A stretch of 64,000 nt of DNA. It comes from Minisyncoccota bacterium. Its GTDB lineage: Bacteria > Patescibacteriota > Minisyncoccia > Phycocordibacterales > CAJBRS01. The position numbers were made by a program, and so were the translations under genes. Location of the stretch: positions 21,654 to 85,653 of the forward strand of contig JADGRH010000002.1 of NCBI GenBank assembly GCA_017881075.1, in the 5' to 3' direction. Shown in pieces: positions 1 to 64,000 of the stretch (positions are counted from its first letter, which is position 1; the number at the start of each line of letters is the position of its first letter). The notes below the pieces were generated by a model. That model ran no database searches and was not told the DNA's origin. It saw only the letters and a list, made by a program, of their open reading frames with translations.

Positions 1-19
1 GATCAAGGTCAAGGTAGGC

Positions 20-553
20 ATGCAGCTCTGCTTCAAGGAAGTGGACCACCGAGACCTCTACAAGGTAGTAGGAGTCTGGGGTCTAAAGAACGACTACGAA
101 GCCGCTTCCAAGAAGGTCGTGCTCTATCGCGCTTTCAAGAAAGGCGCGAAAGGGATCAAGGTCTTCGAGGGATCGCTTCTGCAATTGCAGAAGGCCGGAA
201 TCAAGGAAGAAACCATCTTCTTCCGGGTGCAGGGCGGCAAAGCCGTCCGTTGCAAAGATCCGCGACCAGCGCCTGTCACAAAACCAACTGTCGGCGCTGT
301 GGAGCCGATTGCAGAGAAACCTGCGCCGCCAGCCGAAGTGTTCAAAGTGGTACTCTGCACTCTTGACGGGAGTGGCGAGATCGCAAAGGACGGATTCGCC
401 GGATCGCTCACCCAACTTATGGAGAAGTATCCAAACGGCGAACTCAACCCGAGTGAATTGGTGGAAGTGGAGTTCTCGGTCTGTCATGACTTTCCATCCG
501 CTCCGTTCGTCTCGTGCGGAGATCCGCGACCAAAACAAGCAGTTGTAGCCTAG
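20..553 (+). CDS. hypothetical protein, GC-rich, with internal KDPRPAP/GDPRPK repeat; frame is open to the window edge so it may be 5'-partial
   Basis: 177-aa ORF with no recognisable motif; frame is open back to position 2; terminator follows. Confidence 0.4.
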   Translation: MQLCFKEVDHRDLYKVVGVWGLKNDYEAASKKVVLYRAFKKGAKGIKVFEGSLLQLQKAGIKEETIFFRVQGGKAVRCKDPRPAPVTKPTVGAVEPIAEKPAPPAEVFKVVLCTLDGSGEIAKDGFAGSLTQLMEKYPNGELNPSELVEVEFSVCHDFPSAPFVSCGDPRPKQAVVA

Positions 554-570
554 AAAACAGGCTAAAGAAC

Positions 571-604
571 GCCCCGCCGGCCTAGTTTCGGCGGGGCGTT
601 TTCT
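571..604 (+). terminator. rho-independent terminator (GCCCCGCCG / CGGCGGGGC stem followed by TTTT)
   Basis: 9-bp perfect GC stem, 9-nt loop, T-run; seen directly. Confidence 0.75.
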
Positions 605-705
605 CTTGTCTTTTCCTAGGGGAAAAGTGTGGATAACTCTGTTGTGAAGTGGATGGTGGTGGTATAGAATATTAAGTAAGTGGGAAGAAGTGGTAAAAAG
701 ATATT

Positions 706-1140
706 ATGCTCATCGGCGAATACACACATACAGTAGATGACAAAAGTCGCGTGTCACTGCCGATGAGATTCCGAAAGGAGCTTGGCAGGAAGGTAGTTGT
801 GACGCACGGATTGGATAACTGTCTCTTTCTATATCCATTGAAAGAGTGGCAGAAGATCTCTGAAAAATTAGGAGCGCTTGGAATGGGTCAGGCCGATACG
901 CGGGGATTCAATAGAATCATTCTGGCCGGAGCGGTAGAGATTGATGTCGATTCCATCGGTCGCATTCTCATTCCGGAATTTCTTTCCGAGTTCGCGTCGC
1001 TCGCCAGCAAGGTAGTTTTTGCCGGCGTTCACAATCGCATTGAGATCTGGAACGACAAGAGATGGAAAGAGTACAAAAAGAAAGTCCTTCGCCAGGCAGA
1101 TCAGCTCGCTGAGAAGTTGGGAGAGATAGGAGTAATCTAG
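706..1140 (+). CDS. mraZ: transcriptional regulator MraZ
   Basis: 144 aa; N-terminus MLIGEYTHTVDDKSRVSLPMRFRKEL is typical of MraZ; lies upstream of rsmH. Confidence 0.85.
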   Translation: MLIGEYTHTVDDKSRVSLPMRFRKELGRKVVVTHGLDNCLFLYPLKEWQKISEKLGALGMGQADTRGFNRIILAGAVEIDVDSIGRILIPEFLSEFASLASKVVFAGVHNRIEIWNDKRWKEYKKKVLRQADQLAEKLGEIGVI

Positions 1141-1206
1141 TCGGCTCTCCGATGCTAGCCTTTAGAGAAATCTAGAGACTAGCATCTGGGAGCGGAAGTT
1201 AACAAA

Positions 1207-2106
1207 ATGAATAACGTCCACACCAGTGTTCTTTTAAATGAGGTAATAGACAGATTGGATTTCCAAGACGGTGATGTTTTTCTCGACGCTACTTTAGGTG
1301 GCGGAGGACATAGCGCCGAAGTGGCTAAAAGATTTGGAGAGAAGGTAGAGATCATCGGATTTGATCTCGATCCTGCAGCCCTTATAAGAGCTGAGGAATC
1401 AATTCGACCTTTCAGTCGAAAATTTACTTTTAAGGTCGCAAATTTTCGGCAACTAGACAAAGTGTTTGATGAACTTGGCAAACCGAAAGTAAACAAAATT
1501 TTGTTTGACCTCGGACTTAGCTCCAATGAATTATCTTTAGCCGGTAGAGGGTTCAGCTTTCAGAAAGATGAGCCGCTTCTGATGACTTTTAGTGAACCGA
1601 AAGAAGGAATGCTTACAGCCAGAGAGGTTGTCAATAAATGGCAGGAAGAGAATCTAGCAGATGTCATCTACGGATTTGGCGAAGAAAGATTTTCCAGGAG
1701 AATTGCTAAAGCTATCGTGGAAGAGAGGAGAAAACAGCCGATTGAGAGTATTTTTCAACTAGTCAGGATCATTGAAAGGGCAGTGCCTACGTGGTATAGG
1801 CATCAGAAACTCCACTTCGCCACCAAGACCTTTCAAGCTCTGCGCATCGCCGTTAACGATGAATTAGGGGCACTTCAAGAAGGATTAGCGAAAGGTTTAG
1901 ATTATTTAGACAAAAATGGCCGAATGGCAGTCATCTCCTTTCATAGCTTAGAAGATCGCATAGTCAAACAATTTTTCAATAATAAAAAGAAAGAAGGCAT
2001 AGTCAACATTATTAACAAGAAACCAATTGTGCCGGAAAGAACGGAGGTAAAGCAGAACCCTCGTTCTCGAAGCGCAAAATTAAGGCTTATAGAGAAAATC
2101 AAATGA
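1207..2106 (+). CDS. rsmH: 16S rRNA (cytosine1402-N4)-methyltransferase RsmH
   Basis: HTSVLLNEV...DATLGGGGHS motif; 299 aa; dcw cluster position. Confidence 0.9.
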   Translation: MNNVHTSVLLNEVIDRLDFQDGDVFLDATLGGGGHSAEVAKRFGEKVEIIGFDLDPAALIRAEESIRPFSRKFTFKVANFRQLDKVFDELGKPKVNKILFDLGLSSNELSLAGRGFSFQKDEPLLMTFSEPKEGMLTAREVVNKWQEENLADVIYGFGEERFSRRIAKAIVEERRKQPIESIFQLVRIIERAVPTWYRHQKLHFATKTFQALRIAVNDELGALQEGLAKGLDYLDKNGRMAVISFHSLEDRIVKQFFNNKKKEGIVNIINKKPIVPERTEVKQNPRSRSAKLRLIEKIK

Positions 2107-2423
2107 GAACGCACGCACTGAAATTAAACAAACTAGAGACCCCAATGATATTTTGGGGGCTCCTGTTTGCTCTGATTCTTTTTGCCTTTCTCTACGTATT
2201 CTTGATTAACAAAACAGTCTTAAATGTGGCTGGGCGGCAACGAGCGGAGAAAAGCATTAGCGCTCTCAACTCAGAGACCGGCGAACTTGAGGCGGCCTAT
2301 ATGAGCATGAAAAGCGGCATTGATCTAAATTTGGCCCACTCTCTAGGCTTTAGCGCCACCATTAGTACTAAATATATAAATCGCACAACTCTCGGACAAC
2401 TCTCAAGTCGTTCTGTCGAATAA
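2103..2423 (+). CDS. ftsL: FtsL-like small membrane division protein
   Basis: 106 aa with a single N-terminal TM segment; sits between rsmH and the PBP gene; overlaps the rsmH stop. Confidence 0.45.
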   Translation: MRTHALKLNKLETPMIFWGLLFALILFAFLYVFLINKTVLNVAGRQRAEKSISALNSETGELEAAYMSMKSGIDLNLAHSLGFSATISTKYINRTTLGQLSSRSVE

Positions 2424-2428
2424 AGTAT

Positions 2429-4123
2429 ATGCGTATACGGATCCTCTCAATCGGCATAATTATTTTTGCCCTCTTTCTGGCAAGCAAACTTTATTTAGTA
2501 CAGATTGTTCAAGGAAATGATTTTATCCAAAGAGCCGACAGACAATATGTCCAATCGCCTGATTCAATCTTCAGTCGCGGGGCGATTTATTTTACTGATA
2601 AAGACGGCACTTTAATTTCAGCGGCCACTTTAAAATCCGGTTTTACTCTAACTATTAACCCTCAAGTTCTCTCCAATCCGGAAGAGGCTTACAAGAAAAT
2701 CAGTGCCTTATTGCCGACCCTTGATCAGTCGGCTTTTTTGGTTAAAGCGGCCAAAAAAGCCGACACCTACGAAGAAGTGGCATTAAAGGTTGAATCCGAT
2801 GTTGGCACGGCCATCGATCAGTTGAAAATTCCAGGGGTCAATATTTATAAATCACAATGGCGATTCTATCCTGGCGATACTCTGGCCGCTCACGCTCTCG
2901 GCCTTGTGGCTTATAATCAAGACCAGTTGGCCGGCCGTTACGGTTTGGAGAGGACCTATGAAAATACCCTTTCCAGAACCAACGATGATGTTTATGTTAA
3001 TTTCTTTGCCGAAATATTTTCCAACATTGGCAAGACTATCTCGTCAAGTCAATCTCTGGAAGGAGACATAGTGACCACCATTGAACCGACCGTTCAGGCT
3101 ACTCTTCAAAACGAATTAGATGGTGTTAAGAAACAATATTCCTCGGATAGCGCAGGAGGTATCATCATCAATCCAAAGACCGGCGAAATTTATGCCATGG
3201 CTCTGACTCCGAGCTTCAATCCGAATTCCTTTCAAGATGAAAAAAGCTCGGCTGTTTTCAGTAACGACATAGTAGAAAATGTTCACGAAATGGGTTCCAT
3301 CGTCAAGCCTTTCACCATGGCTATCGGATTAGATACCGGCGTCATTAATGCCACTACCATGTATAACGATGTTGGCTCAATGACTGCAAACGGCAAAACC
3401 ATTCATAACTTCGACTTAAAAGGGCGCGGATATATTTCTCTCCAGGAAGCTCTGGGAAAGTCGCTGAACACCGGCTTTGCTTTTGCTGAAAGTAAGATTG
3501 GAAATAAGGATTTCTCTGATTATATGAAGAAGTTTGGATTGGGGGAGAAAACAGGTATTGATTTGCCGAACGAAACCTCCGGACTGATCAGTAACTTGGA
3601 CAGTCCGCGAGATATTGAGCATTTCACCGCCGCTTTCGGACAAGGAATCGCCATGAGTCCATTAGAGATGGTGCGAGCAGAAAGTGCCTTGGCTAACGGA
3701 GGCAATCTGATCACACCTCATCTGGTAAAACAGATTAATTATAAGTTAGGTCTGTCTAAAACTATTGACCCACCGGCAGGTCCTCGTGTGCTTAAGCCGG
3801 AGACATCGGAAGCCATCACTAAAATGTTGGTGGAAGATTTTGACACATACCTTCAAAATGGCAAAGCCAAGAATCCAAATTACAGCATCGCCGAAAAAAC
3901 CGGCACCGCTCAAATAGCACTGCCCTCCGGCAAGGGTTATTATAATGATCGCTATCTGCACTCTTTCTTTGGATATCTCCCGGCTTATAATCCGCAATTT
4001 TTAGTCTTCATGTATACTGTCTATCCCAAAGGTGTCCAATTTTCATCCGAAACATTAGCACCGGCATTTATTGATTTAACCAAGTTTTTAATTAATTATT
4101 ATCAGATACCGCCAGACCGATGA
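2429..4123 (+). CDS. ftsI: penicillin-binding protein 2 / FtsI-type transpeptidase
   Basis: 564 aa; N-terminal TM; SxxK (SIVKPF) and further transpeptidase motifs; dcw context. Confidence 0.8.
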   Translation: MRIRILSIGIIIFALFLASKLYLVQIVQGNDFIQRADRQYVQSPDSIFSRGAIYFTDKDGTLISAATLKSGFTLTINPQVLSNPEEAYKKISALLPTLDQSAFLVKAAKKADTYEEVALKVESDVGTAIDQLKIPGVNIYKSQWRFYPGDTLAAHALGLVAYNQDQLAGRYGLERTYENTLSRTNDDVYVNFFAEIFSNIGKTISSSQSLEGDIVTTIEPTVQATLQNELDGVKKQYSSDSAGGIIINPKTGEIYAMALTPSFNPNSFQDEKSSAVFSNDIVENVHEMGSIVKPFTMAIGLDTGVINATTMYNDVGSMTANGKTIHNFDLKGRGYISLQEALGKSLNTGFAFAESKIGNKDFSDYMKKFGLGEKTGIDLPNETSGLISNLDSPRDIEHFTAAFGQGIAMSPLEMVRAESALANGGNLITPHLVKQINYKLGLSKTIDPPAGPRVLKPETSEAITKMLVEDFDTYLQNGKAKNPNYSIAEKTGTAQIALPSGKGYYNDRYLHSFFGYLPAYNPQFLVFMYTVYPKGVQFSSETLAPAFIDLTKFLINYYQIPPDR

Positions 4124-5421
4124 AAAATGTATTCAAACAAATTGTAACGACAATAATTTGGTGGCAATCACAGATAATTTTGCGTAAATATCACCCAAAA
4201 ATTGTGGCCATTACCGGAAGCGTAGGCAAGACCTCCACTAAGGATGCCATTTATGCAGTGCTTGGAAGCGCCTATTCTGCCCGTAAAAGCGACAAAAGCT
4301 TCAATAGCCAGCTAGGAGTGCCCCTCACCATCCTCGGCCGTCCCAACGGCTGGAATAGCTTCTGGCTATGGTTCAAGAACATTTTATGGGGCTTCAAGCT
4401 TATCTTTACTCGATCTAAATATCCCGAGTGGCTAATCCTAGAAATCGGAGTAGATAGACCCCGAGGCCTCTCCAAGTTGACAAAATGGCTTCGGCCGGAC
4501 ATTGTCGTCATCACTCGATTCGGTAAAGTACCGGCGCACGTAGAATTCTTTGATTCAAGAGAAGGAGTGGTGGCCGAGAAGGGAAGTTTGGTGAAGGCTC
4601 TCAAACCCGGAGGACTTTTAATATTAAATGGTGATGATGAAGACGCTATGTCTTACAGAGATCGGTCAAAAGAAAAAACTTTGACTTACGGAGTGGAATC
4701 ACTATCAACTTTACGTGGGGGGAATTATTACATCACTTACAAAGAAATAAATGGATTCAGTTTCCCCGAAGGTTTTAATTTCAAAGCCGATTACGATGGC
4801 AGTAGTGTGCCGGTATCAATTAGCGGTGTTATTGGGGATCATCATATGTACCCGATCCTAGCTGGTCTATTGGTGGGCATCTCTCAAAATCTTCCGCTTT
4901 TAAGTATTACTGATGTTTTCAAAAATCATCTACCACCGCCAGGCCGGATGAGTCTGGTGCCCGGCGAGAAAAACACCATGATTATTGACGACAGTTATAA
5001 TGCCTCGCCGGTGGCATTGGAGGAAGCTCTGAAGAGTTTTGAAGATGTGAAAGGGAAAGGCCGGAAAATTACTATGCTCGGCGATATGCTGGAGATCGGT
5101 CGCTACTCGGCTGATGAGCACAAAAAACTGGGAGAAAAAGCGGCCGCTATTTCTGATATTTTGATAACTGTCGGTATTCGAGCGAAATATATTGCCGAAG
5201 GAGCTCTCTCTGGCGGCATGAGCGAGAAAGTTATTTATCAATACGAAGATTCGCGGGAAGCGGGTAAATTTTTAGAAAATCTACTAAAACCTGGCGACCT
5301 GATTCTAGTAAAAGGCTCGCAAGGAGTGCGAATGGAAAAAGCGGTGGAAGAGATCATGGCCGAGCCGGAGAAGAAGAAAATCCTACTGGTGCGCCAAGAC
5401 GAGGAGTGGGCGAGGAGATAG
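4120..5421 (+). CDS. murF: Mur ligase family protein, probably UDP-MurNAc-tripeptide--D-Ala-D-Ala ligase (MurF)
   Basis: AITGSVGKTSTKD P-loop typical of Mur ligases; 433 aa; follows ftsI with a 4-nt overlap. Confidence 0.6.
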   Translation: MKNVFKQIVTTIIWWQSQIILRKYHPKIVAITGSVGKTSTKDAIYAVLGSAYSARKSDKSFNSQLGVPLTILGRPNGWNSFWLWFKNILWGFKLIFTRSKYPEWLILEIGVDRPRGLSKLTKWLRPDIVVITRFGKVPAHVEFFDSREGVVAEKGSLVKALKPGGLLILNGDDEDAMSYRDRSKEKTLTYGVESLSTLRGGNYYITYKEINGFSFPEGFNFKADYDGSSVPVSISGVIGDHHMYPILAGLLVGISQNLPLLSITDVFKNHLPPPGRMSLVPGEKNTMIIDDSYNASPVALEEALKSFEDVKGKGRKITMLGDMLEIGRYSADEHKKLGEKAAAISDILITVGIRAKYIAEGALSGGMSEKVIYQYEDSREAGKFLENLLKPGDLILVKGSQGVRMEKAVEEIMAEPEKKKILLVRQDEEWARR

Positions 5422-5481
5422 AAGAAATAAAAACGGCTCCCATTCCGATAAAGGGGAAGGGGAGCCGCAAACCGCTTTGAA

Positions 5482-6234
5482 CTAAGCAAACATTGCAAAC
5501 GCTTTGGTCAGAGCGGTAGTGACTGCGACAGAATTAAGATCACCATCCACGGTGCTAACTAATCCCTCCATGTCGATGTTCAAGTGCGGGTATTTCGCCG
5601 CAAAGGGCTCAACTGTACGCATCGAATCTGGCCCTATGCCACCGGCGAGACCGACATCCCATCCCGCATTCACTAAAGTGGGAATGAATTCCCAGGCCTT
5701 GACCGGATCAAACGCCTCGCCTTCTCCACCGCTCGGATCATAAAGCACTGCGTCAATGGAATGGCGGTAGAAGTAGAGCCTCTTCAGTGCTTCTCTTGCA
5801 CTGTCACCGACCTTCTCAATCGCTCTTTTGCTGAGTTGAAGCACCAACCCAGACTCGTATCTCGTAGCAAGACGGTAATCGTCAATATGACGAACATCCG
5901 GCCACGCCATGTTCAACTGGAAGCCGTGCAAATTGCGTCCGGCCAACTGATGGATTGTAACCATGTCGCCGACAAGAGAACCCGGGTGTCCTCGTCCGGT
6001 ATAATGGACAAGGTTGAGAACCCGTTCGTCCGAAAGACACAGTTTCTCAATGTGCTCGGGTGAAGGGTATCTTTTTGCCCACTTCGGATTTTTCATTGGA
6101 ATTCGGCGCAATGATTGTGCCGAAACCAAGATACCGACCATCAGCTTACATCGATGACCATGTGGTACTGACTGAAGCGCAGACAGAATTTGTTCCGGCT
6201 TGGTAAAGCCAGTCACACCAATATATTGATTCAT
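5482..6234 (-). CDS. phosphoribosylanthranilate isomerase-like (TrpF family) TIM-barrel protein
   Basis: N-terminus IGVTGFT and C-terminal D-x-SGGEGEAFD...GLAGGI pattern match PRAI signatures; higher GC than neighbours; start taken at MNQY (the ORF track opens 13 codons earlier). Confidence 0.5.
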   Translation of the reverse strand: MNQYIGVTGFTKPEQILSALQSVPHGHRCKLMVGILVSAQSLRRIPMKNPKWAKRYPSPEHIEKLCLSDERVLNLVHYTGRGHPGSLVGDMVTIHQLAGRNLHGFQLNMAWPDVRHIDDYRLATRYESGLVLQLSKRAIEKVGDSAREALKRLYFYRHSIDAVLYDPSGGEGEAFDPVKAWEFIPTLVNAGWDVGLAGGIGPDSMRTVEPFAAKYPHLNIDMEGLVSTVDGDLNSVAVTTALTKAFAMFA

Positions 6235-6283
6235 TCTGAAATTGAATCTAGCAACTTTGAAAGAGAAAAGCAAGAAAATTTTA

Positions 6284-6355
6284 TGACCCTACAGAGAATC
6301 GAACTCTGGTTCCAGCCTTGAGAAGGCTGTGTCCTAGCCGCTAGACGATAGGGCC
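6284..6355 (-). tRNA. tRNA-Glu (anticodon CUC)
   Basis: reverse complement folds as a cloverleaf: GGCCCTA acceptor, GTCTAGCGGCTAGGAC D-arm, CAGCC-TTCTCAA-GGCTG anticodon arm, CAGAG-TTCGATT-CTCTG T-arm; close to the E. coli tRNA-Glu layout. Confidence 0.85.
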
Positions 6356-6442
6356 GTCTTTGATTGACTAATAAAAGATAGCATAGTAATTTGAATCTAG
6401 AAATAGAAAACACCGTTAGTAGGAAAGGACAATACAACAAAC

Positions 6443-7168
6443 ATGATGAACGTTTTAAAGTTAGGCAGAATCATTCTAGCAGCAGATGAGCTAGGTCTTG
6501 CTCAATGCTTGAACCTGGTGTCCAAAATTGGAGCACGTATTTATGCCGTCAAGATTCATAATCTCTTCGACCTACACGGTCCGAAGGTAATCAAACAACT
6601 GCGCGACGCAGGTGCTCGTCGTATCTGGGTCGATGCCAAGTTGCACGACATTCCAAATACGGTCAAGTTGCGAGCTGCTGCCATCGCCAAATCAGAAGCA
6701 GACATTCTCACAGTCCACGCCTCTGGTGGGGTGGATATGATGAGAGCAGCCAAAGAAGGAGCACCCAATATGAAAATCTACGCCATCACAGTTCTGACTT
6801 CTCTGGATGATGAGCAGGTCAAGAACATTTACGGTAAAACTTCTGCCTTGGAGCAAGTATTGTACTTAGCTTCAATGGCTGGAACTGCTGGGTTGAATGG
6901 TTTAGTCTGTTCGTCCAGGGAAGTCGGTACTCTCGGGCCAATATTTGAACACATGGATCGTGTCGTGCCCGGAGTCCGTTCGGCAGGCAAGGATGCAGGC
7001 GATCAGAAACGCATTGACACTCCCGCCGCGGCCATCAAGGCTGGGGCGACGCATCTGGTCGTCGGTCGGCAAATCACCCAAGCAGTGAATCCTTTGGCAG
7101 CCTTGAATGAAATCGAAATGGAAGTGGCGGTGGCTGAAAGCGAAATGGAAGGAGGGAAGTCAGAATGA
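6443..7168 (+). CDS. pyrF: orotidine 5'-phosphate decarboxylase
   Basis: DAKLHDIPNT signature (D-x-K-x-x-D-I-P-N-T); 241 aa. Confidence 0.8.
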   Translation: MMNVLKLGRIILAADELGLAQCLNLVSKIGARIYAVKIHNLFDLHGPKVIKQLRDAGARRIWVDAKLHDIPNTVKLRAAAIAKSEADILTVHASGGVDMMRAAKEGAPNMKIYAITVLTSLDDEQVKNIYGKTSALEQVLYLASMAGTAGLNGLVCSSREVGTLGPIFEHMDRVVPGVRSAGKDAGDQKRIDTPAAAIKAGATHLVVGRQITQAVNPLAALNEIEMEVAVAESEMEGGKSE

Positions 7169-7884
7169 AGAGACAATTACTTCCGGACGAAGTTTGCTCC
7201 ATGAATCTCGACGAAATCAGAACTCTCCGAGCAGAGGACTTTGGTAGAGAATTAACTTTACGAGAGTTTAATCATGTCTTGGGGGAATGTGATGCTATGT
7301 GGTTGCACTCAGGCAATCGGCGAGATCCACACGCTGTAACGACTAAAGGTCAGTGCACCGACGGCTTCATTGACACACTCCGAGCTTTAAAGTTCACGAA
7401 CGTTTGTCAGATTATGGCAAAACAGATTGTCTCCCGCATTCCATCCACTTACAATGGTGGAATTGACTGGGTAATCGGTTCAGATCACGCAGGAGCCACT
7501 CTGTCTTATGCCGTTGCCTCACTTCTCGGCGCTCAGCACGATTTCACCGAAAAGGGTCCAGATAAAACTCAGATCTGGAAACGCTTCGAGATCAAACCGA
7601 ATGAGATGGTGCTACAAGTCGAAGAGTTGATCACCACAAGGAGTACACTGGAGGCCGTGCGGGCAGGAGTTCGGGCGGGGAATTCCACCCCCGTCAGATT
7701 TGTGCCTTTTAGCATAGCATTGGTACATCGTTCGGATCACTATGAAATGGAAGGTGAACCAATTCACTTTGCTTATCACTATAACATTCAAACCTGGCCG
7801 CCAGCAGAATGTCCATGGTGTGCACAAGGTTCTGAACGCCTTCTTCCCAAAAAGAATTGGGCGAAACTGACCAGCAAGGTCTAA
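7165..7884 (+). CDS. type I phosphoribosyltransferase, orotate phosphoribosyltransferase-like
   Basis: PRPP-binding motif VLQVEELITTRST; overlaps the pyrF stop (operon arrangement). Confidence 0.5.
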   Translation: MKRQLLPDEVCSMNLDEIRTLRAEDFGRELTLREFNHVLGECDAMWLHSGNRRDPHAVTTKGQCTDGFIDTLRALKFTNVCQIMAKQIVSRIPSTYNGGIDWVIGSDHAGATLSYAVASLLGAQHDFTEKGPDKTQIWKRFEIKPNEMVLQVEELITTRSTLEAVRAGVRAGNSTPVRFVPFSIALVHRSDHYEMEGEPIHFAYHYNIQTWPPAECPWCAQGSERLLPKKNWAKLTSKV

Positions 7885-7989
7885 AGACGACCTCGGGCTT
7901 CATGTGAAATATTCGTGAAGCTCTTTTTATTTTCACATCTAAAATTTTCCCGCGGAAAACAATGTCTTTTGTCTTAAAAAATTAAAAAA

Positions 7990-8006
7990 CCGAAGCGGGC
8001 GGAAAG
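7990..8006 (-). terminator. intrinsic terminator for the minus-strand gene ending at 8016
   Basis: CCGAAGCG...CGCTTCGG 8-bp stem; T-run on the minus strand (AAAAAA on plus). Confidence 0.6.
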
Positions 8007-8015
8007 ACGCTTCGG

Positions 8016-8270
8016 TTAGTATTGATCCGATTCAATCGCTTTTTTGGGAAATTTCTCTTTTTTTCTCTTTCTGACCTCTGGTTCCATTCGTAGGAGAAGG
8101 TCCATGTAAATCGAGGAATCTTTTTGTTTTGAGGTTCCAAATTCCGCCAGAGCGGCCTCTAAGGCAGGGCCATTTTCAAGGCCTCTCCTCTTTAGTCTCA
8201 AGGCCGCTTCAAAAACTTTGTCAGGATCAAATCCCAAATTCATTGTTTGTTGTTCGGGTGAGGTGTCCAT
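8016..8270 (-). CDS. hypothetical small protein
   Basis: 84-aa ORF, lysine-rich C-terminus, terminator downstream. Confidence 0.4.
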   Translation of the reverse strand: MDTSPEQQTMNLGFDPDKVFEAALRLKRRGLENGPALEAALAEFGTSKQKDSSIYMDLLLRMEPEVRKRKKEKFPKKAIESDQY

Positions 8271-8316
8271 ATTTTTCCAATTGATATTTTAAATAAAATT
8301 AGCTTTTTAGCAATCT

Positions 8317-8769
8317 TCAATTAAATAATTTTTCCACCACCTCTTTTACATCTGCACCATCTGCCTTTCCTTTCAATTCTTTCATCACCGCCCCCATCAG
8401 TACCCCCATCTTGGATTTATCCGCGTTCATTTCCGCCTTTTTGGCTTCGGCGATCTTTTTGATCTCATCTTTACCCATCATCTGTGGTAAGTAGGCTTCA
8501 AGCACTTTCATCTCCGCTTCTTCGGCGGCCGCCAATTCCTCGCGGCCGCCTTTCCGAAACTGCTCAATTGAATCTTTTCTTTGTTTTACTTGTCTGCGAA
8601 TGACGTTCAGCACTTCCTCATCTGACAATTCCGCATCAGGCTTTCTCTTTGTTGCCACCAATTCATTAGTAATCGCCGCTGAAATTCCTCGTAGGGTGTT
8701 CAGCCGCATCGTCTCCTTAGCTAGCATGGCTTCTTTTATTTGATCTTTGATTTGTTGTTGAAGTTTCAT
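8317..8769 (-). CDS. GatB/YqeY domain protein
   Basis: 150 aa; the whole sequence has the charged/helical pattern of YqeY (..LRGISAAITNELVATKRK..). Confidence 0.75.
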   Translation of the reverse strand: MKLQQQIKDQIKEAMLAKETMRLNTLRGISAAITNELVATKRKPDAELSDEEVLNVIRRQVKQRKDSIEQFRKGGREELAAAEEAEMKVLEAYLPQMMGKDEIKKIAEAKKAEMNADKSKMGVLMGAVMKELKGKADGADVKEVVEKLFN

Positions 8770-8785
8770 AATAATTTCGAATAGT

Positions 8786-8924
8786 CTGGTGTGGCCCGTA
8801 TCGCTCCTGCCCGACTTTCCTCCTCTGCTGACTCGGAAGAGTCGTTCACGAGCTCTCCGGGAACAACCTGGACGATTGGGTATTTCACAGCAGACCTATG
8901 GTGGTGCTGCTAATCCAGGTTCTA
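8786..8924 (+). repeat. 139-bp structured element, copy 1; 137/139 identical to copy 2 at 13072-13210
   Basis: direct repeat seen in the sequence; contains a GACTC-GGAA-GAGTC hairpin; intergenic. Confidence 0.9.
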
Positions 8925-8948
8925 ATTATAGCATGTTATAATAAGCCT

Positions 8949-10001
8949 ATGTTAGAGCTTTTAATTAGTGTTTTAATACTCATTGGGATTGTTACTGCGG
9001 TCCTTTTATTTAGACAACAGAAAGGAACTCCGATGGCTCCCGACGACAAAAGCCTCGGTCTTCTATTACAGCAAATGAACGAGCTCCGCCGAACCGTGGA
9101 TGAAAAAATAGGGGAGGCTGGCAAGATGATGAATGAGTCGGTAAAGACACAGTTCAGCGAATCGGCGAAGCTGATTCGCGACGTTACTCAAGGCCTTACC
9201 AAACTCGATGAGACCAACCGTCAGGTTGTTTCCTTTGCCGACCAGCTCCAATCTCTCCAAGATATTTTGAAAAATCCGAAACAGCGTGGAGTACTTGGCG
9301 AATACTATTTAGAAACTTTGCTGAAAAATGTCATGCCGCCGGACTCATATCAAATGCAGTATGCTTTCAAGGACGGTACGATCGTTGACGCCGCTGTTTT
9401 TGTAAAAGACAAGATCATCCCCGTTGATTCAAAATTCTCATTGGAAAATTATAACCGCATGGTGGAAGAGAAAAATGAGACGGAAAAAATTCGATTGGAA
9501 AAGCTGTTTGTCAGTGACCTAAAATTTCGCATCCAGGAAACTGCCCAATACATCAAACCGGCGGAAAATACCATGGATTTTGCTTTCATGTTCATTCCTC
9601 ATGAGGCTATTTACTATGATCTGCTCGTAAATAAGATTGGCGCTTTGAATACCGAAGACACTGAAAATCTAATCCAGCGGGCAGCAAATAAATATCGCGT
9701 ATTAATTGTTTCTCCGACCTCCTTTTTGGCCTATCTACAAACGGTGATGCAGGGATTAAAAGCTCTTAAGATTGAGGAAACGGCCAAAGACATTATTAAA
9801 AGGGTAGGGGAGTTAGGAAAGCACCTGAAAAGTTATGAAGAGTACCATAGCAAGCTTCGTAATTCTCTCTCAACTACTGTCAATCATTTCAATGCCTCCA
9901 GTCAGGAATTCAAGAAAATTGATAAGGACGTGATGCGTATCAGTGGTATCTCCAATGAAATTGAGACGGTGGCTGTAGAAAGGCCTCTGATTGAAGAATA
10001 A
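8949..10001 (+). CDS. rmuC: DNA recombination protein RmuC-like
   Basis: N-terminal TM, long coiled coil, C-terminal FMFIPHEAIYYDLL nuclease-like region; start moved to the second Met so it does not overlap the repeat element. Confidence 0.55.
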   Translation: MLELLISVLILIGIVTAVLLFRQQKGTPMAPDDKSLGLLLQQMNELRRTVDEKIGEAGKMMNESVKTQFSESAKLIRDVTQGLTKLDETNRQVVSFADQLQSLQDILKNPKQRGVLGEYYLETLLKNVMPPDSYQMQYAFKDGTIVDAAVFVKDKIIPVDSKFSLENYNRMVEEKNETEKIRLEKLFVSDLKFRIQETAQYIKPAENTMDFAFMFIPHEAIYYDLLVNKIGALNTEDTENLIQRAANKYRVLIVSPTSFLAYLQTVMQGLKALKIEETAKDIIKRVGELGKHLKSYEEYHSKLRNSLSTTVNHFNASSQEFKKIDKDVMRISGISNEIETVAVERPLIEE

Positions 10002-10028
10002 AAAAGCCCCCTACAGAAAATAGCGGGC

Positions 10029-10481
10029 TTAATCTACGTCTCCCTCCTGTACCAATTGATCATACAGAAACTGGCAAAAGAGAGGGTACCTGTTCACAAA
10101 ATGTTCGCTGGCTTTGGTAACTCCACTTTCAAGAGCCCGGATCTCTTTTTCTGGCCGGCAGGTTTCTTTTGAAGGTTCAGTAAAGTAACCACTGTCATCA
10201 AAAGCGCAATGAAAAATTTCATGAATCATCGTAACACACCGATCTCGAGGAGTCTCATTCGGATAGGGATGTTCTGGTTCAGGTTTTCGAATGTATACTA
10301 CCCATCCTCCATTGGGACGAATATTTAGCTCCCGACTAATTTTTGCCAAGCCCCCGTCAACTAAAAGGGGACGGCATCGAAAGATGAGACCGTAATCCCT
10401 GATAAGGATCAGGATATATTCAGGAGTGACGTTAAGAAGCTTTTTGCCGATGAGTCGGATCAACTTGATTTTGTATTCCAT
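10029..10481 (-). CDS. hypothetical protein with an HExxH (HEIFH) metallopeptidase-like motif
   Basis: 150-aa ORF; motif only. Confidence 0.35.
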   Translation of the reverse strand: MEYKIKLIRLIGKKLLNVTPEYILILIRDYGLIFRCRPLLVDGGLAKISRELNIRPNGGWVVYIRKPEPEHPYPNETPRDRCVTMIHEIFHCAFDDSGYFTEPSKETCRPEKEIRALESGVTKASEHFVNRYPLFCQFLYDQLVQEGDVD

Positions 10482-10578
10482 TTTTCTCGGTTATCTAAAA
10501 TTTACCTTAGCAGAAAACATCCGATTGTCTATGTATATTGCAATTTATTAATATCTGGGTAGAATATGAAAACCTATT

Positions 10579-10944
10579 ATGCCAACCAAAAAGACCACAA
10601 AAAGTAAGAAAGCAGAGGTAAATTCAAATGAATTTGCCATTATTGCCACTGGGGGAAAGCAATACAGGGTGGCGGTTGGAGATGTCCTAAAAATTGAAAA
10701 GATTAAGGGTGACCACAAGAAAGGAGACAAGATTACTTTTGACAAGGTTCTTCTGGTAGATAACGGTTCTGACACCACCATTGGTACTCCTTACATTGAT
10801 GGTGCGGCAGTGGTAGCCACACTCGAAGAAGAAGGGAGAAACAAGAAAATTACTGTCATCAAATACAAACAAAAGAGCCGTTACTTCAAAAAGAATGGGC
10901 ATAGGCAGCCTTACTTCAAAGTTAAAATAGAAGCATTAAAATAA
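10579..10944 (+). CDS. rplU: 50S ribosomal protein L21 with an N-terminal lysine-rich extension
   Basis: FAIIATGGKQYRV...GHRQPYFKVKI matches L21 signatures. Confidence 0.8.
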   Translation: MPTKKTTKSKKAEVNSNEFAIIATGGKQYRVAVGDVLKIEKIKGDHKKGDKITFDKVLLVDNGSDTTIGTPYIDGAAVVATLEEEGRNKKITVIKYKQKSRYFKKNGHRQPYFKVKIEALK

Positions 10945-10956
10945 AGTCGTCTTTAA

Positions 10957-11577
10957 TCAAGCGCGGTTTTTCCAGGCGTTTTTAATTGTTTCGGTGTCGG
11001 AGTATTCGAGCTCGGTGCCGGTAGAAAGGCCGCGGCCGAGAGTGGAAAGTTTTAGGGAATGTTTTTTAATTTCTGGTCTTAAGATTGACTCCAAATACTC
11101 CCGAGTATTTTCTCCTTCGGGATTTAAATTCATAGCCAAAATTATTTCTTTCAAACCATCATTCTTTGCTCGTTTAGTAATGGTCTCCATCAATTCCTTT
11201 TGTCGGATCTTTGTGGCCGGACTTTTTTCTAATATCGGCACTGAACCGCCGATAACAAAATAGAGTCCAGTATAAACATGAGCTTTTTCAATATTCTCCA
11301 AGTCAATGTCTTTGCTGACAATGGTAAGCTCTGTTTTGTCACGTCCGTCATCGCGACAGATAGGACAAAGGGTTGTGGGGGTTTTGTCTTTGGGAAAAAA
11401 ACGAAAACAGGACTGACAGATGGTGGTGCTGCCCTTCAGTTCGTTCAGAAGGAAGGTAAGATTTTTTAGATAACCTGTTTGTCGGGTAAGGAGAAAGTAA
11501 ACAAAACGTCGCGCCTGGCGAGGGCCGATGCCGGGGAACTCAGAAAATATTTCGGTCAGTTTGCGAATAGGATCCAT
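10957..11577 (-). CDS. recR: recombination protein RecR
   Basis: FPGIGPRQARRF helix-hairpin-helix; C4 zinc finger (CQSC...CPIC); Toprim region. Confidence 0.85.
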   Translation of the reverse strand: MDPIRKLTEIFSEFPGIGPRQARRFVYFLLTRQTGYLKNLTFLLNELKGSTTICQSCFRFFPKDKTPTTLCPICRDDGRDKTELTIVSKDIDLENIEKAHVYTGLYFVIGGSVPILEKSPATKIRQKELMETITKRAKNDGLKEIILAMNLNPEGENTREYLESILRPEIKKHSLKLSTLGRGLSTGTELEYSDTETIKNAWKNRA

Positions 11578-12962
11578 TAGAATGAAGCGGGAGTAGCGTT
11601 ATCAAAATCGCCGAAATCACTTTTATCGATACTGAGGAAGGTGGCATGCTTCTCGTCAAAATAAAGTTCGATCTTGCCGGTAGGACCATTTCGATGTTTT
11701 TCGATTAATATCTCAGCAATATTTGGTTTGGTAGAATTCTCATTATATTTATCCTCGCGATGAATGAACATCACCACATCGGCATCTTGTTCAATAGAAC
11801 CAGAATCTCGAAGATCTGAAAGTCGCGGTTTGCCACCACGCGACTCCACTGCTCGGTTCAATTGGGATAGGGCCAAGACTGGCACATCCAACTCGCGCGC
11901 CAAATTTTTAAGGGCGCGTGAGATTTCCGTCACCTGCTGAACCATACTGTCATAATTCCTGTTTCCAGGCGGTAACATCAATTGTAGATAGTCCACAATA
12001 ATTAATCCCAAACCTCTTTCTGCTTTCAATTTTCTGGCTACTGAACGCATTTTTAGAATATTGTTTCCCGGCTGATCATCCACAAAGATTGGAGCTTTGG
12101 AGAGAGGATCAAGAGAATCTCTGATTTTGTCAAACTCGCTGTCAAGGGAGAGTTTGCCCGTTCGCAGTTTCCAAGCGTCCACCCGCGATTGCGAGGCCAA
12201 CATGCGATCTACCAGCTGCTGTGAACTCATTTCCAAGGAAAAAATACCCACAGGGATGTTGTGGCCAATAGCCGCCTGGCGGGCAATATCAAGAGCAAGG
12301 GAAGTTTTCCCCATGGAGGGTCGGGCGGCCAGAATTATTAGGTCGGATTTTTGCAGTCCGGCCAAACGATTATCCAAATCTCGAAAACCTGTTGGTACTC
12401 CGCGAATTTCATCTTTTGATTTATGTAGCCTATCCAATCGTTCCCAGGCTTCGCCGAGAGCGTCTTTCAGTTCAATGAATTTATGGACTCCGGAATTGTT
12501 TGTAACATCGTAAATTCTTTTTTCCGCTTTATCCAAAATGTCATCGAGTTCTGCCGCTTCATCAAAACCAAGGTTGGAGATGAACTCCGAGGCCTCGATC
12601 AAATTTCGCATCATGTATTTTTTGTGAACGATCTCGGCGTAATGCTTGATGTTGGCCGAAGAGGGGACGATGTGAACGAGTTCCGTTAAATAACTGGCGC
12701 CACCAGCTTGTTCCAACATCCCTTTTTCTTTTAATCGAGAAGGTAAAGAAAGCAAATCAATCGGTTGGTTTTTACTGAAAAGTTCAAGCATGGCCTGAAA
12801 GATCAACCGATGCCGTTCGCTGTAAAAACCGGGAGCGGAAACAATATCAATAATCTCATGAATGGCTTCGGGCCGAAGCATGATGGAGCCGAGCAGGGCT
12901 TTTTCCGAATCAAGATTTTGAGGAGGAATGCGTAGTTTTGGTTTTTTAACAGTGGTCGCCAT
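11577..12962 (-). CDS. dnaB: replicative DNA helicase DnaB
   Basis: 461 aa; Walker A ARPSMGKTSLAL; DnaB N- and C-domain motifs. Confidence 0.9.
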   Translation of the reverse strand: MATTVKKPKLRIPPQNLDSEKALLGSIMLRPEAIHEIIDIVSAPGFYSERHRLIFQAMLELFSKNQPIDLLSLPSRLKEKGMLEQAGGASYLTELVHIVPSSANIKHYAEIVHKKYMMRNLIEASEFISNLGFDEAAELDDILDKAEKRIYDVTNNSGVHKFIELKDALGEAWERLDRLHKSKDEIRGVPTGFRDLDNRLAGLQKSDLIILAARPSMGKTSLALDIARQAAIGHNIPVGIFSLEMSSQQLVDRMLASQSRVDAWKLRTGKLSLDSEFDKIRDSLDPLSKAPIFVDDQPGNNILKMRSVARKLKAERGLGLIIVDYLQLMLPPGNRNYDSMVQQVTEISRALKNLARELDVPVLALSQLNRAVESRGGKPRLSDLRDSGSIEQDADVVMFIHREDKYNENSTKPNIAEILIEKHRNGPTGKIELYFDEKHATFLSIDKSDFGDFDNATPASF

Positions 12963-13071
12963 GGGGAGATTCTAGCACAATTTAAGGTCGGTTAAGAGAC
13001 CAGAAATCTGATAAAAGTGGGCACAAGGTGGGGATTTGGAAGCTTAGCTTCCAAAAAACATCTTTGCACAG

Positions 13072-13210
13072 CTGGTGTGGCCCGTATCGCTCCTGCCCGA
13101 CTTTCCTCCTCTGCTGACTCGGAAGAGTCGTTCACGAGCTCTCCGGGAACAACCTGGACGATTGGGTATTTCACAGCAGACCTATTGTGGTGCTGCTACT
13201 CCAGGTTCTA
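13072..13210 (+). repeat. 139-bp structured element, copy 2
   Basis: see copy 1; lies between the dnaB start and the cysS stop. Confidence 0.9.
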
Positions 13211-14609
13211 TTTGATAATCATTTCCCAAATCTTTAATTTCAAATCCAGCATCTAGGATCTTTTTTCGCAATTTATCAGCTTTTTCCCAATCCTTTTCTT
13301 TTCTGGCTTCTTCGCGTTCGTCGGCAAGTTTTGTAATTTCTGCAGGAATTTTGAAGTGAACGGGTTCCGCCAGTTTTTCTAAATCAAGACCGAGAACTCG
13401 GTCAAAATCTAAAATGGTGGCGCGTTTATCGGCGGGGGAGATACTCTCATCTTTTAATAAGTCCCAGACTAAGGCGAGAGCTTTGGGGGTATCCAGGTCG
13501 TCGTTGATAAAAGAGAGAAATTTTTGCTGGTGGCGAAGACTGATCATCCCTTGTCCCCGATCAGGATGAGCCACCCCGAGCAATTGCGAGGGGTAGCTTA
13601 TCTGACCCGCAAGTCGAGTCAGTGCCACTTGCGAGCCATTCAACGCTTCATAATTAAAATTGACCGGACTGCGATAATGCGAAGTCAGGAGCCAATAGCG
13701 ATAGGCGAGAGGACTGACACCTTTTTCTGTAATATCTTGCAGGCGCAAAAAGTTGCCTTGGGATTTTGCCATCTTACCTCCTTCTATAATAATGAAACCG
13801 TGGTGAAGCCAGTAATTTGCCAGAGGCTTTCCGGTGGCTGATTCGGATTGAGCAATCTCATTATTATGATGAATCGGAATATGATCCATTCCACCGGTAT
13901 GAATATCAAATGTCTCGCCAAGATATTTCATACTCATGGCCGAGCACTCAATGTGCCAACCAGGAAATCCTTTTCCCCACGGACTTTCCCAACCCAACTC
14001 CGAGCTGAACTTCCACAAAGCAAAATCTTCCGGATGCCGTTTCTCCGCATTGTGATGAATACGCGATTTCTCCACGTCGGTATCAGGAAAGACACCCCCC
14101 AACCTCCCATAATTTTTATCTTTTGAAGTATCAAAATAAACTCCGTCGGAAGTCGTATAAATAAAACCTTTTTCCTCCAGCTTTTTAATTAGGTCAATAT
14201 TGACATCAATATTCTCGCTAGCCTTCGGTAACATCGTCGGTTTTTCAATATTCAATTCGTCCAGGTTTTTCAAAAAAGCTTCAGTATAAAAATCAGCAAG
14301 ATGGCGCAAAGCTTCCATGGTCAACGGTTTGCCATCTCGTCTTAAAGCCGCCGTCATTTTGTCTTCTCCCTCGTCGGCGTCAGAACGCAAGTGGCCGATA
14401 TCGGTAATATTAATTACTTGAGTGACTTTAAATTGGTTATATTCCAAAGTTCGTCTTAAAACGTCGGCAAAAAGATATGATCGCAGATTACCGATATGAA
14501 CATAGTCATAAACAGTTGGCCCGCAATTATACATTTTGACCTCACCGTCTTTAATCGGTTTGAATATTTCTTTTTTACCAGAGAGAGTGTTGTGAAATCT
14601 AATTTCCAT
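13182..14609 (-). CDS. cysS: cysteine--tRNA ligase
   Basis: HIGN (class I HIGH) and KMAKSQGN (KMSKS) motifs; 475 aa. Confidence 0.9.
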
Positions 14610-15521
14610 TTACAGCCACCTTTTATACTTAAAGAAGGAAAAAATCAATAGACCGAGAATCATCATGGAGCTGATGATAATCCAGAAACCATTCGGGTTA
14701 TTCATTAACGGCAGATAATTACTAGTCATACCAAAGATGGTACCAAGAAAGGAAAGAGGCAAGAAAATAAAAGCCATTATGGTAAGAGTTTTCATTACTT
14801 CGTTTTGCTTGGTGGTAAGGAGCGAATCGTTAGTCAGACGCAACTCCTCCAGGAATTCCTTGCTATTTTGTATTTCGCTGTGGACTTTATAGTATTCGCC
14901 GATAATAGACTGCAGATAATATTCAAAATCCGCTCCAAAGAATTTTTTACCGGCTATTGCCAAGGAATCCAGAACACTCTTGTGGGCACTGGTAGCTTCT
15001 TTGAAATCAAGCAGGGTGCGATTCAGTTGGGATAACTCAATGACCATTTTTCTCTCCTCTCCCCGGAAGATCTTATCCTCCGTTTCAGTCAGAGAACTTT
15101 TTATAGAATCAAGCTGATCAATCAGATGGCTATAGACGGTGCGGATCATGTAATAGAAGATAAAACCGGCATGATTCCCCATATTGCTTTTATCCAGAAT
15201 AGAGTTTACCTCAAAAACTTTAGAAAATTGATGAACTGGATCAATGGATTCATAACGAGAAGTGACTAGAAAATTCTGGCCTATAATAAAGTCAATCTCC
15301 TGATTTCTCTGCTCGGTGCCGTATTTGATAGTGGGGAAGTGGAGAATAAGATAGATGCAATTGGCATATAAATCTACTTTCGGTTTAAGACTCGGTACTA
15401 AAAGTTCTTCGGCCACCACAGGGTCAATGTTATATTCCTCCATTACTTGTCGGACCTCATTGTGAGTGGGGGATTCCAGATCTACCCAAACCAGGTCCTT
15501 GTATTCATATTTCTTAATCAT
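14610..15521 (-). CDS. CorA-family divalent cation transporter-like protein
   Basis: two C-terminal TM helices with FLPL...GMT(S)N (GMN-like) motif; start taken at MIKKYEY. Confidence 0.55.
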   Translation of the reverse strand: MIKKYEYKDLVWVDLESPTHNEVRQVMEEYNIDPVVAEELLVPSLKPKVDLYANCIYLILHFPTIKYGTEQRNQEIDFIIGQNFLVTSRYESIDPVHQFSKVFEVNSILDKSNMGNHAGFIFYYMIRTVYSHLIDQLDSIKSSLTETEDKIFRGEERKMVIELSQLNRTLLDFKEATSAHKSVLDSLAIAGKKFFGADFEYYLQSIIGEYYKVHSEIQNSKEFLEELRLTNDSLLTTKQNEVMKTLTIMAFIFLPLSFLGTIFGMTSNYLPLMNNPNGFWIIISSMMILGLLIFSFFKYKRWL

Positions 15522-15586
15522 GAAAATATTATAACATAACACTTGCTCGCCAATAGCTCTCGTGAGATAATCTTTAATAATTCCTC

Positions 15587-16810
15587 ATGAATTCCGGTAA
15601 AAAAATTATCCCCGTTGTTATTGCCGTCCTCCTCCTGGGGGGCGCCTTTTTTCTGGGTATGTCGGTTGGGGTTAGTGCTCATCCGGCCATTCAAGACGTC
15701 ACCACCCTCTCCGGCAAAGAAACTGGCCAGCTGGCCACAGTTGATTTTTCTCCATTTTGGAAAGCCTGGAGTCTGATTAATGAGAAATATGTTGCCACTC
15801 ATTCTACCTCGACCGCTAGCGATCAGGAGAGGGTTTACGGGGCTATTAAAGGAATGGTGGATGCCTTGGGCGATCCTTACACCACTTTTTTTCCACCCGC
15901 CGACTCGGAAATTTTTCAGAGCGAGATAAGCGGTAATTTTGAAGGTGTCGGGATGGAAGTGGGGGAGAAGGATGGCGTTCTCGTCGTCATCGCTGCCCTG
16001 AAAAACACTCCAGCCGAGCGAGCCGGTATACAACCTGGGGATAAAATTCTGAAGATCAGTGACACCTCAACAGCTAATCTCAATGTGGACGAGGCGGTCA
16101 AAGTTATTCGTGGTAAGAAAGGCACTCCCGTCACCTTTACTATCTTGCGCGATCCGGTCAAAGATCCTTTTACGGTCAGCGTTATTCGTGACGTTATTAA
16201 TATACCGACTATTGATACAAAACTCCGACCGGATGGTGTTTTTGTAATTCAACTGTACAACTTCTCTGCTACCTCGCCCGATCTTTTCCGCAGTGCTTTG
16301 CGTCAATTTGTTAATTCTCATTCAGACAAATTAATTCTGGATCTGCGCGGCAATCCGGGTGGTTACTTGGAGGCGGCCGTAGATATGGCTAGTTGGTTTT
16401 TGCCAACCGGAAGTGTAGTGGTGACTGAAGATTATGGTAAAGGTAAAGATCAACAAATTTCTCGAAGTCGTGGATACAACATTTTCAATAAAGACTTAAA
16501 GATGGTCGTTTTGATCAATGGTGGATCGGCCTCCGCTTCGGAGATTTTAGCCGGTGCCTTAAGTGAACACGGCGTAGCCAAACTAGTAGGTCAGCAAAGC
16601 TTTGGTAAAGGCTCGGTTCAGGAATTGATCAATTTGACTCCTGACACTGCTCTCAAGGTGACTGTGGCGCGTTGGCTTACTCCAAACGGCAAATCCATTT
16701 CAAATGGGGGCCTTACTCCAGATGTTGAAGTAAAAATGACGGCGGAGGATGTCACGACCGGCAAAGATCCGCAAATGGAGGCGGCTGCAAATCTATTGCT
16801 AGGCAAGTGA
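15587..16810 (+). CDS. ctpA: carboxyl-terminal processing protease (S41, PDZ-containing)
   Basis: GNPGGYL and SASASEI S41 motifs, PDZ region, N-terminal TM. Confidence 0.8.
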   Translation: MNSGKKIIPVVIAVLLLGGAFFLGMSVGVSAHPAIQDVTTLSGKETGQLATVDFSPFWKAWSLINEKYVATHSTSTASDQERVYGAIKGMVDALGDPYTTFFPPADSEIFQSEISGNFEGVGMEVGEKDGVLVVIAALKNTPAERAGIQPGDKILKISDTSTANLNVDEAVKVIRGKKGTPVTFTILRDPVKDPFTVSVIRDVINIPTIDTKLRPDGVFVIQLYNFSATSPDLFRSALRQFVNSHSDKLILDLRGNPGGYLEAAVDMASWFLPTGSVVVTEDYGKGKDQQISRSRGYNIFNKDLKMVVLINGGSASASEILAGALSEHGVAKLVGQQSFGKGSVQELINLTPDTALKVTVARWLTPNGKSISNGGLTPDVEVKMTAEDVTTGKDPQMEAAANLLLGK

Positions 16811-16818
16811 AAAGAACG

Positions 16819-16895
16819 CGAAACCTACAACTTTTTTAGAGACTAAGACTTGGGCAAACGCCCCGGAGTGGTCTCTAAAAAAGTTCGTAGGTGAG
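16819..16895 (+). repeat. 77-nt extended-hairpin element, copy A; directly follows the ctpA stop
   Basis: CUUUUUUAGAGAC / GUCUCUAAAAAAG 12-13-bp stem plus outer ACCUAC/GUAGGU pairing and an inner GGGC-AAAC-GCCC mini-hairpin; identical to copy B. Confidence 0.85.
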
Positions 16896-16942
16896 AGTTC
16901 TTACTTGCCGGATCAATTTTAATAATTTATACTCCATAAATC

Positions 16943-17386
16943 ATGAAGGTTATATTTTTAAAAGATGTTGCCAATATTGCCAAGAAATATGAGGTAAAGA
17001 ACGTCTCGGACGGGCATGCTTTAAACCACCTTTTTCCTAATGGACTTGCTGAAATGGCTAACGATCAGACCTTAAAGAAGGTAGAAGAGATGAAAACCCA
17101 GCATGATCAGGAAAGAAAGATCCGTGAAGACTTATTAATGAAGAATCTAAATAATCTCTCTGGTATTCGCATTGAATTGAAAGAAGCTGCAAACGAGAAA
17201 GGTCACCTTTTTGCCGGCATTCACAAGCCGGAACTAGTTAAAGAAATCAAAAAACAAACTAATTTAGATGTAGATGAGGCTCATATTGATCTAGATCAAC
17301 CGATCAAAGCGGTGGGGGAATACGATATCAAAATAAAAGTTCAGGACAAAGAAGCCTCATTTAAATTGATTGTGGATAGTAAATAA
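16943..17386 (+). CDS. rplI: 50S ribosomal protein L9
   Basis: MKVIFLKDVANIAKKYEVKNVSDGHALNHLFPNGLA N-domain typical of L9. Confidence 0.85.
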   Translation: MKVIFLKDVANIAKKYEVKNVSDGHALNHLFPNGLAEMANDQTLKKVEEMKTQHDQERKIREDLLMKNLNNLSGIRIELKEAANEKGHLFAGIHKPELVKEIKKQTNLDVDEAHIDLDQPIKAVGEYDIKIKVQDKEASFKLIVDSK

Positions 17387-17391
17387 GACGG

Positions 17392-17468
17392 CGAAACCTA
17401 CAACTTTTTTAGAGACTAAGACTTGGGCAAACGCCCCGGAGTGGTCTCTAAAAAAGTTCGTAGGTGAG
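17392..17468 (+). repeat. 77-nt extended-hairpin element, copy B; directly follows the rplI stop and faces the rpmA stop
   Basis: identical to copy A. Confidence 0.85.
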
Positions 17469-17509
17469 CAGTTTTATTTACTCCTTAACTAATCTTTATA
17501 GAAAATTCA

Positions 17510-17782
17510 CTAGACAACGTTTACAATCTTGCGAACGGAGGTGGTATTGTCGTAGTTTTGCTTTCGTTTGTTTTTGAATTCCACCTTGCCGTTTTTGAGG
17601 GCAAAAAGAGTGTGGTCTTTACCAATGCCGACGTTCTTGCCAGGCATTACCTTAGTGCCCCTTTGGCGCACGATGATTGAACCGGTCTTAGCAACCTCGC
17701 CGTGGTAGAGCTTGACGCCCAGGAATTTTGGATTTGAGTCGGTCAGGTTTTTGGCTGATCCGCCCGCTTTTTTACTTGCCAT
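17510..17782 (-). CDS. rpmA: 50S ribosomal protein L27
   Basis: [16 protein letters not shown]...[10 protein letters not shown]...DHTLFAL conserved L27 blocks. Confidence 0.9.
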
Positions 17783-17797
17783 AGTTTCTACATAGTA

Positions 17798-18202
17798 ATG
17801 AAATTTCTTAAAAATGCAAATTTTAAACGGGGTCTTATTGTTAGCCTGATTATGATTCTCTCAGTCGGGGCTGCTTTTGGTCTGGGCCGATTATCAGTCT
17901 TGATGGGGGAGAAGGAGCCGATAGTGATTGAAGAGCCGCCGCCCTTGACGTCTTTGGCGGCGGCTCTTCCGACCACTACAACCCTTTCGGTCAAAACGAT
18001 TCCCGAAAAGATGCCGGAGCCGGAGGCTCCGGCACCTTCCGAACCCGTCGTCTTTGTTGCTTCGCGAACCGGCAAAAGTTACTACTTTCCTTGGTGTGGT
18101 ATAGTAAAACGCATCAAGAAGGAGAATCTGATAAGCTTTACAAGTAAAACCGAAGCGGAAAAAGCCGGGTACAGCCCCGGCAACTGCGCCGGGTTAAAAT
18201 AA
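17798..18202 (+). CDS. hypothetical secreted/membrane-anchored protein with a C-terminal Cys motif (YYFPWC...GNCAG)
   Basis: N-terminal TM, Pro/Ala-rich linker, C-terminal Cys-containing domain. Confidence 0.4.
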
Positions 18203-18205
18203 TTT

Positions 18206-18796
18206 ATGATCGTCGTTGACGTCGAAACAACCGGTACAGAGCCGCACAAGCACTCCCTTTTAAGTATTGGGGCTCTTGATTTTGAACACCCGGAAAGGCA
18301 ATTCTACGAGGAGTGTCGTATTTGGGATGGGGCGCATGCTGAAGAGAAGGCTTTGGAGATCAATGGTTTTAGCAGAGCATCAATAATTGACCCCAACAAG
18401 AAGACCGATGGAGACATCGTTAAAGAATTTTTGAATTGGATAGGTCCGGAAGAGAGGATGTTGATAGGCCACAACGTTTCTTTTGACCGGGACTTTTTAA
18501 AATATACGGCCGAAAGATATCATCTGAACTGGCCGATCATCCATCGCACAATAGATCTCCACTCCATTTGTTATTTTCACATGGTGAGGAGGGGAGTGAA
18601 TATACCGAAAAATCGACATCATTTGGATATAAATTCCCGTACCGTTTCCATCTATGTTGGGATTCCCGAGGAACCGAACCCTCACAACGGCCTAAATGGA
18701 GCCAAATGGGAGGCCGAGGCCTTCTCAAGACTCCTTTACGACAAGCCACTTTTGACCGAATTTAAGGGATTTCCGATTCCTTGGCTACCATCCTGA
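18206..18796 (+). CDS. DEDDh 3'-5' exonuclease (DnaQ-like)
   Basis: VVDVETTG (Exo I), HNVSFDRDFL (Exo II), H/D Exo III region. Confidence 0.7.
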   Translation: MIVVDVETTGTEPHKHSLLSIGALDFEHPERQFYEECRIWDGAHAEEKALEINGFSRASIIDPNKKTDGDIVKEFLNWIGPEERMLIGHNVSFDRDFLKYTAERYHLNWPIIHRTIDLHSICYFHMVRRGVNIPKNRHHLDINSRTVSIYVGIPEEPNPHNGLNGAKWEAEAFSRLLYDKPLLTEFKGFPIPWLPS

Positions 18797-18899
18797 TTTT
18801 AGGCCATATTTTTGACAAATTGTAAAATGTTTATTGCTATAAAAACCATATAATAAGCCATATTTTCTTATTTTTCTATTTAAAATTATCCCCAGTTCG

Positions 18900-18928
18900 T
18901 TGACTTTGACGCTCCAAAATGATAGTAT
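18900..18928 (+). promoter_or_regulatory. sigma70-like promoter (TTGACT-17-TAGTAT) followed by the perfect palindrome CCAGAACATTATGTTCTGG (18936-18954)
   Basis: hexamers and spacing seen directly; the palindrome lies between the promoter and the downstream secreted lysozyme-like gene. Confidence 0.45.
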
Positions 18929-19147
18929 TAAAGCTCCAGAACATTATGTTCTGGCTTTTTTCTTCCTCCAGATCACGATCGATTAACAGCTAAAAAAAGG
19001 CTTATTTTACATTTAACCATCGGATTACTGACGTTTATTTCAAGTTTAGTCTCACCAACAGAAACCCACGCTACCACTATCGCCAAAGTTCCAGAGTCTG
19101 CGCCGAGCCAATACTCGGTTCTTCATCTTGATCAACTGCCGGTAAAA

Positions 19148-27489: not shown

Positions 27490-27666
27490 TGTACTTTAAG
27501 ATTCTGGTAATTATAGTTTGTGGCATTGGGACATCCATGCTGGGTGGAATACTCGATGCGGTAATGGGAGTGGATTTAACCCTTAGCCAAGATGTTGTCA
27601 CAAGCATCCCCGACGTCATGTTCGGTGGTGTTCTGGGATGGGCACTGACATCTAAAGCGAAATAGC
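27490..27666 (+). CDS. small membrane protein (58 aa; not in the ORF track)
   Basis: GAAAGGAGGAGAAGGAG SD-like sequence 8 nt upstream; hydrophobic; a terminator follows. Confidence 0.3.
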
Positions 27667-27776
27667 CCAGGAACTGGAGCTATTACAAAAAGTAGCGACG
27701 GGAGAAGCCACCTCCTTGTAAAATGTCGTGGCATCTGTGTCGGGCGACAACGCCTGACTTTTATTTACAAATTCTT

Positions 27777-27799
27777 GCTGGGGATTAAGGACTCGAACC
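27777..27799 (+). repeat. degenerate repeat R6b (GCTGGGGATTAAGGACTCGAACC) with the TTTTATTTACAAATTCTT context
   Basis: seen directly; about 60% identity to the consensus. Confidence 0.6.
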
Positions 27800-27808
27800 T
27801 TTGAAAGT

Positions 27809-28960
27809 CTACTCTTTTGACGGTTTCTCATGATGATAATACTTCTTCCCTTTCAATTTCTCCGGCAAAAGGTCTTCTTTGGGGTAGCGTTCGTAGCCTT
27901 TGCCGTAGCCGAGGTCCTTCATGAGCTTGGTGGGGGCGTTACGAATGATCATTGGAATGGGAAGATTGCCAAATTTTTTGACGTCTTCGACTGCTCGGCC
28001 GTAGGCTTCGTAGGAAGCTTTGCTTTTGGGTTGACGGCAGAGATAGACTACGCCGTCAGCCAGATTGATAGCACATTCGGGCAGGCCGATAACCTCGACG
28101 GCCTTAAAGACTTCGTTCGCCACCACCAAGGCAGTTGGATTAGCTTGACCGATGTCTTCTGAGGCAAAGATCACCATTCGTCTTGCGATGAATTTAGGAT
28201 CTTCGCCGCTATCTAGCATGCGGGCCAGGTAATAAAGTGCCGCGTCCGGCTGGCTAGCTCGCATACTTTTAATAAAAGCGCTGATGATGTTGTAGTGCTC
28301 CTCCCCTTTCTTATCAAAACGAAGAAATTTATTCTGTAGAGTATCGGCCAAAGTCTTTGGAGTAATTTTCGAATAAAGTTTGGACGCGGCCTCCAACATA
28401 CTGATGGCTTGTCGGGCATCACCATTCGCCATGCCGATCAACCATTCCTTGGCTGCCTTCGAAAGTTTCATCTCCGTGCGGCCAATTATTTTCATCATCT
28501 CCTCGTCTGACAATTCATTCAAAATAAATACTCGACAACGCGATAGGAGCGCCGAGATCACTTCAAAGCTTGGGTTCTCGGTAGTAGCACCGACCAAGGT
28601 TATTTCGCCACTTTCAACATACGGCAGAAGAAAATCCTGTTGAGCTTTGTTGAAGCGATGAATTTCATCTAAAAATAAAAGTTTTGGTTTGGAGAGGAGA
28701 TTTTGTTTATCGACCAATTGCCTAATATCATCCTTTCCGGCCGATACAGCCGAGAGATGATGAAACTCTACATCCAAAGCTCTGGCATATATTTTGGCCA
28801 GCGTCGTCTTCCCCACTCCCGGCGGACCCCACAAAACAAATGAAAAGAGATGCTTTTCTTTTATGGCAATAGCCAAAGGCTTATCTTTGCCGACTAGATG
28901 CGACTGACCGACAAACTCCTTTAAATTCTTAGGCCGGATCCGAGAGGCTAGAGGTTCCAA
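27809..28960 (-). CDS. rarA: replication-associated recombination protein RarA/MgsA (AAA+ ATPase)
   Basis: Walker A GPPGVGKTTLA, Walker B LFLDEIHRF, C-terminal MgsA helical domain. Confidence 0.85.
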   Translation of the reverse strand: MEPLASRIRPKNLKEFVGQSHLVGKDKPLAIAIKEKHLFSFVLWGPPGVGKTTLAKIYARALDVEFHHLSAVSAGKDDIRQLVDKQNLLSKPKLLFLDEIHRFNKAQQDFLLPYVESGEITLVGATTENPSFEVISALLSRCRVFILNELSDEEMMKIIGRTEMKLSKAAKEWLIGMANGDARQAISMLEAASKLYSKITPKTLADTLQNKFLRFDKKGEEHYNIISAFIKSMRASQPDAALYYLARMLDSGEDPKFIARRMVIFASEDIGQANPTALVVANEVFKAVEVIGLPECAINLADGVVYLCRQPKSKASYEAYGRAVEDVKKFGNLPIPMIIRNAPTKLMKDLGYGKGYERYPKEDLLPEKLKGKKYYHHEKPSKE

Positions 28961-29100
28961 TTTTAGAGCAGACTAATCAGATAAAAACGGAATCGATTCT
29001 TCCAGATTCGGGCTAGGCTTCGGCGGAATCGTTTTTCTTTTGTTTGATAATCGTAGAACATGATTGTTTGTTAATTAATAAATATTTCACTCCTGCCCCA

Positions 29101-29160
29101 CTGCCTTTTTAGAGACCGCTCCGGGGCGCTTGCCCAAGTCTTAGTCTCTAAAAAAGCAGC
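29101..29160 (-). repeat. 77-nt extended-hairpin element, copy C (variant); directly downstream of the lexA stop on the same strand
   Basis: reverse complement matches copies A/B except the outer stem (GCUGC/GCAG) and two loop positions. Confidence 0.8.
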
Positions 29161-29171
29161 GTGGCATCCGT

Positions 29172-29738
29172 TCAATATTTTCGAATCACTGCTTTAACGA
29201 CCGCTACGATCCTCATATCATATTCCGGATAAATATTGCTGTAATTTTTATTGGCCGGCTGGAGATATGCTTTGCCATTCTTGTATCGCAGATATTTCAT
29301 TGTCCAACCACCGTCGACATCGGCGATGACAATATCTCCTTCCTTTGGATCATTCGTTCGCTTCACCAGTACCAAGTCCCCTTCGGTGATATGAGCGTCT
29401 ATCATAGAATCGCCTTTCACCTCAAGAAGATATGTGGAGTCTTTTTGATCCACCAGATATTCCTCCAAATTCAACGTATCTCCTCTGATTTCCTCCGCCG
29501 TCTCTGGAATACCGGCTTCCACTAAACCGAGAAGTGGAATTTCATCAAATATTTGATTGATGCTGATGCGCCCCTTAACGTCTTTATTCAATACTCCGGC
29601 TTCTACCAATTTGTTGATTAATTTAAAGACAGCGTTCTTTGATCTGAAACCAAAGATTCCCATCATCTCCTTGTAGCCCGGCAATCGGCCATGTTTGTGA
29701 TAGAAACTTACGATCTTATCTCTGTATTCTGTTTTCAT
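29172..29738 (-). CDS. lexA: LexA-like repressor (S24 peptidase)
   Basis: N-terminal winged HTH; C-terminal GDSM...VKAV (Ser-Lys dyad region). Confidence 0.75.
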   Translation of the reverse strand: MKTEYRDKIVSFYHKHGRLPGYKEMMGIFGFRSKNAVFKLINKLVEAGVLNKDVKGRISINQIFDEIPLLGLVEAGIPETAEEIRGDTLNLEEYLVDQKDSTYLLEVKGDSMIDAHITEGDLVLVKRTNDPKEGDIVIADVDGGWTMKYLRYKNGKAYLQPANKNYSNIYPEYDMRIVAVVKAVIRKY

Positions 29739-29753
29739 CGCCTTTCTATTATA

Positions 29754-29771
29754 GGTGAACTAGGGTTCACC
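29754..29771. promoter_or_regulatory. LexA/Cheo-type SOS box (GGTGAAC-TAGG-GTTCACC) 16 bp upstream of the lexA start
   Basis: perfect 7-bp dyad with 4-bp spacer; fits GAAC-N4-GTTC. Confidence 0.65.
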
Positions 29772-29888
29772 AGTCAAGGGGTGGGGTGTGGATAACTAAT
29801 AACTAACTATTCTCTATCAAATATTGACTTTTTTGGGTAAGAGTGATATTGTTTCCCCGGTAATTGAACGAAACGAAAGGACAAATAC

Positions 29889-30746
29889 TTGAAAATTGAA
29901 AAGTTAGGAAACGACCAAAAACTTGGCCTCAAAAACGATGGCACTTTGGAAATTTTTTTCATCGGTGTGGGATCGGCATTCGCCATGAACCACAACCAGA
30001 CGAATCTACTACTAATAAAGGGCGACACCCATATTATGGTGGACTTCGGAATGACTGGTCCGAAAGCGCTCAAAGAAACTGCCCGTCTCGATGTAACCGA
30101 CCTTGAGGTCTTTCTGCCCACTCACTCTCATGCCGACCATGTCGGTGGATTCGAGTGCGCGGGACTTCTAAATCGATATAAAGGCCAGCCGTTCTTGAGA
30201 AGACCGAAGCTGCGCTGCATCATCACTCCTCCGTATCAGGAGATGTTGTGGGATATGAGCCTGCGTGGCGGAATGGAGTGGAACGAGCAGGAACACGATT
30301 CCCAAAAGACTCTGTCATTCCCCGATTTCTTCGTGCCCGTTCGTCCGACTTGGATGGAGCTCCAGCCGCGAGAGATTTACGAGATCGATTTCGAGGGCAT
30401 CCACCTCGAGATGTTTCGGACAAAGCACATTCCAAGCATGGCTTCAAGTTGGCAGAGATCCTTCTTCAGTATTGGTCTCTTCGTCGACAGGCGCATCTTT
30501 ATCTCAATGGATACTCGGTTTGACCCTGATCTCATCGATATGTATGCAGACAGATCGGAAGTGATGTTCCATGATGTTCAGTTTTTCCCAGACACGGTCC
30601 ACGCGCCGCTCGCAGACCTAAAAACTCTGCCGGAAGACATTAAGCGCAAAATGCATCTGATGCACTATGCCGACGACTTCGAGACACAAGACATCACTGG
30701 TTTTGCCGGATGGACGCAACAAGGGGTTCGCTACATCTTTGATTGA
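29889..30746 (+). CDS. metallo-beta-lactamase fold hydrolase (TTG start)
   Basis: HSHADHVGG (HxHxDH) motif; GAAAGGA RBS-like sequence upstream. Confidence 0.65.
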   Translation: MKIEKLGNDQKLGLKNDGTLEIFFIGVGSAFAMNHNQTNLLLIKGDTHIMVDFGMTGPKALKETARLDVTDLEVFLPTHSHADHVGGFECAGLLNRYKGQPFLRRPKLRCIITPPYQEMLWDMSLRGGMEWNEQEHDSQKTLSFPDFFVPVRPTWMELQPREIYEIDFEGIHLEMFRTKHIPSMASSWQRSFFSIGLFVDRRIFISMDTRFDPDLIDMYADRSEVMFHDVQFFPDTVHAPLADLKTLPEDIKRKMHLMHYADDFETQDITGFAGWTQQGVRYIFD

Positions 30747-30885
30747 ATCTTCTTCCGTTAGTCGCGCAGTGCGGTTAACGGAATTTTATTTGACTTTTTG
30801 TATCAAATATGCTACAATTCCTTGCAGTGTTATTTTAGTGTAGTTCTCAACAATTTACCGCCCTAACGGGCAGAAAGGAGCACGG

Positions 30886-31122
30886 ATGAAAAATTTCGTA
30901 CTAGTCAAGTCAATCCCATATCACTTGGGAGTTCTCAACATTTACGGCACAATCACGGCAGCAGATGCTAATGCAGCGGCATTACAAATCGGAAGCAGGG
31001 TCACAGAGGTTGACACTTCGGTTGAACCACCGCGATTTTATCTTCAAGAAGATGCCGTTCTAGTCCAGTGGTTTCTTCAAGAGGTGCCTCCTCTTACAGC
31101 TCGTCCGCTTGATATGAAATAA
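30886..31122 (+). CDS. hypothetical protein
   Basis: 78-aa ORF with AAAGGAGCACGG RBS and an 11-bp-stem terminator (31142-31190) downstream. Confidence 0.35.
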   Translation: MKNFVLVKSIPYHLGVLNIYGTITAADANAAALQIGSRVTEVDTSVEPPRFYLQEDAVLVQWFLQEVPPLTARPLDMK

Positions 31123-31177
31123 CTAACCCATCACCTAGGGCAGAAAATTTACTGCTTCGGTGGTGGGTTTTCTGTTT

Positions 31178-31399
31178 TTATTTATTAGTAGTCACAATAC
31201 CCTTTATAAAATTCAAAAGAAGAAGAAAGTCAGCCCAGATTATTTTGGTGAGGCTCCAAAGGTAAACAAAGAAGTTGTGGACGGACTGCTGATTTAGGAG
31301 ATTGGCAAGGCTGATGCCGAGAAAGTGTAAAATTAAAAGGGCGATGATGATTAGGATGATTAGTTGAATGAAACCTTTATTCATGTTTGATGAAGACAT
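31178..31399 (-). CDS. small membrane protein
   Basis: 73 aa, one TM helix; lies upstream of asnB on the same strand. Confidence 0.3.
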   Translation of the reverse strand: MSSSNMNKGFIQLIILIIIALLILHFLGISLANLLNQQSVHNFFVYLWSLTKIIWADFLLLLNFIKGIVTTNK

Positions 31400-33215
31400 T
31401 ATACCAAAGAGCCAGCATGTAGAGTAAGTAGATTTTGCGAGCGTTGTCGGTCTTCTGGTTTAAATGGTCTTCGGAAAGTTTTTTAATATATTTCAGGCTA
31501 AAGTGGGTCTTAATAAAGTCGTTGTCCAAAATAACCTCTGTGATCTCTGTCGACATTTTGGAATCTTTCAACCACTCTTTAATAGGGGTTGGAAAACCTA
31601 GTTTTTTGCGTCCTGCCGTTTCTTTGGGCAGGACGCCTTTCATTGCTTCTCTTAAAATATATTTAGTCTGGCCATTTTTATATTTCAATTCTTCCGGAAT
31701 TTTTTGCGAAAGCTTGGCTATCTCAATATCCAGAAATGGTACTCGGAGCTCCAATGAGTTGGCCATAGTCATTTTGTCTGCCTTAGCCAAGATGTCTCCA
31801 GGAAGCCAGGTATTGATATCAATGTATTGCATCTTGGCCGAATCGGGCTCCGTTTGAACTTCTTTATATAGGCTAGCGATATCAAATTTCTCATTGGTGT
31901 GAGCCTTCCAGAGTTGATCAATTTCTTCTGGTTTGAAAACGTAGGCATTACCGATGTATCTTTCTTCCAATTTAGTCAGTGCCCGGCGTAGATAATTTTT
32001 ACCGTAATAATTGAAAGGTAGAGCGACGAGATATTTAAAAATTGATCGAGGTATCCATTTAGTAGAGTCGAGAGCAAATGGCTCACGATAAATGTTGTAG
32101 CCACCGAAAAGCTCATCGGATCCCTCGCCCGAAAGCACCACTTTGACCTGCTTTCGGGCTTCCCTCGCTAAAAAATAAAGAGCCACAGCCGAAGGATCCG
32201 CCACTGGTTCATCAAAGTGCCAGGCAATCTTCGGCATCTCTTTGAAATATTCTTCGGGTGAGATATTAATCTCAACATGCTCTGTGCCGAGGAAATTAGC
32301 CATTACTTTCGCTTCACTCTGCTCGCTGACCTCATCAAATCCAATTGTAAAAGTCTTTAAGTTGTTGCCTGTTTCCTTCCGGATTTTGCTCATCATGGCT
32401 ACGATGACGGCGCTATCAATACCACCAGAGAGAAAGGCTCCGACCGGTACGTCACTCACCATGTGGGCTCGGACGGTGTCTTCTAGGCCGGCGACTATCT
32501 CCCCTTTCAATTTCTCCTCATCTGTAATTCTTTCACTAAAATGGTAACTCCAATATTTTTCTTCTTTAATACTGCCGTCGGAGAGATTTACTCTCATGTA
32601 GTGACCAGGCAGGAGTTTGTAAATATTACGAAACATTGTTTCCCTGAATGGATTGTATTGATAGGAAAGATAGTTAAAGACAGCTCTCTCGTTTATTTCC
32701 GGCTGATAACCGGGATAAAGCAATAAGCTTTTAATTTCTGAAGCGAAAGCCTTTAATTTCCATTCATCAAAAAGATAATAAAGTGGCTTGATGCCGAAAT
32801 AATCACGGGCGATAAAAACTTCATTTTTCTTTTTATCAAAGATGGCAAAGGCAAACATTCCTCGCAGTTTCAGGAGCATTTCCGATCCGTATTCTTCGTA
32901 GAGATGGATGACGGTTTCGGTGTCGCTGTGAGTTTTTAAGGTGTGGCCTCGGGCGATTAATTCTTCACGCAAGCTTTTGTAATTATAGATTTCACCGTTG
33001 TAAACAAGGACCATACTCTTGTCCTCGTTGAAGATAGGCTGATCCCCTGTCGAGAGGTCAATAATGCTTAATCGGCGCATGCCAAGAGATAATTTAGGAT
33101 CATCAAAAAAACCATCAGCATCCGGCCCGCGATGATGAATCCGCTCCGTCATTTCTCTGATCAGTTTCTCTTTATTTGGGGTACTCTCCCCCATTATTCC
33201 GGCAATTCCACACAT
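31377..33215 (-). CDS. asnB: asparagine synthase (glutamine-hydrolysing)
   Basis: MCGIAG N-terminal nucleophile, SGGIDS PP-loop, 612 aa. Confidence 0.9.
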   Translation of the reverse strand: MCGIAGIMGESTPNKEKLIREMTERIHHRGPDADGFFDDPKLSLGMRRLSIIDLSTGDQPIFNEDKSMVLVYNGEIYNYKSLREELIARGHTLKTHSDTETVIHLYEEYGSEMLLKLRGMFAFAIFDKKKNEVFIARDYFGIKPLYYLFDEWKLKAFASEIKSLLLYPGYQPEINERAVFNYLSYQYNPFRETMFRNIYKLLPGHYMRVNLSDGSIKEEKYWSYHFSERITDEEKLKGEIVAGLEDTVRAHMVSDVPVGAFLSGGIDSAVIVAMMSKIRKETGNNLKTFTIGFDEVSEQSEAKVMANFLGTEHVEINISPEEYFKEMPKIAWHFDEPVADPSAVALYFLAREARKQVKVVLSGEGSDELFGGYNIYREPFALDSTKWIPRSIFKYLVALPFNYYGKNYLRRALTKLEERYIGNAYVFKPEEIDQLWKAHTNEKFDIASLYKEVQTEPDSAKMQYIDINTWLPGDILAKADKMTMANSLELRVPFLDIEIAKLSQKIPEELKYKNGQTKYILREAMKGVLPKETAGRKKLGFPTPIKEWLKDSKMSTEITEVILDNDFIKTHFSLKYIKKLSEDHLNQKTDNARKIYLLYMLALWYNVFIKHE

Positions 33216-33252
33216 GAGAATATTATAAACTATATTGTCTCGATATCACTGA

Positions 33253-33321
33253 TGGACGTGACGGGAATCGAACCCGTTCACTCCGAATGGTAGGTTCGGA
33301 GCGCTATCCAATAGCACGCCC
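33253..33321 (-). ncRNA. non-canonical tRNA-like gene 2 (69 nt); paralog of gene 1 with compensatory changes
   Basis: same architecture as gene 1; the 7-bp stem is CTCCGAA/TTCGGAG (was CCTCAAA/TTTGAGG) with the identical loop CCTACCA. Confidence 0.5.
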
Positions 33322-33406
33322 ATGATGTGAATTACCGTTCCACATCGACATAAATAATACATACAGCTAATAAAATAGATTGAAATAAAAGTTAAATTAA
33401 AAATAA

Positions 33407-33426
33407 AAACCGCATTTCTGCGGTTT
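33407..33426 (-). terminator. intrinsic terminator hairpin (AAACCGCA-TTTC-TGCGGTTT)
   Basis: seen directly; equivalent to 24332-24351. Confidence 0.65.
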
Positions 33427-33431
33427 TACTA

Positions 33432-33447
33432 GCTCCGAACCTACCAC
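33432..33447 (+). other. copy of the anticodon-arm 5' strand of tRNA-like gene 2 (GCTCCGAACCTACCAC), inverted relative to the gene
   Basis: complement of the corresponding segment in gene 2; covaries with module head A. Confidence 0.8.
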
Positions 33448-33453
33448 AACATA

Positions 33454-33481
33454 ATTATATTTCTTTACTTTATTTTGTCAA
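33454..33481 (-). promoter_or_regulatory. near-consensus sigma70 promoter on the minus strand (TTGACA-16-TATAAT), module head B
   Basis: identical to the promoter at 24379-24406. Confidence 0.6.
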
Positions 33482-33503
33482 AGCTTTTTATTTAAAAATT
33501 CTA

Positions 33504-33550
33504 CGTCGAAAGTCTGCTGATTTCGACGCGATTTTTACGCTTAAAAATCG
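33504..33550 (+). other. two adjacent perfect hairpins 5' of repeat R7
   Basis: identical to 24429-24475. Confidence 0.8.
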
Positions 33551-33578
33551 GCTGGGGGTCTGGTACGATGTTGGAACC
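33551..33578 (+). repeat. repeat R7 (consensus)
   Basis: seen directly. Confidence 0.9.
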
Positions 33579-33728
33579 TTTTTGACGAGTTTTACCCCCT
33601 AAGACCTTAAGATTCAATCCCTACCCACGGAGTAATTTATTTGACTTTCTAAGTATAGTATGGTAATGTTATCTTGAAACATTCCAATTGCAGGTAGCAA
33701 AAAACTTGCATAACCCGAGGACATTTAC

Positions 33729-34103
33729 ATGACCAAGAAAGTTCTTAAATTGCTGATTCTCGTCTCTATAGTGACTGTTGCCTTCATTGGCGGCCGTCTC
33801 ACCACTCCTCAGCCTCAAGTCGCTGACAATGCTGTGTATGAAAAAGCATGGCATTGGTGTGATGAACAAGCATTCAAGGGGCACGACGTAGCCTTCTTTG
33901 AACTTGCAAAGAAACAGATTCGAGCTCGCCAGATTCGCTGGAGCATCAACGATTCATCAGGGCTTCATTACAGCCTTCTCGTCTTGTTCGCCAAAAGCTA
34001 CGATGAGATGGTCGAGAGAGAATCCGTGACCCCCGAGGAGTTCGTTAAGCAAATAGCACCTGTTCTGAAGGAGTTAGCCAAGGCTCCTCGACCCTCAACT
34101 TGA
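33729..34103 (+). CDS. hypothetical secreted protein (cassette ORF)
   Basis: signal-peptide-like N-terminus; TTGACT-17-TAATGT promoter-like sequence upstream. Confidence 0.45.
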   Translation: MTKKVLKLLILVSIVTVAFIGGRLTTPQPQVADNAVYEKAWHWCDEQAFKGHDVAFFELAKKQIRARQIRWSINDSSGLHYSLLVLFAKSYDEMVERESVTPEEFVKQIAPVLKELAKAPRPST

Positions 34104-34168
34104 CCGCTTCAGTGCGAGACAAAAGCCAAACTGTCTTACGATGGGGCGGCTTTTTATTTAAATTCCTC

Positions 34169-34228
34169 GCTGTGGGTCTGGCCCGCCTGCCTAGCTACCG
34201 CAGGTGCGGGCAGGTACGATGTTGGAAC
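34169..34228 (+). repeat. repeat R8, carrying the 33-bp GC-rich hairpin insertion CCCGCCTGCCTAGCTACCGCAGGTGCGGGCAGG between TCTGG and TACGAT
   Basis: seen directly. Confidence 0.85.
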
Positions 34229-34300
34229 TTTTATTACCCACTTTCATGCTATTGACAAAATTACCACAATAAGGTATTATTCAGATAGGAAAGGACAAAT

Positions 34301-34495
34301 ATGAAAGAAGGTATTCTACTTCTCTTCCCCGTTCTCGGGCTGATTCCGCTTGTAGCCATGCTACTCTGGATCAAAAAGAAACAGGGTAAGGGACTGATGA
34401 TTCTCCTTAGCATCTTGATCTTTGCTGCCATTGTTTGGGCGTGTGTTCATTACCAAATCCGAATTTACGATAACGGCGGCTTGGGACTTTACTAA
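34301..34495 (+). CDS. small membrane protein (cassette ORF)
   Basis: 64 aa, two TM segments, terminator follows. Confidence 0.35.
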   Translation: MKEGILLLFPVLGLIPLVAMLLWIKKKQGKGLMILLSILIFAAIVWACVHYQIRIYDNGGLGLY

Positions 34496-34565
34496 GCGAG
34501 ATTCATTCCAACACGAGACGAGCTCTGACCACACAAGTCATCTCGTTTTTTATTTAAAATTCCTA

Positions 34566-34612
34566 CGTCGAAAGTCTGCTGATTTCGACGCGATTTTTAG
34601 GCTTAAAAATCG
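34566..34612 (+). other. two adjacent hairpins (third copy of the module-head leader) 5' of repeat R9
   Basis: the second hairpin loop is GGCT instead of CGCT. Confidence 0.8.
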
Positions 34613-34640
34613 GCTGGGGGTCTGGTACGACGTTGGAACC
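34613..34640 (+). repeat. repeat R9 (ACGACG variant)
   Basis: seen directly. Confidence 0.9.
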
Positions 34641-35482
34641 TATTTGACTGTAAAAATATCACTCACTAGCGAGGAATTATCAGAGAAATTTATATCTAAA
34701 TGATAAGCTCCAGGAGAAATACTCGTTGGAACCATCCAAACATAGGATTCCCCATGTACTCCAGCAGCAATTTTTGTTGGAATAGTGTCATGAAAATTGT
34801 CTTTAGGTTCAGCCTTCAGAAATATATCCGCGGTGTAATTATCTTCGGATGGCTTAGCCAACCATTTTAAAGTATAAGTTTGACCTCTAATAAATTCCGC
34901 TGCTACTTCAGGAAAAACAAATCTAGGATATGGAAAAAGTACTTCGTTAAGAGATACTTCTCCAACATACGGTAAAGTCAATTTTGAAACTAAATTGCCC
35001 TTAAGATCGTACCCTTGAATGTCTACTTTTGATACATGGATACCAACGGCAGATTCTAAAGCATTCCAATACCAGGATTGAGTTCCATCAAGCGCTGTGG
35101 CTTGCAGTTGTGCTGATCCTAATTGTTGAGATTGAGTTATCCCTGTTCCGGTTGGCCAACCATATATCTTTACACTCGCTAACCCTTTTCCATATATAAA
35201 CAGTTCAGGTTTACTTATTGTAAACTTTAAGAGAAAAGGTGTCACAGACACTGAAACGGTAGTAGTTGCAAAAGAATTAACTTGGGAATTGGTAGACGAG
35301 TTGTTTGAAGTAGATATTGTATTAAGCTGATCAGTAAATGTGGTTGAAGCTGTTAAAGAGACGCCATTATTTACTTGAGCACTTTTATTATGAATGTAAA
35401 TGTAAATTCCTCCGCCAATCGCCAAAGCAACAATAATGATAATCAAAAAAGGAACAACAAATCCTTTTTGGATATTTTTCAT
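34640..35482 (-). CDS. hypothetical secreted/anchored protein (cassette ORF)
   Basis: 280 aa, N-terminal TM, Ser/Thr-rich. Confidence 0.5.
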   Translation of the reverse strand: MKNIQKGFVVPFLIIIIVALAIGGGIYIYIHNKSAQVNNGVSLTASTTFTDQLNTISTSNNSSTNSQVNSFATTTVSVSVTPFLLKFTISKPELFIYGKGLASVKIYGWPTGTGITQSQQLGSAQLQATALDGTQSWYWNALESAVGIHVSKVDIQGYDLKGNLVSKLTLPYVGEVSLNEVLFPYPRFVFPEVAAEFIRGQTYTLKWLAKPSEDNYTADIFLKAEPKDNFHDTIPTKIAAGVHGESYVWMVPTSISPGAYHLDINFSDNSSLVSDIFTVK

Positions 35483-35516
35483 AATTAAAATGATATCACG
35501 AAATTAGCATTTTCTC

Positions 35517-35634
35517 GCTGGGGGTTTGGCCCGCCTGCCTAGCTACCGCAGGTGCGGACAGGTACGATACTCCCTGTTTGTTCAAGAGGCCTTGCGATTG
35601 ACTACAAACAGCAGTCCCCGTAGGGGGTTGGAAC
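35517..35634 (+). repeat. repeat R10, carrying both the 33-bp hairpin insertion and a 58-bp second insertion
   Basis: the second insertion, ACTCCCTGTTTGT...ACAAACAGCAGTCCCCGTAGGGG, is homologous to part of the R1 insertion. Confidence 0.85.
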
Positions 35635-35710
35635 TTTTTTGATGAGTTTTGGTACTTGACATAATACAGATATGTCATAAAGTCATATCAGAAATCAACT
35701 GGAAATACTT

Positions 35711-35947
35711 ATGGCACTAGCAACTACTCAAGGAAAAGAATTCGCCCTGAAAGCTCTTGGGGAAAGACGAGATCGTAACAAAACACGAGAACGAATCGAC
35801 AATACGGCATTACTCGCGGGTAGAGAAATGCATTTTGACTGCCTCGGCTGTGGGGATGACCTCATTGTCCCCGAAAATTATCTCAGGCGACCGAATTTAT
35901 GCGTGGAGTGTCAAGCACTCAAAACGTTGGGTTGGCTTGATCAATAA
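35711..35947 (+). CDS. hypothetical zinc-ribbon protein (CLGCG...CVEC)
   Basis: 78-aa ORF. Confidence 0.4.
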   Translation: MALATTQGKEFALKALGERRDRNKTRERIDNTALLAGREMHFDCLGCGDDLIVPENYLRRPNLCVECQALKTLGWLDQ

Positions 35948-35998
35948 GTATCAAGCGTTCCGTTAGCCGTCCTGTTGTGGCGGCATTTTATTTTTCTT

Positions 35999-36025
35999 GC
36001 TGGGGGTCTGGTACGATGTTGGAAC
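35999..36025 (+). repeat. repeat R11
   Basis: seen directly. Confidence 0.9.
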
Positions 36026-36052
36026 TTTTTTGGGAAATCGCTCAGAAAGTAG

Positions 36053-36430
36053 CTATAAATAGGTTCGGAGTTGTTCAACCGCACTATCAATTAATTCATC
36101 GTCGGGTACCACTTTTTCTAAAGCATCATAGATTGTAACTAGGCACTGAACCGCATCAGTTACCTTATCATTTGGATTCGGACCGAATTTACTTTCCAAG
36201 AAATGAACGACGTTGTTTTTCTCAATCGCTTCTATAATTTCTGTTCTTTCTTTTTCCATGTCCGCCTTCTCTGCAACGGTATGTTCTCCGCCAAGTGTTG
36301 CTCTAGGTGGTGTAGTCTGAAACAAATAGCTTTCCCTTAAGAGGGGCGTGACAAGGTTTCGAAATATTGGAGCACTCTCTGTAGAAGAGGTAACGCCATC
36401 ATTTTCTATTTCTCTTTCACGAAAAGTCAT
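36053..36430 (-). CDS. hypothetical protein (cassette ORF)
   Basis: 125-aa ORF. Confidence 0.45.
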   Translation of the reverse strand: MTFREREIENDGVTSSTESAPIFRNLVTPLLRESYLFQTTPPRATLGGEHTVAEKADMEKERTEIIEAIEKNNVVHFLESKFGPNPNDKVTDAVQCLVTIYDALEKVVPDDELIDSAVEQLRTYL

Positions 36431-36475
36431 AAATTTATAGTAGTAAAACTAGTAAATAAAAGCAAGATGTTTGAT

Positions 36476-36503
36476 GCTGGGGGTCCGGTACGATGTTGGA
36501 ACC
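36476..36503 (+). repeat. repeat R12 (TCCGG variant)
   Basis: seen directly. Confidence 0.9.
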
Positions 36504-36559
36504 TACATGACAGATAGACAAATAAAGCAAGGTGTGGTAAAAGTTATCACAGGTAAAAC

Positions 36560-36799
36560 ATGAGTGACGAAAACAAATGCAGTAATTGTGAGGCGCTCAG
36601 CAAGAGCAATTCGACAAAGCCAGCTGTACCCATGAATGGGACATGCAACGACATCTTGCATGAATGTCCTCTGGACGGACAGAAATGGTGGCAAATGAAT
36701 ACCCACTTTCATCTGTGGCAGAAAGTCAAAGATGACAAGCAATGGGAAGCGTTAAGAGAGGACCTTCGGCGACCGGTACAATCTGGTCACTTCTGGTAG
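36560..36799 (+). CDS. hypothetical Cys-rich protein (CSNC...C..C)
   Basis: 79-aa ORF. Confidence 0.4.
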   Translation: MSDENKCSNCEALSKSNSTKPAVPMNGTCNDILHECPLDGQKWWQMNTHFHLWQKVKDDKQWEALREDLRRPVQSGHFW

Positions 36800-36859
36800 G
36801 AAATGAATTTGGAGAGCTCGGATGACAACCCCTGCTCTCTTTTTATTTAAAAATTCCTC

Positions 36860-36887
36860 GCTGGGGGTCTGGTACGATGTTGGAACC
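36860..36887 (+). repeat. repeat R13 with the full extended context
   Basis: seen directly. Confidence 0.9.
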
Positions 36888-36951
36888 TTTTTAATGAATT
36901 TAAGCCATCAAATACCTAGGTTCGATACCTGCTCACCGAGTTTTGAAATAT

Positions 36952-37311
36952 CTATTCACCATCTCTAATTAAACGCACAAAGTAAGTCATTCCCTTTCCT
37001 ATATTTTGAGCTCTTTTATACCCAATCCCCATTAAAACTATATTAGCCATAACAGGTGGCTTTCCTTGATCTAAAATAACTGACTCCTCTGAAGCCCAGT
37101 AAGCACCTTCTTTAAAACCTTTTGTCTTTAATCTATCCGCCTCAAGAAGTTCCTCTGATGTAGGAAGTCTCCAAGGTTTTTCTCCTTCTGGTAGATTAGT
37201 GTTTAACTCTTCAATTATTCTGATGGCATCATCCCAATTTATACGAGTATCTATATCAATACCCCACTCTGACTTTAAGCTTTCTTGATTTGGAGTTCCT
37301 TCATTTTCCAT
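36952..37311 (-). CDS. DUF1566 (Lcl C-terminal domain)-like protein
   Basis: W-x-A...KPWRLPTSEEL pattern typical of the family. Confidence 0.45.
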   Translation of the reverse strand: MENEGTPNQESLKSEWGIDIDTRINWDDAIRIIEELNTNLPEGEKPWRLPTSEELLEADRLKTKGFKEGAYWASEESVILDQGKPPVMANIVLMGIGYKRAQNIGKGMTYFVRLIRDGE

Positions 37312-37346
37312 ATCTATTTATCATACCAAAAAAGTTCTAATAATTT

Positions 37347-37374
37347 GCTGGGGGTCTGGTACGATGTTGGAACC
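37347..37374 (+). repeat. repeat R14
   Basis: seen directly. Confidence 0.9.
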
Positions 37375-37391
37375 TTTGTTAGGATTTAGAC

Positions 37392-37706
37392 ATGGAATTC
37401 TTTCGTGAATCAGAACTAGATAAATTAATAAAAGAGCGAAATTCTAATGGCTGGGTTATGGCTGGATATGAGAAGTTAACAGTAACGAGGTTTCAGCCCG
37501 ATGCCAGATTTTTAGACGTGCCACTTCAGAGTGAAGATGATATAAAGAAAAAATATAAAAATGATGATACAGAAGTAGAACTAGTTTTAGCACCAAATCA
37601 TAAGTTAGAAGAAATTAGAAAAATACTTTCCCCTGAAGAATTTGCCAAAGCCTCTGTTCCTGATAGTGAGAAATCTTATTACGTATTCGTAAAAAAGAAA
37701 AATTGA
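37392..37706 (+). CDS. hypothetical protein (cassette ORF)
   Basis: 104-aa ORF. Confidence 0.45.
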   Translation: MEFFRESELDKLIKERNSNGWVMAGYEKLTVTRFQPDARFLDVPLQSEDDIKKKYKNDDTEVELVLAPNHKLEEIRKILSPEEFAKASVPDSEKSYYVFVKKKN

Positions 37707-37708
37707 TT

Positions 37709-37736
37709 GCTGGGGGTCTGGTACGATGTTGGAACC
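37709..37736 (+). repeat. repeat R15
   Basis: seen directly. Confidence 0.9.
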
Positions 37737-38020
37737 TATTTAGACTCTTTATTCATTTCGTCTCTCTCGAGTGCGTCCCCATCAATTGCGTCCAATAATT
37801 GACCCAACTCAACATTGCTCCAATCTTTATAAACGGATTTTTGCTGATTTTCATTGTCAGCTCCACGACTCCAAGCCTCAATGTCATTTCTTGTTTTTGT
37901 GTATATTTCGGGACTTATCTTCCTTACAGTTGCTAATTGCCTTACTTTTTCCCAAAATTCGTCAGTAGAAATCTCAGCCATATTTTCTATTTCATTTGGA
38001 TCATTTTCTCTTGATTCCAT
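37736..38020 (-). CDS. hypothetical acidic protein (cassette ORF)
   Basis: 94-aa ORF. Confidence 0.4.
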   Translation of the reverse strand: MESRENDPNEIENMAEISTDEFWEKVRQLATVRKISPEIYTKTRNDIEAWSRGADNENQQKSVYKDWSNVELGQLLDAIDGDALERDEMNKESK

Positions 38021-38126
38021 AAGGATAATTTAAGTTATGTTTAATATTTTTATTATACCAGATTCACCCGTCCTATTCTTATCTATTTTTAAATGGCTAA
38101 TCTAAAAGAGATTTTAATGCTTCCTC

Positions 38127-38154
38127 GCTGGGGGTCTGGTACGACGTTGGAACC
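38127..38154 (+). repeat. repeat R16 (ACGACG variant)
   Basis: seen directly. Confidence 0.9.
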
Positions 38155-38169
38155 TTTTTGACCTGAGTG

Positions 38170-38388
38170 CTATGCCTTACGCCATTGATTTGGCTTTCCC
38201 TTGTTAGTATGCCGAACTCGCTCAACGTCAGGTCGTACGCCCGGAAAAAGCTTTTGAGCTTTAGCTATAGCTTTTGCCTGCGTAGGAGCAACAACGGAAG
38301 CGCGCTTTGAGTGTTCTTGCCTCACAGCATAATCTTTCTCTTCTGATCGTCGTTCTATGTATACATCTCCCTTTCTTAATTTAGTCAT
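38170..38388 (-). CDS. DUF2188-like small protein
   Basis: DVYIERRSEEKDYAVRQEHSKRAS...TQAKAIAKAQKL pattern resembles DUF2188. Confidence 0.45.
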   Translation of the reverse strand: MTKLRKGDVYIERRSEEKDYAVRQEHSKRASVVAPTQAKAIAKAQKLFPGVRPDVERVRHTNKGKPNQWRKA

Positions 38389-38394
38389 AGCGAT

Positions 38395-38751
38395 TTAATT
38401 AATATGATTCGCCTCCGCTTGTTGTTTTGCTAATTCATTAATGGCAATTATGTTTGCGCCAAACCCTGTTCTATAATGTTTACTCCGAGAGCTCCTTTTG
38501 AACAAAAACTTAGTAATTTTCTCTCTACCTACTAACGGTGCAATCTTTTTATCTTTTCTAGGGTCGTCCCACATTGAAACTACTTCCCACCCCACAGCAC
38601 CCAACTCGTTCAGCATTAAGTTAAAATATTCTCTTTTGTGTTCTAAATTCTTGTATTCTTTTGAGTCGTAGTCATGCTCATCAAACTCTTCGTTGCTAGG
38701 ATTGAACATCCCGTGTACTAAGTACTCAAAACTCTGATCTAGAAATTTCAT
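38395..38751 (-). CDS. hypothetical protein
   Basis: 118-aa ORF, 6 bp downstream of the previous gene. Confidence 0.45.
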   Translation of the reverse strand: MKFLDQSFEYLVHGMFNPSNEEFDEHDYDSKEYKNLEHKREYFNLMLNELGAVGWEVVSMWDDPRKDKKIAPLVGREKITKFLFKRSSRSKHYRTGFGANIIAINELAKQQAEANHIN

Positions 38752-38774
38752 AACATTGAGTATACCAAATTCTT

Positions 38775-38806
38775 TTGACGGATGTCTGGGACAACATTGG
38801 GACCCA
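38775..38806 (+). repeat. degenerate repeat R17 (GACGGATGTCTGGGACAACATTGGGACCC)
   Basis: about 65% identity to the consensus in the expected position. Confidence 0.6.
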
Positions 38807-38825
38807 TTAGAGACATAGAATTTAA

Positions 38826-39035
38826 TTAATTTATTTCTTCAGCCTTCTCGCCGTACAACTTCATACTTTGAGCCTGTAAAGCTTCCAACGAATTATACTG
38901 ACCAACTACCTTCATTGGGGTCAAATATGGCAAATGATGTGAGGTTCTATCGTCTTCCATTTCATAGATAGGATGTATTAGAATGAAATCATCGCCCATT
39001 TTTCTGTAGCAAGGTTTAGCTAAGGGTTGTGTCAT
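38826..39035 (-). CDS. hypothetical protein
   Basis: 69-aa ORF. Confidence 0.35.
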   Translation of the reverse strand: MTQPLAKPCYRKMGDDFILIHPIYEMEDDRTSHHLPYLTPMKVVGQYNSLEALQAQSMKLYGEKAEEIN

Positions 39036-39076
39036 ATCTAAACTCTACAATAAAAAATAATGTTTAAAAAGTGTGG

Positions 39077-39104
39077 GCTGGATGTCTGGTACGATGTTGG
39101 AACC
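39077..39104 (+). repeat. repeat R18 (GCTGGATGTCTGG variant)
   Basis: seen directly. Confidence 0.85.
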
Positions 39105-39135
39105 TGTTTGTATCAAAAGTGATATAATCAGAAAT

Positions 39136-39591
39136 ATGACTGATAATAAAGAAAATACAGGCGTAACACTGACACCAGCTCAAACTGTTGATCTATTAAT
39201 GAGGCTTTATGATGCTAGATTTAACTATATGCCAGATGGCACTGTTCAAATTGATGTTAAAGTGCAAAATCTTATAGAAGAACTTGCGACAAACGCCGAA
39301 AAATCTTTTGGTCATGTAAAAGATGCTCAAGGAAAGAGTGTTTTTGGTGAGGCTTACGAGAAATATCGTAAAGGTCAAGATGCTATATTAAAAATCAGCG
39401 ATTTAGTAGTTTTAAATCCTAATGCTACGGCTTCTGATAAACAAGTTCATATAGAAAAAATATTAAAACTTAGTGAGACTGTAACAGGTAGATTATTCAT
39501 TCAACAAAGTATAGATGAATTTAAGACCGTAACGGGAGTCGATTTGAGTGAAAATATTAAAGCAATTCAAAAACTTTCTGACCATAAATAA
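39136..39591 (+). CDS. hypothetical protein (cassette ORF); start moved downstream of the repeat
   Basis: the ORF track opens at 39073 inside the repeat; MTDNKENT is the first Met after it. Confidence 0.45.
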   Translation: MTDNKENTGVTLTPAQTVDLLMRLYDARFNYMPDGTVQIDVKVQNLIEELATNAEKSFGHVKDAQGKSVFGEAYEKYRKGQDAILKISDLVVLNPNATASDKQVHIEKILKLSETVTGRLFIQQSIDEFKTVTGVDLSENIKAIQKLSDHK

Positions 39592-39647
39592 TTTTGTTAT
39601 AAATTACAATGTATAATCAGTTAAATTAACAAGCTATGTTTGCAACA

Positions 39648-39673
39648 CTGTGGGTCTGGTACGATGTGGAACC
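39648..39673 (+). repeat. repeat R19 (CTGTGGGTCTGGTACGATG-TGGAACCC; 1-nt deletion)
   Basis: seen directly. Confidence 0.8.
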
Positions 39674-39686
39674 CATATCAATAATT

Positions 39687-40004
39687 TTATTTCCAGGGGA
39701 GGCCCTTCTGAATCAAAATATAGGGTAAATAACCGGTTATTCCATAAAAAGCTACAATAAGAACTAGAAAATCTCCGATCTCTAAGGTGGTGAAAGAATG
39801 TATCCTCCAAAATATAAAATAAGCTAAGGCAATCCACCCCACTAATGAACCAATGAAATTTAGGATCCACTGACTCATACGTAATGGCCATGGAAAATCT
39901 CTCCACTTTTTCAGAGGCAGTCCATGAATTGTGGGGGTAAAGTATGTAATAAGAAAACTGGAAAGGATTGCAACTGCCCAATATGTTATATAAATAGAAG
40001 TCAT
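39687..40004 (-). CDS. membrane protein (cassette ORF)
   Basis: 105 aa, 3 TM segments; preferred over the overlapping 39634-39981 frame. Confidence 0.4.
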   Translation of the reverse strand: MTSIYITYWAVAILSSFLITYFTPTIHGLPLKKWRDFPWPLRMSQWILNFIGSLVGWIALAYFIFWRIHSFTTLEIGDFLVLIVAFYGITGYLPYILIQKGLPWK

Positions 40005-40046
40005 ACGTTATTAGTTATTATATCAAGATTCTAATTTGAAAATACT

Positions 40047-40076
40047 GCGTTGGGGGTTTGGGACGACGCTGGATCC
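40047..40076 (+). repeat. degenerate terminal repeat R20 (GCGTTGGGGGTTTGGGACGACGCTGGATCC)
   Basis: seen directly; last copy of the array. Confidence 0.7.
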
Positions 40077-40085
40077 TTTTTGAGG

Positions 40086-40577
40086 TTAACTCCAGATTTC
40101 ACTAGCTCTAGGTTCAAATTGTCTTAATATCTTTAGATAGTCTGCCTGAATATTCTGCTCGGCCCATTTAGGATACAACTCTCCTATTTGCCCATTTTTC
40201 ATCGAAATCTCATTACATGGCCCAAAAAAGAAGCCGTCTGGCGAGGCAATGAAAAGCCATGAGGGGTTCCACATTTTTAGAATGTCGTCCGTAATTTCTT
40301 TTATTTTACTTGGATCACGTCTAGTACAGAATTTAACTTCTACCAAATATACTTCTTTCTTATCCTGAGATATCAAGACAAAATCAGGAGCATTTCTTAT
40401 ATTTTCAAGAACGGCTTTTACTTCGGCTAGGTGTTGATATTGAGCAAGTTCCGGTAGTGTATATTCATAACCGGATCTGAGAATCGTATATTTCCCTGAT
40501 TCCCGAAACATTTGTTCAAAAATAGTTTCAGCGATTCTCCCTTTTATTAACTCTTTTGTAAATTCAATTTTATTCAT
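40086..40577 (-). CDS. PD-(D/E)xK nuclease-fold protein
   Basis: APDFVL...VYLVEVKF matches the PD...ExK catalytic core arrangement. Confidence 0.45.
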   Translation of the reverse strand: MNKIEFTKELIKGRIAETIFEQMFRESGKYTILRSGYEYTLPELAQYQHLAEVKAVLENIRNAPDFVLISQDKKEVYLVEVKFCTRRDPSKIKEITDDILKMWNPSWLFIASPDGFFFGPCNEISMKNGQIGELYPKWAEQNIQADYLKILRQFEPRASEIWS

Positions 40578-40588
40578 TTGGGTCTGGA

Positions 40589-41278
40589 TTACTCAATGCC
40601 ATCTAACATAGTCTGACTTAACGATATCGGCTTAGCTCCCGCAATATGCATAGGTTCTCGAATATCAAGAGCCGGATTTACTTGTGAAGGAATTCTAAAT
40701 GATATCGACATGACACCAATTACTTTATTGGACTCGATATCAATCAAAGGACATCCGCTATTTCCCGGATTACTTATCGCGTCTACGATAAACCAATCAA
40801 GTGGGTTCGGTGCTTGTGCTTTTCGTTTTACAGAACTGATTATTCCCTTATTCGCTATTAAGGTTAGGCCGAACCCGTCTTTTAACAAATTTACTGCATA
40901 AGGAAACCCAATGAAGTAAACGTCCTGACCCTCAACAATTGACTCGGAAAATTCTATTTTCAATGGCTTCAATAAATTAGGTTGAGTATTTGGTTTTAAT
41001 TTTAAAATGGCCATATCGTTTTCAAGAGCTTTTGTTTGGACCTCTACATTAAACCAATTATATTTTAGAAGATGACCTTCAGTTTCAGAAGCCACCATAC
41101 AGCCTAAATTAGTTAATTGATCTGGACTAAAATTTTGAATCAAATGGGCGGTTGTTAAGATAAATTGATTACTATGTACACAAAAACCACTTCCAAGAAT
41201 ATTCAATTGGCCATTATTAAGTGTGCCAACCGCTACGATGGAATTTATTACATCTTTTATATCACTCTTTAAGTTCAT
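40589..41278 (-). CDS. trypsin-like serine peptidase
   Basis: GSGFCVHSNQFILTTAHLI (His region) and GNSGCPL (Ser region) motifs. Confidence 0.6.
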   Translation of the reverse strand: MNLKSDIKDVINSIVAVGTLNNGQLNILGSGFCVHSNQFILTTAHLIQNFSPDQLTNLGCMVASETEGHLLKYNWFNVEVQTKALENDMAILKLKPNTQPNLLKPLKIEFSESIVEGQDVYFIGFPYAVNLLKDGFGLTLIANKGIISSVKRKAQAPNPLDWFIVDAISNPGNSGCPLIDIESNKVIGVMSISFRIPSQVNPALDIREPMHIAGAKPISLSQTMLDGIE

Positions 41279-41281
41279 AGT

Positions 41282-41500
41282 TTATTTAATTGTATTATTA
41301 ATAATAGCCGGACTATCTACGTTTGTGGCGTTATTAATAATATTTTGTGTGCCAATATTATTAATAATGTTATCACCATTTTTATTTTTTTGCTTGGAGA
41401 GATTCTTTTTATAAATGCTGATGCCTGTAAGGCCAATGAGTCCTAGAGTTATCCCTGCGGCGACAGAAGCAATATAGTTTACTAAGATAATTTCAATCAT
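41282..41500 (-). CDS. small membrane protein with Asn/Ile-rich tail
   Basis: 72-aa ORF, one TM segment. Confidence 0.3.
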   Translation of the reverse strand: MIEIILVNYIASVAAGITLGLIGLTGISIYKKNLSKQKNKNGDNIINNIGTQNIINNATNVDSPAIINNTIK

Positions 41501-41554
41501 GGCTACCTATAATACTAAGAGGGCTTTATCTAATATGCAGATAATAAAGTACTA

Positions 41555-41869
41555 TTATCCATTTGTCCACCACGCACCTAGATTAGACCAAAAGACCATT
41601 ATGAATCCAATGATGATTAAAATTATCCCATACACTACGGATTTAAATAGGATAAAGAAGCCGAGAAAAATTATAAAAGATGCCCAGACCCCCATCTTCT
41701 TCCATTTCTTAGCTGTTTGTTCAATCTCTATCACTTTTACCACCTCTACCACCTTCTTGTCTTCCTTAGCCTCAGTAGACTGAGGATGGATCGGATTACC
41801 ACAGGAGATACACGCACTTGCTTTGTCTGATATCTCTTTTCCACATTCTGAACATTTTATAAGCGACAT
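41555..41869 (-). CDS. zinc-ribbon plus TM small protein
   Basis: MSLIKCSECGKEISDKASACISCG followed by 2 TM segments; start taken at the internal Met. Confidence 0.35.
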   Translation of the reverse strand: MSLIKCSECGKEISDKASACISCGNPIHPQSTEAKEDKKVVEVVKVIEIEQTAKKWKKMGVWASFIIFLGFFILFKSVVYGIILIIIGFIMVFWSNLGAWWTNG

Positions 41870-42414
41870 AAATTTTATTTGCTTAATAGATTTATAAATA
41901 CAAAAAGCCCACCACGGGTAGTGGCCGAAGCCACTCAAACCGGTTTCCCGATAAGGCTGGATACAGCAACCCCATGATGGGTTTTTTATGCTGTATCCAG
42001 ACTTTTCGCCATGCCAACAATTTCTCATTGGTTTAGGCCATATTCAGTTGTAGATAAATTATAACACTAAAATAAGAAAATCTTGACTTGCAATTACTTT
42101 TACGAGGAGTAGAATCGTCGTTAATCAGGGTTCCCCAAAGAGGGATACTAGGAGGATATATTGCCCCACCCATTGTTTAGTTTTATCAGTTTCTTAACTA
42201 ATACAAGGCGGGGTGTTTTCTTTTTCCTCACAACTTATTGAGGAGACAATAAAAGTTTTTCGTGAAGAGAACGATCTAGAATTGTCTCCAGAGAAAGCCA
42301 ACGAATATTTAAATGCGTTTGCTGGCTTGTTTTTGGCGTTTCGGGATATGCCCGCAAGCCCGAGCTCTTTAGAGCCGGGCGGCGGGCTTCCGGACGACAA
42401 TCAAGACGATTCAA

Positions 42415-42439
42415 CCCTAGGTGTTAGTAACACCTAGGG
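42415..42439. promoter_or_regulatory. perfect 25-bp palindrome CCCTAGGTGTTA-G-TAACACCTAGGG, 19 bp upstream of the Rep-like gene
   Basis: 12-bp perfect arms; candidate operator or origin/nick hairpin. Confidence 0.5.
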
Positions 42440-42457
42440 TACGTTGCATATTGCACC

Positions 42458-43501
42458 ATGATAGACACCATTAAATTTTTAATACCAATGAAAGATCATA
42501 AACTCTTTGAACAACTAAAAGGCAACCTAATGCGATTCAGGAAAGATGATTTAAAAACTGGAAAAATGGAGTTTGAATTTTTCAGTAGCAATATTGAACT
42601 TGGCTCCTATCAGCGTTCAGTTGCCATAAAATCAACTGATGTACCCCAAGGATTCTTCATTGAATTTTCGGTCCCGAAGTATGCCAAGGGAAATAACGTG
42701 GAGATGATTTATCCGCATGACCTTCCTGATATTATGGCGAAACTTTATGAGGAATTATGCAACCACATGAATTACCGGCTTCTGCATTTCTCTCTATGGC
42801 CAATATATCGCCTTGATGTCTGCTACAACTGGATTTTCAAAAATGAGAGTGAGGCGGTCTATGCTATGGATTTTCTAAGGAGAATTGATTTTCCTCGCAA
42901 GAAAAAATACACCTATGACACCTCGGTTATGCATAAAGGCAGTGCTTACACCATAAAGTTTTATGCCAAAGGGCCAGAATTTAAAGCCCATGATTTTAAG
43001 AAAATTGAATTTAATCATGCCCTTAGTCTTCAGTCTTGGGCAGATCGGATAGTCCGGTTTGAAGTGAATTTGAAACGAATCTACCTACAGCAGTTTTTTC
43101 TGCTTGATGTAGTGTATATGAAAGATGTCGTTGATGATGAAAGCATTTTGGAAATCCTTAAATATTATTTGGAGAAAAAAGTATTTTTCTATCTTAATGC
43201 AAATTCTATGACTGATGAGAGCATAAAGCAGATATTGTTTGATAACTTTACCAAAATAAAAGCTACCCGCCTTTACCAGTTCTACAAGGATTTTTATTTT
43301 AGCGATGAGATGAAAAACATGCTTCTGCGGGGTGGCCTGAACAGAAGCACCATCTACCGATACAAGAAAGATTTAAAGAGGGTGGGTATAGGCATTTCAA
43401 TGGAAAAGTCGCCAAGTAGTATTAACATTTTAGAGCAGTTAGTCATTCCGTCCCCGAACTCCCGCTTTGATTTAATTGATTATCAATTTAAGGAAGTATA
43501 A
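42458..43501 (+). CDS. hypothetical protein, possibly a Rep_trans-type replication initiation protein
   Basis: 347 aa; loose similarity to the Rep_trans pattern (Y..K...RFE.NLKR); lies next to the serine recombinase. Confidence 0.3.
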   Translation: MIDTIKFLIPMKDHKLFEQLKGNLMRFRKDDLKTGKMEFEFFSSNIELGSYQRSVAIKSTDVPQGFFIEFSVPKYAKGNNVEMIYPHDLPDIMAKLYEELCNHMNYRLLHFSLWPIYRLDVCYNWIFKNESEAVYAMDFLRRIDFPRKKKYTYDTSVMHKGSAYTIKFYAKGPEFKAHDFKKIEFNHALSLQSWADRIVRFEVNLKRIYLQQFFLLDVVYMKDVVDDESILEILKYYLEKKVFFYLNANSMTDESIKQILFDNFTKIKATRLYQFYKDFYFSDEMKNMLLRGGLNRSTIYRYKKDLKRVGIGISMEKSPSSINILEQLVIPSPNSRFDLIDYQFKEV

Positions 43502-43511
43502 TATTGCCAAT

Positions 43512-45047
43512 ATGAAATTCATCATCTACTGCCGAAAATCAACAGACAGCGAAGATAGACAGGTTCTTTCTTTGGAATCTCAAGAAAACGAACTTAAACG
43601 ACTTGCTGAAACTAATGATCTAAAAATTGTTTCCATTTTTCGGGAGAGTATGTCGGCCAAAGAGCCGGGCCGTCCAGTATTCAATGACATGATGAAAATG
43701 ATTCTCTCTGGAAAGGCTGACGCAATTCTGTGTTGGAAGATAGATCGTCTTACTCGTAATCCTGTTGATGGTGGGCAGATTCAATGGTTGCTTCAGACTA
43801 ATAAAATAAATTGCATTAGAACTTTTGAAAAAAGTTTCTACCCGAATGACAATGTCCTACTGATGAGCATTGAACAAGCCATGGCTAGTCAGTACATCAG
43901 GGATTTGAGTGTGAATGTTAAACGAGGTAATCGGGAGAAGTTAGCCAGAGGAGAGTGGCCTAATCATGCTCCTTTCGGATATTTGAATGATAAGGCCAAT
44001 AAGACTATCGTTGTTGATCGGGCTAATTCTAAATACGTTTCTAGAGTATATGACCTCTATGTTAATAATCATAAAAACTTTAAGGAAATTTCATCTTTTC
44101 TTCATAACGAGGGTTTGAGGACAAAGTCTGGTGGGAAAGTTATGAAAAGTCACATTCAGAGAATTCTCTCCAATCCATTTTATTCCGGTATCATGCTCCG
44201 AGAAGGAAAATATTATCAGGGCAACCATGAGCCGTTAATTCCGAAAAGTGTCTTCGATCAAGCCCAAGAAATTATGCAAGGAAAACTGCACCCTAAATCA
44301 AAACGATTATTCTTTCCACTCCGAGGATTCCTCTCTTGCGATAACTGCGGTTGTTCTCTCACTTCCTCCCTCAAAAAAGGCCACCAGTATTACTACTGCA
44401 CTAACGGCAAGGGTAGCTGTGAGGAACACAAAAGCTATCTCCGAGAAAACCAGCTTTATGGCGTGGTCGCCAATATCCTCGCCAATATTGATTTTACCGA
44501 GCCAAAGATTGAAAAAATGTATCAAGCGGCTAAGGAGAAATCTGACTTTGAGAGTGGGTATATCATTCAGAACTTAAAGACCCTAGAGACACAGCTAGAA
44601 TCGCTTAAAACGAAAGAATCTCGCCTTCTAGACACCTTCCTAGCCGAGCAGATACCGAAAGACCTTTACGATCAAAAAACTTTAGAATTGCAGAATGAAA
44701 AATTCTCACTAGAAAAAAGGATTAAAGAGTTTAAAATCCAACAACCCGCTTTTACTTTGGAACCGATTAAAAGTATGTTTCTGGAAGCCAGTAGAGCCAA
44801 AGTAGCATTTCTTAACGGAGATGATTACAAGAAAAGAAAAGTGATAGAAAATTTTGTTTGGAACTTATCGCTGAAAAACAAATCTGTGGCTCAAATGAAA
44901 CTCGTCGGGCCTTATGAAGTGATGTTCAAAGCACCTAAAAACGGCAGTATGCGTGAATTGCTGGGGGTCTGGGACTCGACCCGAGCTTTTATTGAGTTGG
45001 GCCGCTGTAGGGAGGGAGATATAACATTGGATCAAGGTATCCGTTAA
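43512..45047 (+). CDS. large serine recombinase
   Basis: resolvase catalytic domain IYCRKSTDSEDRQVLSLESQ (active-site Ser), recombinase domain, zinc ribbon CDNCGC...YYYC, C-terminal coiled coil. Confidence 0.85.
   Translation: MKFIIYCRKSTDSEDRQVLSLESQENELKRLAETNDLKIVSIFRESMSAKEPGRPVFNDMMKMILSGKADAILCWKIDRLTRNPVDGGQIQWLLQTNKINCIRTFEKSFYPNDNVLLMSIEQAMASQYIRDLSVNVKRGNREKLARGEWPNHAPFGYLNDKANKTIVVDRANSKYVSRVYDLYVNNHKNFKEISSFLHNEGLRTKSGGKVMKSHIQRILSNPFYSGIMLREGKYYQGNHEPLIPKSVFDQAQEIMQGKLHPKSKRLFFPLRGFLSCDNCGCSLTSSLKKGHQYYYCTNGKGSCEEHKSYLRENQLYGVVANILANIDFTEPKIEKMYQAAKEKSDFESGYIIQNLKTLETQLESLKTKESRLLDTFLAEQIPKDLYDQKTLELQNEKFSLEKRIKEFKIQQPAFTLEPIKSMFLEASRAKVAFLNGDDYKKRKVIENFVWNLSLKNKSVAQMKLVGPYEVMFKAPKNGSMRELLGVWDSTRAFIELGRCREGDITLDQGIR
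44960..44975 (+). repeat. half-copy of the array repeat (GCTGGGGGTCTGGGAC) inside the last 90 nt of the serine recombinase gene; identical to the left half of R1
   Basis: 16/16 nt identical to 24476-24491. Confidence 0.7.
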
Positions 45048-46305
45048 CGGCAGCGATAGGGAGACGGTATGTGCGGCCGCCGCAGGCTTTGCTGGGAAGG
45101 TTTTGCATTGAGACGGCGGCGGAAGCGTAAACGCTTAAGTGAAGATGTGGACCGGTGGCATAGCCGGTAGAGCCGCTATAGCCAATAACATCGCCGCGAT
45201 GAACTAGCTGCCCTTCTTTAACTGAAATAACGGATAAGTGGCCATAAGTGCTGGCCAAGCCATTGTTATGACGGATGAAAACAAATCGGCCAAAAGAAGC
45301 GCCCGGACAGACCAGATCTGTGTCAGCTGCACCTTCCACCTTGCCGTCTGCTACAGCCATGACTTTTGTGCCGACCGATGCACCAAAATCAACACCGTTA
45401 TGTGAGCCGGAAACATAAAGTCGAGCTGAGGCGTTGGTGACGCCGAAAAGTTGGGTAATGCGAATGCTGGCGAGTGGCCAGGAAAGCGGTGACGAGCCAA
45501 CTTTCGGCAAGCTTGCAGGATTTAATATAAATTGGAGTTTGGATTGAAAATCAAAAAGATCTTTTTCAAAAGCTGCTTTTTTGGCTTGTTTATCGGCGAT
45601 GATTTGTTGATAAGTTTTTTCCTGATTCTTGGTTTGTGTTAGTAATTGAGTTTGTTGTTGTTGATTATAAGCAATAGCTTTTTTCTTATCGGATAGGTTC
45701 CCCTCATAACTGACCAAATTAGTTTTTTGAGTTTCTGTCTGACTTTTATCATTCTCGAGACCTGCCTTTAAATTTTCCAATTCATTCACTTGATCTTTCA
45801 CTCTACTTTGGAAACGCAACAAGTCGTCAATGCCATTCCAAATTTCTCCAACGCTCTGGTGACTTAGAAAGGAAACAATAATACTGGCTGATTCATTTTG
45901 TTGCATTTGGCGCATCGCTTCACCGATGGCTGCTCGGCCGTCGATAATATTTTGCTGTTCATCAGTAATCTGAAGACCTAGTTTTTGAATATCAAGGTTC
46001 GCCGCCGCAATTTTATTTTCAGTCAATTTGATATCGGCATCCAATTTTTTCTGAGAGGCCTGCAGGGTGGCGATAGCATTCTGAAGAGTTCTGGCGGCAG
46101 CACTGGTTTTGTCGGCCAAGGCCTGATATTGGGCGATCTCTTTTTCCAATTCGGCGATGTTGACATTTCGTTCATCAATCTGTTTTTGGAGATCGCTGGC
46201 ATTATCGGCATGAACTGGAAGGGGCGGCAGGCGGACGAATAAAACGCCTGCCGCTGCCAAAAGAAAAAGAAGAAAAATTATTTTATTTGATTTTTTGAAT
46301 GGCAT
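44989..46305 (-). CDS. M23 family metallopeptidase with a coiled-coil N-domain (EnvC-like)
   Basis: HNGVDFGASVGTKV...GYSGSTGYATGPHLH M23 motifs; long coiled coil. Confidence 0.75.
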   Translation of the reverse strand: MPFKKSNKIIFLLFLLAAAGVLFVRLPPLPVHADNASDLQKQIDERNVNIAELEKEIAQYQALADKTSAAARTLQNAIATLQASQKKLDADIKLTENKIAAANLDIQKLGLQITDEQQNIIDGRAAIGEAMRQMQQNESASIIVSFLSHQSVGEIWNGIDDLLRFQSRVKDQVNELENLKAGLENDKSQTETQKTNLVSYEGNLSDKKKAIAYNQQQQTQLLTQTKNQEKTYQQIIADKQAKKAAFEKDLFDFQSKLQFILNPASLPKVGSSPLSWPLASIRITQLFGVTNASARLYVSGSHNGVDFGASVGTKVMAVADGKVEGAADTDLVCPGASFGRFVFIRHNNGLASTYGHLSVISVKEGQLVHRGDVIGYSGSTGYATGPHLHLSVYASAAVSMQNLPSKACGGRTYRLPIAAVNGYLDPMLYLPPYSGPTQ

Positions 46306-47650
46306 TCTCTAAGCGCTTCAAGGTCTCGGTTTTTCCTATCACCGACGCTAAAGTAAACGGATCAGGAGATTTTTCTTGTCCGGAAAGAGCGTAACGCATG
46401 GCCCATAAAACGATTCCCCTCCCCCTCTCTTCAGCGTACGGCCAAATTGTATCTTTTATGATGGATTGGTCAAAATCTTCTTTTAACGGCTCAATTAAAG
46501 CCTTTAAATCGCTTAAAATAGCCTTTATAGAGCTCAAATCCACTACTTTGTCCTTACGGAACTTAGGCGGGCAAAGAAGGCTTTCGGGGGCATATTCCGG
46601 CATTGAGAAAAAATATTGAAGCTCCTCCTTTTCGGCCATTTCCTTGATCTCGCCGAAGGTGGAGATGCGCTCTTTTATCAGAGGCAAAATTTTCGGCAGG
46701 ATCATAGAAAATTTTGCCTCAGTTTTTATCTCTTCCGACAAGTATTTCATGACCTCCATTTCAAATTTATCTTCCGGCATCAATTTCATATGCTCTTTGT
46801 TCAGCCATTTTAATTTAGTGAGATCAAATATCGCTCCGCCTTTTTGTACGGCGCTGAAATCAAATTCCGCTGTTAATTCTTCCATGGTGAACACTTCTTT
46901 GTCCGTGCCGGGGTTCCAGCCGAGAAGTGCAAGATAATTTATCAACGCCTCCGGTAAATACCCCAATTCTCTGTACTCCGTAACGCCGACTGCTCCGTGG
47001 CGGCCGGAGAGTTTGGATCGGTCCGGGGCAAGGATCAATGGAATGTGCGCATAGATCGGTCGCGGTGCGTCGATTGCTTCCTGAATAAGTATTTGTCGTG
47101 GAGTATTTGAAATATGATCATCTCCGCGGATAACATGAGTGACACCCATTTCAAAATCATCCACTACCACGGTAAAGTGATAAAGCGGATCATTGATATT
47201 TCTGGCAATGACAAAATCTTTCAGATCGGTCGTATCAAATTCGATCTCTCCACGCACCAAGTCACTAAACTGGACCTTCTTGTTCGGGTTTTTGAATCGG
47301 ATAACTTCTTTTGAGATTTTAGGATCATTTGGATCAGTCTCTATGGATGTATAAGCAAGACCGGCATCGATAATTTGCTTTAAATATTTTTTATACATTT
47401 CCGTTCTTTCCGATTGACGGAAGGGACCTTGATCGTAGGAGATACCGAGCCAAGCGAGACTTTCAATAATATTATCTTCAAACTTTTTTGTAGAGCGAGC
47501 TTGGTCTGTATCTTCCAGACGAAAGATCATCTCTCCTCCGTTTTTTCGGGTAAAAAGATAGTTAAAAAGGGCCGTGCGAGCCCGACCGATATGAAGAAAT
47601 CCGGTCGGACTCGGCGGAAAACGAGTGATTACTTTACCTTTTTCGGTCAT
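46283..47650 (-). CDS. gltX: glutamate--tRNA ligase
   Basis: RFPPSPTGFLHIG (HIGH) and KLSGR KMSKS-like motif; 455 aa. Confidence 0.9.
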   Translation of the reverse strand: MTEKGKVITRFPPSPTGFLHIGRARTALFNYLFTRKNGGEMIFRLEDTDQARSTKKFEDNIIESLAWLGISYDQGPFRQSERTEMYKKYLKQIIDAGLAYTSIETDPNDPKISKEVIRFKNPNKKVQFSDLVRGEIEFDTTDLKDFVIARNINDPLYHFTVVVDDFEMGVTHVIRGDDHISNTPRQILIQEAIDAPRPIYAHIPLILAPDRSKLSGRHGAVGVTEYRELGYLPEALINYLALLGWNPGTDKEVFTMEELTAEFDFSAVQKGGAIFDLTKLKWLNKEHMKLMPEDKFEMEVMKYLSEEIKTEAKFSMILPKILPLIKERISTFGEIKEMAEKEELQYFFSMPEYAPESLLCPPKFRKDKVVDLSSIKAILSDLKALIEPLKEDFDQSIIKDTIWPYAEERGRGIVLWAMRYALSGQEKSPDPFTLASVIGKTETLKRLENAIQKIK

Positions 47651-47674
47651 AACATCATTATACTCTCAGAATAT

Positions 47675-48805
47675 TTAAACATTTACATGAGCTAAGCCAA
47701 GAGCTATTATCTCCTCAGCGATTTTTTTAGCGGCGTCTTTCTGAGCAAAAGCCTTGGCCGCCTGCTGCATCTTGGAATAGATATTGGTATTGTCAATAAC
47801 CCTATCTATTTCGGAAAGGACAATTTCCGGAGTCATGTTCTCCTGCTCTACTACTATGGCCGCACCCGTGCGCGCATAAGCGTAGGCATTTTTGCGCTGA
47901 TCGTGGCTTATCTTTTCCGGAATAGGAATGACAATGCTCGGCAATCCCCAATTAGCAATCTCAAAAAGAGTTGACCCACTTCTAGATATTACTAGTTTTG
48001 CTACAGCTGCCGACATTCGGAGTGCCAGCTCATTCAAGTATTCATACGGATGATATCGTCCGGACTGAAGACTACTCCCTAGAATAATTTTGGCCCGGCC
48101 AACTACTTCTGCGTAATTGTTTTTACCGGCTTGATGGATTAATTGATATTTTTGGACCAGAGTCGGAAGACAGTCCAGAATAATGTCATTAATTATTTGA
48201 GCTCCTTGCGAGCCACCGAGAATCAGAATGACAGGCAGATTCTCTTCCAGTTTTAAATATTCATAGGCGCCTTCACTCACAGGGTTCAAAAGCTCTGATC
48301 TGATTGGATTACCAGTATAGACCACTTTGTCTTTTGGAAAATGATCAGCCGAATCTTTATAAGAGATAGCTATAGCCTTAGCGAATTTTCCGGCCCAAGC
48401 GTTTACTTTTCCGGGCTCGGCGTCCGATTCGTGAATGATCACCGGAATATGCAGAATCTTGGCGGCAAATAAAACCGGAAAGCTCATGTAGCCACCCTTA
48501 CCGAAGACAACATCCGGATAGATCCAAAACATCTGCCAAGTGGCTTTGACCACTCCCCAACCGGTTTTAAATAGATCAAAAAAATTCATAATTGAATGAT
48601 AACGTCGAACTTTCCCTGCCTGAATCTTACGAAAATCAATATCATGATCAAAAAGAATTCGACCGGAATAAGGAGTGGGCGCCAAGTAATAGATTTTCGC
48701 TTCCAAGAGTTTTCTTTCGCGCATCACCTTTCGGAGCTCCTCGGCCACGGCAATAAGCGGATAGAAATGCCCGCCTGTTCCTCCGCCACATAATACAATT
48801 TTCAT
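47675..48805 (-). CDS. murG: UDP-GlcNAc--MurNAc-pentapeptide-undecaprenol GlcNAc transferase MurG
   Basis: GGGTGGHFYP N-terminus and GT28 C-domain. Confidence 0.9.
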   Translation of the reverse strand: MKIVLCGGGTGGHFYPLIAVAEELRKVMRERKLLEAKIYYLAPTPYSGRILFDHDIDFRKIQAGKVRRYHSIMNFFDLFKTGWGVVKATWQMFWIYPDVVFGKGGYMSFPVLFAAKILHIPVIIHESDAEPGKVNAWAGKFAKAIAISYKDSADHFPKDKVVYTGNPIRSELLNPVSEGAYEYLKLEENLPVILILGGSQGAQIINDIILDCLPTLVQKYQLIHQAGKNNYAEVVGRAKIILGSSLQSGRYHPYEYLNELALRMSAAVAKLVISRSGSTLFEIANWGLPSIVIPIPEKISHDQRKNAYAYARTGAAIVVEQENMTPEIVLSEIDRVIDNTNIYSKMQQAAKAFAQKDAAKKIAEEIIALGLAHVNV

Positions 48806-49906
48806 TTATTTGAGATTCTGATATTTAGAAACATTTAGAATGATACCCACTTCGGCCAGAGTAAATAGAAGAGCGGTACCGCCATGACTGATAAAAAGTA
48901 GTGGAATGCCCGAAACTGGTAAAATACCAAGCATTGAGGCGATATTTACAAAAGATTCGGACAGAATAAGTATAACAATTCCGATGACTAAAAGTCTACC
49001 GAACTGATCTGATGTCCGGGTGGCGATTTTCAAGCCACGCAAGGAAAAGAAAAGGTAAAGAATAATAATCAGAATGCTACCAATGAAACCGAATTCTTCG
49101 GCCGCTACGGCAAAAATGGAATCACCGATTGGTTCGGGCAGGAAATTAAATTTTTGAATGCTTTGGCCAAAACCGCGGCCGGTTATTCCGCCCGAGCCGA
49201 CGGCAATTAGTGATTGTTGAATTTGGTAGCCACTTCCTAATGGGTCGCTGGCGGGATGAATAAAGGTAGTAATTCTGTCCATAACATATGGACGCATAAA
49301 GGCCAGCGCTGCAAGGGCAACAATACCAAAAAGAAACAGGATCAAGATGTCTCGCCATCGACACCCGGCCGCAATGAACATGGATAGACCGGCGACGAAA
49401 ATAACCCCAAAGGTGGCTAGGTCTGGTTCAGTCAAGATAAGCAAGCCTGCGATAATGATCAGAATTATGAATGGCAGAAGACCAAATTTGAAGGTATCAA
49501 CCTTATTCTTTACTCCAGAGAGCCAGGCGGCAAAATAAATAACGAAACCAATCTTGAAAATCTCCGAAGGTTGAAGAGAGTAATTACCCAGACCGATCCA
49601 GCGCCTGGCTCCTCCGTGACTAAAGCCCAGATGAGGAATATACAGAAGGAGCATGGCCGCAATTGAGGCGATCAATATAATTAGAGAGTATTTCCGCCAA
49701 AATTTATATGGAATGCGAGAGTTTATAAAACAAGCGATAGTGCCTAAGCCTAGACCAAAAACTAATTGATTTATTAATACGGCACTGAAAGTGTTACTAC
49801 TTCTCGCTAGGAGCCCCAATGAAGCAGAACTAAAAATAAAAAAACCAGCCACTAGTAATATTAGGACAGAGCTTAAAAATGGTTTATCAATTTTTTCTTT
49901 AACCAT
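48806..49906 (-). CDS. ftsW: SEDS family FtsW/RodA
   Basis: 366 aa, ~10 TM segments, sits between mraY and murG. Confidence 0.8.
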   Translation of the reverse strand: MVKEKIDKPFLSSVLILLVAGFFIFSSASLGLLARSSNTFSAVLINQLVFGLGLGTIACFINSRIPYKFWRKYSLIILIASIAAMLLLYIPHLGFSHGGARRWIGLGNYSLQPSEIFKIGFVIYFAAWLSGVKNKVDTFKFGLLPFIILIIIAGLLILTEPDLATFGVIFVAGLSMFIAAGCRWRDILILFLFGIVALAALAFMRPYVMDRITTFIHPASDPLGSGYQIQQSLIAVGSGGITGRGFGQSIQKFNFLPEPIGDSIFAVAAEEFGFIGSILIIILYLFFSLRGLKIATRTSDQFGRLLVIGIVILILSESFVNIASMLGILPVSGIPLLFISHGGTALLFTLAEVGIILNVSKYQNLK

Positions 49907-49913
49907 GATCTCT

Positions 49914-50975
49914 TTAGCCGATTAAAGCAATAACAGTGCCAATTAGAGCGAAGACAATGGAAATAATCCAGAAACGCATGGTTACCTTGTACGACGGCCA
50001 ACCCATAGCTTCAAAGTGGTGATGAAGCGGTGCCACTTTAAAAATGCGTTTGTTTAGGAATTTTTTACCCAGCAGTTGAATAATCACTGACAAAGAAGTG
50101 GCAAACAGAGGAAATGCAATAATAGGAAGGACTAAAACGGAATTGGTCAGGAAGGCAATTATGGAAAGTGTGACCGTCAGAGCCAGTATGCCAGTCTCTC
50201 CCATGTAAAAACGGGCGGGTGGGATGTTGAACCACAGAAAAGCTAATATTCCTCCGACTATCACGGCACAGAAAGCGGCCAAGTCAATTTGATTGTGCAT
50301 AAAAGCAATCAGCATGTACGCACTAAAAGAAGAAGCCATCACTCCACCGGACAAACCATCAATACCGTCAATTACCGAACCGGAGAACACCCCCAGCATG
50401 ACTATAATGAAAAATGGAATGAAAAGCAGGCCGAGATCAATATTGCCGACAAATGGAATATGTAGTCCCAAGTTCCCCAGTTTGAAAACAAACCACCATG
50501 CTCCGATTGAGCCAATAAACAATACGATTAATACTCTCAATTTTCGATTCAGACCATCACTCAATTCGGCCTTTTTGCTATAGATCTGGATCATGTCATC
50601 AACCAACCCGATGATGGCGGCAAAAATTAAAGTAAAGAGTGGTAAAAGAGTCTGATTCTTGCTGAGAAAATTCAATTTTATATTAAAATCAGTCGGTATT
50701 AAAAAAGAATTGAGCGAAATGAGGAGTATGGTAATTAATACTGAAAGCCAGATAATCACTCCCCCAATCCTCGGAGTGGATATCTCGCCGGTATGGTTGT
50801 GAATTTGTTGGAAGGCTGGAGTGACATAATCTTTATTATCAACACTCCGGGAGCGATTCTTCCACATCTTTCTCTTATAAAACACATTGCTTAAGCTGGG
50901 TGTAATGGCAAGACCGACGATGAAGGCAATAACGGCAGGGATAAAAACTTTAATGACGGAAAGGGTCATAGACAA
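49914..50975 (-). CDS. mraY: phospho-N-acetylmuramoyl-pentapeptide transferase MraY
   Basis: GLVDD and PLHHHFE motifs. Confidence 0.9.
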   Translation of the reverse strand: MSMTLSVIKVFIPAVIAFIVGLAITPSLSNVFYKRKMWKNRSRSVDNKDYVTPAFQQIHNHTGEISTPRIGGVIIWLSVLITILLISLNSFLIPTDFNIKLNFLSKNQTLLPLFTLIFAAIIGLVDDMIQIYSKKAELSDGLNRKLRVLIVLFIGSIGAWWFVFKLGNLGLHIPFVGNIDLGLLFIPFFIIVMLGVFSGSVIDGIDGLSGGVMASSFSAYMLIAFMHNQIDLAAFCAVIVGGILAFLWFNIPPARFYMGETGILALTVTLSIIAFLTNSVLVLPIIAFPLFATSLSVIIQLLGKKFLNKRIFKVAPLHHHFEAMGWPSYKVTMRFWIISIVFALIGTVIALIG

Positions 50976-50986
50976 AATATATCATT

Positions 50987-51916
50987 TTACTGGCTCAAAA
51001 TATAGGCAGAAGTTGAAGAAGCGAGAGTAATGACGTCAGCGAAGCGACCACTCACACTTGAGCCGAGAATAGTGATAATCACAGGATGATTAAAGCCTGG
51101 GTCATAGGCAATCACCAGGTTACCACCGGCAAGTTTGGTAAAGCCCGTCTTGGAAGCAATGATGTGGGAAATCTGGGTAATGGCCTCATCTGTGTTGGTA
51201 AGATAGTAGGCGGTGCCATCATCAGAAGTTAATTTAAATTTTCTATACTTAGTTATTTCTAAAAGGTTTTGGTGGTTTTTAATCAGATTTTCAAAAAGCA
51301 TACTGACATCGCGAGCCGAACCTACTCCCCCGGCTGTGCCAGGATCAATATCTAAACCGCTTTCGTTTTCGAAATGCAAGGTCGGAAGGTTTAGAGTCGC
51401 CGCCTCCGCATTCATCTTTTGAATAAATGCCTTGTCACTCTCGCCGGCGGCCAAAGCGATGGCGTTCGCCCCATCATTTGAAGAAACAAGCAAGGTAAAG
51501 TCCAGAAGATCTTTGAATTTCCACTTTTGATCGATTATTAGGCCATTATCCCCTTCCATTGCCAGAGAGGAACTGCCAATAGTGACAATTTTATCAGGAA
51601 ATAATATTTCTGATGAAACCAAGGCGGTCATCAGTTTGGTTAATGAGGCCAGTGGTAGAGGTAGATTTTCATTCTTAGCGAACAAGACTTGGTCATTAGT
51701 TAGATCCAAAACATAGGCGGCCGCGGCTTCTATCTGCACGCCGGCGAAGGCGTGTTCTAGTCGGGCCGCGGCTACCCTCTCTGTCGAAGAAGCAGTATCA
51801 TTTTTTGTTTCAGTACCAGATTTTTGAATAGGTAAATAGGAAATGACAAAAAAAAGTCCAAAGAGCACAAGGACAATAATGCCAATCTTTAAATGTAATC
51901 TACGATCCCCGTTCAT
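50987..51916 (-). CDS. D-alanyl-D-alanine carboxypeptidase (S11, PBP5-like)
   Basis: SLTKLMT (SxxK), SSND (SxN), KTG motifs. Confidence 0.75.
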   Translation of the reverse strand: MNGDRRLHLKIGIIVLVLFGLFFVISYLPIQKSGTETKNDTASSTERVAAARLEHAFAGVQIEAAAAYVLDLTNDQVLFAKNENLPLPLASLTKLMTALVSSEILFPDKIVTIGSSSLAMEGDNGLIIDQKWKFKDLLDFTLLVSSNDGANAIALAAGESDKAFIQKMNAEAATLNLPTLHFENESGLDIDPGTAGGVGSARDVSMLFENLIKNHQNLLEITKYRKFKLTSDDGTAYYLTNTDEAITQISHIIASKTGFTKLAGGNLVIAYDPGFNHPVIITILGSSVSGRFADVITLASSTSAYILSQ

Positions 51917-52535
51917 TGTTTGTTTCTTCCTGATTTTCTTTATCGGCTATTTCTTTTTGAAATTGATTCAACTTAAGAATAACCTCGGCATAGGCCGGTG
52001 CCTCCTCTGCTTTTTTCATGCCTAGATATGAAAATAATTCAAAGGTTGGTTTATAGAGAAAGCTTCTCTCGTCGGCCGGGTTTGTCACTCTTTCCACAAG
52101 ACCTCTGATCATTAAATGTCTCAAAATAAAGGTGGAATTTACCCCTCGAATGAAATCTATTTCACGTCTTGAAATTGGACCTTTATAGAGCACAACCGAC
52201 AAAGTTTCAAGACCGGCTTTTCCCAAATCTTTGCTCAACTCCTCCTTGGTCAGGTCCTCAATTAGTTTTCCGATTTCAGCCGATGTGCCGAGCATTACCT
52301 CATCTTCTTTTCTGATTAGCGCTACCCCCCTATTAGAAAGATTATTTTCCAGTTCCTTCAAAGCCTCCTCAATATTTGTTTTCTGACATTTCAGAATGTC
52401 GGCGAGCCGGGAGATCTTAACCGGCTCGCCTTTCCAGAACAGTATTGCTTCAATTTTTGATTCTAGTGTCATATTAATTATATTTCGGTAAATCCACCTT
52501 CTCCGTCTCCATCTGAATGTCATCAAAAAGAGCAT
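51900..52535 (-). CDS. scpB: segregation and condensation protein B
   Basis: LESKIEAILFWKGEPV N-terminus and winged-helix repeats. Confidence 0.8.
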   Translation of the reverse strand: MLFLMTFRWRRRRWIYRNIINMTLESKIEAILFWKGEPVKISRLADILKCQKTNIEEALKELENNLSNRGVALIRKEDEVMLGTSAEIGKLIEDLTKEELSKDLGKAGLETLSVVLYKGPISRREIDFIRGVNSTFILRHLMIRGLVERVTNPADERSFLYKPTFELFSYLGMKKAEEAPAYAEVILKLNQFQKEIADKENQEETNNERGS

Positions 52536-53211
52536 GTTGACTGACGCTGATCACTCCTTGCTTTACTAATTCCAACATGGCCAGGAAGCTGACAATGACA
52601 TTCACTTTTTCATCTTTACCTATCTTAGAAAATTCTCGGAAGCTCATTTTCAGTGCTGATTTGATTCGTGATGTTAAACTGACGATCATTTCTTCAAGAC
52701 TAATCACTTTTTGCACTACTGTTTTTGGCAAAATCTCAAATTTAGGCAGATTTTTCAGAATACTTTCGATAGCCGCCGAGAGTTTTGATATAGACAAATC
52801 TTCAGCCGGAGAAAATACTGGGTCAATGATTTTTGAAGTTGATTTCGGGAAGATGATACGCTTGCCAAAATGCTCTCGCAAGCCGACCGTGGCATCCTTT
52901 AATATTTTGTAGACTCTCAATCGCTCCTGAAGTTCTTCTATACTCAGTTTTTCTTCCTCGGTTAGGTCAAGGGCTGGGAGGAGCGACTTAGATTTGATCA
53001 ATAGAAGTGTTGAGGCAACCAAGATGAAATTAGCGCTCTCTGGAATGGAAAAATTCCCTATCTTCTTCAGATATTCTAGAAAATCATCCGTCACTTTAGA
53101 CAGAGAAATATCATTAATAAATAGTTTCCTTTTTTCTATCAAACTTAAAAGAAGGTCCAACGGGCCTTCAAATTGTTCAGTTTTTACCGCAAAAGCACTC
53201 TTTTGATCCAT
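52474..53211 (-). CDS. scpA: segregation and condensation protein A
   Basis: FEGPLDLLLSLIEKRKL motif; lies upstream of scpB. Confidence 0.8.
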   Translation of the reverse strand: MDQKSAFAVKTEQFEGPLDLLLSLIEKRKLFINDISLSKVTDDFLEYLKKIGNFSIPESANFILVASTLLLIKSKSLLPALDLTEEEKLSIEELQERLRVYKILKDATVGLREHFGKRIIFPKSTSKIIDPVFSPAEDLSISKLSAAIESILKNLPKFEILPKTVVQKVISLEEMIVSLTSRIKSALKMSFREFSKIGKDEKVNVIVSFLAMLELVKQGVISVSQHALFDDIQMETEKVDLPKYN

Positions 53212-53225
53212 ACCTTTATTATATA

Positions 53226-55061
53226 TTAAGGCTGTTCTTCTTCCACCTTCCCCTCCACCGGCTCTGAATCTTCCTCCACCATGAATCCACCAGCCTGGAG
53301 ATTCCAGAGCTTGCTGTAAAGGCCATTTTGGAGTTCAAGGAGTGATTGGTGAGTACCTTCTTCTACAATCTGACCATCTTCAATTACCACAATACGATCC
53401 ATCTTTTGAATAGTTGAAAGTCTGTGGGCGATGACAATAGTTGTTTTACCCTTCATCAATTTCTCCAAAGCATCCTGAATCAAAGATTCTGAATGTGAAT
53501 CAAGACTTGACGTTGCTTCGTCCAAAATAAGAATCGGAGCATTTTTGAGAATAGCTCGGGCAATGGCCACACGCTGGCGTTCACCACCGGAAAGTTTAAT
53601 TCCCCGCTCCCCGACAAAGGTGTCATATCTTTTTGGTAGATTCTCTATGAATTCATCACAGTGAGCTTGTCGTGCTGCCTCAATCACTTGTTCGTCGCTT
53701 GCCTCTCTCCGACCGTAACGAATATTCTCCATTAATGTTCGATGAAAGAGAATCGGATCTTGCGGTACCAAACTAACATTTTCATGAAGACTATCTTGTT
53801 TTACTTTCTGAATATCCTGGCCGTCTATGAGAATTTTGCCTTCCACTACGTTATGAAGGCGGAGAAGTAATCTAACGAAAGTGGACTTTCCACCTCCAGA
53901 CGGACCAATAATACCCACTTTCTCTCCGCCCCTAATGACTAAATTGATATTTTTTAACACCTGCCGATTTTCATTAAAGCGGAAACTGACATCTTCAAAT
54001 TTTACTTCACCACTATTTATTTTTAGTTCCTTAGCATTAGGTATGTCTTTGATCTCATGTGGTAATTCCAATATTTCTATCATCTCTTTGGCGTCGGCAT
54101 ACCCCTCGTAGAAATCTCGGATGACTCGACTGAAATCCCACATTCGATAACCCAGACCAAGGATATAAGTTTCAAATAAGACAAATGTTCCTAAGCTTAT
54201 CTCTCCCCTCGCCCACAATCTGATGGAAAAATAGAAAAGAAAAAATTCCATGAGTAACATCAACAAGGCCTGAAGGCCCTCCATGACCGAATCTAAATTT
54301 GCCACAAAAAGACCAATTCTCAATTGATTGTTAGTAACATCTACATACCTTTGATTTTCTACTTTCTGTCCAGTAAAAAGCTGAATAGTGTTGTGATTGG
54401 TTATATTATCAGCAAGAACAGCTGAGGCTTTGGTGTCTGCTGCTGCTTTTTCCAAACTATATTTCAACTTAAATTTAGCAAAGAAATAATTGAAATTAAG
54501 AAAAACAATCAACCAAGCAAGCATTACCCAGCCAATAGTCAGATTGATGGTAAAAACGATGATCGTGGTTCCAACAATACGAATACTGAGCGGAATGACG
54601 TTGAAACTAATACGATCAGACAGCCTTTCGTAGGCTCGAGCCAAACGGCCAATCTTTTGAGTCAGTGAACCGGTAAAGTTATTTGCAAAGAAAGTATATG
54701 AGTGATCAATCAGATATTCAAAAGAGTTCTGTTTCAGTTTGGTGGAACCGACATTATCAAATCGATCAGCTCCATAGACGCCAATCCGAGCAGCCAACCA
54801 TGAAGCCGTGTGAAGGAGCAAGATAATGAAGATTATTTTAGACAGAGCAAGAACAGCGACAGTTTTATCCTGTGCGCTTGCCAAAATATTGAAAAAATCT
54901 CTATACTGCAGGGGAACAAAGATGTCAAAGACAGTTGGAACAATGGCTCCAAACAAGGTCAAAACAAGCAAAAATCGCACGGATTTGACCACCCGCCAAA
55001 ATGAGAGCCATACCTCTCTTATTCCTACTTTTGGGTATTTTTGCATATTAATAGACAACAA
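53226..55061 (-). CDS. ABC exporter, fused permease/ATPase
   Basis: 6 TM segments plus GPSGGGKST Walker A, LSGGERQR signature, ILILDEATS. Confidence 0.8.
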   Translation of the reverse strand: MLSINMQKYPKVGIREVWLSFWRVVKSVRFLLVLTLFGAIVPTVFDIFVPLQYRDFFNILASAQDKTVAVLALSKIIFIILLLHTASWLAARIGVYGADRFDNVGSTKLKQNSFEYLIDHSYTFFANNFTGSLTQKIGRLARAYERLSDRISFNVIPLSIRIVGTTIIVFTINLTIGWVMLAWLIVFLNFNYFFAKFKLKYSLEKAAADTKASAVLADNITNHNTIQLFTGQKVENQRYVDVTNNQLRIGLFVANLDSVMEGLQALLMLLMEFFLFYFSIRLWARGEISLGTFVLFETYILGLGYRMWDFSRVIRDFYEGYADAKEMIEILELPHEIKDIPNAKELKINSGEVKFEDVSFRFNENRQVLKNINLVIRGGEKVGIIGPSGGGKSTFVRLLLRLHNVVEGKILIDGQDIQKVKQDSLHENVSLVPQDPILFHRTLMENIRYGRREASDEQVIEAARQAHCDEFIENLPKRYDTFVGERGIKLSGGERQRVAIARAILKNAPILILDEATSSLDSHSESLIQDALEKLMKGKTTIVIAHRLSTIQKMDRIVVIEDGQIVEEGTHQSLLELQNGLYSKLWNLQAGGFMVEEDSEPVEGKVEEEQP

Positions 55062-55114
55062 AAACCAGGATTGGTGCCTGGATTAGGCTAATTTTAGCAT
55101 ACTTTCAGGTCTTT

Positions 55115-64000: not shown

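Follow-up and report, generated by a model that had tools for sequence, protein, structure and literature searches.

A family of interspersed palindromic repeats with a conserved tip at gene 3' ends in Candidatus Paceibacterota

Three long hairpins in a 64-kb window (the whole stretch of DNA analyzed here) belong to a family of palindromic repeats interspersed in genomes of Candidatus Paceibacterota. The 43-nt core of this family was found at about 17 distinct sites, and in at least seven further Paceibacterota genomes or strains, each core lying at the exact center of a site-specific palindrome whose arm sequence differs from site to site. The best reading of these observations is a previously undescribed, REP/MITE-like repeat family with a conserved tip and concertedly evolving arms. 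With moderate confidence, we interpret the repeats as interspersed hairpins of this kind that would serve as terminators or 3' hairpins and whose arms would have been shaped by template switching during replication.

The three copies within the window (W1, W2, and W3; Table 1), which had been noticed in a first-pass annotation, were recovered at the same positions as matches to a 52-nt inner part of the element; dinucleotide shuffles of the 64-kb window contained no matches to this inner part. W1 and W2, earlier described as identical, indeed share about 78 nt without a difference and are alignable over 95 nt. In the copy behind the lexA-like gene, both the swap of the outer stem ACCUAC/GUAGGU for GCUGC/GCAG and the preservation of the GGGC/GCCC mini-hairpin were confirmed in the sequence as well as in the fold. 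The 77-nt unit originally delineated is valid within this window, but across the family, only the 43-nt core and a weak CCT...AGG are retained. The RNA folds of the window copies reach −40 to −44 kcal/mol (z = −6.4 to −8.0 compared to shuffles), and the hairpins extend outward as imperfect palindromes, with 32–39 nt per arm and about 75–78% pairing, reaching into the final codons and stop of the gene upstream. In the outermost pairing of W1, GGCAAGT from the last codons of ctpA is matched with ACTTGCC; the left arm of W2 takes in the rplI codons AGT AAA TAA, and the arm of W3 takes in AAATATTGA, the end of lexA.

Table 1 Repeat copies and surrounding features in the window, and placement of palindromes relative to gene ends.
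Feature	Position	Strand	Remarks
W1, whole imperfect hairpin	16801..16909	+	behind ctpA-like gene
W1, 52-nt inner part	16832..16883	+	0 mismatches
W1, 43-nt core (TTAGAGAC-apex-GTCTCTAA)	16836..16878	+	27-nt apex 16844-16870, AAAC/GTG subtype
W2, whole imperfect hairpin	17378..17482	+	between convergent rplI and rpmA
W2, 52-nt inner part	17405..17456	+	0 mismatches
W2, 43-nt core	17409..17451	+	apex 17417-17443; identical to W1 core
W3, whole imperfect hairpin	29080..29180	-	behind lexA-like gene
W3, 52-nt inner part	29104..29155	-	3 mismatches
W3, 43-nt core	29109..29151	-	apex 29117-29143, AAGC/GCG subtype
ctpA-like S41/PDZ protease gene	15587..16810	+	directly upstream of W1
rplI promoter-like site TTGCCG-17 nt-TATACT	16905..16933	+	-35 hexamer = right end of W1 hairpin
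rplI (ribosomal protein L9)	16943..17386	+	between W1 and W2
rpmA (ribosomal protein L27)	17510..17782	-	convergent with rplI across W2
mgsA/rarA-like AAA+ gene	27809..28960	-	downstream of W3
lexA-like S24 peptidase gene	29172..29738	-	directly upstream of W3
Palindrome touching or overlapping stop			W1, W2, W3, L003a (clpP), L003b and L016 (tig), L004b, L005b (HIT and pgk, convergent), L008a (rplL)
Palindrome 4-24 nt from stop			L001, L002, L004a (lexA orthologue), L005a, L008b
Palindrome 5 nt after tRNA-Phe			L007

The L9 homologs of the protein encoded in the window come from Candidatus Paceibacterota (CPR), and the gene order CorA-ctpA-rplI-rpmA is conserved in the related loci L009, L010, and L011 (the L9 identity to the window is 87% for L009 and 75% for L011). 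W1 is placed between the ctpA stop and the promoter-like site of rplI; in L009, which has no insert at this site, the same −35 hexamer lies within the last ctpA codons.

The shared unit consists of TTAGAGAC, a 27-nt asymmetric apex (TAAGACTYGGGCAARCGCCCCGGAGYG), and GTCTCTAA. The apex contains a GC-rich mini-hairpin and is closed by a GAGAC/GTCTC stem, with the variants CAGAC, GGAGAC, and GAGAG also seen; one divergent copy reads TAAGGCTTGGCCTAGCGGCCACGTGCG. An exact-pattern scan retrieved the core from two GTDB MAG contigs (L001 and L002) and six metagenome loci (L003–L008), and further relatives carrying the core were reached through the flanking genes. The database scans required an exact match to TTAGAGAC...GTCTCTAA, with variants under-sampled, and the sample of about 17 sites is small and biased. 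Among viral contigs, there were no matches to either of two element patterns. Family-wide, the arms are perfect over 20–38 nt, or reach about 40 nt with few mismatches, and in a Hamming scan of 235 kb, all apex copies at up to seven mismatches were located at palindrome tips, with none isolated. The alignment of the cores has 98.8% of its cells paired and includes 12 pairs with double changes, among them GGGC/GCCC to GGCC/GGCC inside the apex. An inner-arm subfamily, AAACC(C)TAC, is common to W1 and W2 and the clpP copies of L016 and L024. A TA adjoining the core is frequent across the copies but not general. The MAG I-1_bin-176 (hereafter, genome A) contains seven copies in loci L002, L003, L005, and L008, which together span about 44 kb. 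The same loci contain six plain palindromic terminators with 3–6-nt loops and the same style of A-tract and T-tract; given that plain palindromes are approximately as frequent here as those that bear the tip, about half of the terminator-like palindromes carry it.

All of the approximately 17 sampled sites abut the 3' end of a gene, the stop codon being 0–24 nt away or overlapped by the palindrome, or else the 3' end of a tRNA. This distribution bears out the association with gene 3' ends that was originally noted in the window and supports the comparison with REP-like extragenic palindromes. Five of the sites lie between convergent genes. In tandem-gene contexts, six copies are co-oriented with the gene and three are anti-oriented, such that the initial impression that the copies are always co-oriented with the upstream gene holds for the three window copies but not for the family, in which the apex is also inverted between strains.

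In 10 of the 16 copies, a T-tract (an 8-nt window with at least six T) starts 15–27 nt after the apex, behind a 14–26-bp stem, and because the palindrome is symmetrical, a T-tract is present on the other strand of these copies, too. Judging from the sequence, these 10 copies are laid out as bidirectional intrinsic terminators whose tip is enlarged and structured, and the position of all sites at a stop or a tRNA 3' end, with five of them convergent, is that of intrinsic terminators. No T-tract is present in the window copies, as already observed in the first-pass annotation (no canonical U-tract is called at W1 or W2), nor in L001, L004b, L008b, and L009. A role of the hairpin as a terminator or a 3'-end protecting stem-loop, as first suggested for the window copies, is plausible for the family, considering the T-tract in 10 of the 16 copies and the location at 3' ends throughout, although the window copies themselves lack the T-tract; at the sites without one, the action of the hairpin may be confined to transcriptional pausing or the protection of 3' ends.

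Comparison with related loci points to the arrival of new copies directly behind stop codons. The spacer between ctpA and rplI is only 27 nt long in L009 and 20 nt in L011, without a palindrome in either, compared to 132 nt in the window, so that the window carries a 99-nt insertion (positions 16811–16909) directly after the stop; in L010, a different long hairpin occupies the same site. No palindrome is present either between lexA and mgsA in L014 and L015 (LexA 78% identical), which were compared by anchoring on the stop codon and the conserved motif ATGTWYTACGATTATCAAAC, so that W3 is an insertion of about 90 nt. Between rplI and rpmA, L009 contains an orthologous element, with inner arms similar to those of W2 (CCTGCAAC/GTTGCAGG), a compensated stem (TTTAAAACAGAC/GTCTGTTTTAAA), an apex inverted relative to W2, and outer arms corresponding to the rplI end of L009 itself; in L011, the site is taken by an ordinary palindromic terminator that is rich in GC. 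Given that only the W2 site is shared with L009 and that W1 and W2 are identical over 78 nt, W2 is the older copy and W1 a recent copy of it placed 573 nt away; along with the core, about 20 nt of either arm moved from W2 to W1.

At the junction of rsmE and tig in three lineages, long palindromes with related outer arms start 0–1 nt after the tig stop, and their tips are canonical, divergent, or an unrelated 16-nt sequence, depending on the lineage; in P0243 (81% RsmE identity), the spacer is 55 nt long, too short for the full hairpin. Insertion of whole hairpins behind stops fits the empty sites corresponding to W1 and W3 and the shared AAACC(C)TAC subfamily, and replacement of the loop in existing palindromic terminators fits the rsmE|tig tips, the hairpin at the W1 site of L010, and the comparison of L023 with L016. 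No consistent direct target-site duplication was detected at the borders of 16 copies and two empty sites, the similarity between the flanks being inverted. The sequence AAATATT at the W3 border is itself palindromic. Around the copies, neither a mobilizing enzyme nor a sharp element boundary was found, and the 235 kb examined contained no half-sites or IS-like genes with the ends of the element. Tentatively, and with a rather low probability, the 43-nt core could be a mobile terminator tip that a putative sequence-specific enzyme places behind stops or into terminator loops and that then builds or enlarges a stem for itself through template switching, the flank being copied by fold-back; target duplications would then be inverted rather than direct.

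The arms of each palindrome change in concert. When the site behind clpP in genome A is compared with that of a species with 86.8% DNA identity, the outer arms are shared and 8 of the 36 arm positions differ, all eight differences being mirrored so that both palindromes are perfect over 36 nt. L003 and L020, which are 98.1% identical, differ in their arms by a single A>C/T>G change that is mirrored, an arrangement that any two random differences would show with a probability of about 0.5%. The apex itself can be inverted: L016 and L018, 99.5% identical and encoding the same RsmE protein, have opposite apex orientations, and a flipped apex was also observed in W2 compared to L009 and in L024. 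Such flips within populations make a function tied to the mRNA strand unlikely, and a strand-specific form of the small RNA that had been considered for the window copies finds no support, given that the orientation is not fixed and the apex is inverted between near-identical strains. A connection between arm composition (A/C-rich left and T/G-rich right arms) and apex orientation was considered as well and dropped because a perfect palindrome reads alike on both strands.

Template switching at inverted repeats leads to homogenization of the arms, inversion of the spacer, and expansion of the repeat (PMC8604942, PMC8794818, PMC13100816). Compensated changes at multiple arm positions combined with spacer inversion between close relatives constitute the signature of this process, and all three effects expected under the Ripley model, namely, arm homogenization, spacer inversion, and arm extension, are present in the repeats described here. 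If such outward growth halts on meeting coding constraint, this would account for arms that stop at the termination codon or just within it. However, the published cases involve single loci with 2–7-nt spacers, whereas here a 27-nt structured module recurs across many loci and genomes, and template switching alone does not explain this sharing.

We propose the following scenario. Small hairpin units are copied to new sites immediately behind stops, as shown by W1, a recent copy of W2, and by the absence of W1 and W3 in relatives. Template switching, by analogy with the published cases, would then homogenize the arms, grow them outward up to the coding sequence, and flip the apex, in accord with the observed pattern. 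The resulting hairpin would act as a bidirectional terminator or a 3'-end protecting stem-loop, and insertions behind genes would be tolerated or favored owing to this terminating or protective action. Finally, a putative sequence-specific partner, for example, an enzyme that moves the module, would hold the apex constant by reading the folded strand or the duplex.

The family has partial counterparts among known repeats. The REPs and REPINs of Enterobacteria and Pseudomonas have conserved stems with an invariant 5' GTAG and an adjacent gene for a RAYT (Y1 HUH) transposase. Like these, the present elements are short extragenic palindromes in multiple copies behind genes, with three copies in the 64-kb window and seven in the loci of genome A, all intergenic; both kinds are also presumed to work as 3' hairpins or terminators and to form single-stranded folds. 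In REPs, however, the stems are conserved, whereas here it is the tip, borne on stems that differ between sites. Of the arm sequence, no more than T(1-6)AGAGAC and the weak CCT is shared among the copies, with GTAG(G) confined to a subset (W1 and W2 and the clpP copies of L016 and L024), and no RAYT-type gene was found among the proteins scanned or in the gene tables of the examined loci.

MITEs such as the Correia/NEMIS elements of Neisseria are characterized by conserved terminal inverted repeats, a variable center, and a direct target duplication, such as TA. The similarity to these lies in the small size, the non-coding, intergenic character, the inverted ends, the co-transcribed hairpins, and the ability to supply parts of terminators or promoters, to which the right end of W1, forming a −35 hexamer, offers a parallel. 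The differences are that the center is conserved in the present elements and variable in MITEs, that the flanks are mutually inverted without a consistent direct duplication, and that the 43–78-nt unit is smaller than typical MITEs. An 8–12-bp T(n)AGAGAC/GTCTCTA(n) repeat is shared by the copies, with the stem variants listed above, and closes the conserved center rather than the ends of the element. The arrangement of A-tract, stem, and T-tract and the location at convergent or tandem gene ends are common to bidirectional intrinsic terminators, including uptake-sequence pairs in Neisseria and Haemophilus terminators, and the present elements. Ordinary terminators have 3–8-nt loops and no shared loop sequence, but the loop of the present elements is large and shared, and the window copies have no T-tract.

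Several other identities were considered and rejected. An integron attC site would have R''(RYYYAAC)...R'(GTTRRRY) core sites at the outer ends of an imperfect palindrome behind a cassette ORF; AAC...GTT is present only in W1 and W2 and in L009, no such motif is shared by the outer arms of the other copies, and the elements lie beside housekeeping genes whose synteny is conserved. On inspection of the sequences by eye, a kink-turn is contradicted by the unbulged strand, which next to the stem has AG rather than GA; a bacterial SECIS is at odds with the copies following TAA as well as TGA; and a twister-like ribozyme has no Rfam match. Type IIS GAGAC/GTCTC sites as a functional part are absent from the GAGAG/CTCTC variant. 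A link to the diversity-generating element (DGR; reverse transcriptase and bAvd) located between clpP and rsmE in L016–L018 was discarded because genome A has elements at the same sites without a DGR. The Rfam scan proposed in the first-pass annotation (release 15, whole window, gathering thresholds) yielded no match to any family at the element, and a search of positions 16780–17500 at E ≤ 10 returned only noise, that is, miRNA precursors at 16–18 bits compared to cut-offs of at least 100. In a literature search that included the apex sequence itself, no description of the element was found.

The apex is conserved to an extent that calls for separate consideration. The apex of W3 is identical in all 27 positions to copies in L004, L007, L008, L009, and L016, and this identity holds between W3 and L004a at a LexA protein identity of only 61% between the window and L004. 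Variation is limited to positions 8, 15, 22, and 26 and consists of transitions throughout, positions 15 and 26 always co-varying (G/C or A/T). Both apex subtypes (AAGC/GCG and AAAC/GTG) coexist in the window and in genome A. In the divergent variant, both stems are kept by compensatory change, and the bases of the internal loop are retained. The plus-sense strand folds 5–10 kcal/mol better than its complement. In one orthologous pair, 26 of the 27 apex positions are identical at a background divergence of 13%, which is not significant on its own (P ~ 0.12). Apex conservation together with the strand-biased fold suggests sequence-specific recognition of one folded strand or of the duplex by a putative partner.

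The conservation of all 27 nt, loops included, across distant genomes could also mean that the apex, placed at hairpin tips, serves the cell as a signal at the DNA level, for example, as a site that a recombinase or an HUH-type enzyme binds or cleaves, a competence uptake signal, or a mark for replication or segregation, the hairpin context being secondary; such a function would have to tolerate both orientations relative to the genes. The uptake sequences of Neisseria and Pasteurellaceae are likewise located in terminators, and a dependence on DNA uptake has been suggested for CPR bacteria. Nevertheless, we regard this possibility as unlikely: unlike uptake sequences, every copy is at a palindrome tip, with none isolated in 235 kb, the density is low (three copies per 64 kb), and no candidate protein was found. 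Furthermore, one strand folds better than the other and the T-G wobbles are conserved, which suggests a single strand in folded form and not a duplex site.

Alternatively, the conservation might simply reflect youth, the apex being a functionless passenger in terminator loops that has spread recently among related CPR by horizontal transfer and gene conversion. The coexistence of two subtypes both within and between genomes is reminiscent of spreading subfamilies, the arms beside the apex diverge faster than their surroundings, and most of the perfect arms look young. This explanation appears improbable given that three lineages (72–86% RsmE identity) carry a copy at the clpP 3' site and two carry one at the rplI site, so that copies persist through speciation with the apex within one to three changes; retention of both stems and of the loop bases in the divergent variant also argues against a passenger.

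The very stable fold, the conserved internal loop and tetraloop, and the single compensatory change in the mini-stem might be taken to indicate a structured RNA that functions in one strand only, either a cis element in the 3'-UTR or a small RNA, with the conserved apical loops contacting a protein or a second RNA. The co-orientation of the window copies with the upstream gene and the joint change of apex positions 15 and 26 would agree with such an RNA, but the linkage of these positions rests on two haplotypes, with the positions 11 nt apart, and the covariation in the arms is explained by the symmetry of the DNA palindrome. The six co-oriented versus three anti-oriented copies in tandem contexts, the orientation polymorphism within a species at one site, the failure to match Rfam even at E ≤ 10, and the absence of a promoter of its own combine to make this a distinctly improbable interpretation. 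An artefact of assembly or library preparation, such as a fold-back chimera or a hairpin adapter, which might be suspected because contigs break inside the apex in L013, L016, and L024 and the AGAGAC/GTCTCT stem loosely recalls the Tn5 mosaic end, is rejected as next to impossible because the element is present in independent NCBI, ENA, JGI, and Logan assemblies from different samples and assemblers, gene order is continuous on both sides with arms of 20–40 nt followed by unique sequence, and the variants show patterns of evolution, namely, subtypes, changes that are compensated, and, in the window, arms that have decayed.

The interpretation that we favor, a REP/MITE-like hairpin with a conserved tip and arms shaped by template switching, would add a repeat family to the CPR/Patescibacteria, whose non-coding DNA is almost uncharacterized, and one with an architecture that is the reverse of that of REPs and MITEs, with a conserved center and site-specific arms. 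The repeats would also provide an unusually clean natural example of template switching in bacteria, with long palindromes kept perfect, extension into coding ends, and spacer flips, all of which bears on C-terminal codons and on promoters, the rplI −35 hexamer being a case in point. On the practical side, the element breaks short-read assemblies, three contigs ending in the apex, and CPR genomes could become easier to close once it is recognized. That the apex is so strictly conserved suggests a putative protein or enzyme partner, which could be sought.

An array of a ~30-nt motif, GCTGGGGGTCTGGTACGATGTTGGAACCTTTTT, is present in the window in 18 copies, distributed over two blocks (25453-27392 and 33550-40091, + strand coordinates), with 360-650 nt from one copy to the next. 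The surrounding genes lie mostly on the - strand, and each copy sets apart small, mutually unrelated ORFs, among them one Ser_hydrolase and one Lcl_C-like protein, along with several for which there was no Pfam match. The two copies of a dispersed 300-nt direct repeat adjoin these blocks. The array resembles an attC-like, CALIN-like series of gene cassettes, or else shared leaders that form a family, and may be more unusual than the conserved-tip hairpin family, the palindromes located behind gene 3' ends in Paceibacterota. A second direct repeat and a LOOT RNA were also detected in the window.

Features of the window and of related loci
Feature	Window	Strand	Related loci	Remarks
Direct repeat, 142 nt	8786-8927, 13072-13213			98% identity
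rplI promoter-like site	16905-16933		L009 ~1880-1915; L010 ~2970-2998	-35, 17 nt, TATACT
Direct repeat, 300 nt	24173-24472, 33248-33547			88% identity
ATGTWYTACGATTATCAAAC	29043-29062	-	L014 ~3100-3120; L015 ~3115-3137	between lexA and mgsA-like gene
Metallo-beta-lactamase-fold gene	29889-30746	+		adjoins lexA; precomputed Pfam match Anti-Pycsar Apyc1
LOOT RNA	41920-42039	-		Rfam RF03000; 82 bits vs gathering score 46.4
DGR-like cassette			L016 837-3325; L017 558-3045; L018 1016-2516	between clpP and rsmE; inserted in 86% relative

Downstream of lexA, the motif ATGTWYTACGATTATCAAAC is kept in three species, in which the spacer around it cannot be aligned; possible identities are a short leader ORF and an operator. 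The metallo-beta-lactamase-fold gene by lexA is also found in a relative's lexA region (L013, 2737-3594). The DGR-like cassette, which genome A (MAG I-1_bin-176) lacks, encompasses an RVT_1 reverse transcriptase, bAvd and a protein of 229 aa that matches no Pfam family.

The 27-nt apex of the conserved-tip hairpins contains contig ends, namely, the end of L013 (4356), the start of L016 and both ends of L024, in three independent short-read assemblies. Assembly of these Paceibacterota genomes appears to break repeatedly at this element.

The rplI promoter-like site is conserved across the window and two relatives with the same gene order, and its -35 hexamer has a different setting in each: in L009 (TTGCCG) it falls within the last ctpA codons, in the window the right end of the hairpin that follows the ctpA-like gene provides it, and in L010 (TTGATA) it comes directly past a different hairpin. 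In L010 (2875-2975) and in another relative's locus, L023 (~985-1065), the same gene-end sites hold other long palindromes, the former with a 37-nt centre, TTCTGGCCTGCGCGAACTCGTCTGTAAATTTTACTTC, and arms starting with GCCGTCTC, the latter with a 16-nt tip, GGTTGGGTGGGTCTGG. Because these centres differ, Paceibacterota may possess additional 'tip families' besides the 27-nt apex.

Follow-up and report, generated by a model that had tools for sequence, protein, structure and literature searches.

The genomes of the ultra-small CPR (Patescibacteria) bacteria are tiny, and few mobile elements have been recognised in them. The systems closest to the locus described here come from other settings. 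Integrons, in which IntI acts on attI and attC, carry tandem arrays in which single-gene cassettes, most without a known function, alternate with a site that always points in one direction; a given cassette can occur in more than one array, and each site is a composite of the ends of two cassettes. SCC/SCCmec elements encode a large serine recombinase (LSR; here Ccr) at the element edge and insert into a conserved gene (rlmH/orfX) at its 3′ end, with successive elements parted by direct site repeats in one orientation and with some units that lack a recombinase (cf. pseudo-SCC) and would need one in trans. Integrative elements that target tRNA genes use the T-arm and 3′ end of the gene as partner site, bear a tRNA-like half themselves and place the recombinase gene against the att site. 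The T-loop is the classic crossover region of the tyrosine integrases of such elements, and a 2002 account by Williams is said to distinguish sublocation classes of tRNA-gene integration, crossover in the T-loop among them. Xer/dif modules, represented by IMEX and the pdif modules of Acinetobacter plasmids, are small gene modules whose boundaries are ~28-bp recombination sites, each with 6 bp at its centre, and which rely for movement on an enzyme whose gene lies elsewhere. At the scale of a single site, MITEs, REP/REPIN and IS200/IS605-derived PATEs are small non-coding hairpins found with the same sequence and target position in different contexts, and IS200/IS605-type elements can re-insert in tandem at one target point. 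Features of each of these systems have counterparts in the locus analysed here.

The window, a stretch of 64,000 nucleotides from a Minisyncoccota bacterium, contains a repeat that belongs to a ~35-bp site widespread in CPR bacteria, with the consensus GCTGGGGGTCTGG|KACGAY|GTTGGAACYTTTT. Matches to TACGATGTTGGAAC with at most two mismatches number 16, against 0.36 expected. The conserved block spans positions −2 to +32 with its centre at ACGA, and both halves are conserved across CPR lineages, also when sites are chosen by the right half alone. The length of the core is constant, exactly 6 nt separating the halves in 198 of 199 uninterrupted left/right pairings. The bare site folds into no stable structure (DNA −0.7 kcal/mol, z +0.25; RNA z +1.0), and its arms, read off the consensus as GGGGGTCTGG on the left and GTTGGAACC on the right, lack dyad symmetry. 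Lacking both fold and dyad symmetry, the repeat is neither a dif-type palindrome nor an integron attC, an imperfect palindrome of 57–141 nt that folds when single-stranded and has R''/L''–L'/R' boxes, of which the upstream inverse core is also absent. The analysis supports reading the repeat as a recombination (attachment) site.

Several other readings of the repeat were rejected. A sigma-54 promoter would show GG-N10-GC spacing, which is absent, and the orientation of the repeat is constant regardless of gene direction. A CRISPR-like or TIGR-like array does not accord with a spacing of 230–950 bp with ORFs between the copies. A resemblance to the 5′ end of tmRNA finds no tmRNA gene to attach to, the Rfam tmRNA match at 33250–33321 being a separate tRNA-like gene. 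A T-arm-like RNA hairpin (UCUGG/UUGGA, with G-U pairs) shows neither a stable fold nor covariation, only C/U varying at one pair. The repeat also resembles the f1 gpII origin (GTTCCAAAC...TGGAAC), a likeness that serves as a lead only. Queries of the site and the LSR against IMG/VR returned no match, a literature search with the literal site sequence returned unrelated primers only, and neither the site nor its inserts matched an Rfam covariance model, whether the gathering threshold was applied or the cutoff was relaxed to E ≤ 10.

The sites are arranged in two arrays on the forward strand. Array 1 (25454–27376) comprises the uninterrupted sites R2–R6, 27 nt each, starting at 25454, 25681, 26298, 26859 and 27350, and ORF and Pfam analysis places a single small ORF, on either strand, between adjacent sites. 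It is closed by a tRNA 3′-fragment-like pseudo-site, TTGCTGGGGATTAAGGAC|TCGAACCTT, at 27777–27803 on the same strand, immediately 3′ of the RarA stop codon. Array 2 (33551–40075) comprises R7 at 33551, R9 at 34613, R11–R17 at 35999, 36476, 36860, 37347, 37709, 38127 and 39077, two degenerate sites at 39647 and 40049, and the interrupted sites R8 and R10. The array partners in the window are pseudo-sites only, with no tRNA-Gln, and the junction totals at the two pseudo-sites are 6 and 13. Cassettes move, as shown by one that occurs at 89% identity in two arrays with unrelated neighbours on either side; exact-protein look-ups of cassette proteins returned only unitigs of the same sample or no match.

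Comparison of junctions with shared cassettes locates the exchange point. Sites that have only the left cassette in common agree at variable positions 0–12 and not from 27 onward, and sites that have only the right cassette in common agree at 18 and 27–33 and not at 0–5. The array junctions are thus composite: each half of a site goes with the cassette on its own side, and the exchange point therefore lies within KACGAY, between positions 12 and 18. The original prediction had suggested TACGAT as a possible crossover spacer of a recombination site; the exchange does map to this core, but no evidence emerged for a tyrosine-recombinase 6-bp spacer cut at both edges. A solo half-site at 44960 follows the consensus as far as GGGAC and then continues into the T-loop-like TCGACCC. 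Registers of the site aligned from the left and aligned on CGA disagree by 2 nt.

The chromosomal context ties the site to tRNA-Gln. In 24 loci the arrays are found 3′ of tRNA-Gln, antisense to it and in consistent orientation, and tRNA-Gln accounts for 24 of the 36 tRNAs detected in the fetched loci. The left half is identical at ~13 of 16 positions to the antisense of the tRNA-Gln 3′ end (acceptor and T-stem), and changes in the local tRNA are matched in the first 8 nt of this half. Both tRNA adjacency and a tRNA-derived segment within the site, as in tRNA-targeting integrative elements, are therefore present. Sequence downstream of sites shows no enrichment of T-loop-like motifs (13, versus 11–18 in controls). 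The genes that flank the arrays are housekeeping genes (DnaX, Dus, FtsEX, PrfB, SerRS), and the search beside the arrays turned up no conserved recombinase.

Next to array 2, between the degenerate site at 40049 and a half-site at 44958, lies an integrated element (40076–44957, forward strand) that encodes a trypsin-like peptidase (40589–41278, reverse), a LOOT RNA (41920–42039, reverse), a G2P-type Rep (42458–43501, forward) and an LSR (43476–45047, forward) with Resolvase, Recombinase and zinc-ribbon domains in Pfam. Its right junction (44958–44985, forward) begins as a left half-site without mismatch, (TT)GCTGGGGGTCTGGGAC, and continues as TCGACCCGAGC, which resembles a T-loop; this junction falls within the 3′ end of the LSR ORF, and its right flank is homologous to locus L111. 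Six independent Rep-LSR elements were compared, in the window and in L076, L104, L107, L110 and L111. Each has exactly one site 3–6.4 kb upstream of the LSR, and in 6/6 the 3′ end of the LSR is overlapped by tRNA-Gln or a look-alike pseudo-site. The last four of these loci were fetched via the LSR protein and not via the site, and in independent instances the site thus marks the integrated element at both of its ends. LSR homologues number more than 2,600.

From this arrangement we infer that the LSR catalyses the site exchange. Large serine recombinases cut at a 2-bp centre, their att sites being roughly 40–50 bp long around a non-palindromic dinucleotide that is identical in the two junctions. 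Here CGA, shared with the tRNA T-loop, is common to both junctions in 5/6 bounded elements, with a register that differs by 2 nt. The left half is uniform among internal junctions and has 2 nt fewer ahead of CGA than in junctions beside tRNA-Gln or pseudo-sites. Internal junctions are not simple copies of a tRNA-compatible half. To our knowledge, classical serine integrases do not recombine like sites, and this, together with the shorter left half, counts against the LSR model as a loose end.

Three sites, all on the forward strand, are interrupted within this framework. R8 (34169–34228; insert family D7) consists of the left half GCTGTGGGTCTGG (34169–34181), the insert hp33 (34182–34214), the core TACGAT (34215–34220) and the right half GTTGGAAC (34221–34228). 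R10 (35517–35634; insert families D7 and D8) is doubly interrupted, with the left half GCTGGGGGTTTGG (35517–35529), hp33 (35530–35562), the core TACGAT (35563–35568), a 58-nt copy of the insert el57 (35569–35626) and the same right half (35627–35634). R1 (24476–24612) has the left half in its consensus form (24476–24488), the core GACGAT (24489–24494), a 53-nt insert termed nest (24495–24547), a 57-nt el57 (24548–24604) and again the common right half (24605–24612). The half-sites and cores that flank the inserts are kept intact, with 0–1 mismatch. Both insertion points lie 3 bp from the central CpG, one on each side, defining the fixed targets ..TGG^KACGAY^G.. that bracket the mapped exchange core, and all four combinations occur among the sites: hp33 only, el57 only, both and neither.

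The original prediction described these inserts largely correctly. The same 33-nt hairpin does occupy the left core edge of R8 and R10 (32/33 identical), although the flank in R10 is TTTGG and not the TCTGG given for both. A related element of ~57 bp does follow the core in R10 and R1 (92% identity over 50 nt), with the correction that the core of R1 reads GACGAT. The further ~47-bp hairpin in R1 with a duplicated GCTCCC is confirmed, nest consisting of GCTCCC plus 47 nt in tandem with el57. The description of the inserts as GC-rich holds for hp33 alone (76% GC), the remaining inserts being about 40–50% GC. Interrupted sites make up 3/19 in this genome versus 0/~100–200 elsewhere (Fisher p = 0.0035 to 0.0006), the metagenome scan for sites having depended on an uninterrupted 21-mer; examination of left half/core/right half pairings likewise found no insert within ~200 att sites of other genomes.

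The in-site modules hp33 (33 nt), el57 (57–58 nt) and nest (47+6 nt) are non-coding and hairpin-forming. A further non-coding two-hairpin module, termed 'up' (family D6), lies just upstream of R1 (24410–24475, forward), between ..AATTCT and CGGCTGGGGG, and recurs before R7 (33485–33550) and R9 (34547–34612). Folded as DNA, hp33 gives z −1.3, the el57 copies −2.4 and −2.6, nest −4.5 and the 'up' module −4.7 (−14.8 kcal/mol). The modules recur beside unrelated cassettes, hp33 in R8 and R10, el57 in R1 and R10, and 'up' at R7, R9 and in locus L004. As had been proposed, element copies sit at the same two positions of the repeat: hp33 twice, el57 twice and nest once, all inside sites, across the 64 kb of the window and ~640 kb of related sequence. 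A search for the inserts outside repeat sites found none, whether in the window, across 112 related loci (~640 kb), among IMG/VR sequences or in plasmid and phage collections. The only exact matches to a 20-nt piece of hp33, in two viral contigs (IMG/VR), fall within phage coding sequence, their flanks are unrelated, and they are treated as chance.

The search for target-site duplications yielded no clear case, GG (hp33) and GCTCCC (nest) being the only candidates. There are no clear terminal inverted repeats, with a weak CTCCC/GGGAG in one el57 copy as the sole approach to one, and a motif scan of the window ORFs for Y1 (HUH) transposases came back empty, leaving no transposase candidate. The HUH enzyme that is present in the window is the G2P-type Rep.

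As an overall explanation, we propose that the repeat is the attachment site of the Rep-LSR elements, that exchange takes place in KACGAY and that the hairpins are tiny non-autonomous modules targeting the core edges, an account to which we give an even chance of being correct. What the data show directly is the identity of the site, its linkage to tRNA-Gln, the limits of the Rep-LSR elements, the composite build of the junctions, and how the inserts are built and that they are unique. In this model the repeat would be the attachment site of Patescibacteria-wide integrating elements that encode a G2P-type rolling-circle Rep and an LSR; their partner on the chromosome would be tRNA-Gln, at its T-arm and 3′ end, or else a pseudo-site that resembles it. 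One-gene mini-cassettes without a recombinase would have accumulated in tandem at the two pseudo-sites of this genome, each junction taking its left half from the cassette on the left and its right half from the cassette on the right through strand exchange inside the central KACGAY. The hairpin modules would be later arrivals at set positions, namely the two points 3 bp away from the CpG and one directly before the left half. As MITE- or PATE-like modules, mobile by inference and non-autonomous, they would take the edges of the exchange core as target and could enter when the site is cut or single-stranded. Because the inserts separate the half-sites from the core, the affected junctions are most likely frozen; they would be old and far from the growing end of the array, and the interrupted junctions are probably disabled. 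The original prediction had offered MITE-like modules that target these positions as one of its readings, and this is the reading preferred here, although the many dispersed copies expected of MITEs or PATEs are not found in the window and the ~640 kb of related sequence, each module having only 2–3 copies.

With so few copies per module, recurrent insertion is inseparable from gene conversion between sites. A passive origin is possible, if somewhat unlikely. Each insert would then have arisen once, where the site was nicked or bound by protein, through illegitimate joining or a template switch during replication, and spread by gene conversion or core exchange, R10 combining an R8-type left part with an R1-type right part. 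The occurrence of all four insert combinations fits this origin, as do the lack of copies outside sites, the right flank GTTGGAACTTTTTTGA that is identical in both el57 copies (family D8) and the segmental duplications ending at a site, of which this genome has documented cases in families D4 (300 nt) and D6 (102 nt). Against it, the cassettes around common modules are unrelated, and core exchange alone cannot move a module, a second breakpoint within 13–20 nt of homology being needed every time. Moreover, the tandem of two related yet differing modules (nest and el57) at one point in R1 resembles repeated insertion, and the 'up' module (48–66 nt) also precedes one site in L004, a different genome.

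The position of the inserts raises another explanation, which we consider unlikely: the repeat would be a tyrosine-recombinase core site of the integron, Xer or integrase type with TACGAT as its 6-bp overlap, and the inserts would be by-products at the two staggered cleavage positions. The insertion points are indeed exactly 6 bp apart and symmetric around the site centre, the exchange point falls in this core, and the alignment places KACGAY at the T-loop position of the tRNA. However, the two arms are not inverted repeats, and the inserted sequences are foreign and not copies of the arms. Furthermore, the sole recombinase gene that overlaps the partner site is the LSR, in all six elements, and no tyrosine recombinase or other Phage_integrase-type match was found in a partial search that covered ~40 window ORFs and the 25 commonest families among 146 ORFs flanking the arrays in the first half of the loci.

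Less probable still is that the modules are selected structures and not junk, serving as single-strand origins for Rep-made cassette circles, as terminator or insulator hairpins, or as optional stems of a site RNA. Three module families share a layout of one long and one short hairpin on the same strand, the el57 copies differ from each other mainly in their loops, the associated elements encode a G2P-type Rep, and the el57 3′ end together with the GTTG of the site and a T-run scores as an intrinsic terminator. These points are offset by the absence of any Rfam match even at E = 10 and by the ~200 sites that work without modules. When the extended repeat is folded with its insertions, the whole R8 and R10 sites do no better than shuffles (z −0.4 to −0.75). 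The copies are too few for a covariation test, and a terminator role is not obvious, adjacent genes often lying on the opposite strand. Finally, misassembly typically strikes repeats, but an assembly or chimera artefact at repeated sequence is extremely improbable here because Logan unitigs from the raw run SRR10489828 are 100% identical to the window across the entire R1 (L102, window 24459–25712) and over the left part of R10 including most of hp33 (L101, window 34570–35556).

Returning to the targeting of the core edges by modules, the insertion points bracket the mapped exchange core, and the inserts therefore provide a natural marker of site processing. A broader reading, which we hold only tentatively, is that CPR bacteria possess an integron-like cassette platform built on an LSR, perhaps with a rolling-circle Rep, anchored at tRNA-Gln and using a ~35-bp site common to different classes of the radiation, and that hairpins 3 bp from its centre record a site opened or single-stranded at two points. 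On this integron-like reading, the modules could represent a novel type of mini-insertion with site specificity, or could serve cassette circles as single-strand origins. A conserved cassette-stacking site beside tRNA-Gln would, if real, be a main route of gene gain and loss in CPR bacteria, a huge group, and no description of it was found in the literature searched. The hairpin inserts matter less than the site, and may reveal the way in which junctions are fixed. Genome engineering could also take an interest in an att site that is short, well conserved and served by a large cognate LSR family.

Measured against the known systems, the locus departs from each in definable ways. Unlike tRNA-gene-targeting elements, which use tyrosine integrases with symmetric arms, it involves a serine recombinase, and its cassette-side half-site GTTGGAAC is unrelated to tRNA. 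A dif-type site is built of 11-bp arms that form an inverted pair, and pdif sites alternate in direction; the sites here have arms unrelated to each other and share a single orientation, and their arrays lie at tRNA-Gln and not at the replication terminus. The inserts differ from MITEs and PATEs in having 2–3 copies, all inside att sites, with no convincing terminal repeats or target duplications and no cognate transposase found, and resemble IS200/IS605-type elements in the tandem modules of R1. Compared with SCC/SCCmec, the units measure 0.25–0.95 kb and hold one ORF each, and integration targets the tRNA-Gln T-arm or a look-alike. The recombinase is always accompanied by a G2P-type Rep, conservation across CPR classes extends over the whole ~35-bp site and is not confined to a short core, and catalysis by the LSR is predicted. 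The integron is set apart by its enzyme, no IntI having been found in the partial ORF search, and by its site: the one here is short and unstructured, without an attC-like folded hairpin, and is exchanged at its middle and not at its edge. The cassettes of the present locus lie on either strand, those inspected appear to have their own promoter or terminator, and the anchor is a tRNA gene in place of an attI with a Pc promoter. The tRNA-Gln cassette system would be a serine-recombinase counterpart of the integron.

The repeat is firmly read as the attachment (att) site of a family of elements found across the CPR, with exchange in its 6-bp centre. It far exceeds chance expectation in the window (16 matches against 0.36 expected), where 19 copies, all on the + strand, form array 1 (24476–27376, +, 6 copies) and array 2 (33551–40075, +, 13 copies). 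Most neighbouring copies are separated by one small ORF on either strand, mostly without a Pfam match, and the cassette ORFs inspected apparently have their own promoter or terminator. Between the arrays lies an ordinary gene block encoding RarA/MgsA, an S24 LexA-like peptidase, a metallo-beta-lactamase-fold protein and AsnB; the metallo-beta-lactamase-fold protein (29889–30746, +), which neighbours the peptidase and RarA, matches Pfam Anti-Pycsar Apyc1 (PF23023, 96.8 bits). tRNA 3'-fragment-like stretches (e.g. TAGGTTCGATACCTGCTCACCGAG) follow R5, R7 and R13 at ~32 nt downstream (26910–26935, 33602–33625, 36910–36935); as general enrichment of such stretches is absent across ~218 sites, these may mark a cassette subfamily.

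Exact searches with the uninterrupted central 21-mer matched Paceibacteria and Saccharibacteria genomes and, in a single metagenome scan, 94 stretches, of which many come from groundwater. The fetched loci contributed ~200 further copies, nearly always in same-orientation arrays with a spacing of 0.3–1 kb, giving the consensus tt-GCTGG(G/c)(G/a)GT(C/T)TGG-KACGAY-GTTGGAAC-YTTTnT. Conservation reaches 95–99% in the right half plus ACGA and 86–99% in the left half GT(C/T)TGG, also with sites picked by the right half alone, while the half-to-half distance is 6 nt in 198 of 199 uninterrupted pairings. Solo left half-sites (GTTTGGGGTCTGG, GTTCAGGGTCTGG) located 32–35 nt upstream of complete sites in two related loci (L020, −, around 1230–1302; L026, +, 703–773) may be remnants of deleted cassettes.

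Comparison of sites by shared flanks locates the exchange. Left-flank-only site pairs (n = 9) agree completely (100%) at variable positions 1, 5 and 9, against a background of ~60%, but not at 27 onward, and right-flank-only pairs (n = 4) agree at 18 and 27–33, but not at 0–5. A cassette common to two arrays (L056 and L078; 89% identity) has unrelated neighbours on either side, and its homology begins and stops inside the flanking sites. Together, the flank-linked agreement and this shared cassette indicate that every junction combines the ends of two cassettes, with the exchange point between positions 12 and 18 and hence within KACGAY. The original prediction of TACGAT as a crossover core, drawn from the inserts, is thereby supported by evidence independent of them. 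CGA is the sole trinucleotide common to the site-type and tRNA-type junctions in five of six bounded elements. Internal junctions have a uniform left half, 2 nt shorter before CGA than junctions adjacent to tRNA-Gln or a pseudo-site, and a simple model of successive integrations at a tRNA does not account for this left half.

ARAGORN identified tRNA-Gln in 24 of the fetched loci, and of the 36 tRNAs found across all fetched loci 24 are tRNA-Gln; in the site-mapped loci the arrays lie 3' of tRNA-Gln and antisense to it, the sole exception being an extra same-sense upstream site in L074. In antisense, the 3' end of the tRNA reads GCTGGGGG-ACTTGG-ACTCGAA-CCAAG, and the site reads GCTGGGGG-TCTGG-KACGAYG-TTGGA. 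On this alignment, the left half of the site resembles the 3' strand of the acceptor followed by the T-stem, with KACGAY at the T-loop position. Where the first 8 nt take a rare form (GCTGCGGG, GCTCGGGG, GTTG.., ACTG..), the tRNA of a locus and its sites have it in common. The window holds no tRNA-Gln; at their right ends both arrays close instead with tRNA-3'-like pseudo-sites, at 27777–27803 (array 1), just after the RarA stop codon, and at 44958–44985 (array 2).

A pair of tRNA-like genes (33250–33321, −; 24177–24248, −) lies within a 300-nt duplication (88% identity) preceding both arrays. In the cloverleaf that each adopts, the D stem has 4 bp and its loop 3 nt, the anticodon-like stem is 9 bp long with the loop CCUACCA, and the T arm is normal. 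Compensatory changes in the long stem distinguish the two copies. With the Rfam tmRNA model they score 36 bits, under its gathering score, and ARAGORN makes no call on either gene. A 14-nt complement ~110 nt upstream in the transcript changes in step (leader copies on the + strand at 33433–33446 and 24357–24370), and is separated from the gene by a terminator-like hairpin; a perfect sigma-70 promoter is present at 33481–33454 (−). The leader looks like a regulatory leader or antisense partner.

Beyond array 2 lies a 4.9-kb element with genes for a trypsin-like peptidase, a G2P-type rolling-circle Rep and a large serine recombinase (LSR), together with a LOOT RNA motif. Bordered on the left by a degenerate site at 40049, the element ends on the right in a perfect left half-site, GCTGGGGGTCTGGGAC, which switches to TCGACCCGAGC within the recombinase 3' end. 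The LSR has >2,600 homologues, the few source-named ones labelled Patescibacteria or Parcubacteria group bacteria. Loci L103–L112 (L103 being the window's own contig) were fetched via the recombinase protein, independently of the site; in these, exactly one repeat-type site lies 3–6.4 kb upstream of the LSR. The Rep precedes the LSR in L103 and L104–L109 and is annotated in none of L110–L112. In L104–L109 and L110 the LSR 3' end overlaps an intact tRNA-Gln gene in antisense, and in L111 it overlaps a pseudo-site homologous to the window's. L076 has the same layout. The right half of the site, GAYGTTGGAAC, is therefore brought by the LSR element, whose attachment system the cassettes share. Linkage tests tie the arrays to the LSR, and we infer that it catalyses the exchange.

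The last ~20 LSR codons (..L(G/P/R)DL(D/E)SNQ..SY(R/L)*) are read from the strand antisense to an intact tRNA-Gln gene (L076 10140–10213; L104 and L107 11449–11520; L110 5311–5382), so the protein must have one C-terminus when the element is integrated and another when it is excised. The LOOT RNA motif (RF03000; 82 and 62 bits) occurs within two related Rep-LSR elements (window 41920–42039, −; L111 3845–3953, −), in the window upstream of the Rep gene, and may belong to a region that serves replication or regulation of the element, perhaps acting as ssDNA. The Rep-LSR element in L107 (1–9000) is dense with defence-type genes (DpnI, an Mrr-like nuclease, ThsB-TIR, a BsaWI-type restriction enzyme, a LexA-methyltransferase fusion and a zeta toxin), which suggests that such elements carry defence cargo in CPR genomes.

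Three repeat copies are interrupted, in the layout originally described. R8 (34169–34228, +) carries a 33-nt insert, hp33, between GCTGTGGGTCTGG and TACGAT. R10 (35517–35634, +) carries hp33 at the same point (32/33 identical), plus a 58-nt insert, el57, between TACGAT and GTTGGAAC. R1 (24476–24612, +) carries a 57-nt el57 copy before GTTGGAAC (92% identity to that of R10 over 50 nt) and a 53-nt insert, nest, consisting of GCTCCC plus 47 nt, directly after GACGAT and directly before el57. A third insertion point, between ..AATTCT and CGGCTGGGGG, holds a two-hairpin module of 48–66 nt upstream of R1, R7 and R9 and before one site of another genome (L004). Assembly artefacts are excluded as the source of these structures by Logan unitigs (run SRR10489828), which are 100% identical across all of R1 and the left part of R10.

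Every insert folds into a hairpin (DNA fold z: hp33 −1.3, el57 −2.4 and −2.6, nest −4.5, upstream module −4.7), and no fold forms in the bare site (z +0.25). A build of long hairpin plus short hairpin on the same strand recurs in el57, nest and the upstream module, and the frame GCTCCC-hairpin-GCAGTCC.. is common to nest and el57, in tandem in R1. The hp33 stem runs 2 bp into the site's own CTGG. Half-sites and cores beside the inserts are intact (0–1 mismatch), and the insertion points between positions 12 and 13 and between 18 and 19 are symmetrical about the central CpG. The el57 3' end (35612–35640, +) pairs with the site's GGGGGTTG, followed by GAACTTTTTT, and together these score as an intrinsic terminator; the uninterrupted site has none.

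Further copies of hp33, el57 or nest were found neither in the window, outside the repeat sites, nor in 112 related loci (~640 kb), IMG/VR, or plasmid and phage collections; two IMG/VR matches to an hp33 20-mer lie inside a coding region and are treated as chance. The inserts have no Rfam match. None of the ~200 external site copies contains an insert, in a scan where the need for an uninterrupted 21-mer made interrupted sites detectable only beside an intact one.

The favoured reading is that the inserts are small non-autonomous modules targeting the core edges, because shared modules are flanked by unrelated cassettes, two related modules are stacked in R1, and one module is shared with the L004 genome. 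This corresponds to the MITE-like alternative proposed earlier; the many dispersed copies typical of MITEs were not found in the DNA searched. The main rival is a one-off insertion later copied between sites by gene conversion, which two to three copies per module fit as well as they fit mobile modules. Possibly, the inserts are instead functional, for example as single-strand origins or terminators. A tyrosine recombinase cutting both TACGAT edges is not supported, since the arms have no dyad symmetry, partial searches found no such enzyme, and it is a serine recombinase that is linked to the site. As insertion modules, the inserts would separate both half-sites from the centre; interrupted sites lie far from the growing array end (R1 is first of 6; R8 and R10 are second and fourth of 13, with the Rep-LSR element at the opposite end), and we think that the inserts thereby freeze old junctions. 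The hairpins are a lineage-specific curiosity, of value mainly as a marker of the exchange core.

Literature searches turned up no account of the site, or of arrays of this kind, for CPR bacteria, in which inovirus-like elements with serine recombinases are already known in general terms (PMC6813254). The arrays work similarly to integron cassette arrays, although the site lacks an attC fold and no IntI was found among the ORFs scanned, and similarly to the SCC-type tandem accretion driven by serine recombinases.

What the first reader, a model, noticed from the sequence alone, without database searches (positions are those of the whole stretch)
42415..45047. Rep-like gene preceded by a perfect 25-bp palindrome, translationally coupled to a large serine recombinase
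The palindrome CCCTAGGTGTTA-G-TAACACCTAGGG sits 19 bp upstream of a 347-aa protein with loose Rep_trans-like features. That gene's stop lies 11 nt before the serine recombinase start. A recombinase, an initiator and a hairpin origin or operator form a minimal integrative/replicative mobile-element backbone at the right end of the cassette array.
Basis: partly seen in the sequence, partly recalled or inferred. Interest (0 to 1): 0.55.

Follow-up and report, generated by a model that had tools for sequence, protein, structure and literature searches.

The report
Integrating rolling-circle element of Patescibacteria
The flagged genes are the conserved core (small protein, replication initiator with a hairpin origin, large serine integrase) of a little-known family of small mobile elements in ultra-small Patescibacteria; these normally insert at the ends of tRNA genes, and here the core sits beside an unusual array of about 19 mini gene cassettes that carry the element's own attachment-site arm.

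Summary
A 27-bp palindrome (42414..42440) lies 17 nt before a 347-aa ORF. A 511-aa large serine recombinase (LSR) gene follows 10 nt after that ORF's stop.

The module orf74–Rep–LSR is conserved in about 20 distinct Patescibacteria loci. The palindrome is conserved there too, with compensatory arm changes and an invariant GTAACACC.

In 17 loci the LSR gene's 3' end overlaps, antisense, the 3' end of a tRNA gene. Each element's left end carries a conserved ~23-nt arm (..TGGTACGAWGTTGGAAC), which was absent from the 80 related host loci that lack the module. The elements are 4.5–10 kb, carry variable cargo and have no virion genes.

In this window the module closes an 11.7-kb insertion that is absent from the nearest relatives. 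It abuts only a tRNA-Gln-like fragment. About 19 short cassettes precede it, each headed by the same arm.

Verdict: an integrative, probably rolling-circle-replicating element and a new variant of a known kind. The cassette array is the surprising part.

The parts
42213..42437 (+). orf74: small conserved protein, first gene of the module. The C-terminus TLGVSNT* is encoded by the palindrome.
   Evidence: tblastn finds it upstream of Rep in nearly all related loci at 39-56% identity, always ending about 20 nt before the Rep ATG. No Pfam, NCBIfam or PADLOC hit.
42414..42440 (.). Conserved hairpin/palindrome: probable double-strand origin (nick region) for Rep.
   Evidence: Perfect 13+1+13 palindrome. 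Present at the same place in 20 related loci. Of 11 pairs, 5 show changes on both sides, 27 compensated cells; 0 of 500 shuffles reach this, and slid controls give 21.6-45% paired against 87.9%. GTAACACC is invariant. DNA fold -14.6 kcal/mol, z -5.8.
42441..42457 (+). Conserved spacer ACGTTGCA-N3/4-TTGCAcc between hairpin and ATG: candidate Rep-binding repeats or translation control.
   Evidence: Columns 37-44 and 48-51 of alignment A3 are invariant or nearly so across 21 loci. In several loci it forms a second small hairpin GTTGCA/TGCAAC.
42458..43501 (+). Rep: rolling-circle replication initiator, gene II / Phage_CRI family, 347 aa. Candidate catalytic Tyr169 in the invariant F168-Y169-x-K171.
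43512..45047 (+). Large serine recombinase (511 aa; Ser10 in YCRKS). The conserved part ends near residue 487-493 (about 44972-44990). The last ~20 codons read through the tRNA-like fragment into the 3' end of the host M23 peptidase gene.
   Evidence: Resolvase + Recombinase + Zn_ribbon_recom domains, all above cut-off. PHROG 95 integrase E 1.5e-83. SPbeta SprA structures E 4.6e-14. Homolog alignments stop at residue 484-493. C-termini compared.
44934..44987 (+). Right attachment junction: P arm (end of the conserved LSR coding sequence), core GCTG, then a tRNA-Gln-like acceptor/T-arm fragment in antisense (44960..44987).
   Evidence: Same layout as the attR of 17 loci where a complete tRNA follows. 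Here no tRNA is called. Host sequence resumes at 44988.
40049..40077 (+). Degenerate left site of the 4.9-kb Rep-LSR unit (GTTGGGGGTTTGGGACGACGCTGGATCC).
   Evidence: Last member of repeat family D1, 68% identical to the reference copy. Unit length 4.9 kb, within the 4.5-10 kb range of related elements.
40086..41869 (-). Cargo of the unit: 163-aa protein (weak nuclease-like hits), 229-aa trypsin-like protease, 72-aa membrane protein, 104-aa zinc-ribbon membrane protein.
   Evidence: Trypsin_2 E 1.5e-20 and Zn_Ribbon_1 E 1e-6. The protease hits PADLOC PDC-M35A at E 2e-15. The zinc-ribbon protein is 52% identical to a cargo gene of L111.
41920..42039 (-). LOOT RNA (Rfam RF03000), divergent from orf74-Rep-LSR.
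   Evidence: 82 bits against gathering score 46.4, E 1.2e-14. Found at the same relative position in the elements of L089, L110 and L111.
33551..40077 (+). Cassette array B: 13 same-strand copies of GCTGGGGGTCTGG|TACGATGTTGGAACC(TTT), spaced 362-950 bp, with about one ORF per interval.
   Evidence: The motif matches the left-end site of related Rep-LSR elements and is absent from the 80 host loci without the module.
24476..27800 (+). Cassette array A: 6 copies of the same site, closed on the right by a second tRNA-Gln-like fragment GCTGGGGATTAAGGACTCGAACC (27776..27798). No recombinase gene is adjacent.
33231..44987 (.). Whole insertion relative to the nearest related genomes (11.76 kb).
   Evidence: In L001 and L002 the M23 peptidase gene is directly followed by the homolog of window ORF 31377..33215. 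GC content drops to 0.34-0.40 over 37-45 kb.
33248..33322 (-). tRNA-like gene at the left edge of array B (second copy at 24173..24247 at the left edge of array A).
   Evidence: Rfam tmRNA/tRNA-clan hits of 36 and 30.8 bits, below gathering score. Cloverleaf-like fold at -30.5 kcal/mol. The anticodon-stem sequences of the two copies differ at three base pairs, each changed on both sides. It is part of a 300-nt module repeated at 88% identity.

Best explanation
Region 42213..45047 is the core module of a small integrative element that probably replicates by rolling circle. It belongs to a family common in Patescibacteria.

Shown:
- The three genes orf74, Rep (gene II / Phage_CRI family) and a large serine recombinase are kept together in about 20 distinct loci.
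- A hairpin just upstream of rep is conserved, with compensatory changes in its arms.
- The LSR gene's 3' end overlaps, antisense, the 3' end of a tRNA gene in 17 loci.
- A conserved ~23-nt arm (..TGGTACGAWGTTGGAAC) marks the opposite end of each element.

Inferred:
- The LSR recombines an attP with the 3' terminus of a tRNA gene. This attP is made of the end of the LSR's own coding sequence (P arm), a 4-13 nt core shared with the tRNA terminus, and the P' arm. The crossover would fall within that shared core.
- After excision the circle is nicked by Rep (Tyr169) at the hairpin (invariant GTAACACC) and copied by rolling-circle replication.
- The cargo (here a protease/nuclease-like pair, elsewhere a CD-NTase, RloB/AAA or NERD) rides along.

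This particular copy is atypical. It ends at a tRNA-Gln-like fragment rather than a tRNA, and its own left site is degenerate. About 19 short cassettes headed by intact P' arms lie upstream of it. They are most simply explained as units inserted in tandem by the same recombinase chemistry.
For: - Family assignment.
- Fold.
- Module conservation.
- Hairpin conservation and covariation.
- The asymmetry of conservation (right arm and loop GTAACACC invariant, inner left arm variable) fits strand-specific recognition better than a symmetric operator.
- tRNA overlap: LSR stop positions against ARAGORN and Rfam tRNA calls.
- Left-end motif only in Rep-LSR loci, always on the same strand upstream of the module, 0 hits in the 80 host loci.
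- Tandem junction P|P' in L116, where an LSR ORF runs through the core and P' motif and is followed by a second element.
- Empty site in the nearest relatives.
- No virion genes: no Zot/pI, coat or PHROG structural hits.
Against: - No circular or excised form was found. No contig has terminal overlap and there are no hits in IMG/VR.
- The nick site, Rep activity and LSR activity are untested.
- In this window the outer junctions of the island do not coincide with the inferred crossover, and no tRNA exists at this site in 33 related genomes. The arrival of the island is therefore not explained by simple LSR integration.
- The unit's own left site has several mismatches, so this copy may be immobile.
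- Cassette ORFs have no homologs in other elements. One distant homolog sits in an ordinary context, so there is no independent evidence that the cassettes move.
Confidence: 0.7

Rival explanations
1. It is a filamentous (inovirus-type) prophage, or a satellite of one. Rep would make single-stranded circles that are packaged by its own or a helper phage's virion proteins, as for CTXphi with its satellites RS1 and TLCphi.
For: Rep belongs to the gene II/Cri family. Its nearest phage relatives are an inovirus Rep (24% identity, E 3e-8) and the Rep of the ssDNA phage FLiP. Inoviruses with serine recombinases have been reported in CPR bacteria (10.1101/548222). The elements are inovirus-sized (4.5-10 kb).
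Against: No Zot/pI ATPase or coat-like family appears in any ORF of the unit or the cassettes that was scanned. Cargo differs from locus to locus, so there is no conserved structural module. No match in IMG/VR. A satellite lifestyle cannot be excluded.
Confidence: 0.15
2. The palindrome is not an origin. It is a regulatory element: an operator for a dimeric repressor, or an mRNA hairpin that controls translation of rep after orf74.
For: It lies between the orf74 stop and the rep ATG. It overlaps a coding end and has near-perfect dyad symmetry in many loci. A second conserved motif reaches the start codon.
Against: Conservation is asymmetric: GTAACACC is invariant while the inner left arm varies. 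The outer arms covary to keep pairing. No T-run follows the stem, so it is not an intrinsic terminator. Origins of both gene II and Rep_trans initiators are hairpins next to binding repeats (established knowledge). The two roles are not mutually exclusive.
Confidence: 0.2
3. The copy in this window is a fixed, domesticated remnant. The genes persist, but the element no longer moves and the arrays are decayed relics of old insertions.
For: The left site at 40049 is degenerate. There is no complete tRNA at the right junction. The LSR C-terminus runs into the host M23 gene.
Against: All three ORFs are intact and full length. Twelve or more array sites are almost identical over about 30 nt, which argues for recent activity or selection rather than decay.
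Confidence: 0.2

Closest known systems
Tycheposons of Prochlorococcus (Hackl et al., bioRxiv 10.1101/2020.12.28.424599)
   Same: Small elements made of an integration module, a replication module and cargo. They insert at tRNA genes. Later arrivals push older ones inward, leaving partial tRNAs and building islands. A minority (27 of 937) use a large serine recombinase.
   Different: Most use tyrosine recombinases and primase/helicase replication genes, not a gene II-type rolling-circle initiator. Different phylum. No regular array of sub-kilobase cassettes is described.
Integrative filamentous phages with a serine recombinase (phiRSM group) and the satellites TLCphi/RS1 of CTXphi
   Same: They have a gene II/Cri-family initiator. 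phiRSM integrates at a tRNA gene 3' end through a serine recombinase (own knowledge; PMC7192596, cites the phiRSM group as resolvase-like serine-recombinase integrases). RS1 and TLC lack virion genes and sit in tandem arrays (own knowledge).
   Different: phiRSM uses a small resolvase-type enzyme and has virion genes. TLC, RS1 and CTX use host XerCD at dif. Here the enzyme is a large serine recombinase and no virion genes were found.
Actinomycete integrative and conjugative elements (pSAM2 type; PMC2440964)
   Same: Integrated in tRNA genes. After excision they replicate by rolling circle from their own Rep.
   Different: Tyrosine integrase plus Xis, a different Rep family, and FtsK-like transfer genes. 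None of these is present here.
Staphylococcal cassette chromosome (SCCmec; Ccr large serine recombinases)
   Same: A large serine recombinase inserts at the 3' end of a conserved gene. The site is regenerated, so cassettes accumulate in tandem, including ones without a recombinase (own knowledge).
   Different: The target is rlmH, not a tRNA. Cassettes are tens of kb. Ccr models score 79-87 bits against cut-offs of 700-900, so the window LSR is not a Ccr.
Integrons
   Same: Array of short, mostly single-gene cassettes, each with a copy of a recombination site, next to a site-specific recombinase gene.
   Different: Integrons use a tyrosine recombinase (IntI) and attC sites that fold as single-stranded hairpins. 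Here the enzyme is a serine recombinase and the sites are about 30 nt and not palindromic. The array is separated from the LSR-proximal site by the 4.9-kb unit.
Rep_trans plasmid initiators (RepC/RepD of the pT181 family; PDB 4cwc, 4cij)
   Different: No Rep_trans match was listed in the Pfam scan at E up to 1. The window protein also has an extra C-terminal helical domain with a weak G2P_X_C match (E 0.043, below cut-off).

Membership tests
Gene II / Phage_CRI (rep_II_X) rolling-circle initiators | Match to the family profile above the curated cut-off | tested here: met
   PF05144 66.7 bits (cut-off 21.7), residues 1-214. TIGR01629 44.7 bits (cut-off 29). PHROG 702 E 2.5e-28.
Gene II / Phage_CRI (rep_II_X) rolling-circle initiators | Conserved active-site tyrosine for covalent attachment to the nicked strand | tested here: inconclusive
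   F168-Y169-x-K171 is invariant in 32 homologs down to 49% identity. Assigning it as the catalytic residue rests on analogy with the Yxx(K) motifs of other initiators, not on an alignment to a mapped residue.
Gene II / Phage_CRI (rep_II_X) rolling-circle initiators | Cognate origin: palindrome with nick site plus adjacent binding repeats near the gene | tested here: inconclusive
   Conserved, covarying hairpin plus a conserved downstream motif directly upstream of rep. Nicking is not testable with these tools.
Rep_trans (PF02486) initiators | Sequence match to the Rep_trans profile | tested here: not met
   Not listed among Pfam hits at E up to 1. Only fold-level similarity.
Large serine recombinases (serine integrases) | Resolvase catalytic domain with N-terminal serine, plus Recombinase domain, plus zinc-ribbon domain with a coiled-coil insert | tested here: met
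   PF00239 75.9 bits, PF07508 56 bits, PF13408 26.3 bits, all above cut-off. Ser10 lies in IYCRKS. Match to SPbeta SprA structures. The coiled-coil-like stretch around residues 340-420 was seen by eye only.
Large serine recombinases (serine integrases) | Defined attP/attB giving hybrid attL/attR with a short common core | tested here: met
   Twelve loci (11 of them distinct elements) show a left site and a right site sharing 4-10 nt that start at the tRNA 3' terminus. The position of the crossover is inferred, not mapped.
Inoviruses (filamentous phages) | pI/Zot-type morphogenesis ATPase and small coat proteins | tested here: not met
   No such Pfam or PHROG family in the ORFs of the unit, the cassettes or the cargo of L081 and L107 that were scanned. 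Divergent coat proteins could escape detection.
Integrons | IntI tyrosine recombinase with attI and attC sites of imperfect inverted repeats | tested here: not met
   The recombinase is a serine enzyme. The repeated site has no dyad symmetry.
SCC elements (Ccr recombinases) | CcrA/B/C equivalog score and insertion in rlmH | tested here: not met
   79-87 bits against cut-offs of 700-900. The targets here are tRNA genes.
tRNA-targeting integrative elements of this Rep-LSR family | A complete tRNA gene overlapping the LSR 3' end, and a P' arm at the far end | tested here: not met
   For the window copy no tRNA is called at 44960..45060; only an acceptor/T-arm fragment is there. The nearest left site is degenerate. 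The 17 related loci meet the tRNA feature; the P' arm was found in the 12 of them with enough left flank.

The most novel reading that the evidence does not exclude
The large serine recombinase runs an integron-like gene-cassette system. The ~19 sub-kilobase units, each headed by an intact copy of the recombinase's P' arm, would be recombinase-less mini-elements. The LSR would capture, stack and release them in trans at a tRNA-like acceptor site. This would be a serine-recombinase analogue of the integron in ultra-small Patescibacteria. A related point: the LSR's C-terminal tail is encoded across attP, so integration swaps it (..W-Y-D-V-G-T-F-L.. against antisense-T-arm residues). That swap could set directionality.
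Probability: 0.3. Interest if true: 0.85.

Novelty: new variant of a known kind. Interest (0 to 1): 0.62.

Why it matters
Mobile elements of Patescibacteria (CPR) are poorly known, and these organisms have few recognised routes of gene exchange. This work defines a widespread family: 104 protein clusters at 50% identity match the Rep at E up to 1e-30.

The family has a clear anatomy. Its attachment sites were deduced from many independent insertions.

It also gives unusually clean comparative evidence that large serine recombinases can target tRNA gene ends. A 2020 survey called that unreported and in need of proof (PMC7192596).

The attP/attB pairs for seven different tRNAs could interest people who mine serine integrases as genome-engineering tools. 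If the cassette array is made by the same enzyme, it would be a second, independent invention of the integron principle.

Tried and rejected
- Rep_trans membership: rejected by sequence, kept only as a fold resemblance.
- Foldseek against PDB: no significant hit. PDB sequence search with the Rep profile: nothing.
- Inovirus prophage: no Zot or coat hits. No relatives of Rep and no P' motif in IMG/VR.
- Circular contigs: 12 short contigs checked for terminal overlap, none found.
- Ancestral tRNA at the insertion site: ARAGORN on 33 related host loci found none next to the M23 peptidase gene.
- Simple flanking direct repeats as attachment sites: only L098 shows a long (21-nt) repeat. The real signature is a short core plus a conserved P' arm.
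- Cassette mobility:
  - Exact-protein look-ups for two cassette proteins returned nothing.
  - tblastn of 24 cassette and cargo proteins against all fetched loci gave only the zinc-ribbon cargo match in L111, plus one unrelated host hit.
  - A distant homolog of the 188-aa cassette protein lies in an ordinary context without P' sites. This is inconclusive.
- Promoter and terminator scans: no enrichment. Only a weak promoter-like site at 42088..42115 upstream of orf74, and a terminator-like hairpin formed by the T-arm fragment.
Full report
**1. The observation**

The sequence at 42414..42440 is ACCCTAGGTGTTA-G-TAACACCTAGGGT, a perfect inverted repeat with 13-nt arms. It ends 17 nt before the ATG of a 347-aa ORF (42458..43501). 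Ten nucleotides after that ORF's stop comes the ATG (43512) of a 511-aa ORF that ends at 45047. Only four other perfect palindromes with arms of 10 nt or more exist in the window, and two of them look like terminators. The finding's coordinates and description are correct.

**2. The two proteins**

The 347-aa protein:
- It matches Pfam Phage_CRI ('Replication-associated protein G2P N-terminal') at 66.7 bits (cut-off 21.7), NCBIfam TIGR01629 rep_II_X at 44.7 bits (cut-off 29), and PHROG 702 'replication protein' at E 2.5e-28.
- No Rep_trans match was listed in the Pfam scan at E up to 1.
- An AlphaFold model built from 32 homologs is confident (pLDDT 87.5, pTM 0.82).
- Invariant residues across homologs down to 49% identity include the N-terminal MIDTIKF, E69/S71/K74/G78-N-N80/E82-M83, D120/N124-W125, F168-Y169-x-K171 and R200-x-E202. 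Y169 is my candidate for the nicking tyrosine, by inference.
- The closest phage relatives are an inovirus Rep (24% identity, E 3e-8) and the Rep of the ssDNA phage FLiP.

The 511-aa protein:
- It is a canonical large serine recombinase with Resolvase, Recombinase and Zn_ribbon_recom domains, all above cut-off.
- It also matches PHROG 95 'integrase' at E 1.5e-83 and the SPbeta SprA structures at E 4.6e-14. Ser10 lies in IYCRKS.
- It is not a Ccr, XisF or IS607 equivalog; those scores are far below cut-off.

**3. Related loci**

The Rep has 191 relatives in the word-indexed search. An exhaustive search found 104 cluster representatives at E up to 1e-30. Where a source names the organism, it is Patescibacteria.

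I fetched 37 loci that encode a Rep homolog, about 20 of them distinct elements.
- Wherever the contig continues, Rep is followed by an LSR, with a gap of -4 to about 180 nt (the largest holds an extra 49-aa ORF).
- In almost all of them Rep is preceded by a homolog of a 74-aa ORF (window 42213..42437). That ORF ends about 20 nt before the Rep ATG.
- The module therefore has three genes.

**4. The palindrome across loci**

- The inverted repeat is present at the same position in all 20 loci examined.
- In a 21-sequence alignment, 5 of 11 arm pairs show changes on both sides, with 27 compensated cells. Examples are CCCTAGG/CCTAGGG, TCATAGG/CCTATGA, CCGAGG/CCTCGG and CCACAGG/CCTGTGG.
- 87.9% of cells are paired, against 21.6-45% when the partner is slid by 1-3 columns. 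None of 500 shuffles reaches the observed covariation.
- Conservation is asymmetric. G23-TAACACC30 and the downstream GTTG..TGCA are invariant, while the inner left arm varies.
- As single-stranded DNA the hairpin folds at -8 to -17 kcal/mol, with z-scores of -2.9 to -6.1, in six loci.
- No T-run follows the stem, so it is not an intrinsic terminator.
- A pairing-constrained stem with a sequence-constrained loop and 3' arm, next to conserved short repeats and immediately upstream of the initiator gene, is the architecture of the origins used by gene II and Rep_trans initiators (established knowledge). I read it as the double-strand origin. A regulatory role is not excluded, and the two could coexist.

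**5. Where the elements sit**

- In 17 distinct loci a tRNA gene on the opposite strand overlaps the last 12-60 nt of the LSR ORF. Compare the LSR stop coordinates with the tRNA calls.
- The tRNAs are Lys, Ile, Trp, Gly, Ala, Gln and Val.
- The LSR C-termini consequently end in residues such as (D/E)SN(P/Q), which are the antisense reading of the T arm.
- More distant members (L113, L114) abut a sequence that matches the 3' end of a tmRNA gene (my reading; ARAGORN run for tRNA and tmRNA called nothing there), next to smpB.
- A 2020 survey found only 14 of 297 serine-integrase islands at t(m)RNA genes. It stated that such use had not been reported and needed proof (PMC7192596).

**6. The other end of the elements**

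- 4.5-10 kb upstream of the tRNA, every locus with enough flank has a site of the form [4-10 nt identical to the tRNA 3' terminus][5-6 nt]TGG(T/G)A(C/G)GA(A/T)GTTGGAAC.
- A strict version of this motif occurs 1-2 times in each such locus, always on the Rep strand. It does not occur in the 80 related host loci that lack the module.
- I infer the following:
  - The LSR's attP consists of the end of its own coding sequence (P arm), a short core, and this P' arm.
  - attB is the tRNA 3' terminus plus the acceptor/T-arm (B' arm), which the P' arm partly resembles (TGG..TCGAA against TGG.ACGAA).
  - The crossover lies within the shared core at the tRNA 3' terminus.
- In L116 an LSR ORF runs straight through the core and P' motif (..WDEVGTVFLIS*) and is followed by a second, Rep-containing element. 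That is a tandem P|P' junction.
- This suggests the native LSR tail is encoded across attP and is replaced on integration.

**7. Cargo**

- The cargo is variable. Examples are a CD-NTase (L106), RloB/AAA_21 plus NERD (L116), and unknown proteins (L081, L107).
- In the window the cargo is a 163-aa protein with weak nuclease-like hits, a trypsin-like protease (PADLOC PDC-M35A, E 2e-15) and two small membrane proteins.
- No Zot/pI, coat or other PHROG structural family was found. Nothing related is in IMG/VR.
- These are therefore not recognisable inoviruses. A satellite lifestyle remains possible.

**8. This window in particular**

- In the two closest genomes (L001, 70-84% protein identity; L002) the M23 peptidase gene is followed directly by the homolog of window ORF 31377..33215. 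The window therefore carries an 11.76-kb insertion, 33231..44987.
- Its right edge is the LSR 3' end joined to GCTGGGGGTCTGGGACTCGACCCGAGC. This is a tRNA-Gln-like acceptor/T-arm fragment (compare the attR of L111), not a tRNA.
- The LSR ORF then runs 59 nt into the M23 gene's 3' end.
- No tRNA lies at this site in 33 related genomes.
- The insertion holds 13 same-strand copies of GCTGGGGGTCTGG|TACGATGTTGGAACC, spaced 362-950 bp, with about one ORF in each interval. The last copy, at 40049, is degenerate. The 4.9-kb Rep-LSR unit follows it.
- A second array of 6 sites (24476..27362) lies beyond a block of syntenic host genes. It ends in another tRNA-Gln-like fragment (27776..27798) that abuts a host gene.
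- Both arrays begin on the left with the same 300-nt module (88% identical). It contains a tRNA-like gene whose anticodon-stem sequences in the two copies differ at three base pairs, each changed on both sides.
- The arrays' site is the family's P' arm. Its 13-nt left part equals the sequence at the LSR end.
- With identical left halves, recombination between such a site and the LSR-proximal site would regenerate both. That allows repeated tandem insertion (inference).
- I could not show that the cassettes move. I also cannot explain how the island reached a site without a tRNA.

**9. Comparison with known systems**

- In logic the family matches tycheposons: integration plus replication plus cargo at tRNA genes, with tandem accretion.
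- It also resembles pSAM2-type actinomycete elements.
- In its Rep it matches integrative filamentous phages and their satellites.
- In recombinase chemistry and tandem stacking it resembles SCC elements.
- The array resembles an integron.
- It is a member of none of these (see the membership table).
- I found no paper describing Rep-LSR elements or such arrays in Patescibacteria. The library is limited, so this is absence of evidence only.

**10. Verdict**

The finding is confirmed and its interpretation is essentially right. What is there is the driver module of a family of tRNA-targeting, serine-integrase, rolling-circle elements: a new variant of a known kind. The notable extras are these:
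- clean comparative evidence for tRNA targeting by large serine recombinases;
- an attP that overlaps the recombinase's own stop codon;
- an exceptional array of P'-headed mini-cassettes, which might be a serine-recombinase counterpart of an integron (probability about 0.3).

Noticed in passing
window 41920..42039 (-); L089 5103-5228; L110 9404-9522; L111 9058-9175: LOOT RNA (Rfam RF03000, function unknown) occurs inside four Rep-LSR elements at the same place. It is on the strand opposite the module, a few hundred nt upstream of orf74, as the leader of the first leftward cargo gene (zinc-ribbon or DUF4352 protein). The L088 element instead carries a DUF3800-V RNA.
   Followed up: partly
window 33248..33322 (-) and 24173..24247 (-), with 33431..33445 and 24358..24372: A tRNA-like gene marks the left edge of both cassette arrays. 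It has a short D arm, a 9-bp anticodon stem, the loop CCUACCA and a normal T arm; ARAGORN does not call it. The two copies differ by three compensated base pairs in the anticodon stem. A third segment about 110 nt away, complementary to that stem-loop on the same transcript strand, changes in step with it.
   Followed up: partly
window 34182..34214 and 35530..35562; about 24489..24604 and 35568..35626: Small insertions lie exactly inside array sites. One is a 33-nt hairpin (cccgcctgcctagctaccgcaggtgcgggcagg) at the boundary between the left half and the P' arm. The other is a ~60-110-nt insert between TACGAT and GTTGGAAC. Each is present in two sites.
   Followed up: no
L116 1311-2933 and 7715-10334: Two LSR-bearing units lie in tandem. 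The first LSR ORF reads through a core plus P' motif (..WDEVGTVFLIS*). This suggests the recombinase's C-terminal tail is encoded across attP and changes on integration.
   Followed up: partly
L113 12780-12859; L114 8975-9053: More distant Rep-LSR elements (Rep 51% identical) end at TGGAGGTGGGCGGAGTCGAACCGCC, the antisense of a tmRNA-like 3' end, next to smpB. Some members therefore appear to target the tmRNA gene.
   Followed up: no
window 40086..41278 (-): The cargo pair is a 163-aa protein (weak restriction-enzyme/VRR-NUC-like hits) and a trypsin-like protease that matches the candidate defence family PDC-M35A (E 2e-15). Other elements carry a CD-NTase, RloB/AAA_21 or NERD. The cargo may be enriched in defence genes.
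   Followed up: partly
window 44989..45047: The LSR ORF and the convergent host M23 peptidase ORF overlap tail to tail by 59 nt. The M23 C-terminus is the same length as in L001, so the insertion left the host gene intact.
   Followed up: yes

Follow-up and report, generated by a model that had tools for sequence, protein, structure and literature searches.

Genes and repeat blocks of the window

The window, which is the whole stretch of 64 kb that was analysed, carries on its forward strand a gene for a large serine recombinase (LSR; 43512-45047, 511 amino acids from its ATG) with Pfam Resolvase, Recombinase and Zn_ribbon_recom domains. The N-terminal resolvase catalytic domain (PF00239, 75.8 bits, residues 16-161), whose D-R-L-x-R motif is invariant in alignment A1, is followed C-terminally by PF07508 (55.9 bits) and PF13408 (26.2 bits), both above their cut-offs. 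The reading frame is intact and of full length, suggesting recent activity. Homologues of the LSR number 3498, mostly from Patescibacteria, with 367 loci in representative genomes, and a search of IMG/VR with the LSR profile yielded no relatives. Exact look-ups of the LSR protein and of the neighboring M23 peptidase returned matches from the source sample only; therefore, no sister strains are at hand. Directly upstream of the LSR gene lies a rolling-circle Rep gene of the Phage_CRI/gene II-X family (42458-43501, forward strand), and this Rep-LSR pair recurs in 10 other loci. A LOOT RNA (RF03000, 82 bits; 41920-42039, reverse strand) precedes the pair and is also found upstream of Rep/LSR in L084, L016 and L012, the LOOT region being conserved in about 10 loci by blastn. 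The LOOT RNA is a recurrent part of these LSR/Rep elements. Further open reading frames of the element encode a trypsin-like peptidase, a zinc-ribbon protein and two proteins without Pfam matches. An inovirus prophage was rejected by Pfam analysis, in which the gene II-type Rep (PF05144) was found and a pI/Zot-like morphogenesis ATPase was not among the element ORFs. The right flank of the insertion is a host M23 peptidase gene (44989-46305, reverse strand), assigned from Pfam and from the synteny of relatives. In three relatives (L082, L083 and L241), the M23 gene is directly followed by AsnB, and in a fourth (L242) one small gene lies between them; the M23-AsnB spacer of the relatives is ~18-24 nt long and free of tRNA genes.

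To the left of the element, repeat and half-site searches delineated two array blocks on the forward strand. Block A comprises repeats R1-R6 (24476-27392), in which the R half of R1 is interrupted by a structured insertion of ~110 nt, and its right end is a sequence resembling the 3′ half of tRNA-Gln, GCTGGGGATTAAGGAC/TCGAACCTTTGAAAGT (27777-27808, forward strand; here and below, a slash marks the boundary between two arms), which abuts the MgsA stop codon. Block B (33551-40048) contains about 13 cassettes separated by full repeats with L and R halves, mostly with one small ORF each on the minus strand. Both blocks open with a 300-nt module on the reverse strand that ends at a tRNA-like 3′ end (24173-24472 for copy 1 at block A, 33248-33547 at block B). 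The two modules are near-duplicates with 88% identity, and that of block B contains a promoter, a short RNA and a tRNA-like gene. Both blocks also close in the same manner, 13-16 nt beyond the boundary between the L arm and the chromosome-side arm (B′), at a host stop codon, and both right ends in the window resemble the 3′ half of tRNA-Gln. The region between the blocks (27809-33215, reverse strand) encodes MgsA, a LexA-like S24 peptidase, an MBL-fold protein and AsnB. It shows 71-74% nucleotide identity to the closest relative, L082, with the same order and orientation, and L082 continues AsnB-LexA-MgsA...DEAD helicase. As the Pfam assignments and the synteny with L082 identify host backbone, a 6.2-kb "cassette" at 27366-33550 was ruled out. 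Because the backbone is collinear with that of relatives, the blocks represent two separate arrays or insertions.

The half-site in the recombinase gene and its tRNA register

An earlier note on this DNA had observed that a 16-mer in the 3′ end of the LSR gene equals the beginning of R1, and an exact search of the 64-kb window confirmed this: GCTGGGGGTCTGGGAC occurs at 24476-24491 and at 44960-44975, 16/16 with no mismatch in either copy. With up to two mismatches, 16 matches were found in the window, all on the forward strand between 24476 and 44975, where shuffled sequences would give 0.02. When half-sites were counted separately, the window contained 20 L halves and 17 R halves, and all array repeats were directly oriented. 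The array repeat of ~35 bp consists of an L half and an R half; the copy at 44960 is an L half only, and it is the sole canonical L half in the window without an R half (GATGTTGGAAC) downstream. It is followed by TCGACCCGAGCTT (44976-44988, forward strand), the chromosome-side arm, which abuts the stop codon (44989-44991) of the convergent M23 gene. The right end of block A at 27777-27808 is a second, diverged half-site of the same kind. The 44960 site falls within the last codons of the LSR gene: the L half begins at codon 484 (44961-44963), the L arm lies inside codons 484-489, encoding LGVWD, and the last 24 codons past the junction are host DNA antisense to the 3′ end of the M23 gene.

The variant GGGAC in this L arm had been described as confined to R1 and, in degenerate form, R20, with GGTAC as the canonical form. 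It is not confined to them, as the degenerate copy at 38780 also has GGGAC, and GGGAC is the majority form (158/174) among the related sites on 85 metagenome contigs. In that set, the exact 16-mer ranks second among the L variants (12/174). Since it is a common variant of the repeat family, the identity between R1 and 44960 is not a signature of pairing. Across the 174 metagenome sites, conservation spans about -9 to +25 (~35 nt), which delimits the conserved site and not the cut within it; serine integrases use short att sites (~40-50 bp) that cross over at a central dinucleotide. No attC-like hairpin was found across the repeat, single-strand DNA fold z-scores being -0.9, -1.9 and +0.9 in three repeat contexts. 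In an Rfam search, the repeat matched no family, and the only hits were LOOT, one tRNA and two sub-threshold tRNA-like matches. A 20-mer shared by 33 viral and 35 metagenome contigs was set aside as an unrelated coincidence; it is a coding motif, VWDDVGTFDGRPWRG, which, in the single contig inspected (the high-GC phage contig L098), lies in a C5 cytosine methylase gene.

Judged from its sequence, the L arm is a mimic of the acceptor and T-stem (3′ end) of a tRNA-Gln, and the arm at 44976-44988 looks like the decayed rest of a T-loop and T-stem when set beside the intact tRNA-Gln of L182 (GCTGGGGGACTAGGAC/TCGAACCTAG). Prediction of tRNA genes in the window gave none at this 13-nt stub. The link to tRNA genes is clear in the relatives of the LSR. 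Their C-termini diverge past residue ~484, and in 60 of the 78 LSR copies in GTDB genomes an antisense tRNA gene starts, with its 3′ end, 3 nt before the end of codon 484, tRNA-Gln being the commonest target among the tRNA-overlapping copies. A junction within the 3′ end of the recombinase gene, thought unusual in the earlier note, is hence the norm for this family. Relatives that are integrated and show both of their ends measure 4.4-8.7 kb, and direct repeats of ~15-30 nt that start at the codon-484 position bound them in 7 loci. In those that target a recognised tRNA, the direct repeats cease to be identical inside the T-loop, at the same place as GGGAC/TCGA here. Circular forms are also present: a single circle of 6,521 bp is represented in two samples by its circular permutations L085 and L086, and L076 has a 55-nt terminal overlap. 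All three have a single full L+R site, the attP, at the 3′ end of the LSR gene. Among close LSR homologues, 8 of 119 end in VW(Y/F/D)(D/E)VGT, which is the translated full repeat, and joining the L arm of the window to any R half in silico restores a tail of this type.

The repeat occurs in at least 85 metagenome contigs, with up to 9 sites per contig. Cassette units are as short as 227 bp. Of the 31 repeat-bearing metagenome loci with a length of 4 kb or more, 11 have an intact tRNA-Gln gene to the right of the last repeat, at a distance of 70-1500 nt (6.9 kb in L238). In contigs of this kind, the tRNA-Gln beside the array keeps a host-specific 3′ end and the L halves of the array are of the common type; simple serial insertion at the tRNA does not explain these host-specific ends. 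L153 represents a reciprocal hybrid, in which a tRNA-type L is joined to R, and in L021 the LSR gene ends in a full site and has more cassettes to its right. A 954-nt unit lies between two repeats in L126, and L235 has a single repeat at the same place. In this polymorphism, the L arm segregates with the left flank over positions -9 to +6. For cassette junctions, this ruled out a crossover at the left extremity of the L arm, by which tRNAs would have stayed unaltered. The arrays have the appearance of cassettes that were mobilised by an LSR and accreted in tandem.

A probable integration junction and its alternatives

The 16-mer at 44960 is most probably the element-side arm of the attachment site of its own LSR, lying in an attR-type junction at the end of the Rep+LSR element and of block B. 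Two proposals of the earlier note gain support here: that the half-copy is an att-type recombination junction, and that the array repeat and the recombinase-proximal sequence are the same site. As the att site directly follows the last conserved LSR codon (~484), attP includes the tail of the gene. Free circles have an L+R site and encode an LSR protein that ends ...VW(D/Y)DVGT.... Upon integration, the cut would fall near the L/R boundary ("AC"), after which the L arm would remain on the LSR gene, joined to chromosomal DNA, and the R arm would go to the other end of the element. The L arm mimics the 3′ acceptor/T-stem of tRNA-Gln, the target most often used by the family, and the chromosomal partner here is only a ~13-nt tRNA-like remnant beside the M23 stop codon. 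Because this arm is only 13 nt long and absent from relatives, it may have come with the insert and may not be a native attB.

The junction at 44960 would close a Rep+LSR element of ~4.9 kb as well as block B. Its likeliest partner is R20 (GTTGGGGGTTTGGGAC/GACGCTGGATCCTTTTTGA; 40049-40083, forward strand), the proposed attL, a probable assignment that draws on several features. R20 is the nearest repeat upstream of 44960, 4.9 kb away, and the implied size falls within the range of integrated relatives. In L060, a homologue of ORF163 occupies the corresponding relative position; a search for the left direct repeat of that element, meant to show that ORF163 is the leftmost gene, did not find one. 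Joining the L arm at 44960 to the R half of R20 in silico gives an LSR tail of ...VWDDAGSF.... R20 has two mismatches in L and three in the R core, and given this divergence the element may be immobile, or 44960 may have its true partner at another position. Farther left, the full repeats would be junctions of tandemly accreted units, each bringing an L+R site, and most of these units would be tiny single-gene cassettes without a recombinase, presumably mobilised in trans. LSRs normally do not recombine two like sites, and, given this usual behavior, the arrays of like sites speak against the explanation, as do the host-specific 3′ ends of the tRNA-Gln genes beside arrays.

A more tentative possibility is integron-like gene capture by an LSR in CPR bacteria. 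The 44960 site would then be an active docking junction analogous to attI, the site would be a double-strand site of ~35 bp with its left arm a tRNA-Gln mimic in the LSR tail, and hundreds of tiny single-gene cassettes would move in and out in trans beside tRNA-Gln genes. Growth of the array at 44960 itself, the L+B′ site being an attI-like recipient equivalent to attB that new L+R circles enter, is somewhat unlikely. Sharing of the L arm makes attR (L+B′) equivalent in sequence to the original target and attL (L+R) to attP; L021 has cassettes to the right of an LSR with a full 3′ site, and the hybrids of L153 and the window are reciprocal products. However, nothing is inserted to the right of the LSR in the window, and the 3′ ends of intact tRNA-Gln genes beside arrays stay host-specific, which argues that common-type cassettes enter internal L+R sites and not the tRNA junction. 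An attI-like recipient appears compatible with the attR-type junction preferred here.

Arrival of the blocks ready-made, with their tRNA-like right ends and left module, by homologous or illegitimate recombination or through an unknown mobile "landing pad", would make 44960 a fossil junction from another genome, and this is judged unlikely. The short, tRNA-free M23-AsnB spacer of relatives, the shared 300-nt left module and the closure of both blocks 13-16 nt past L/B′ at a host stop codon favor such a route, but it requires a hypothetical insertion mechanism, the intact, full-length LSR gene suggests recent activity, and the route would account for the arrival of the blocks and not for the nature of the site.

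In the earlier note, R1 and 44960 were proposed as attL/attR-like termini of a single ~20.5-kb element that would hold the whole array, the Rep-like gene and the recombinase. The 16/16 identity, including the locally rare GGGAC, and the direct orientation of all repeats would fit such an element, but the proposal is refuted by synteny and is very improbable: MgsA, the LexA-like gene and AsnB at 27.8-33.2 kb keep the order and orientation of L082, M23 and AsnB are adjacent in L082, L083 and L241 and one small gene apart in L242, R1 belongs to a different array block, which closes with a tRNA-like right end of its own, both GGGAC and the exact 16-mer occur commonly across the repeat family, and elements of relatives measure 4.4-8.7 kb. 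The attI-like recipient would seem closer to the truth. There is likewise hardly any likelihood that the 16-mer is kept only as code for the LSR C-terminus (LLGVWD), with the repeats as 3′ remains of decayed LSR genes; the repeat shares the reading frame of the LSR and some homologues end in VWYDVGT, but tails past ~484 are unconserved as protein and translate the local tRNA (e.g., DLESNQD, DRDSNPN), no LSR remnant lies in cassette sequence to the left of the L halves, units go down to 227 bp, and cassettes are present or absent exactly at the repeats.

Relation to known mobile systems

In the literature that was searched, nothing relevant turned up on LSR cassette arrays of CPR bacteria or on the LOOT motif. 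By analogy, the arrays appear to resemble SCC composite islands, and the likeness to integrons appears only loose. In SCC/SCCmec of Staphylococcus, Ccr LSRs serve tandem units between short direct repeats, many of which lack a recombinase, and the target site is regenerated at one end, so units accrete. The window likewise has an LSR and tandem, mostly recombinase-free units between short direct repeats, and here too renewal of the target site at one end would let units accrete. However, its LSR scores 79-87 bits against the NCBIfam models of CcrA, CcrB and CcrC, whose cut-offs are 700-900, and is not a Ccr orthologue. SCC inserts in the 3′ end of rlmH/orfX, whereas the flanks here are M23 peptidase and AsnB or MgsA, with a tRNA-Gln-like target; the 3′ end of the recombinase gene itself contains the att arm, the units are much smaller (0.2-1 kb), the host belongs to Patescibacteria, and a rolling-circle Rep and LOOT RNA accompany the recombinase.

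Islands that target tRNA genes (IMEs/CIMEs) copy the tRNA 3′ end as direct repeats at both ends, keep the integrase beside the tRNA and form tandem arrays, most known cases using tyrosine integrases. The tRNA overlap (60/78) and the direct repeats in 7 loci place the relatives close to such elements, but the enzyme here is an LSR whose reading frame crosses the site, the array units are single-gene cassettes, and the tRNA in the window is cut down to a 13-16-nt stub. Reviews of the general concept of such islands are PMC5704250 and PMC7192596. The long one-orientation arrays of small, mostly single-ORF cassettes with a conserved site between them, the recombinase at one array end and the presence or absence of cassettes at sites recall integrons. 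Unlike integrons, whose IntI is a tyrosine recombinase, the only recombinase here is of the serine type and sits inside a Rep-bearing mobile unit at the array end, the ~35-bp site is of a double-strand type and hairpin-free in contrast to attC, and a common promoter is not evident. SSV1-type integrases are tyrosine recombinases with attP inside the int gene, which integration splits in two. The attachment site here also overlaps the integrase coding sequence and integration alters the gene, but only the unconserved tail past codon ~484 is swapped and the enzyme stays intact. The closest solved structures are SPbeta SprA and other phage large serine integrases (E about 5e-14), which share the three-domain architecture; the similarity is distant and their targets differ, and, to our knowledge, no cassette arrays are known for them.

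For a very large, uncharacterised family of CPR serine recombinases, in which the LSR tail is exchanged upon integration, the locus offers an att-site layout of L arm, crossover and R arm that is concrete enough to test. It also links widespread cassette arrays of metagenomes to tRNA-Gln and these LSRs, and assigns the orphan LOOT RNA family to a defined mobile element. If the LSR moves the cassettes, organisms whose genomes are tiny would possess a counterpart of integrons or SCC islands that runs on a serine recombinase, and the system would offer new, compact serine integrases whose sites are defined.

Half-site at 44960 and its repeat family

The 16-mer GCTGGGGGTCTGGGAC is found at 24476-24491, in the first array repeat (R1), and at 44960-44975, with 0 mismatches in the window search, confirming the identity reported in the earlier note. 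Allowing up to two mismatches gave 16 matches, all on the plus strand from 24476 to 44975 (0.02 expected from shuffles). When the left (L, GCTGGGGGTCTGGTAC) and right (R, GATGTTGGAACCTTTTTGA) halves of the ~35-bp repeat were searched apart, 20 L and 17 R copies were found in the window, and the only canonical L with no R after it was the 44960 copy; next to it come TCGACCCGAGCTT and the stop codon of an M23 peptidase gene in convergent orientation. This site is contained in the final codons of the large serine recombinase (LSR) gene (43512-45047), which encodes a 511-aa protein with Resolvase, Recombinase, and zinc-ribbon domains; the L half begins at 44960, 3 nt before the end of codon 484 (44961-44963). 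The LSR gene is preceded by a gene for a rolling-circle Rep (Phage_CRI; 42458-43501), by LOOT RNA (RF03000; minus strand, 41920-42039), and by four ORFs on the minus strand that include genes for a trypsin-like peptidase and a zinc-ribbon protein. Full L+R repeats lie to the left of this Rep/LSR unit, irregularly spaced (227 to 6201 nt), and their intervals contain mainly one small minus-strand ORF each. Three of the repeats carry small structured insertions (24492-24606, 34184-34216, and 35532-35623): R1 has a ~110-nt insert at GATG^TTGG, the repeats at 34169 and 35517 have a 33-nt hairpin at CTGG^TAC, and the latter has an additional 58-nt insert related to that of R1. These insertions part L from R close to the inferred crossover and may inactivate the R1, 34169, and 35517 sites.

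A metagenome scan for the 20-mer core of the repeat yielded at least 120 contigs. Sixty-eight listed matches, including all 33 viral ones, were discarded as coincidence on the basis of a high-GC coding context common to all, which in L098, the single contig inspected, belongs to a phage C5 cytosine methylase gene. In the loci L088-L120 and ~35 metagenome loci, the 20-mer reads GTCTGGGACGA(T/C)GTTGGAAC, and its in-frame reading within conserved high-GC coding DNA is VWDDVGTFDGRPWRG; it was judged a coincidence there, although the identical peptide motif is curious. AT-rich contigs among the matches listed number 85 with 174 sites (40 with at least two, maximum nine), and the consensus of these listed sites is TTGCTGG(C/G)N GTCTGGGACGATGTTGGAAC(C/T)TTTtT. 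GGGAC is the majority form (158/174 listed sites) and also occurs in an extra degenerate copy in the window (GGATGTCTGGGACAACATTGGGACC, 38780-38804), outside the twenty counted repeats, so that it is not, as previously supposed, a variant specific to R1 and repeat R20 (40049). The exact 16-mer is the second commonest L variant (12/174 listed sites). Since both the 16-mer and GGGAC are common in the repeat family, the identity of R1 and 44960 holds no special pairing information.

Two insertions in one host backbone

In the closest relative available, L082, whose M23 is 67% identical to that of the window, the gene order is gltX-M23-AsnB-x-x-LexA-MgsA-...-DEAD helicase. The window without its repeat-bearing DNA has the same order and orientation, with 71-74% nucleotide identity. 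The gap from M23 to AsnB is ~18-24 nt in L082 and two other relatives (L083 and L241), and one small unrelated gene separates the two in a fourth, L242. Because the backbone is collinear with these relatives once the repeat DNA is removed, the window holds two separate insertions, block A (~24173-27808) between SWIB/DEAD helicase and MgsA, and block B (~33240-44985) between AsnB and M23. The earlier note had suggested that a single ~20.5-kb element might run from R1 to 44960; this reading is refuted by the collinear host genes that the two insertions flank.

Those host genes occupy the 6.2 kb enclosed by the repeats at 27350 and 33551, encoding MgsA, a LexA-like S24 peptidase, an MBL-fold protein, and the asparagine synthase AsnB. 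The interval was rejected as a cassette because it encodes conserved host genes in L082 order. As the bracketing repeats are full and in direct orientation, a 6.2-kb circle with the MgsA-AsnB genes (27366-33550) could formally be excised by cassette-type recombination. The MBL-fold gene (29889-30746, plus strand) matches the anti-Pycsar Apyc1 family (96.8 bits), and in L082 its place is taken by two small unrelated ORFs.

The same 300-nt module opens both blocks, and each ends with a tRNA stub, absent from the relatives. Both right ends resemble the 3′ half of tRNA-Gln (compared with, e.g., that of L182, GCTGGGGGACTAGGAC|TCGAACCTAG): block B ends as GCTGGGGGTCTGGGAC|TCGA-CCCGAG, and block A as GCTGGGGATTAAGGAC|TCGAACCTTTGA, in which AAGG/CCTT forms a coherent T-stem. 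In both, 13-16 nt are left past the L boundary, with a host stop codon adjoining. A second half-site, not picked up by the repeat search, closes block A (27777-27808, GCTGGGGATTAAGGAC|TCGAACCTTTGAAAGT); it is a well-formed tRNA-Gln T-arm and acceptor fragment that stops exactly at the MgsA stop codon.

The modules (24175-24400 and 33250-33475, minus strand) each contain a perfect TTGACA-17-TATAAT promoter that would drive a short terminated RNA. The 5′ 14 nt of this RNA (GGTAGGTTTGAGGC / GGTAGGTTCGGAGC) are the exact complement of the anticodon arm of a tRNA-like gene ~110 nt downstream, which has a 7-bp anticodon stem and Rfam tmRNA matches below threshold. Three differences separate the two copies of this complementary pair, each mirrored in both the RNA 5′ end and the anticodon arm, i.e., covariation.

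att sites in the LSR family

A search for LSR homologues gave 3498 at E<=1e-20, the named ones being Patescibacteria/Parcubacteria. Conservation extends to ~residue 484 (...PKNxxxxxLL), with divergence beyond, and most tails, (G/P/R)D(L/R)(E/D)SN(Q/P)(D/N), are a tRNA T-arm translated in antisense. In representative genomes, 367 relatives were found and 79 loci kept; an antisense tRNA gene is present at the LSR copy in 60/78, its 3′ end starting 3 nt before codon 484 ends, which is exactly where the window L half begins. tRNA-Gln is by far the most frequent target; the others are tRNAs for Ser, Leu, Ile, Trp, Tyr, Lys, Val, Pro, and Gly. Seven integrated relatives with both ends visible (L012, L020, L033, L038, L064, L075, and L078) are 4.4-8.7 kb long and flanked by a direct repeat of ~15-30 nt beginning at the codon-484 position. 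In those with recognised-tRNA targets, repeat identity stops within the T-loop (GGATT^CGAA), corresponding to GGGAC^TCGA and GGTAC^GATG in the window. From these sequences, the LSR family places its att site in the 3′ end of its own gene. The 44960 half-site is an ordinary consequence of this architecture, and a junction in the recombinase 3′ end is not the unusual feature that it had been taken for.

The full repeat is found at the same position in other homologues: 8 of the 119 closest end in VW(Y/F/D)(D/E)VGT, which is what the full array repeat encodes in frame, and joining the window L arm to any array R half gives a ...LLGVWDDVGTF... tail. Two contigs from different samples, L085 and L086, represent the same 6,521-bp circle opened at different points; it contains HTH, Rep, LSR, and cargo including a CD-NTase, and its only full site is at the LSR 3′ end. 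Contig L076 (5,751 nt, 55-nt terminal overlap) behaves in the same way. Because circular relatives and homologue tails carry the full repeat, L+R is the site of the free element (attP), and L joined to other DNA is the recombinase-end remainder after integration. The L arm itself mimics the tRNA-Gln 3′ end. An intact antisense tRNA-Gln gene lies right of the last repeat in 11/31 listed loci of at least 4 kb, at 70-1500 nt (6.9 kb in L238), and contig L153 has a hybrid of tRNA-type L and R, the reciprocal of the common L and tRNA-type right arm in the window.

LOOT RNA also occurs in relatives (L084, 693-816; L016, 8536-8648; L012, 4870-4985), on the strand opposite to Rep/LSR and ~0.4-1.5 kb upstream. 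As it recurs across elements of differing att specificity, this orphan Rfam family is a core part of the Rep/LSR element family, where it could serve as an origin or an antisense regulator. Free or contig-length relatives carry defence-type cargo, namely a CD-NTase (SMODS/DncV-like) with AGS_C in L085/L086, and a BglII-type endonuclease with a C5 methylase in L084.

Cassette turnover and a proposed mechanism

Two metagenome contigs, L126 and L235, match at 96% identity to the left and right of one repeat, where L126 has an extra 954-nt unit between two repeats and L235 a single repeat (L126 72-1045 vs L235 115-134). Since the flank-specific bases -9 to -1 and a G/A difference at core +6 travel with the left flank, the exchange point would lie right of +6, at or after "AC", matching where repeat identity stops in tRNA-targeting relatives. 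In contigs L127 and L239, a common cassette is 93% identical and its right-hand neighbours differ; L021 has one cassette in two copies and an LSR with a full site mid-array. Cassette units are thus gained or lost one by one at the repeats, through an enzyme that may be the LSR.

The end of the LSR gene is one arm of its att site, with L+R in free relatives; integrated relatives have L at both ends and a tRNA at the recombinase end. In the proposed mechanism, the ~4.9-kb unit from R20 (40049) to 44975 would be the Rep+LSR element, inserted when its attP crossed over, near "AC", with a tRNA-Gln-like site. The attP reconstructs as GCTGGGGGTCTGGGAC + GACGCTGGATCC..., with a ...VWDDAGSF... tail. 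This unit is supported by its size, which is within the family range, by an ORF163 homologue in the equivalent position in L060, and by Rep-LSR homology to L027, L074, and L018 spanning its right part. As target and element share the L arm, attL would resemble attP and attR would resemble attB, and such substrate-like products would let further units dock, leading to tandem accretion. Cassettes, which are as small as 227 bp and have no recombinase remnant, would be mobilised in trans. Beside intact tRNA-Gln genes, the arrays carry common-type L arms; as the neighbouring tRNA keeps its host-specific 3′ end, common-type cassettes probably enter at internal L+R sites. Such entry would need like-site recombination, which is unusual for LSRs. 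The Rep+LSR element may be fixed in place, as R20 has diverged.

Among known systems, this one behaves most like SCC composite islands and tandemly accreted tRNA-targeting islands. Its likeness to integrons is confined to the appearance of the array; the window system has neither a tyrosine recombinase nor a hairpin site. The enzyme is a bona fide LSR, and comparisons rejected it as a Ccr, XisF, or SprA orthologue. An inovirus prophage was also rejected: Rep is present, with no morphogenesis gene and no IMG/VR relatives. Within the literature collection searched, LSR-associated cassette arrays were not described from CPR bacteria, which is weak evidence of absence. The interest lies in the LSR-family architecture and its arrays, more than in the half-site itself.
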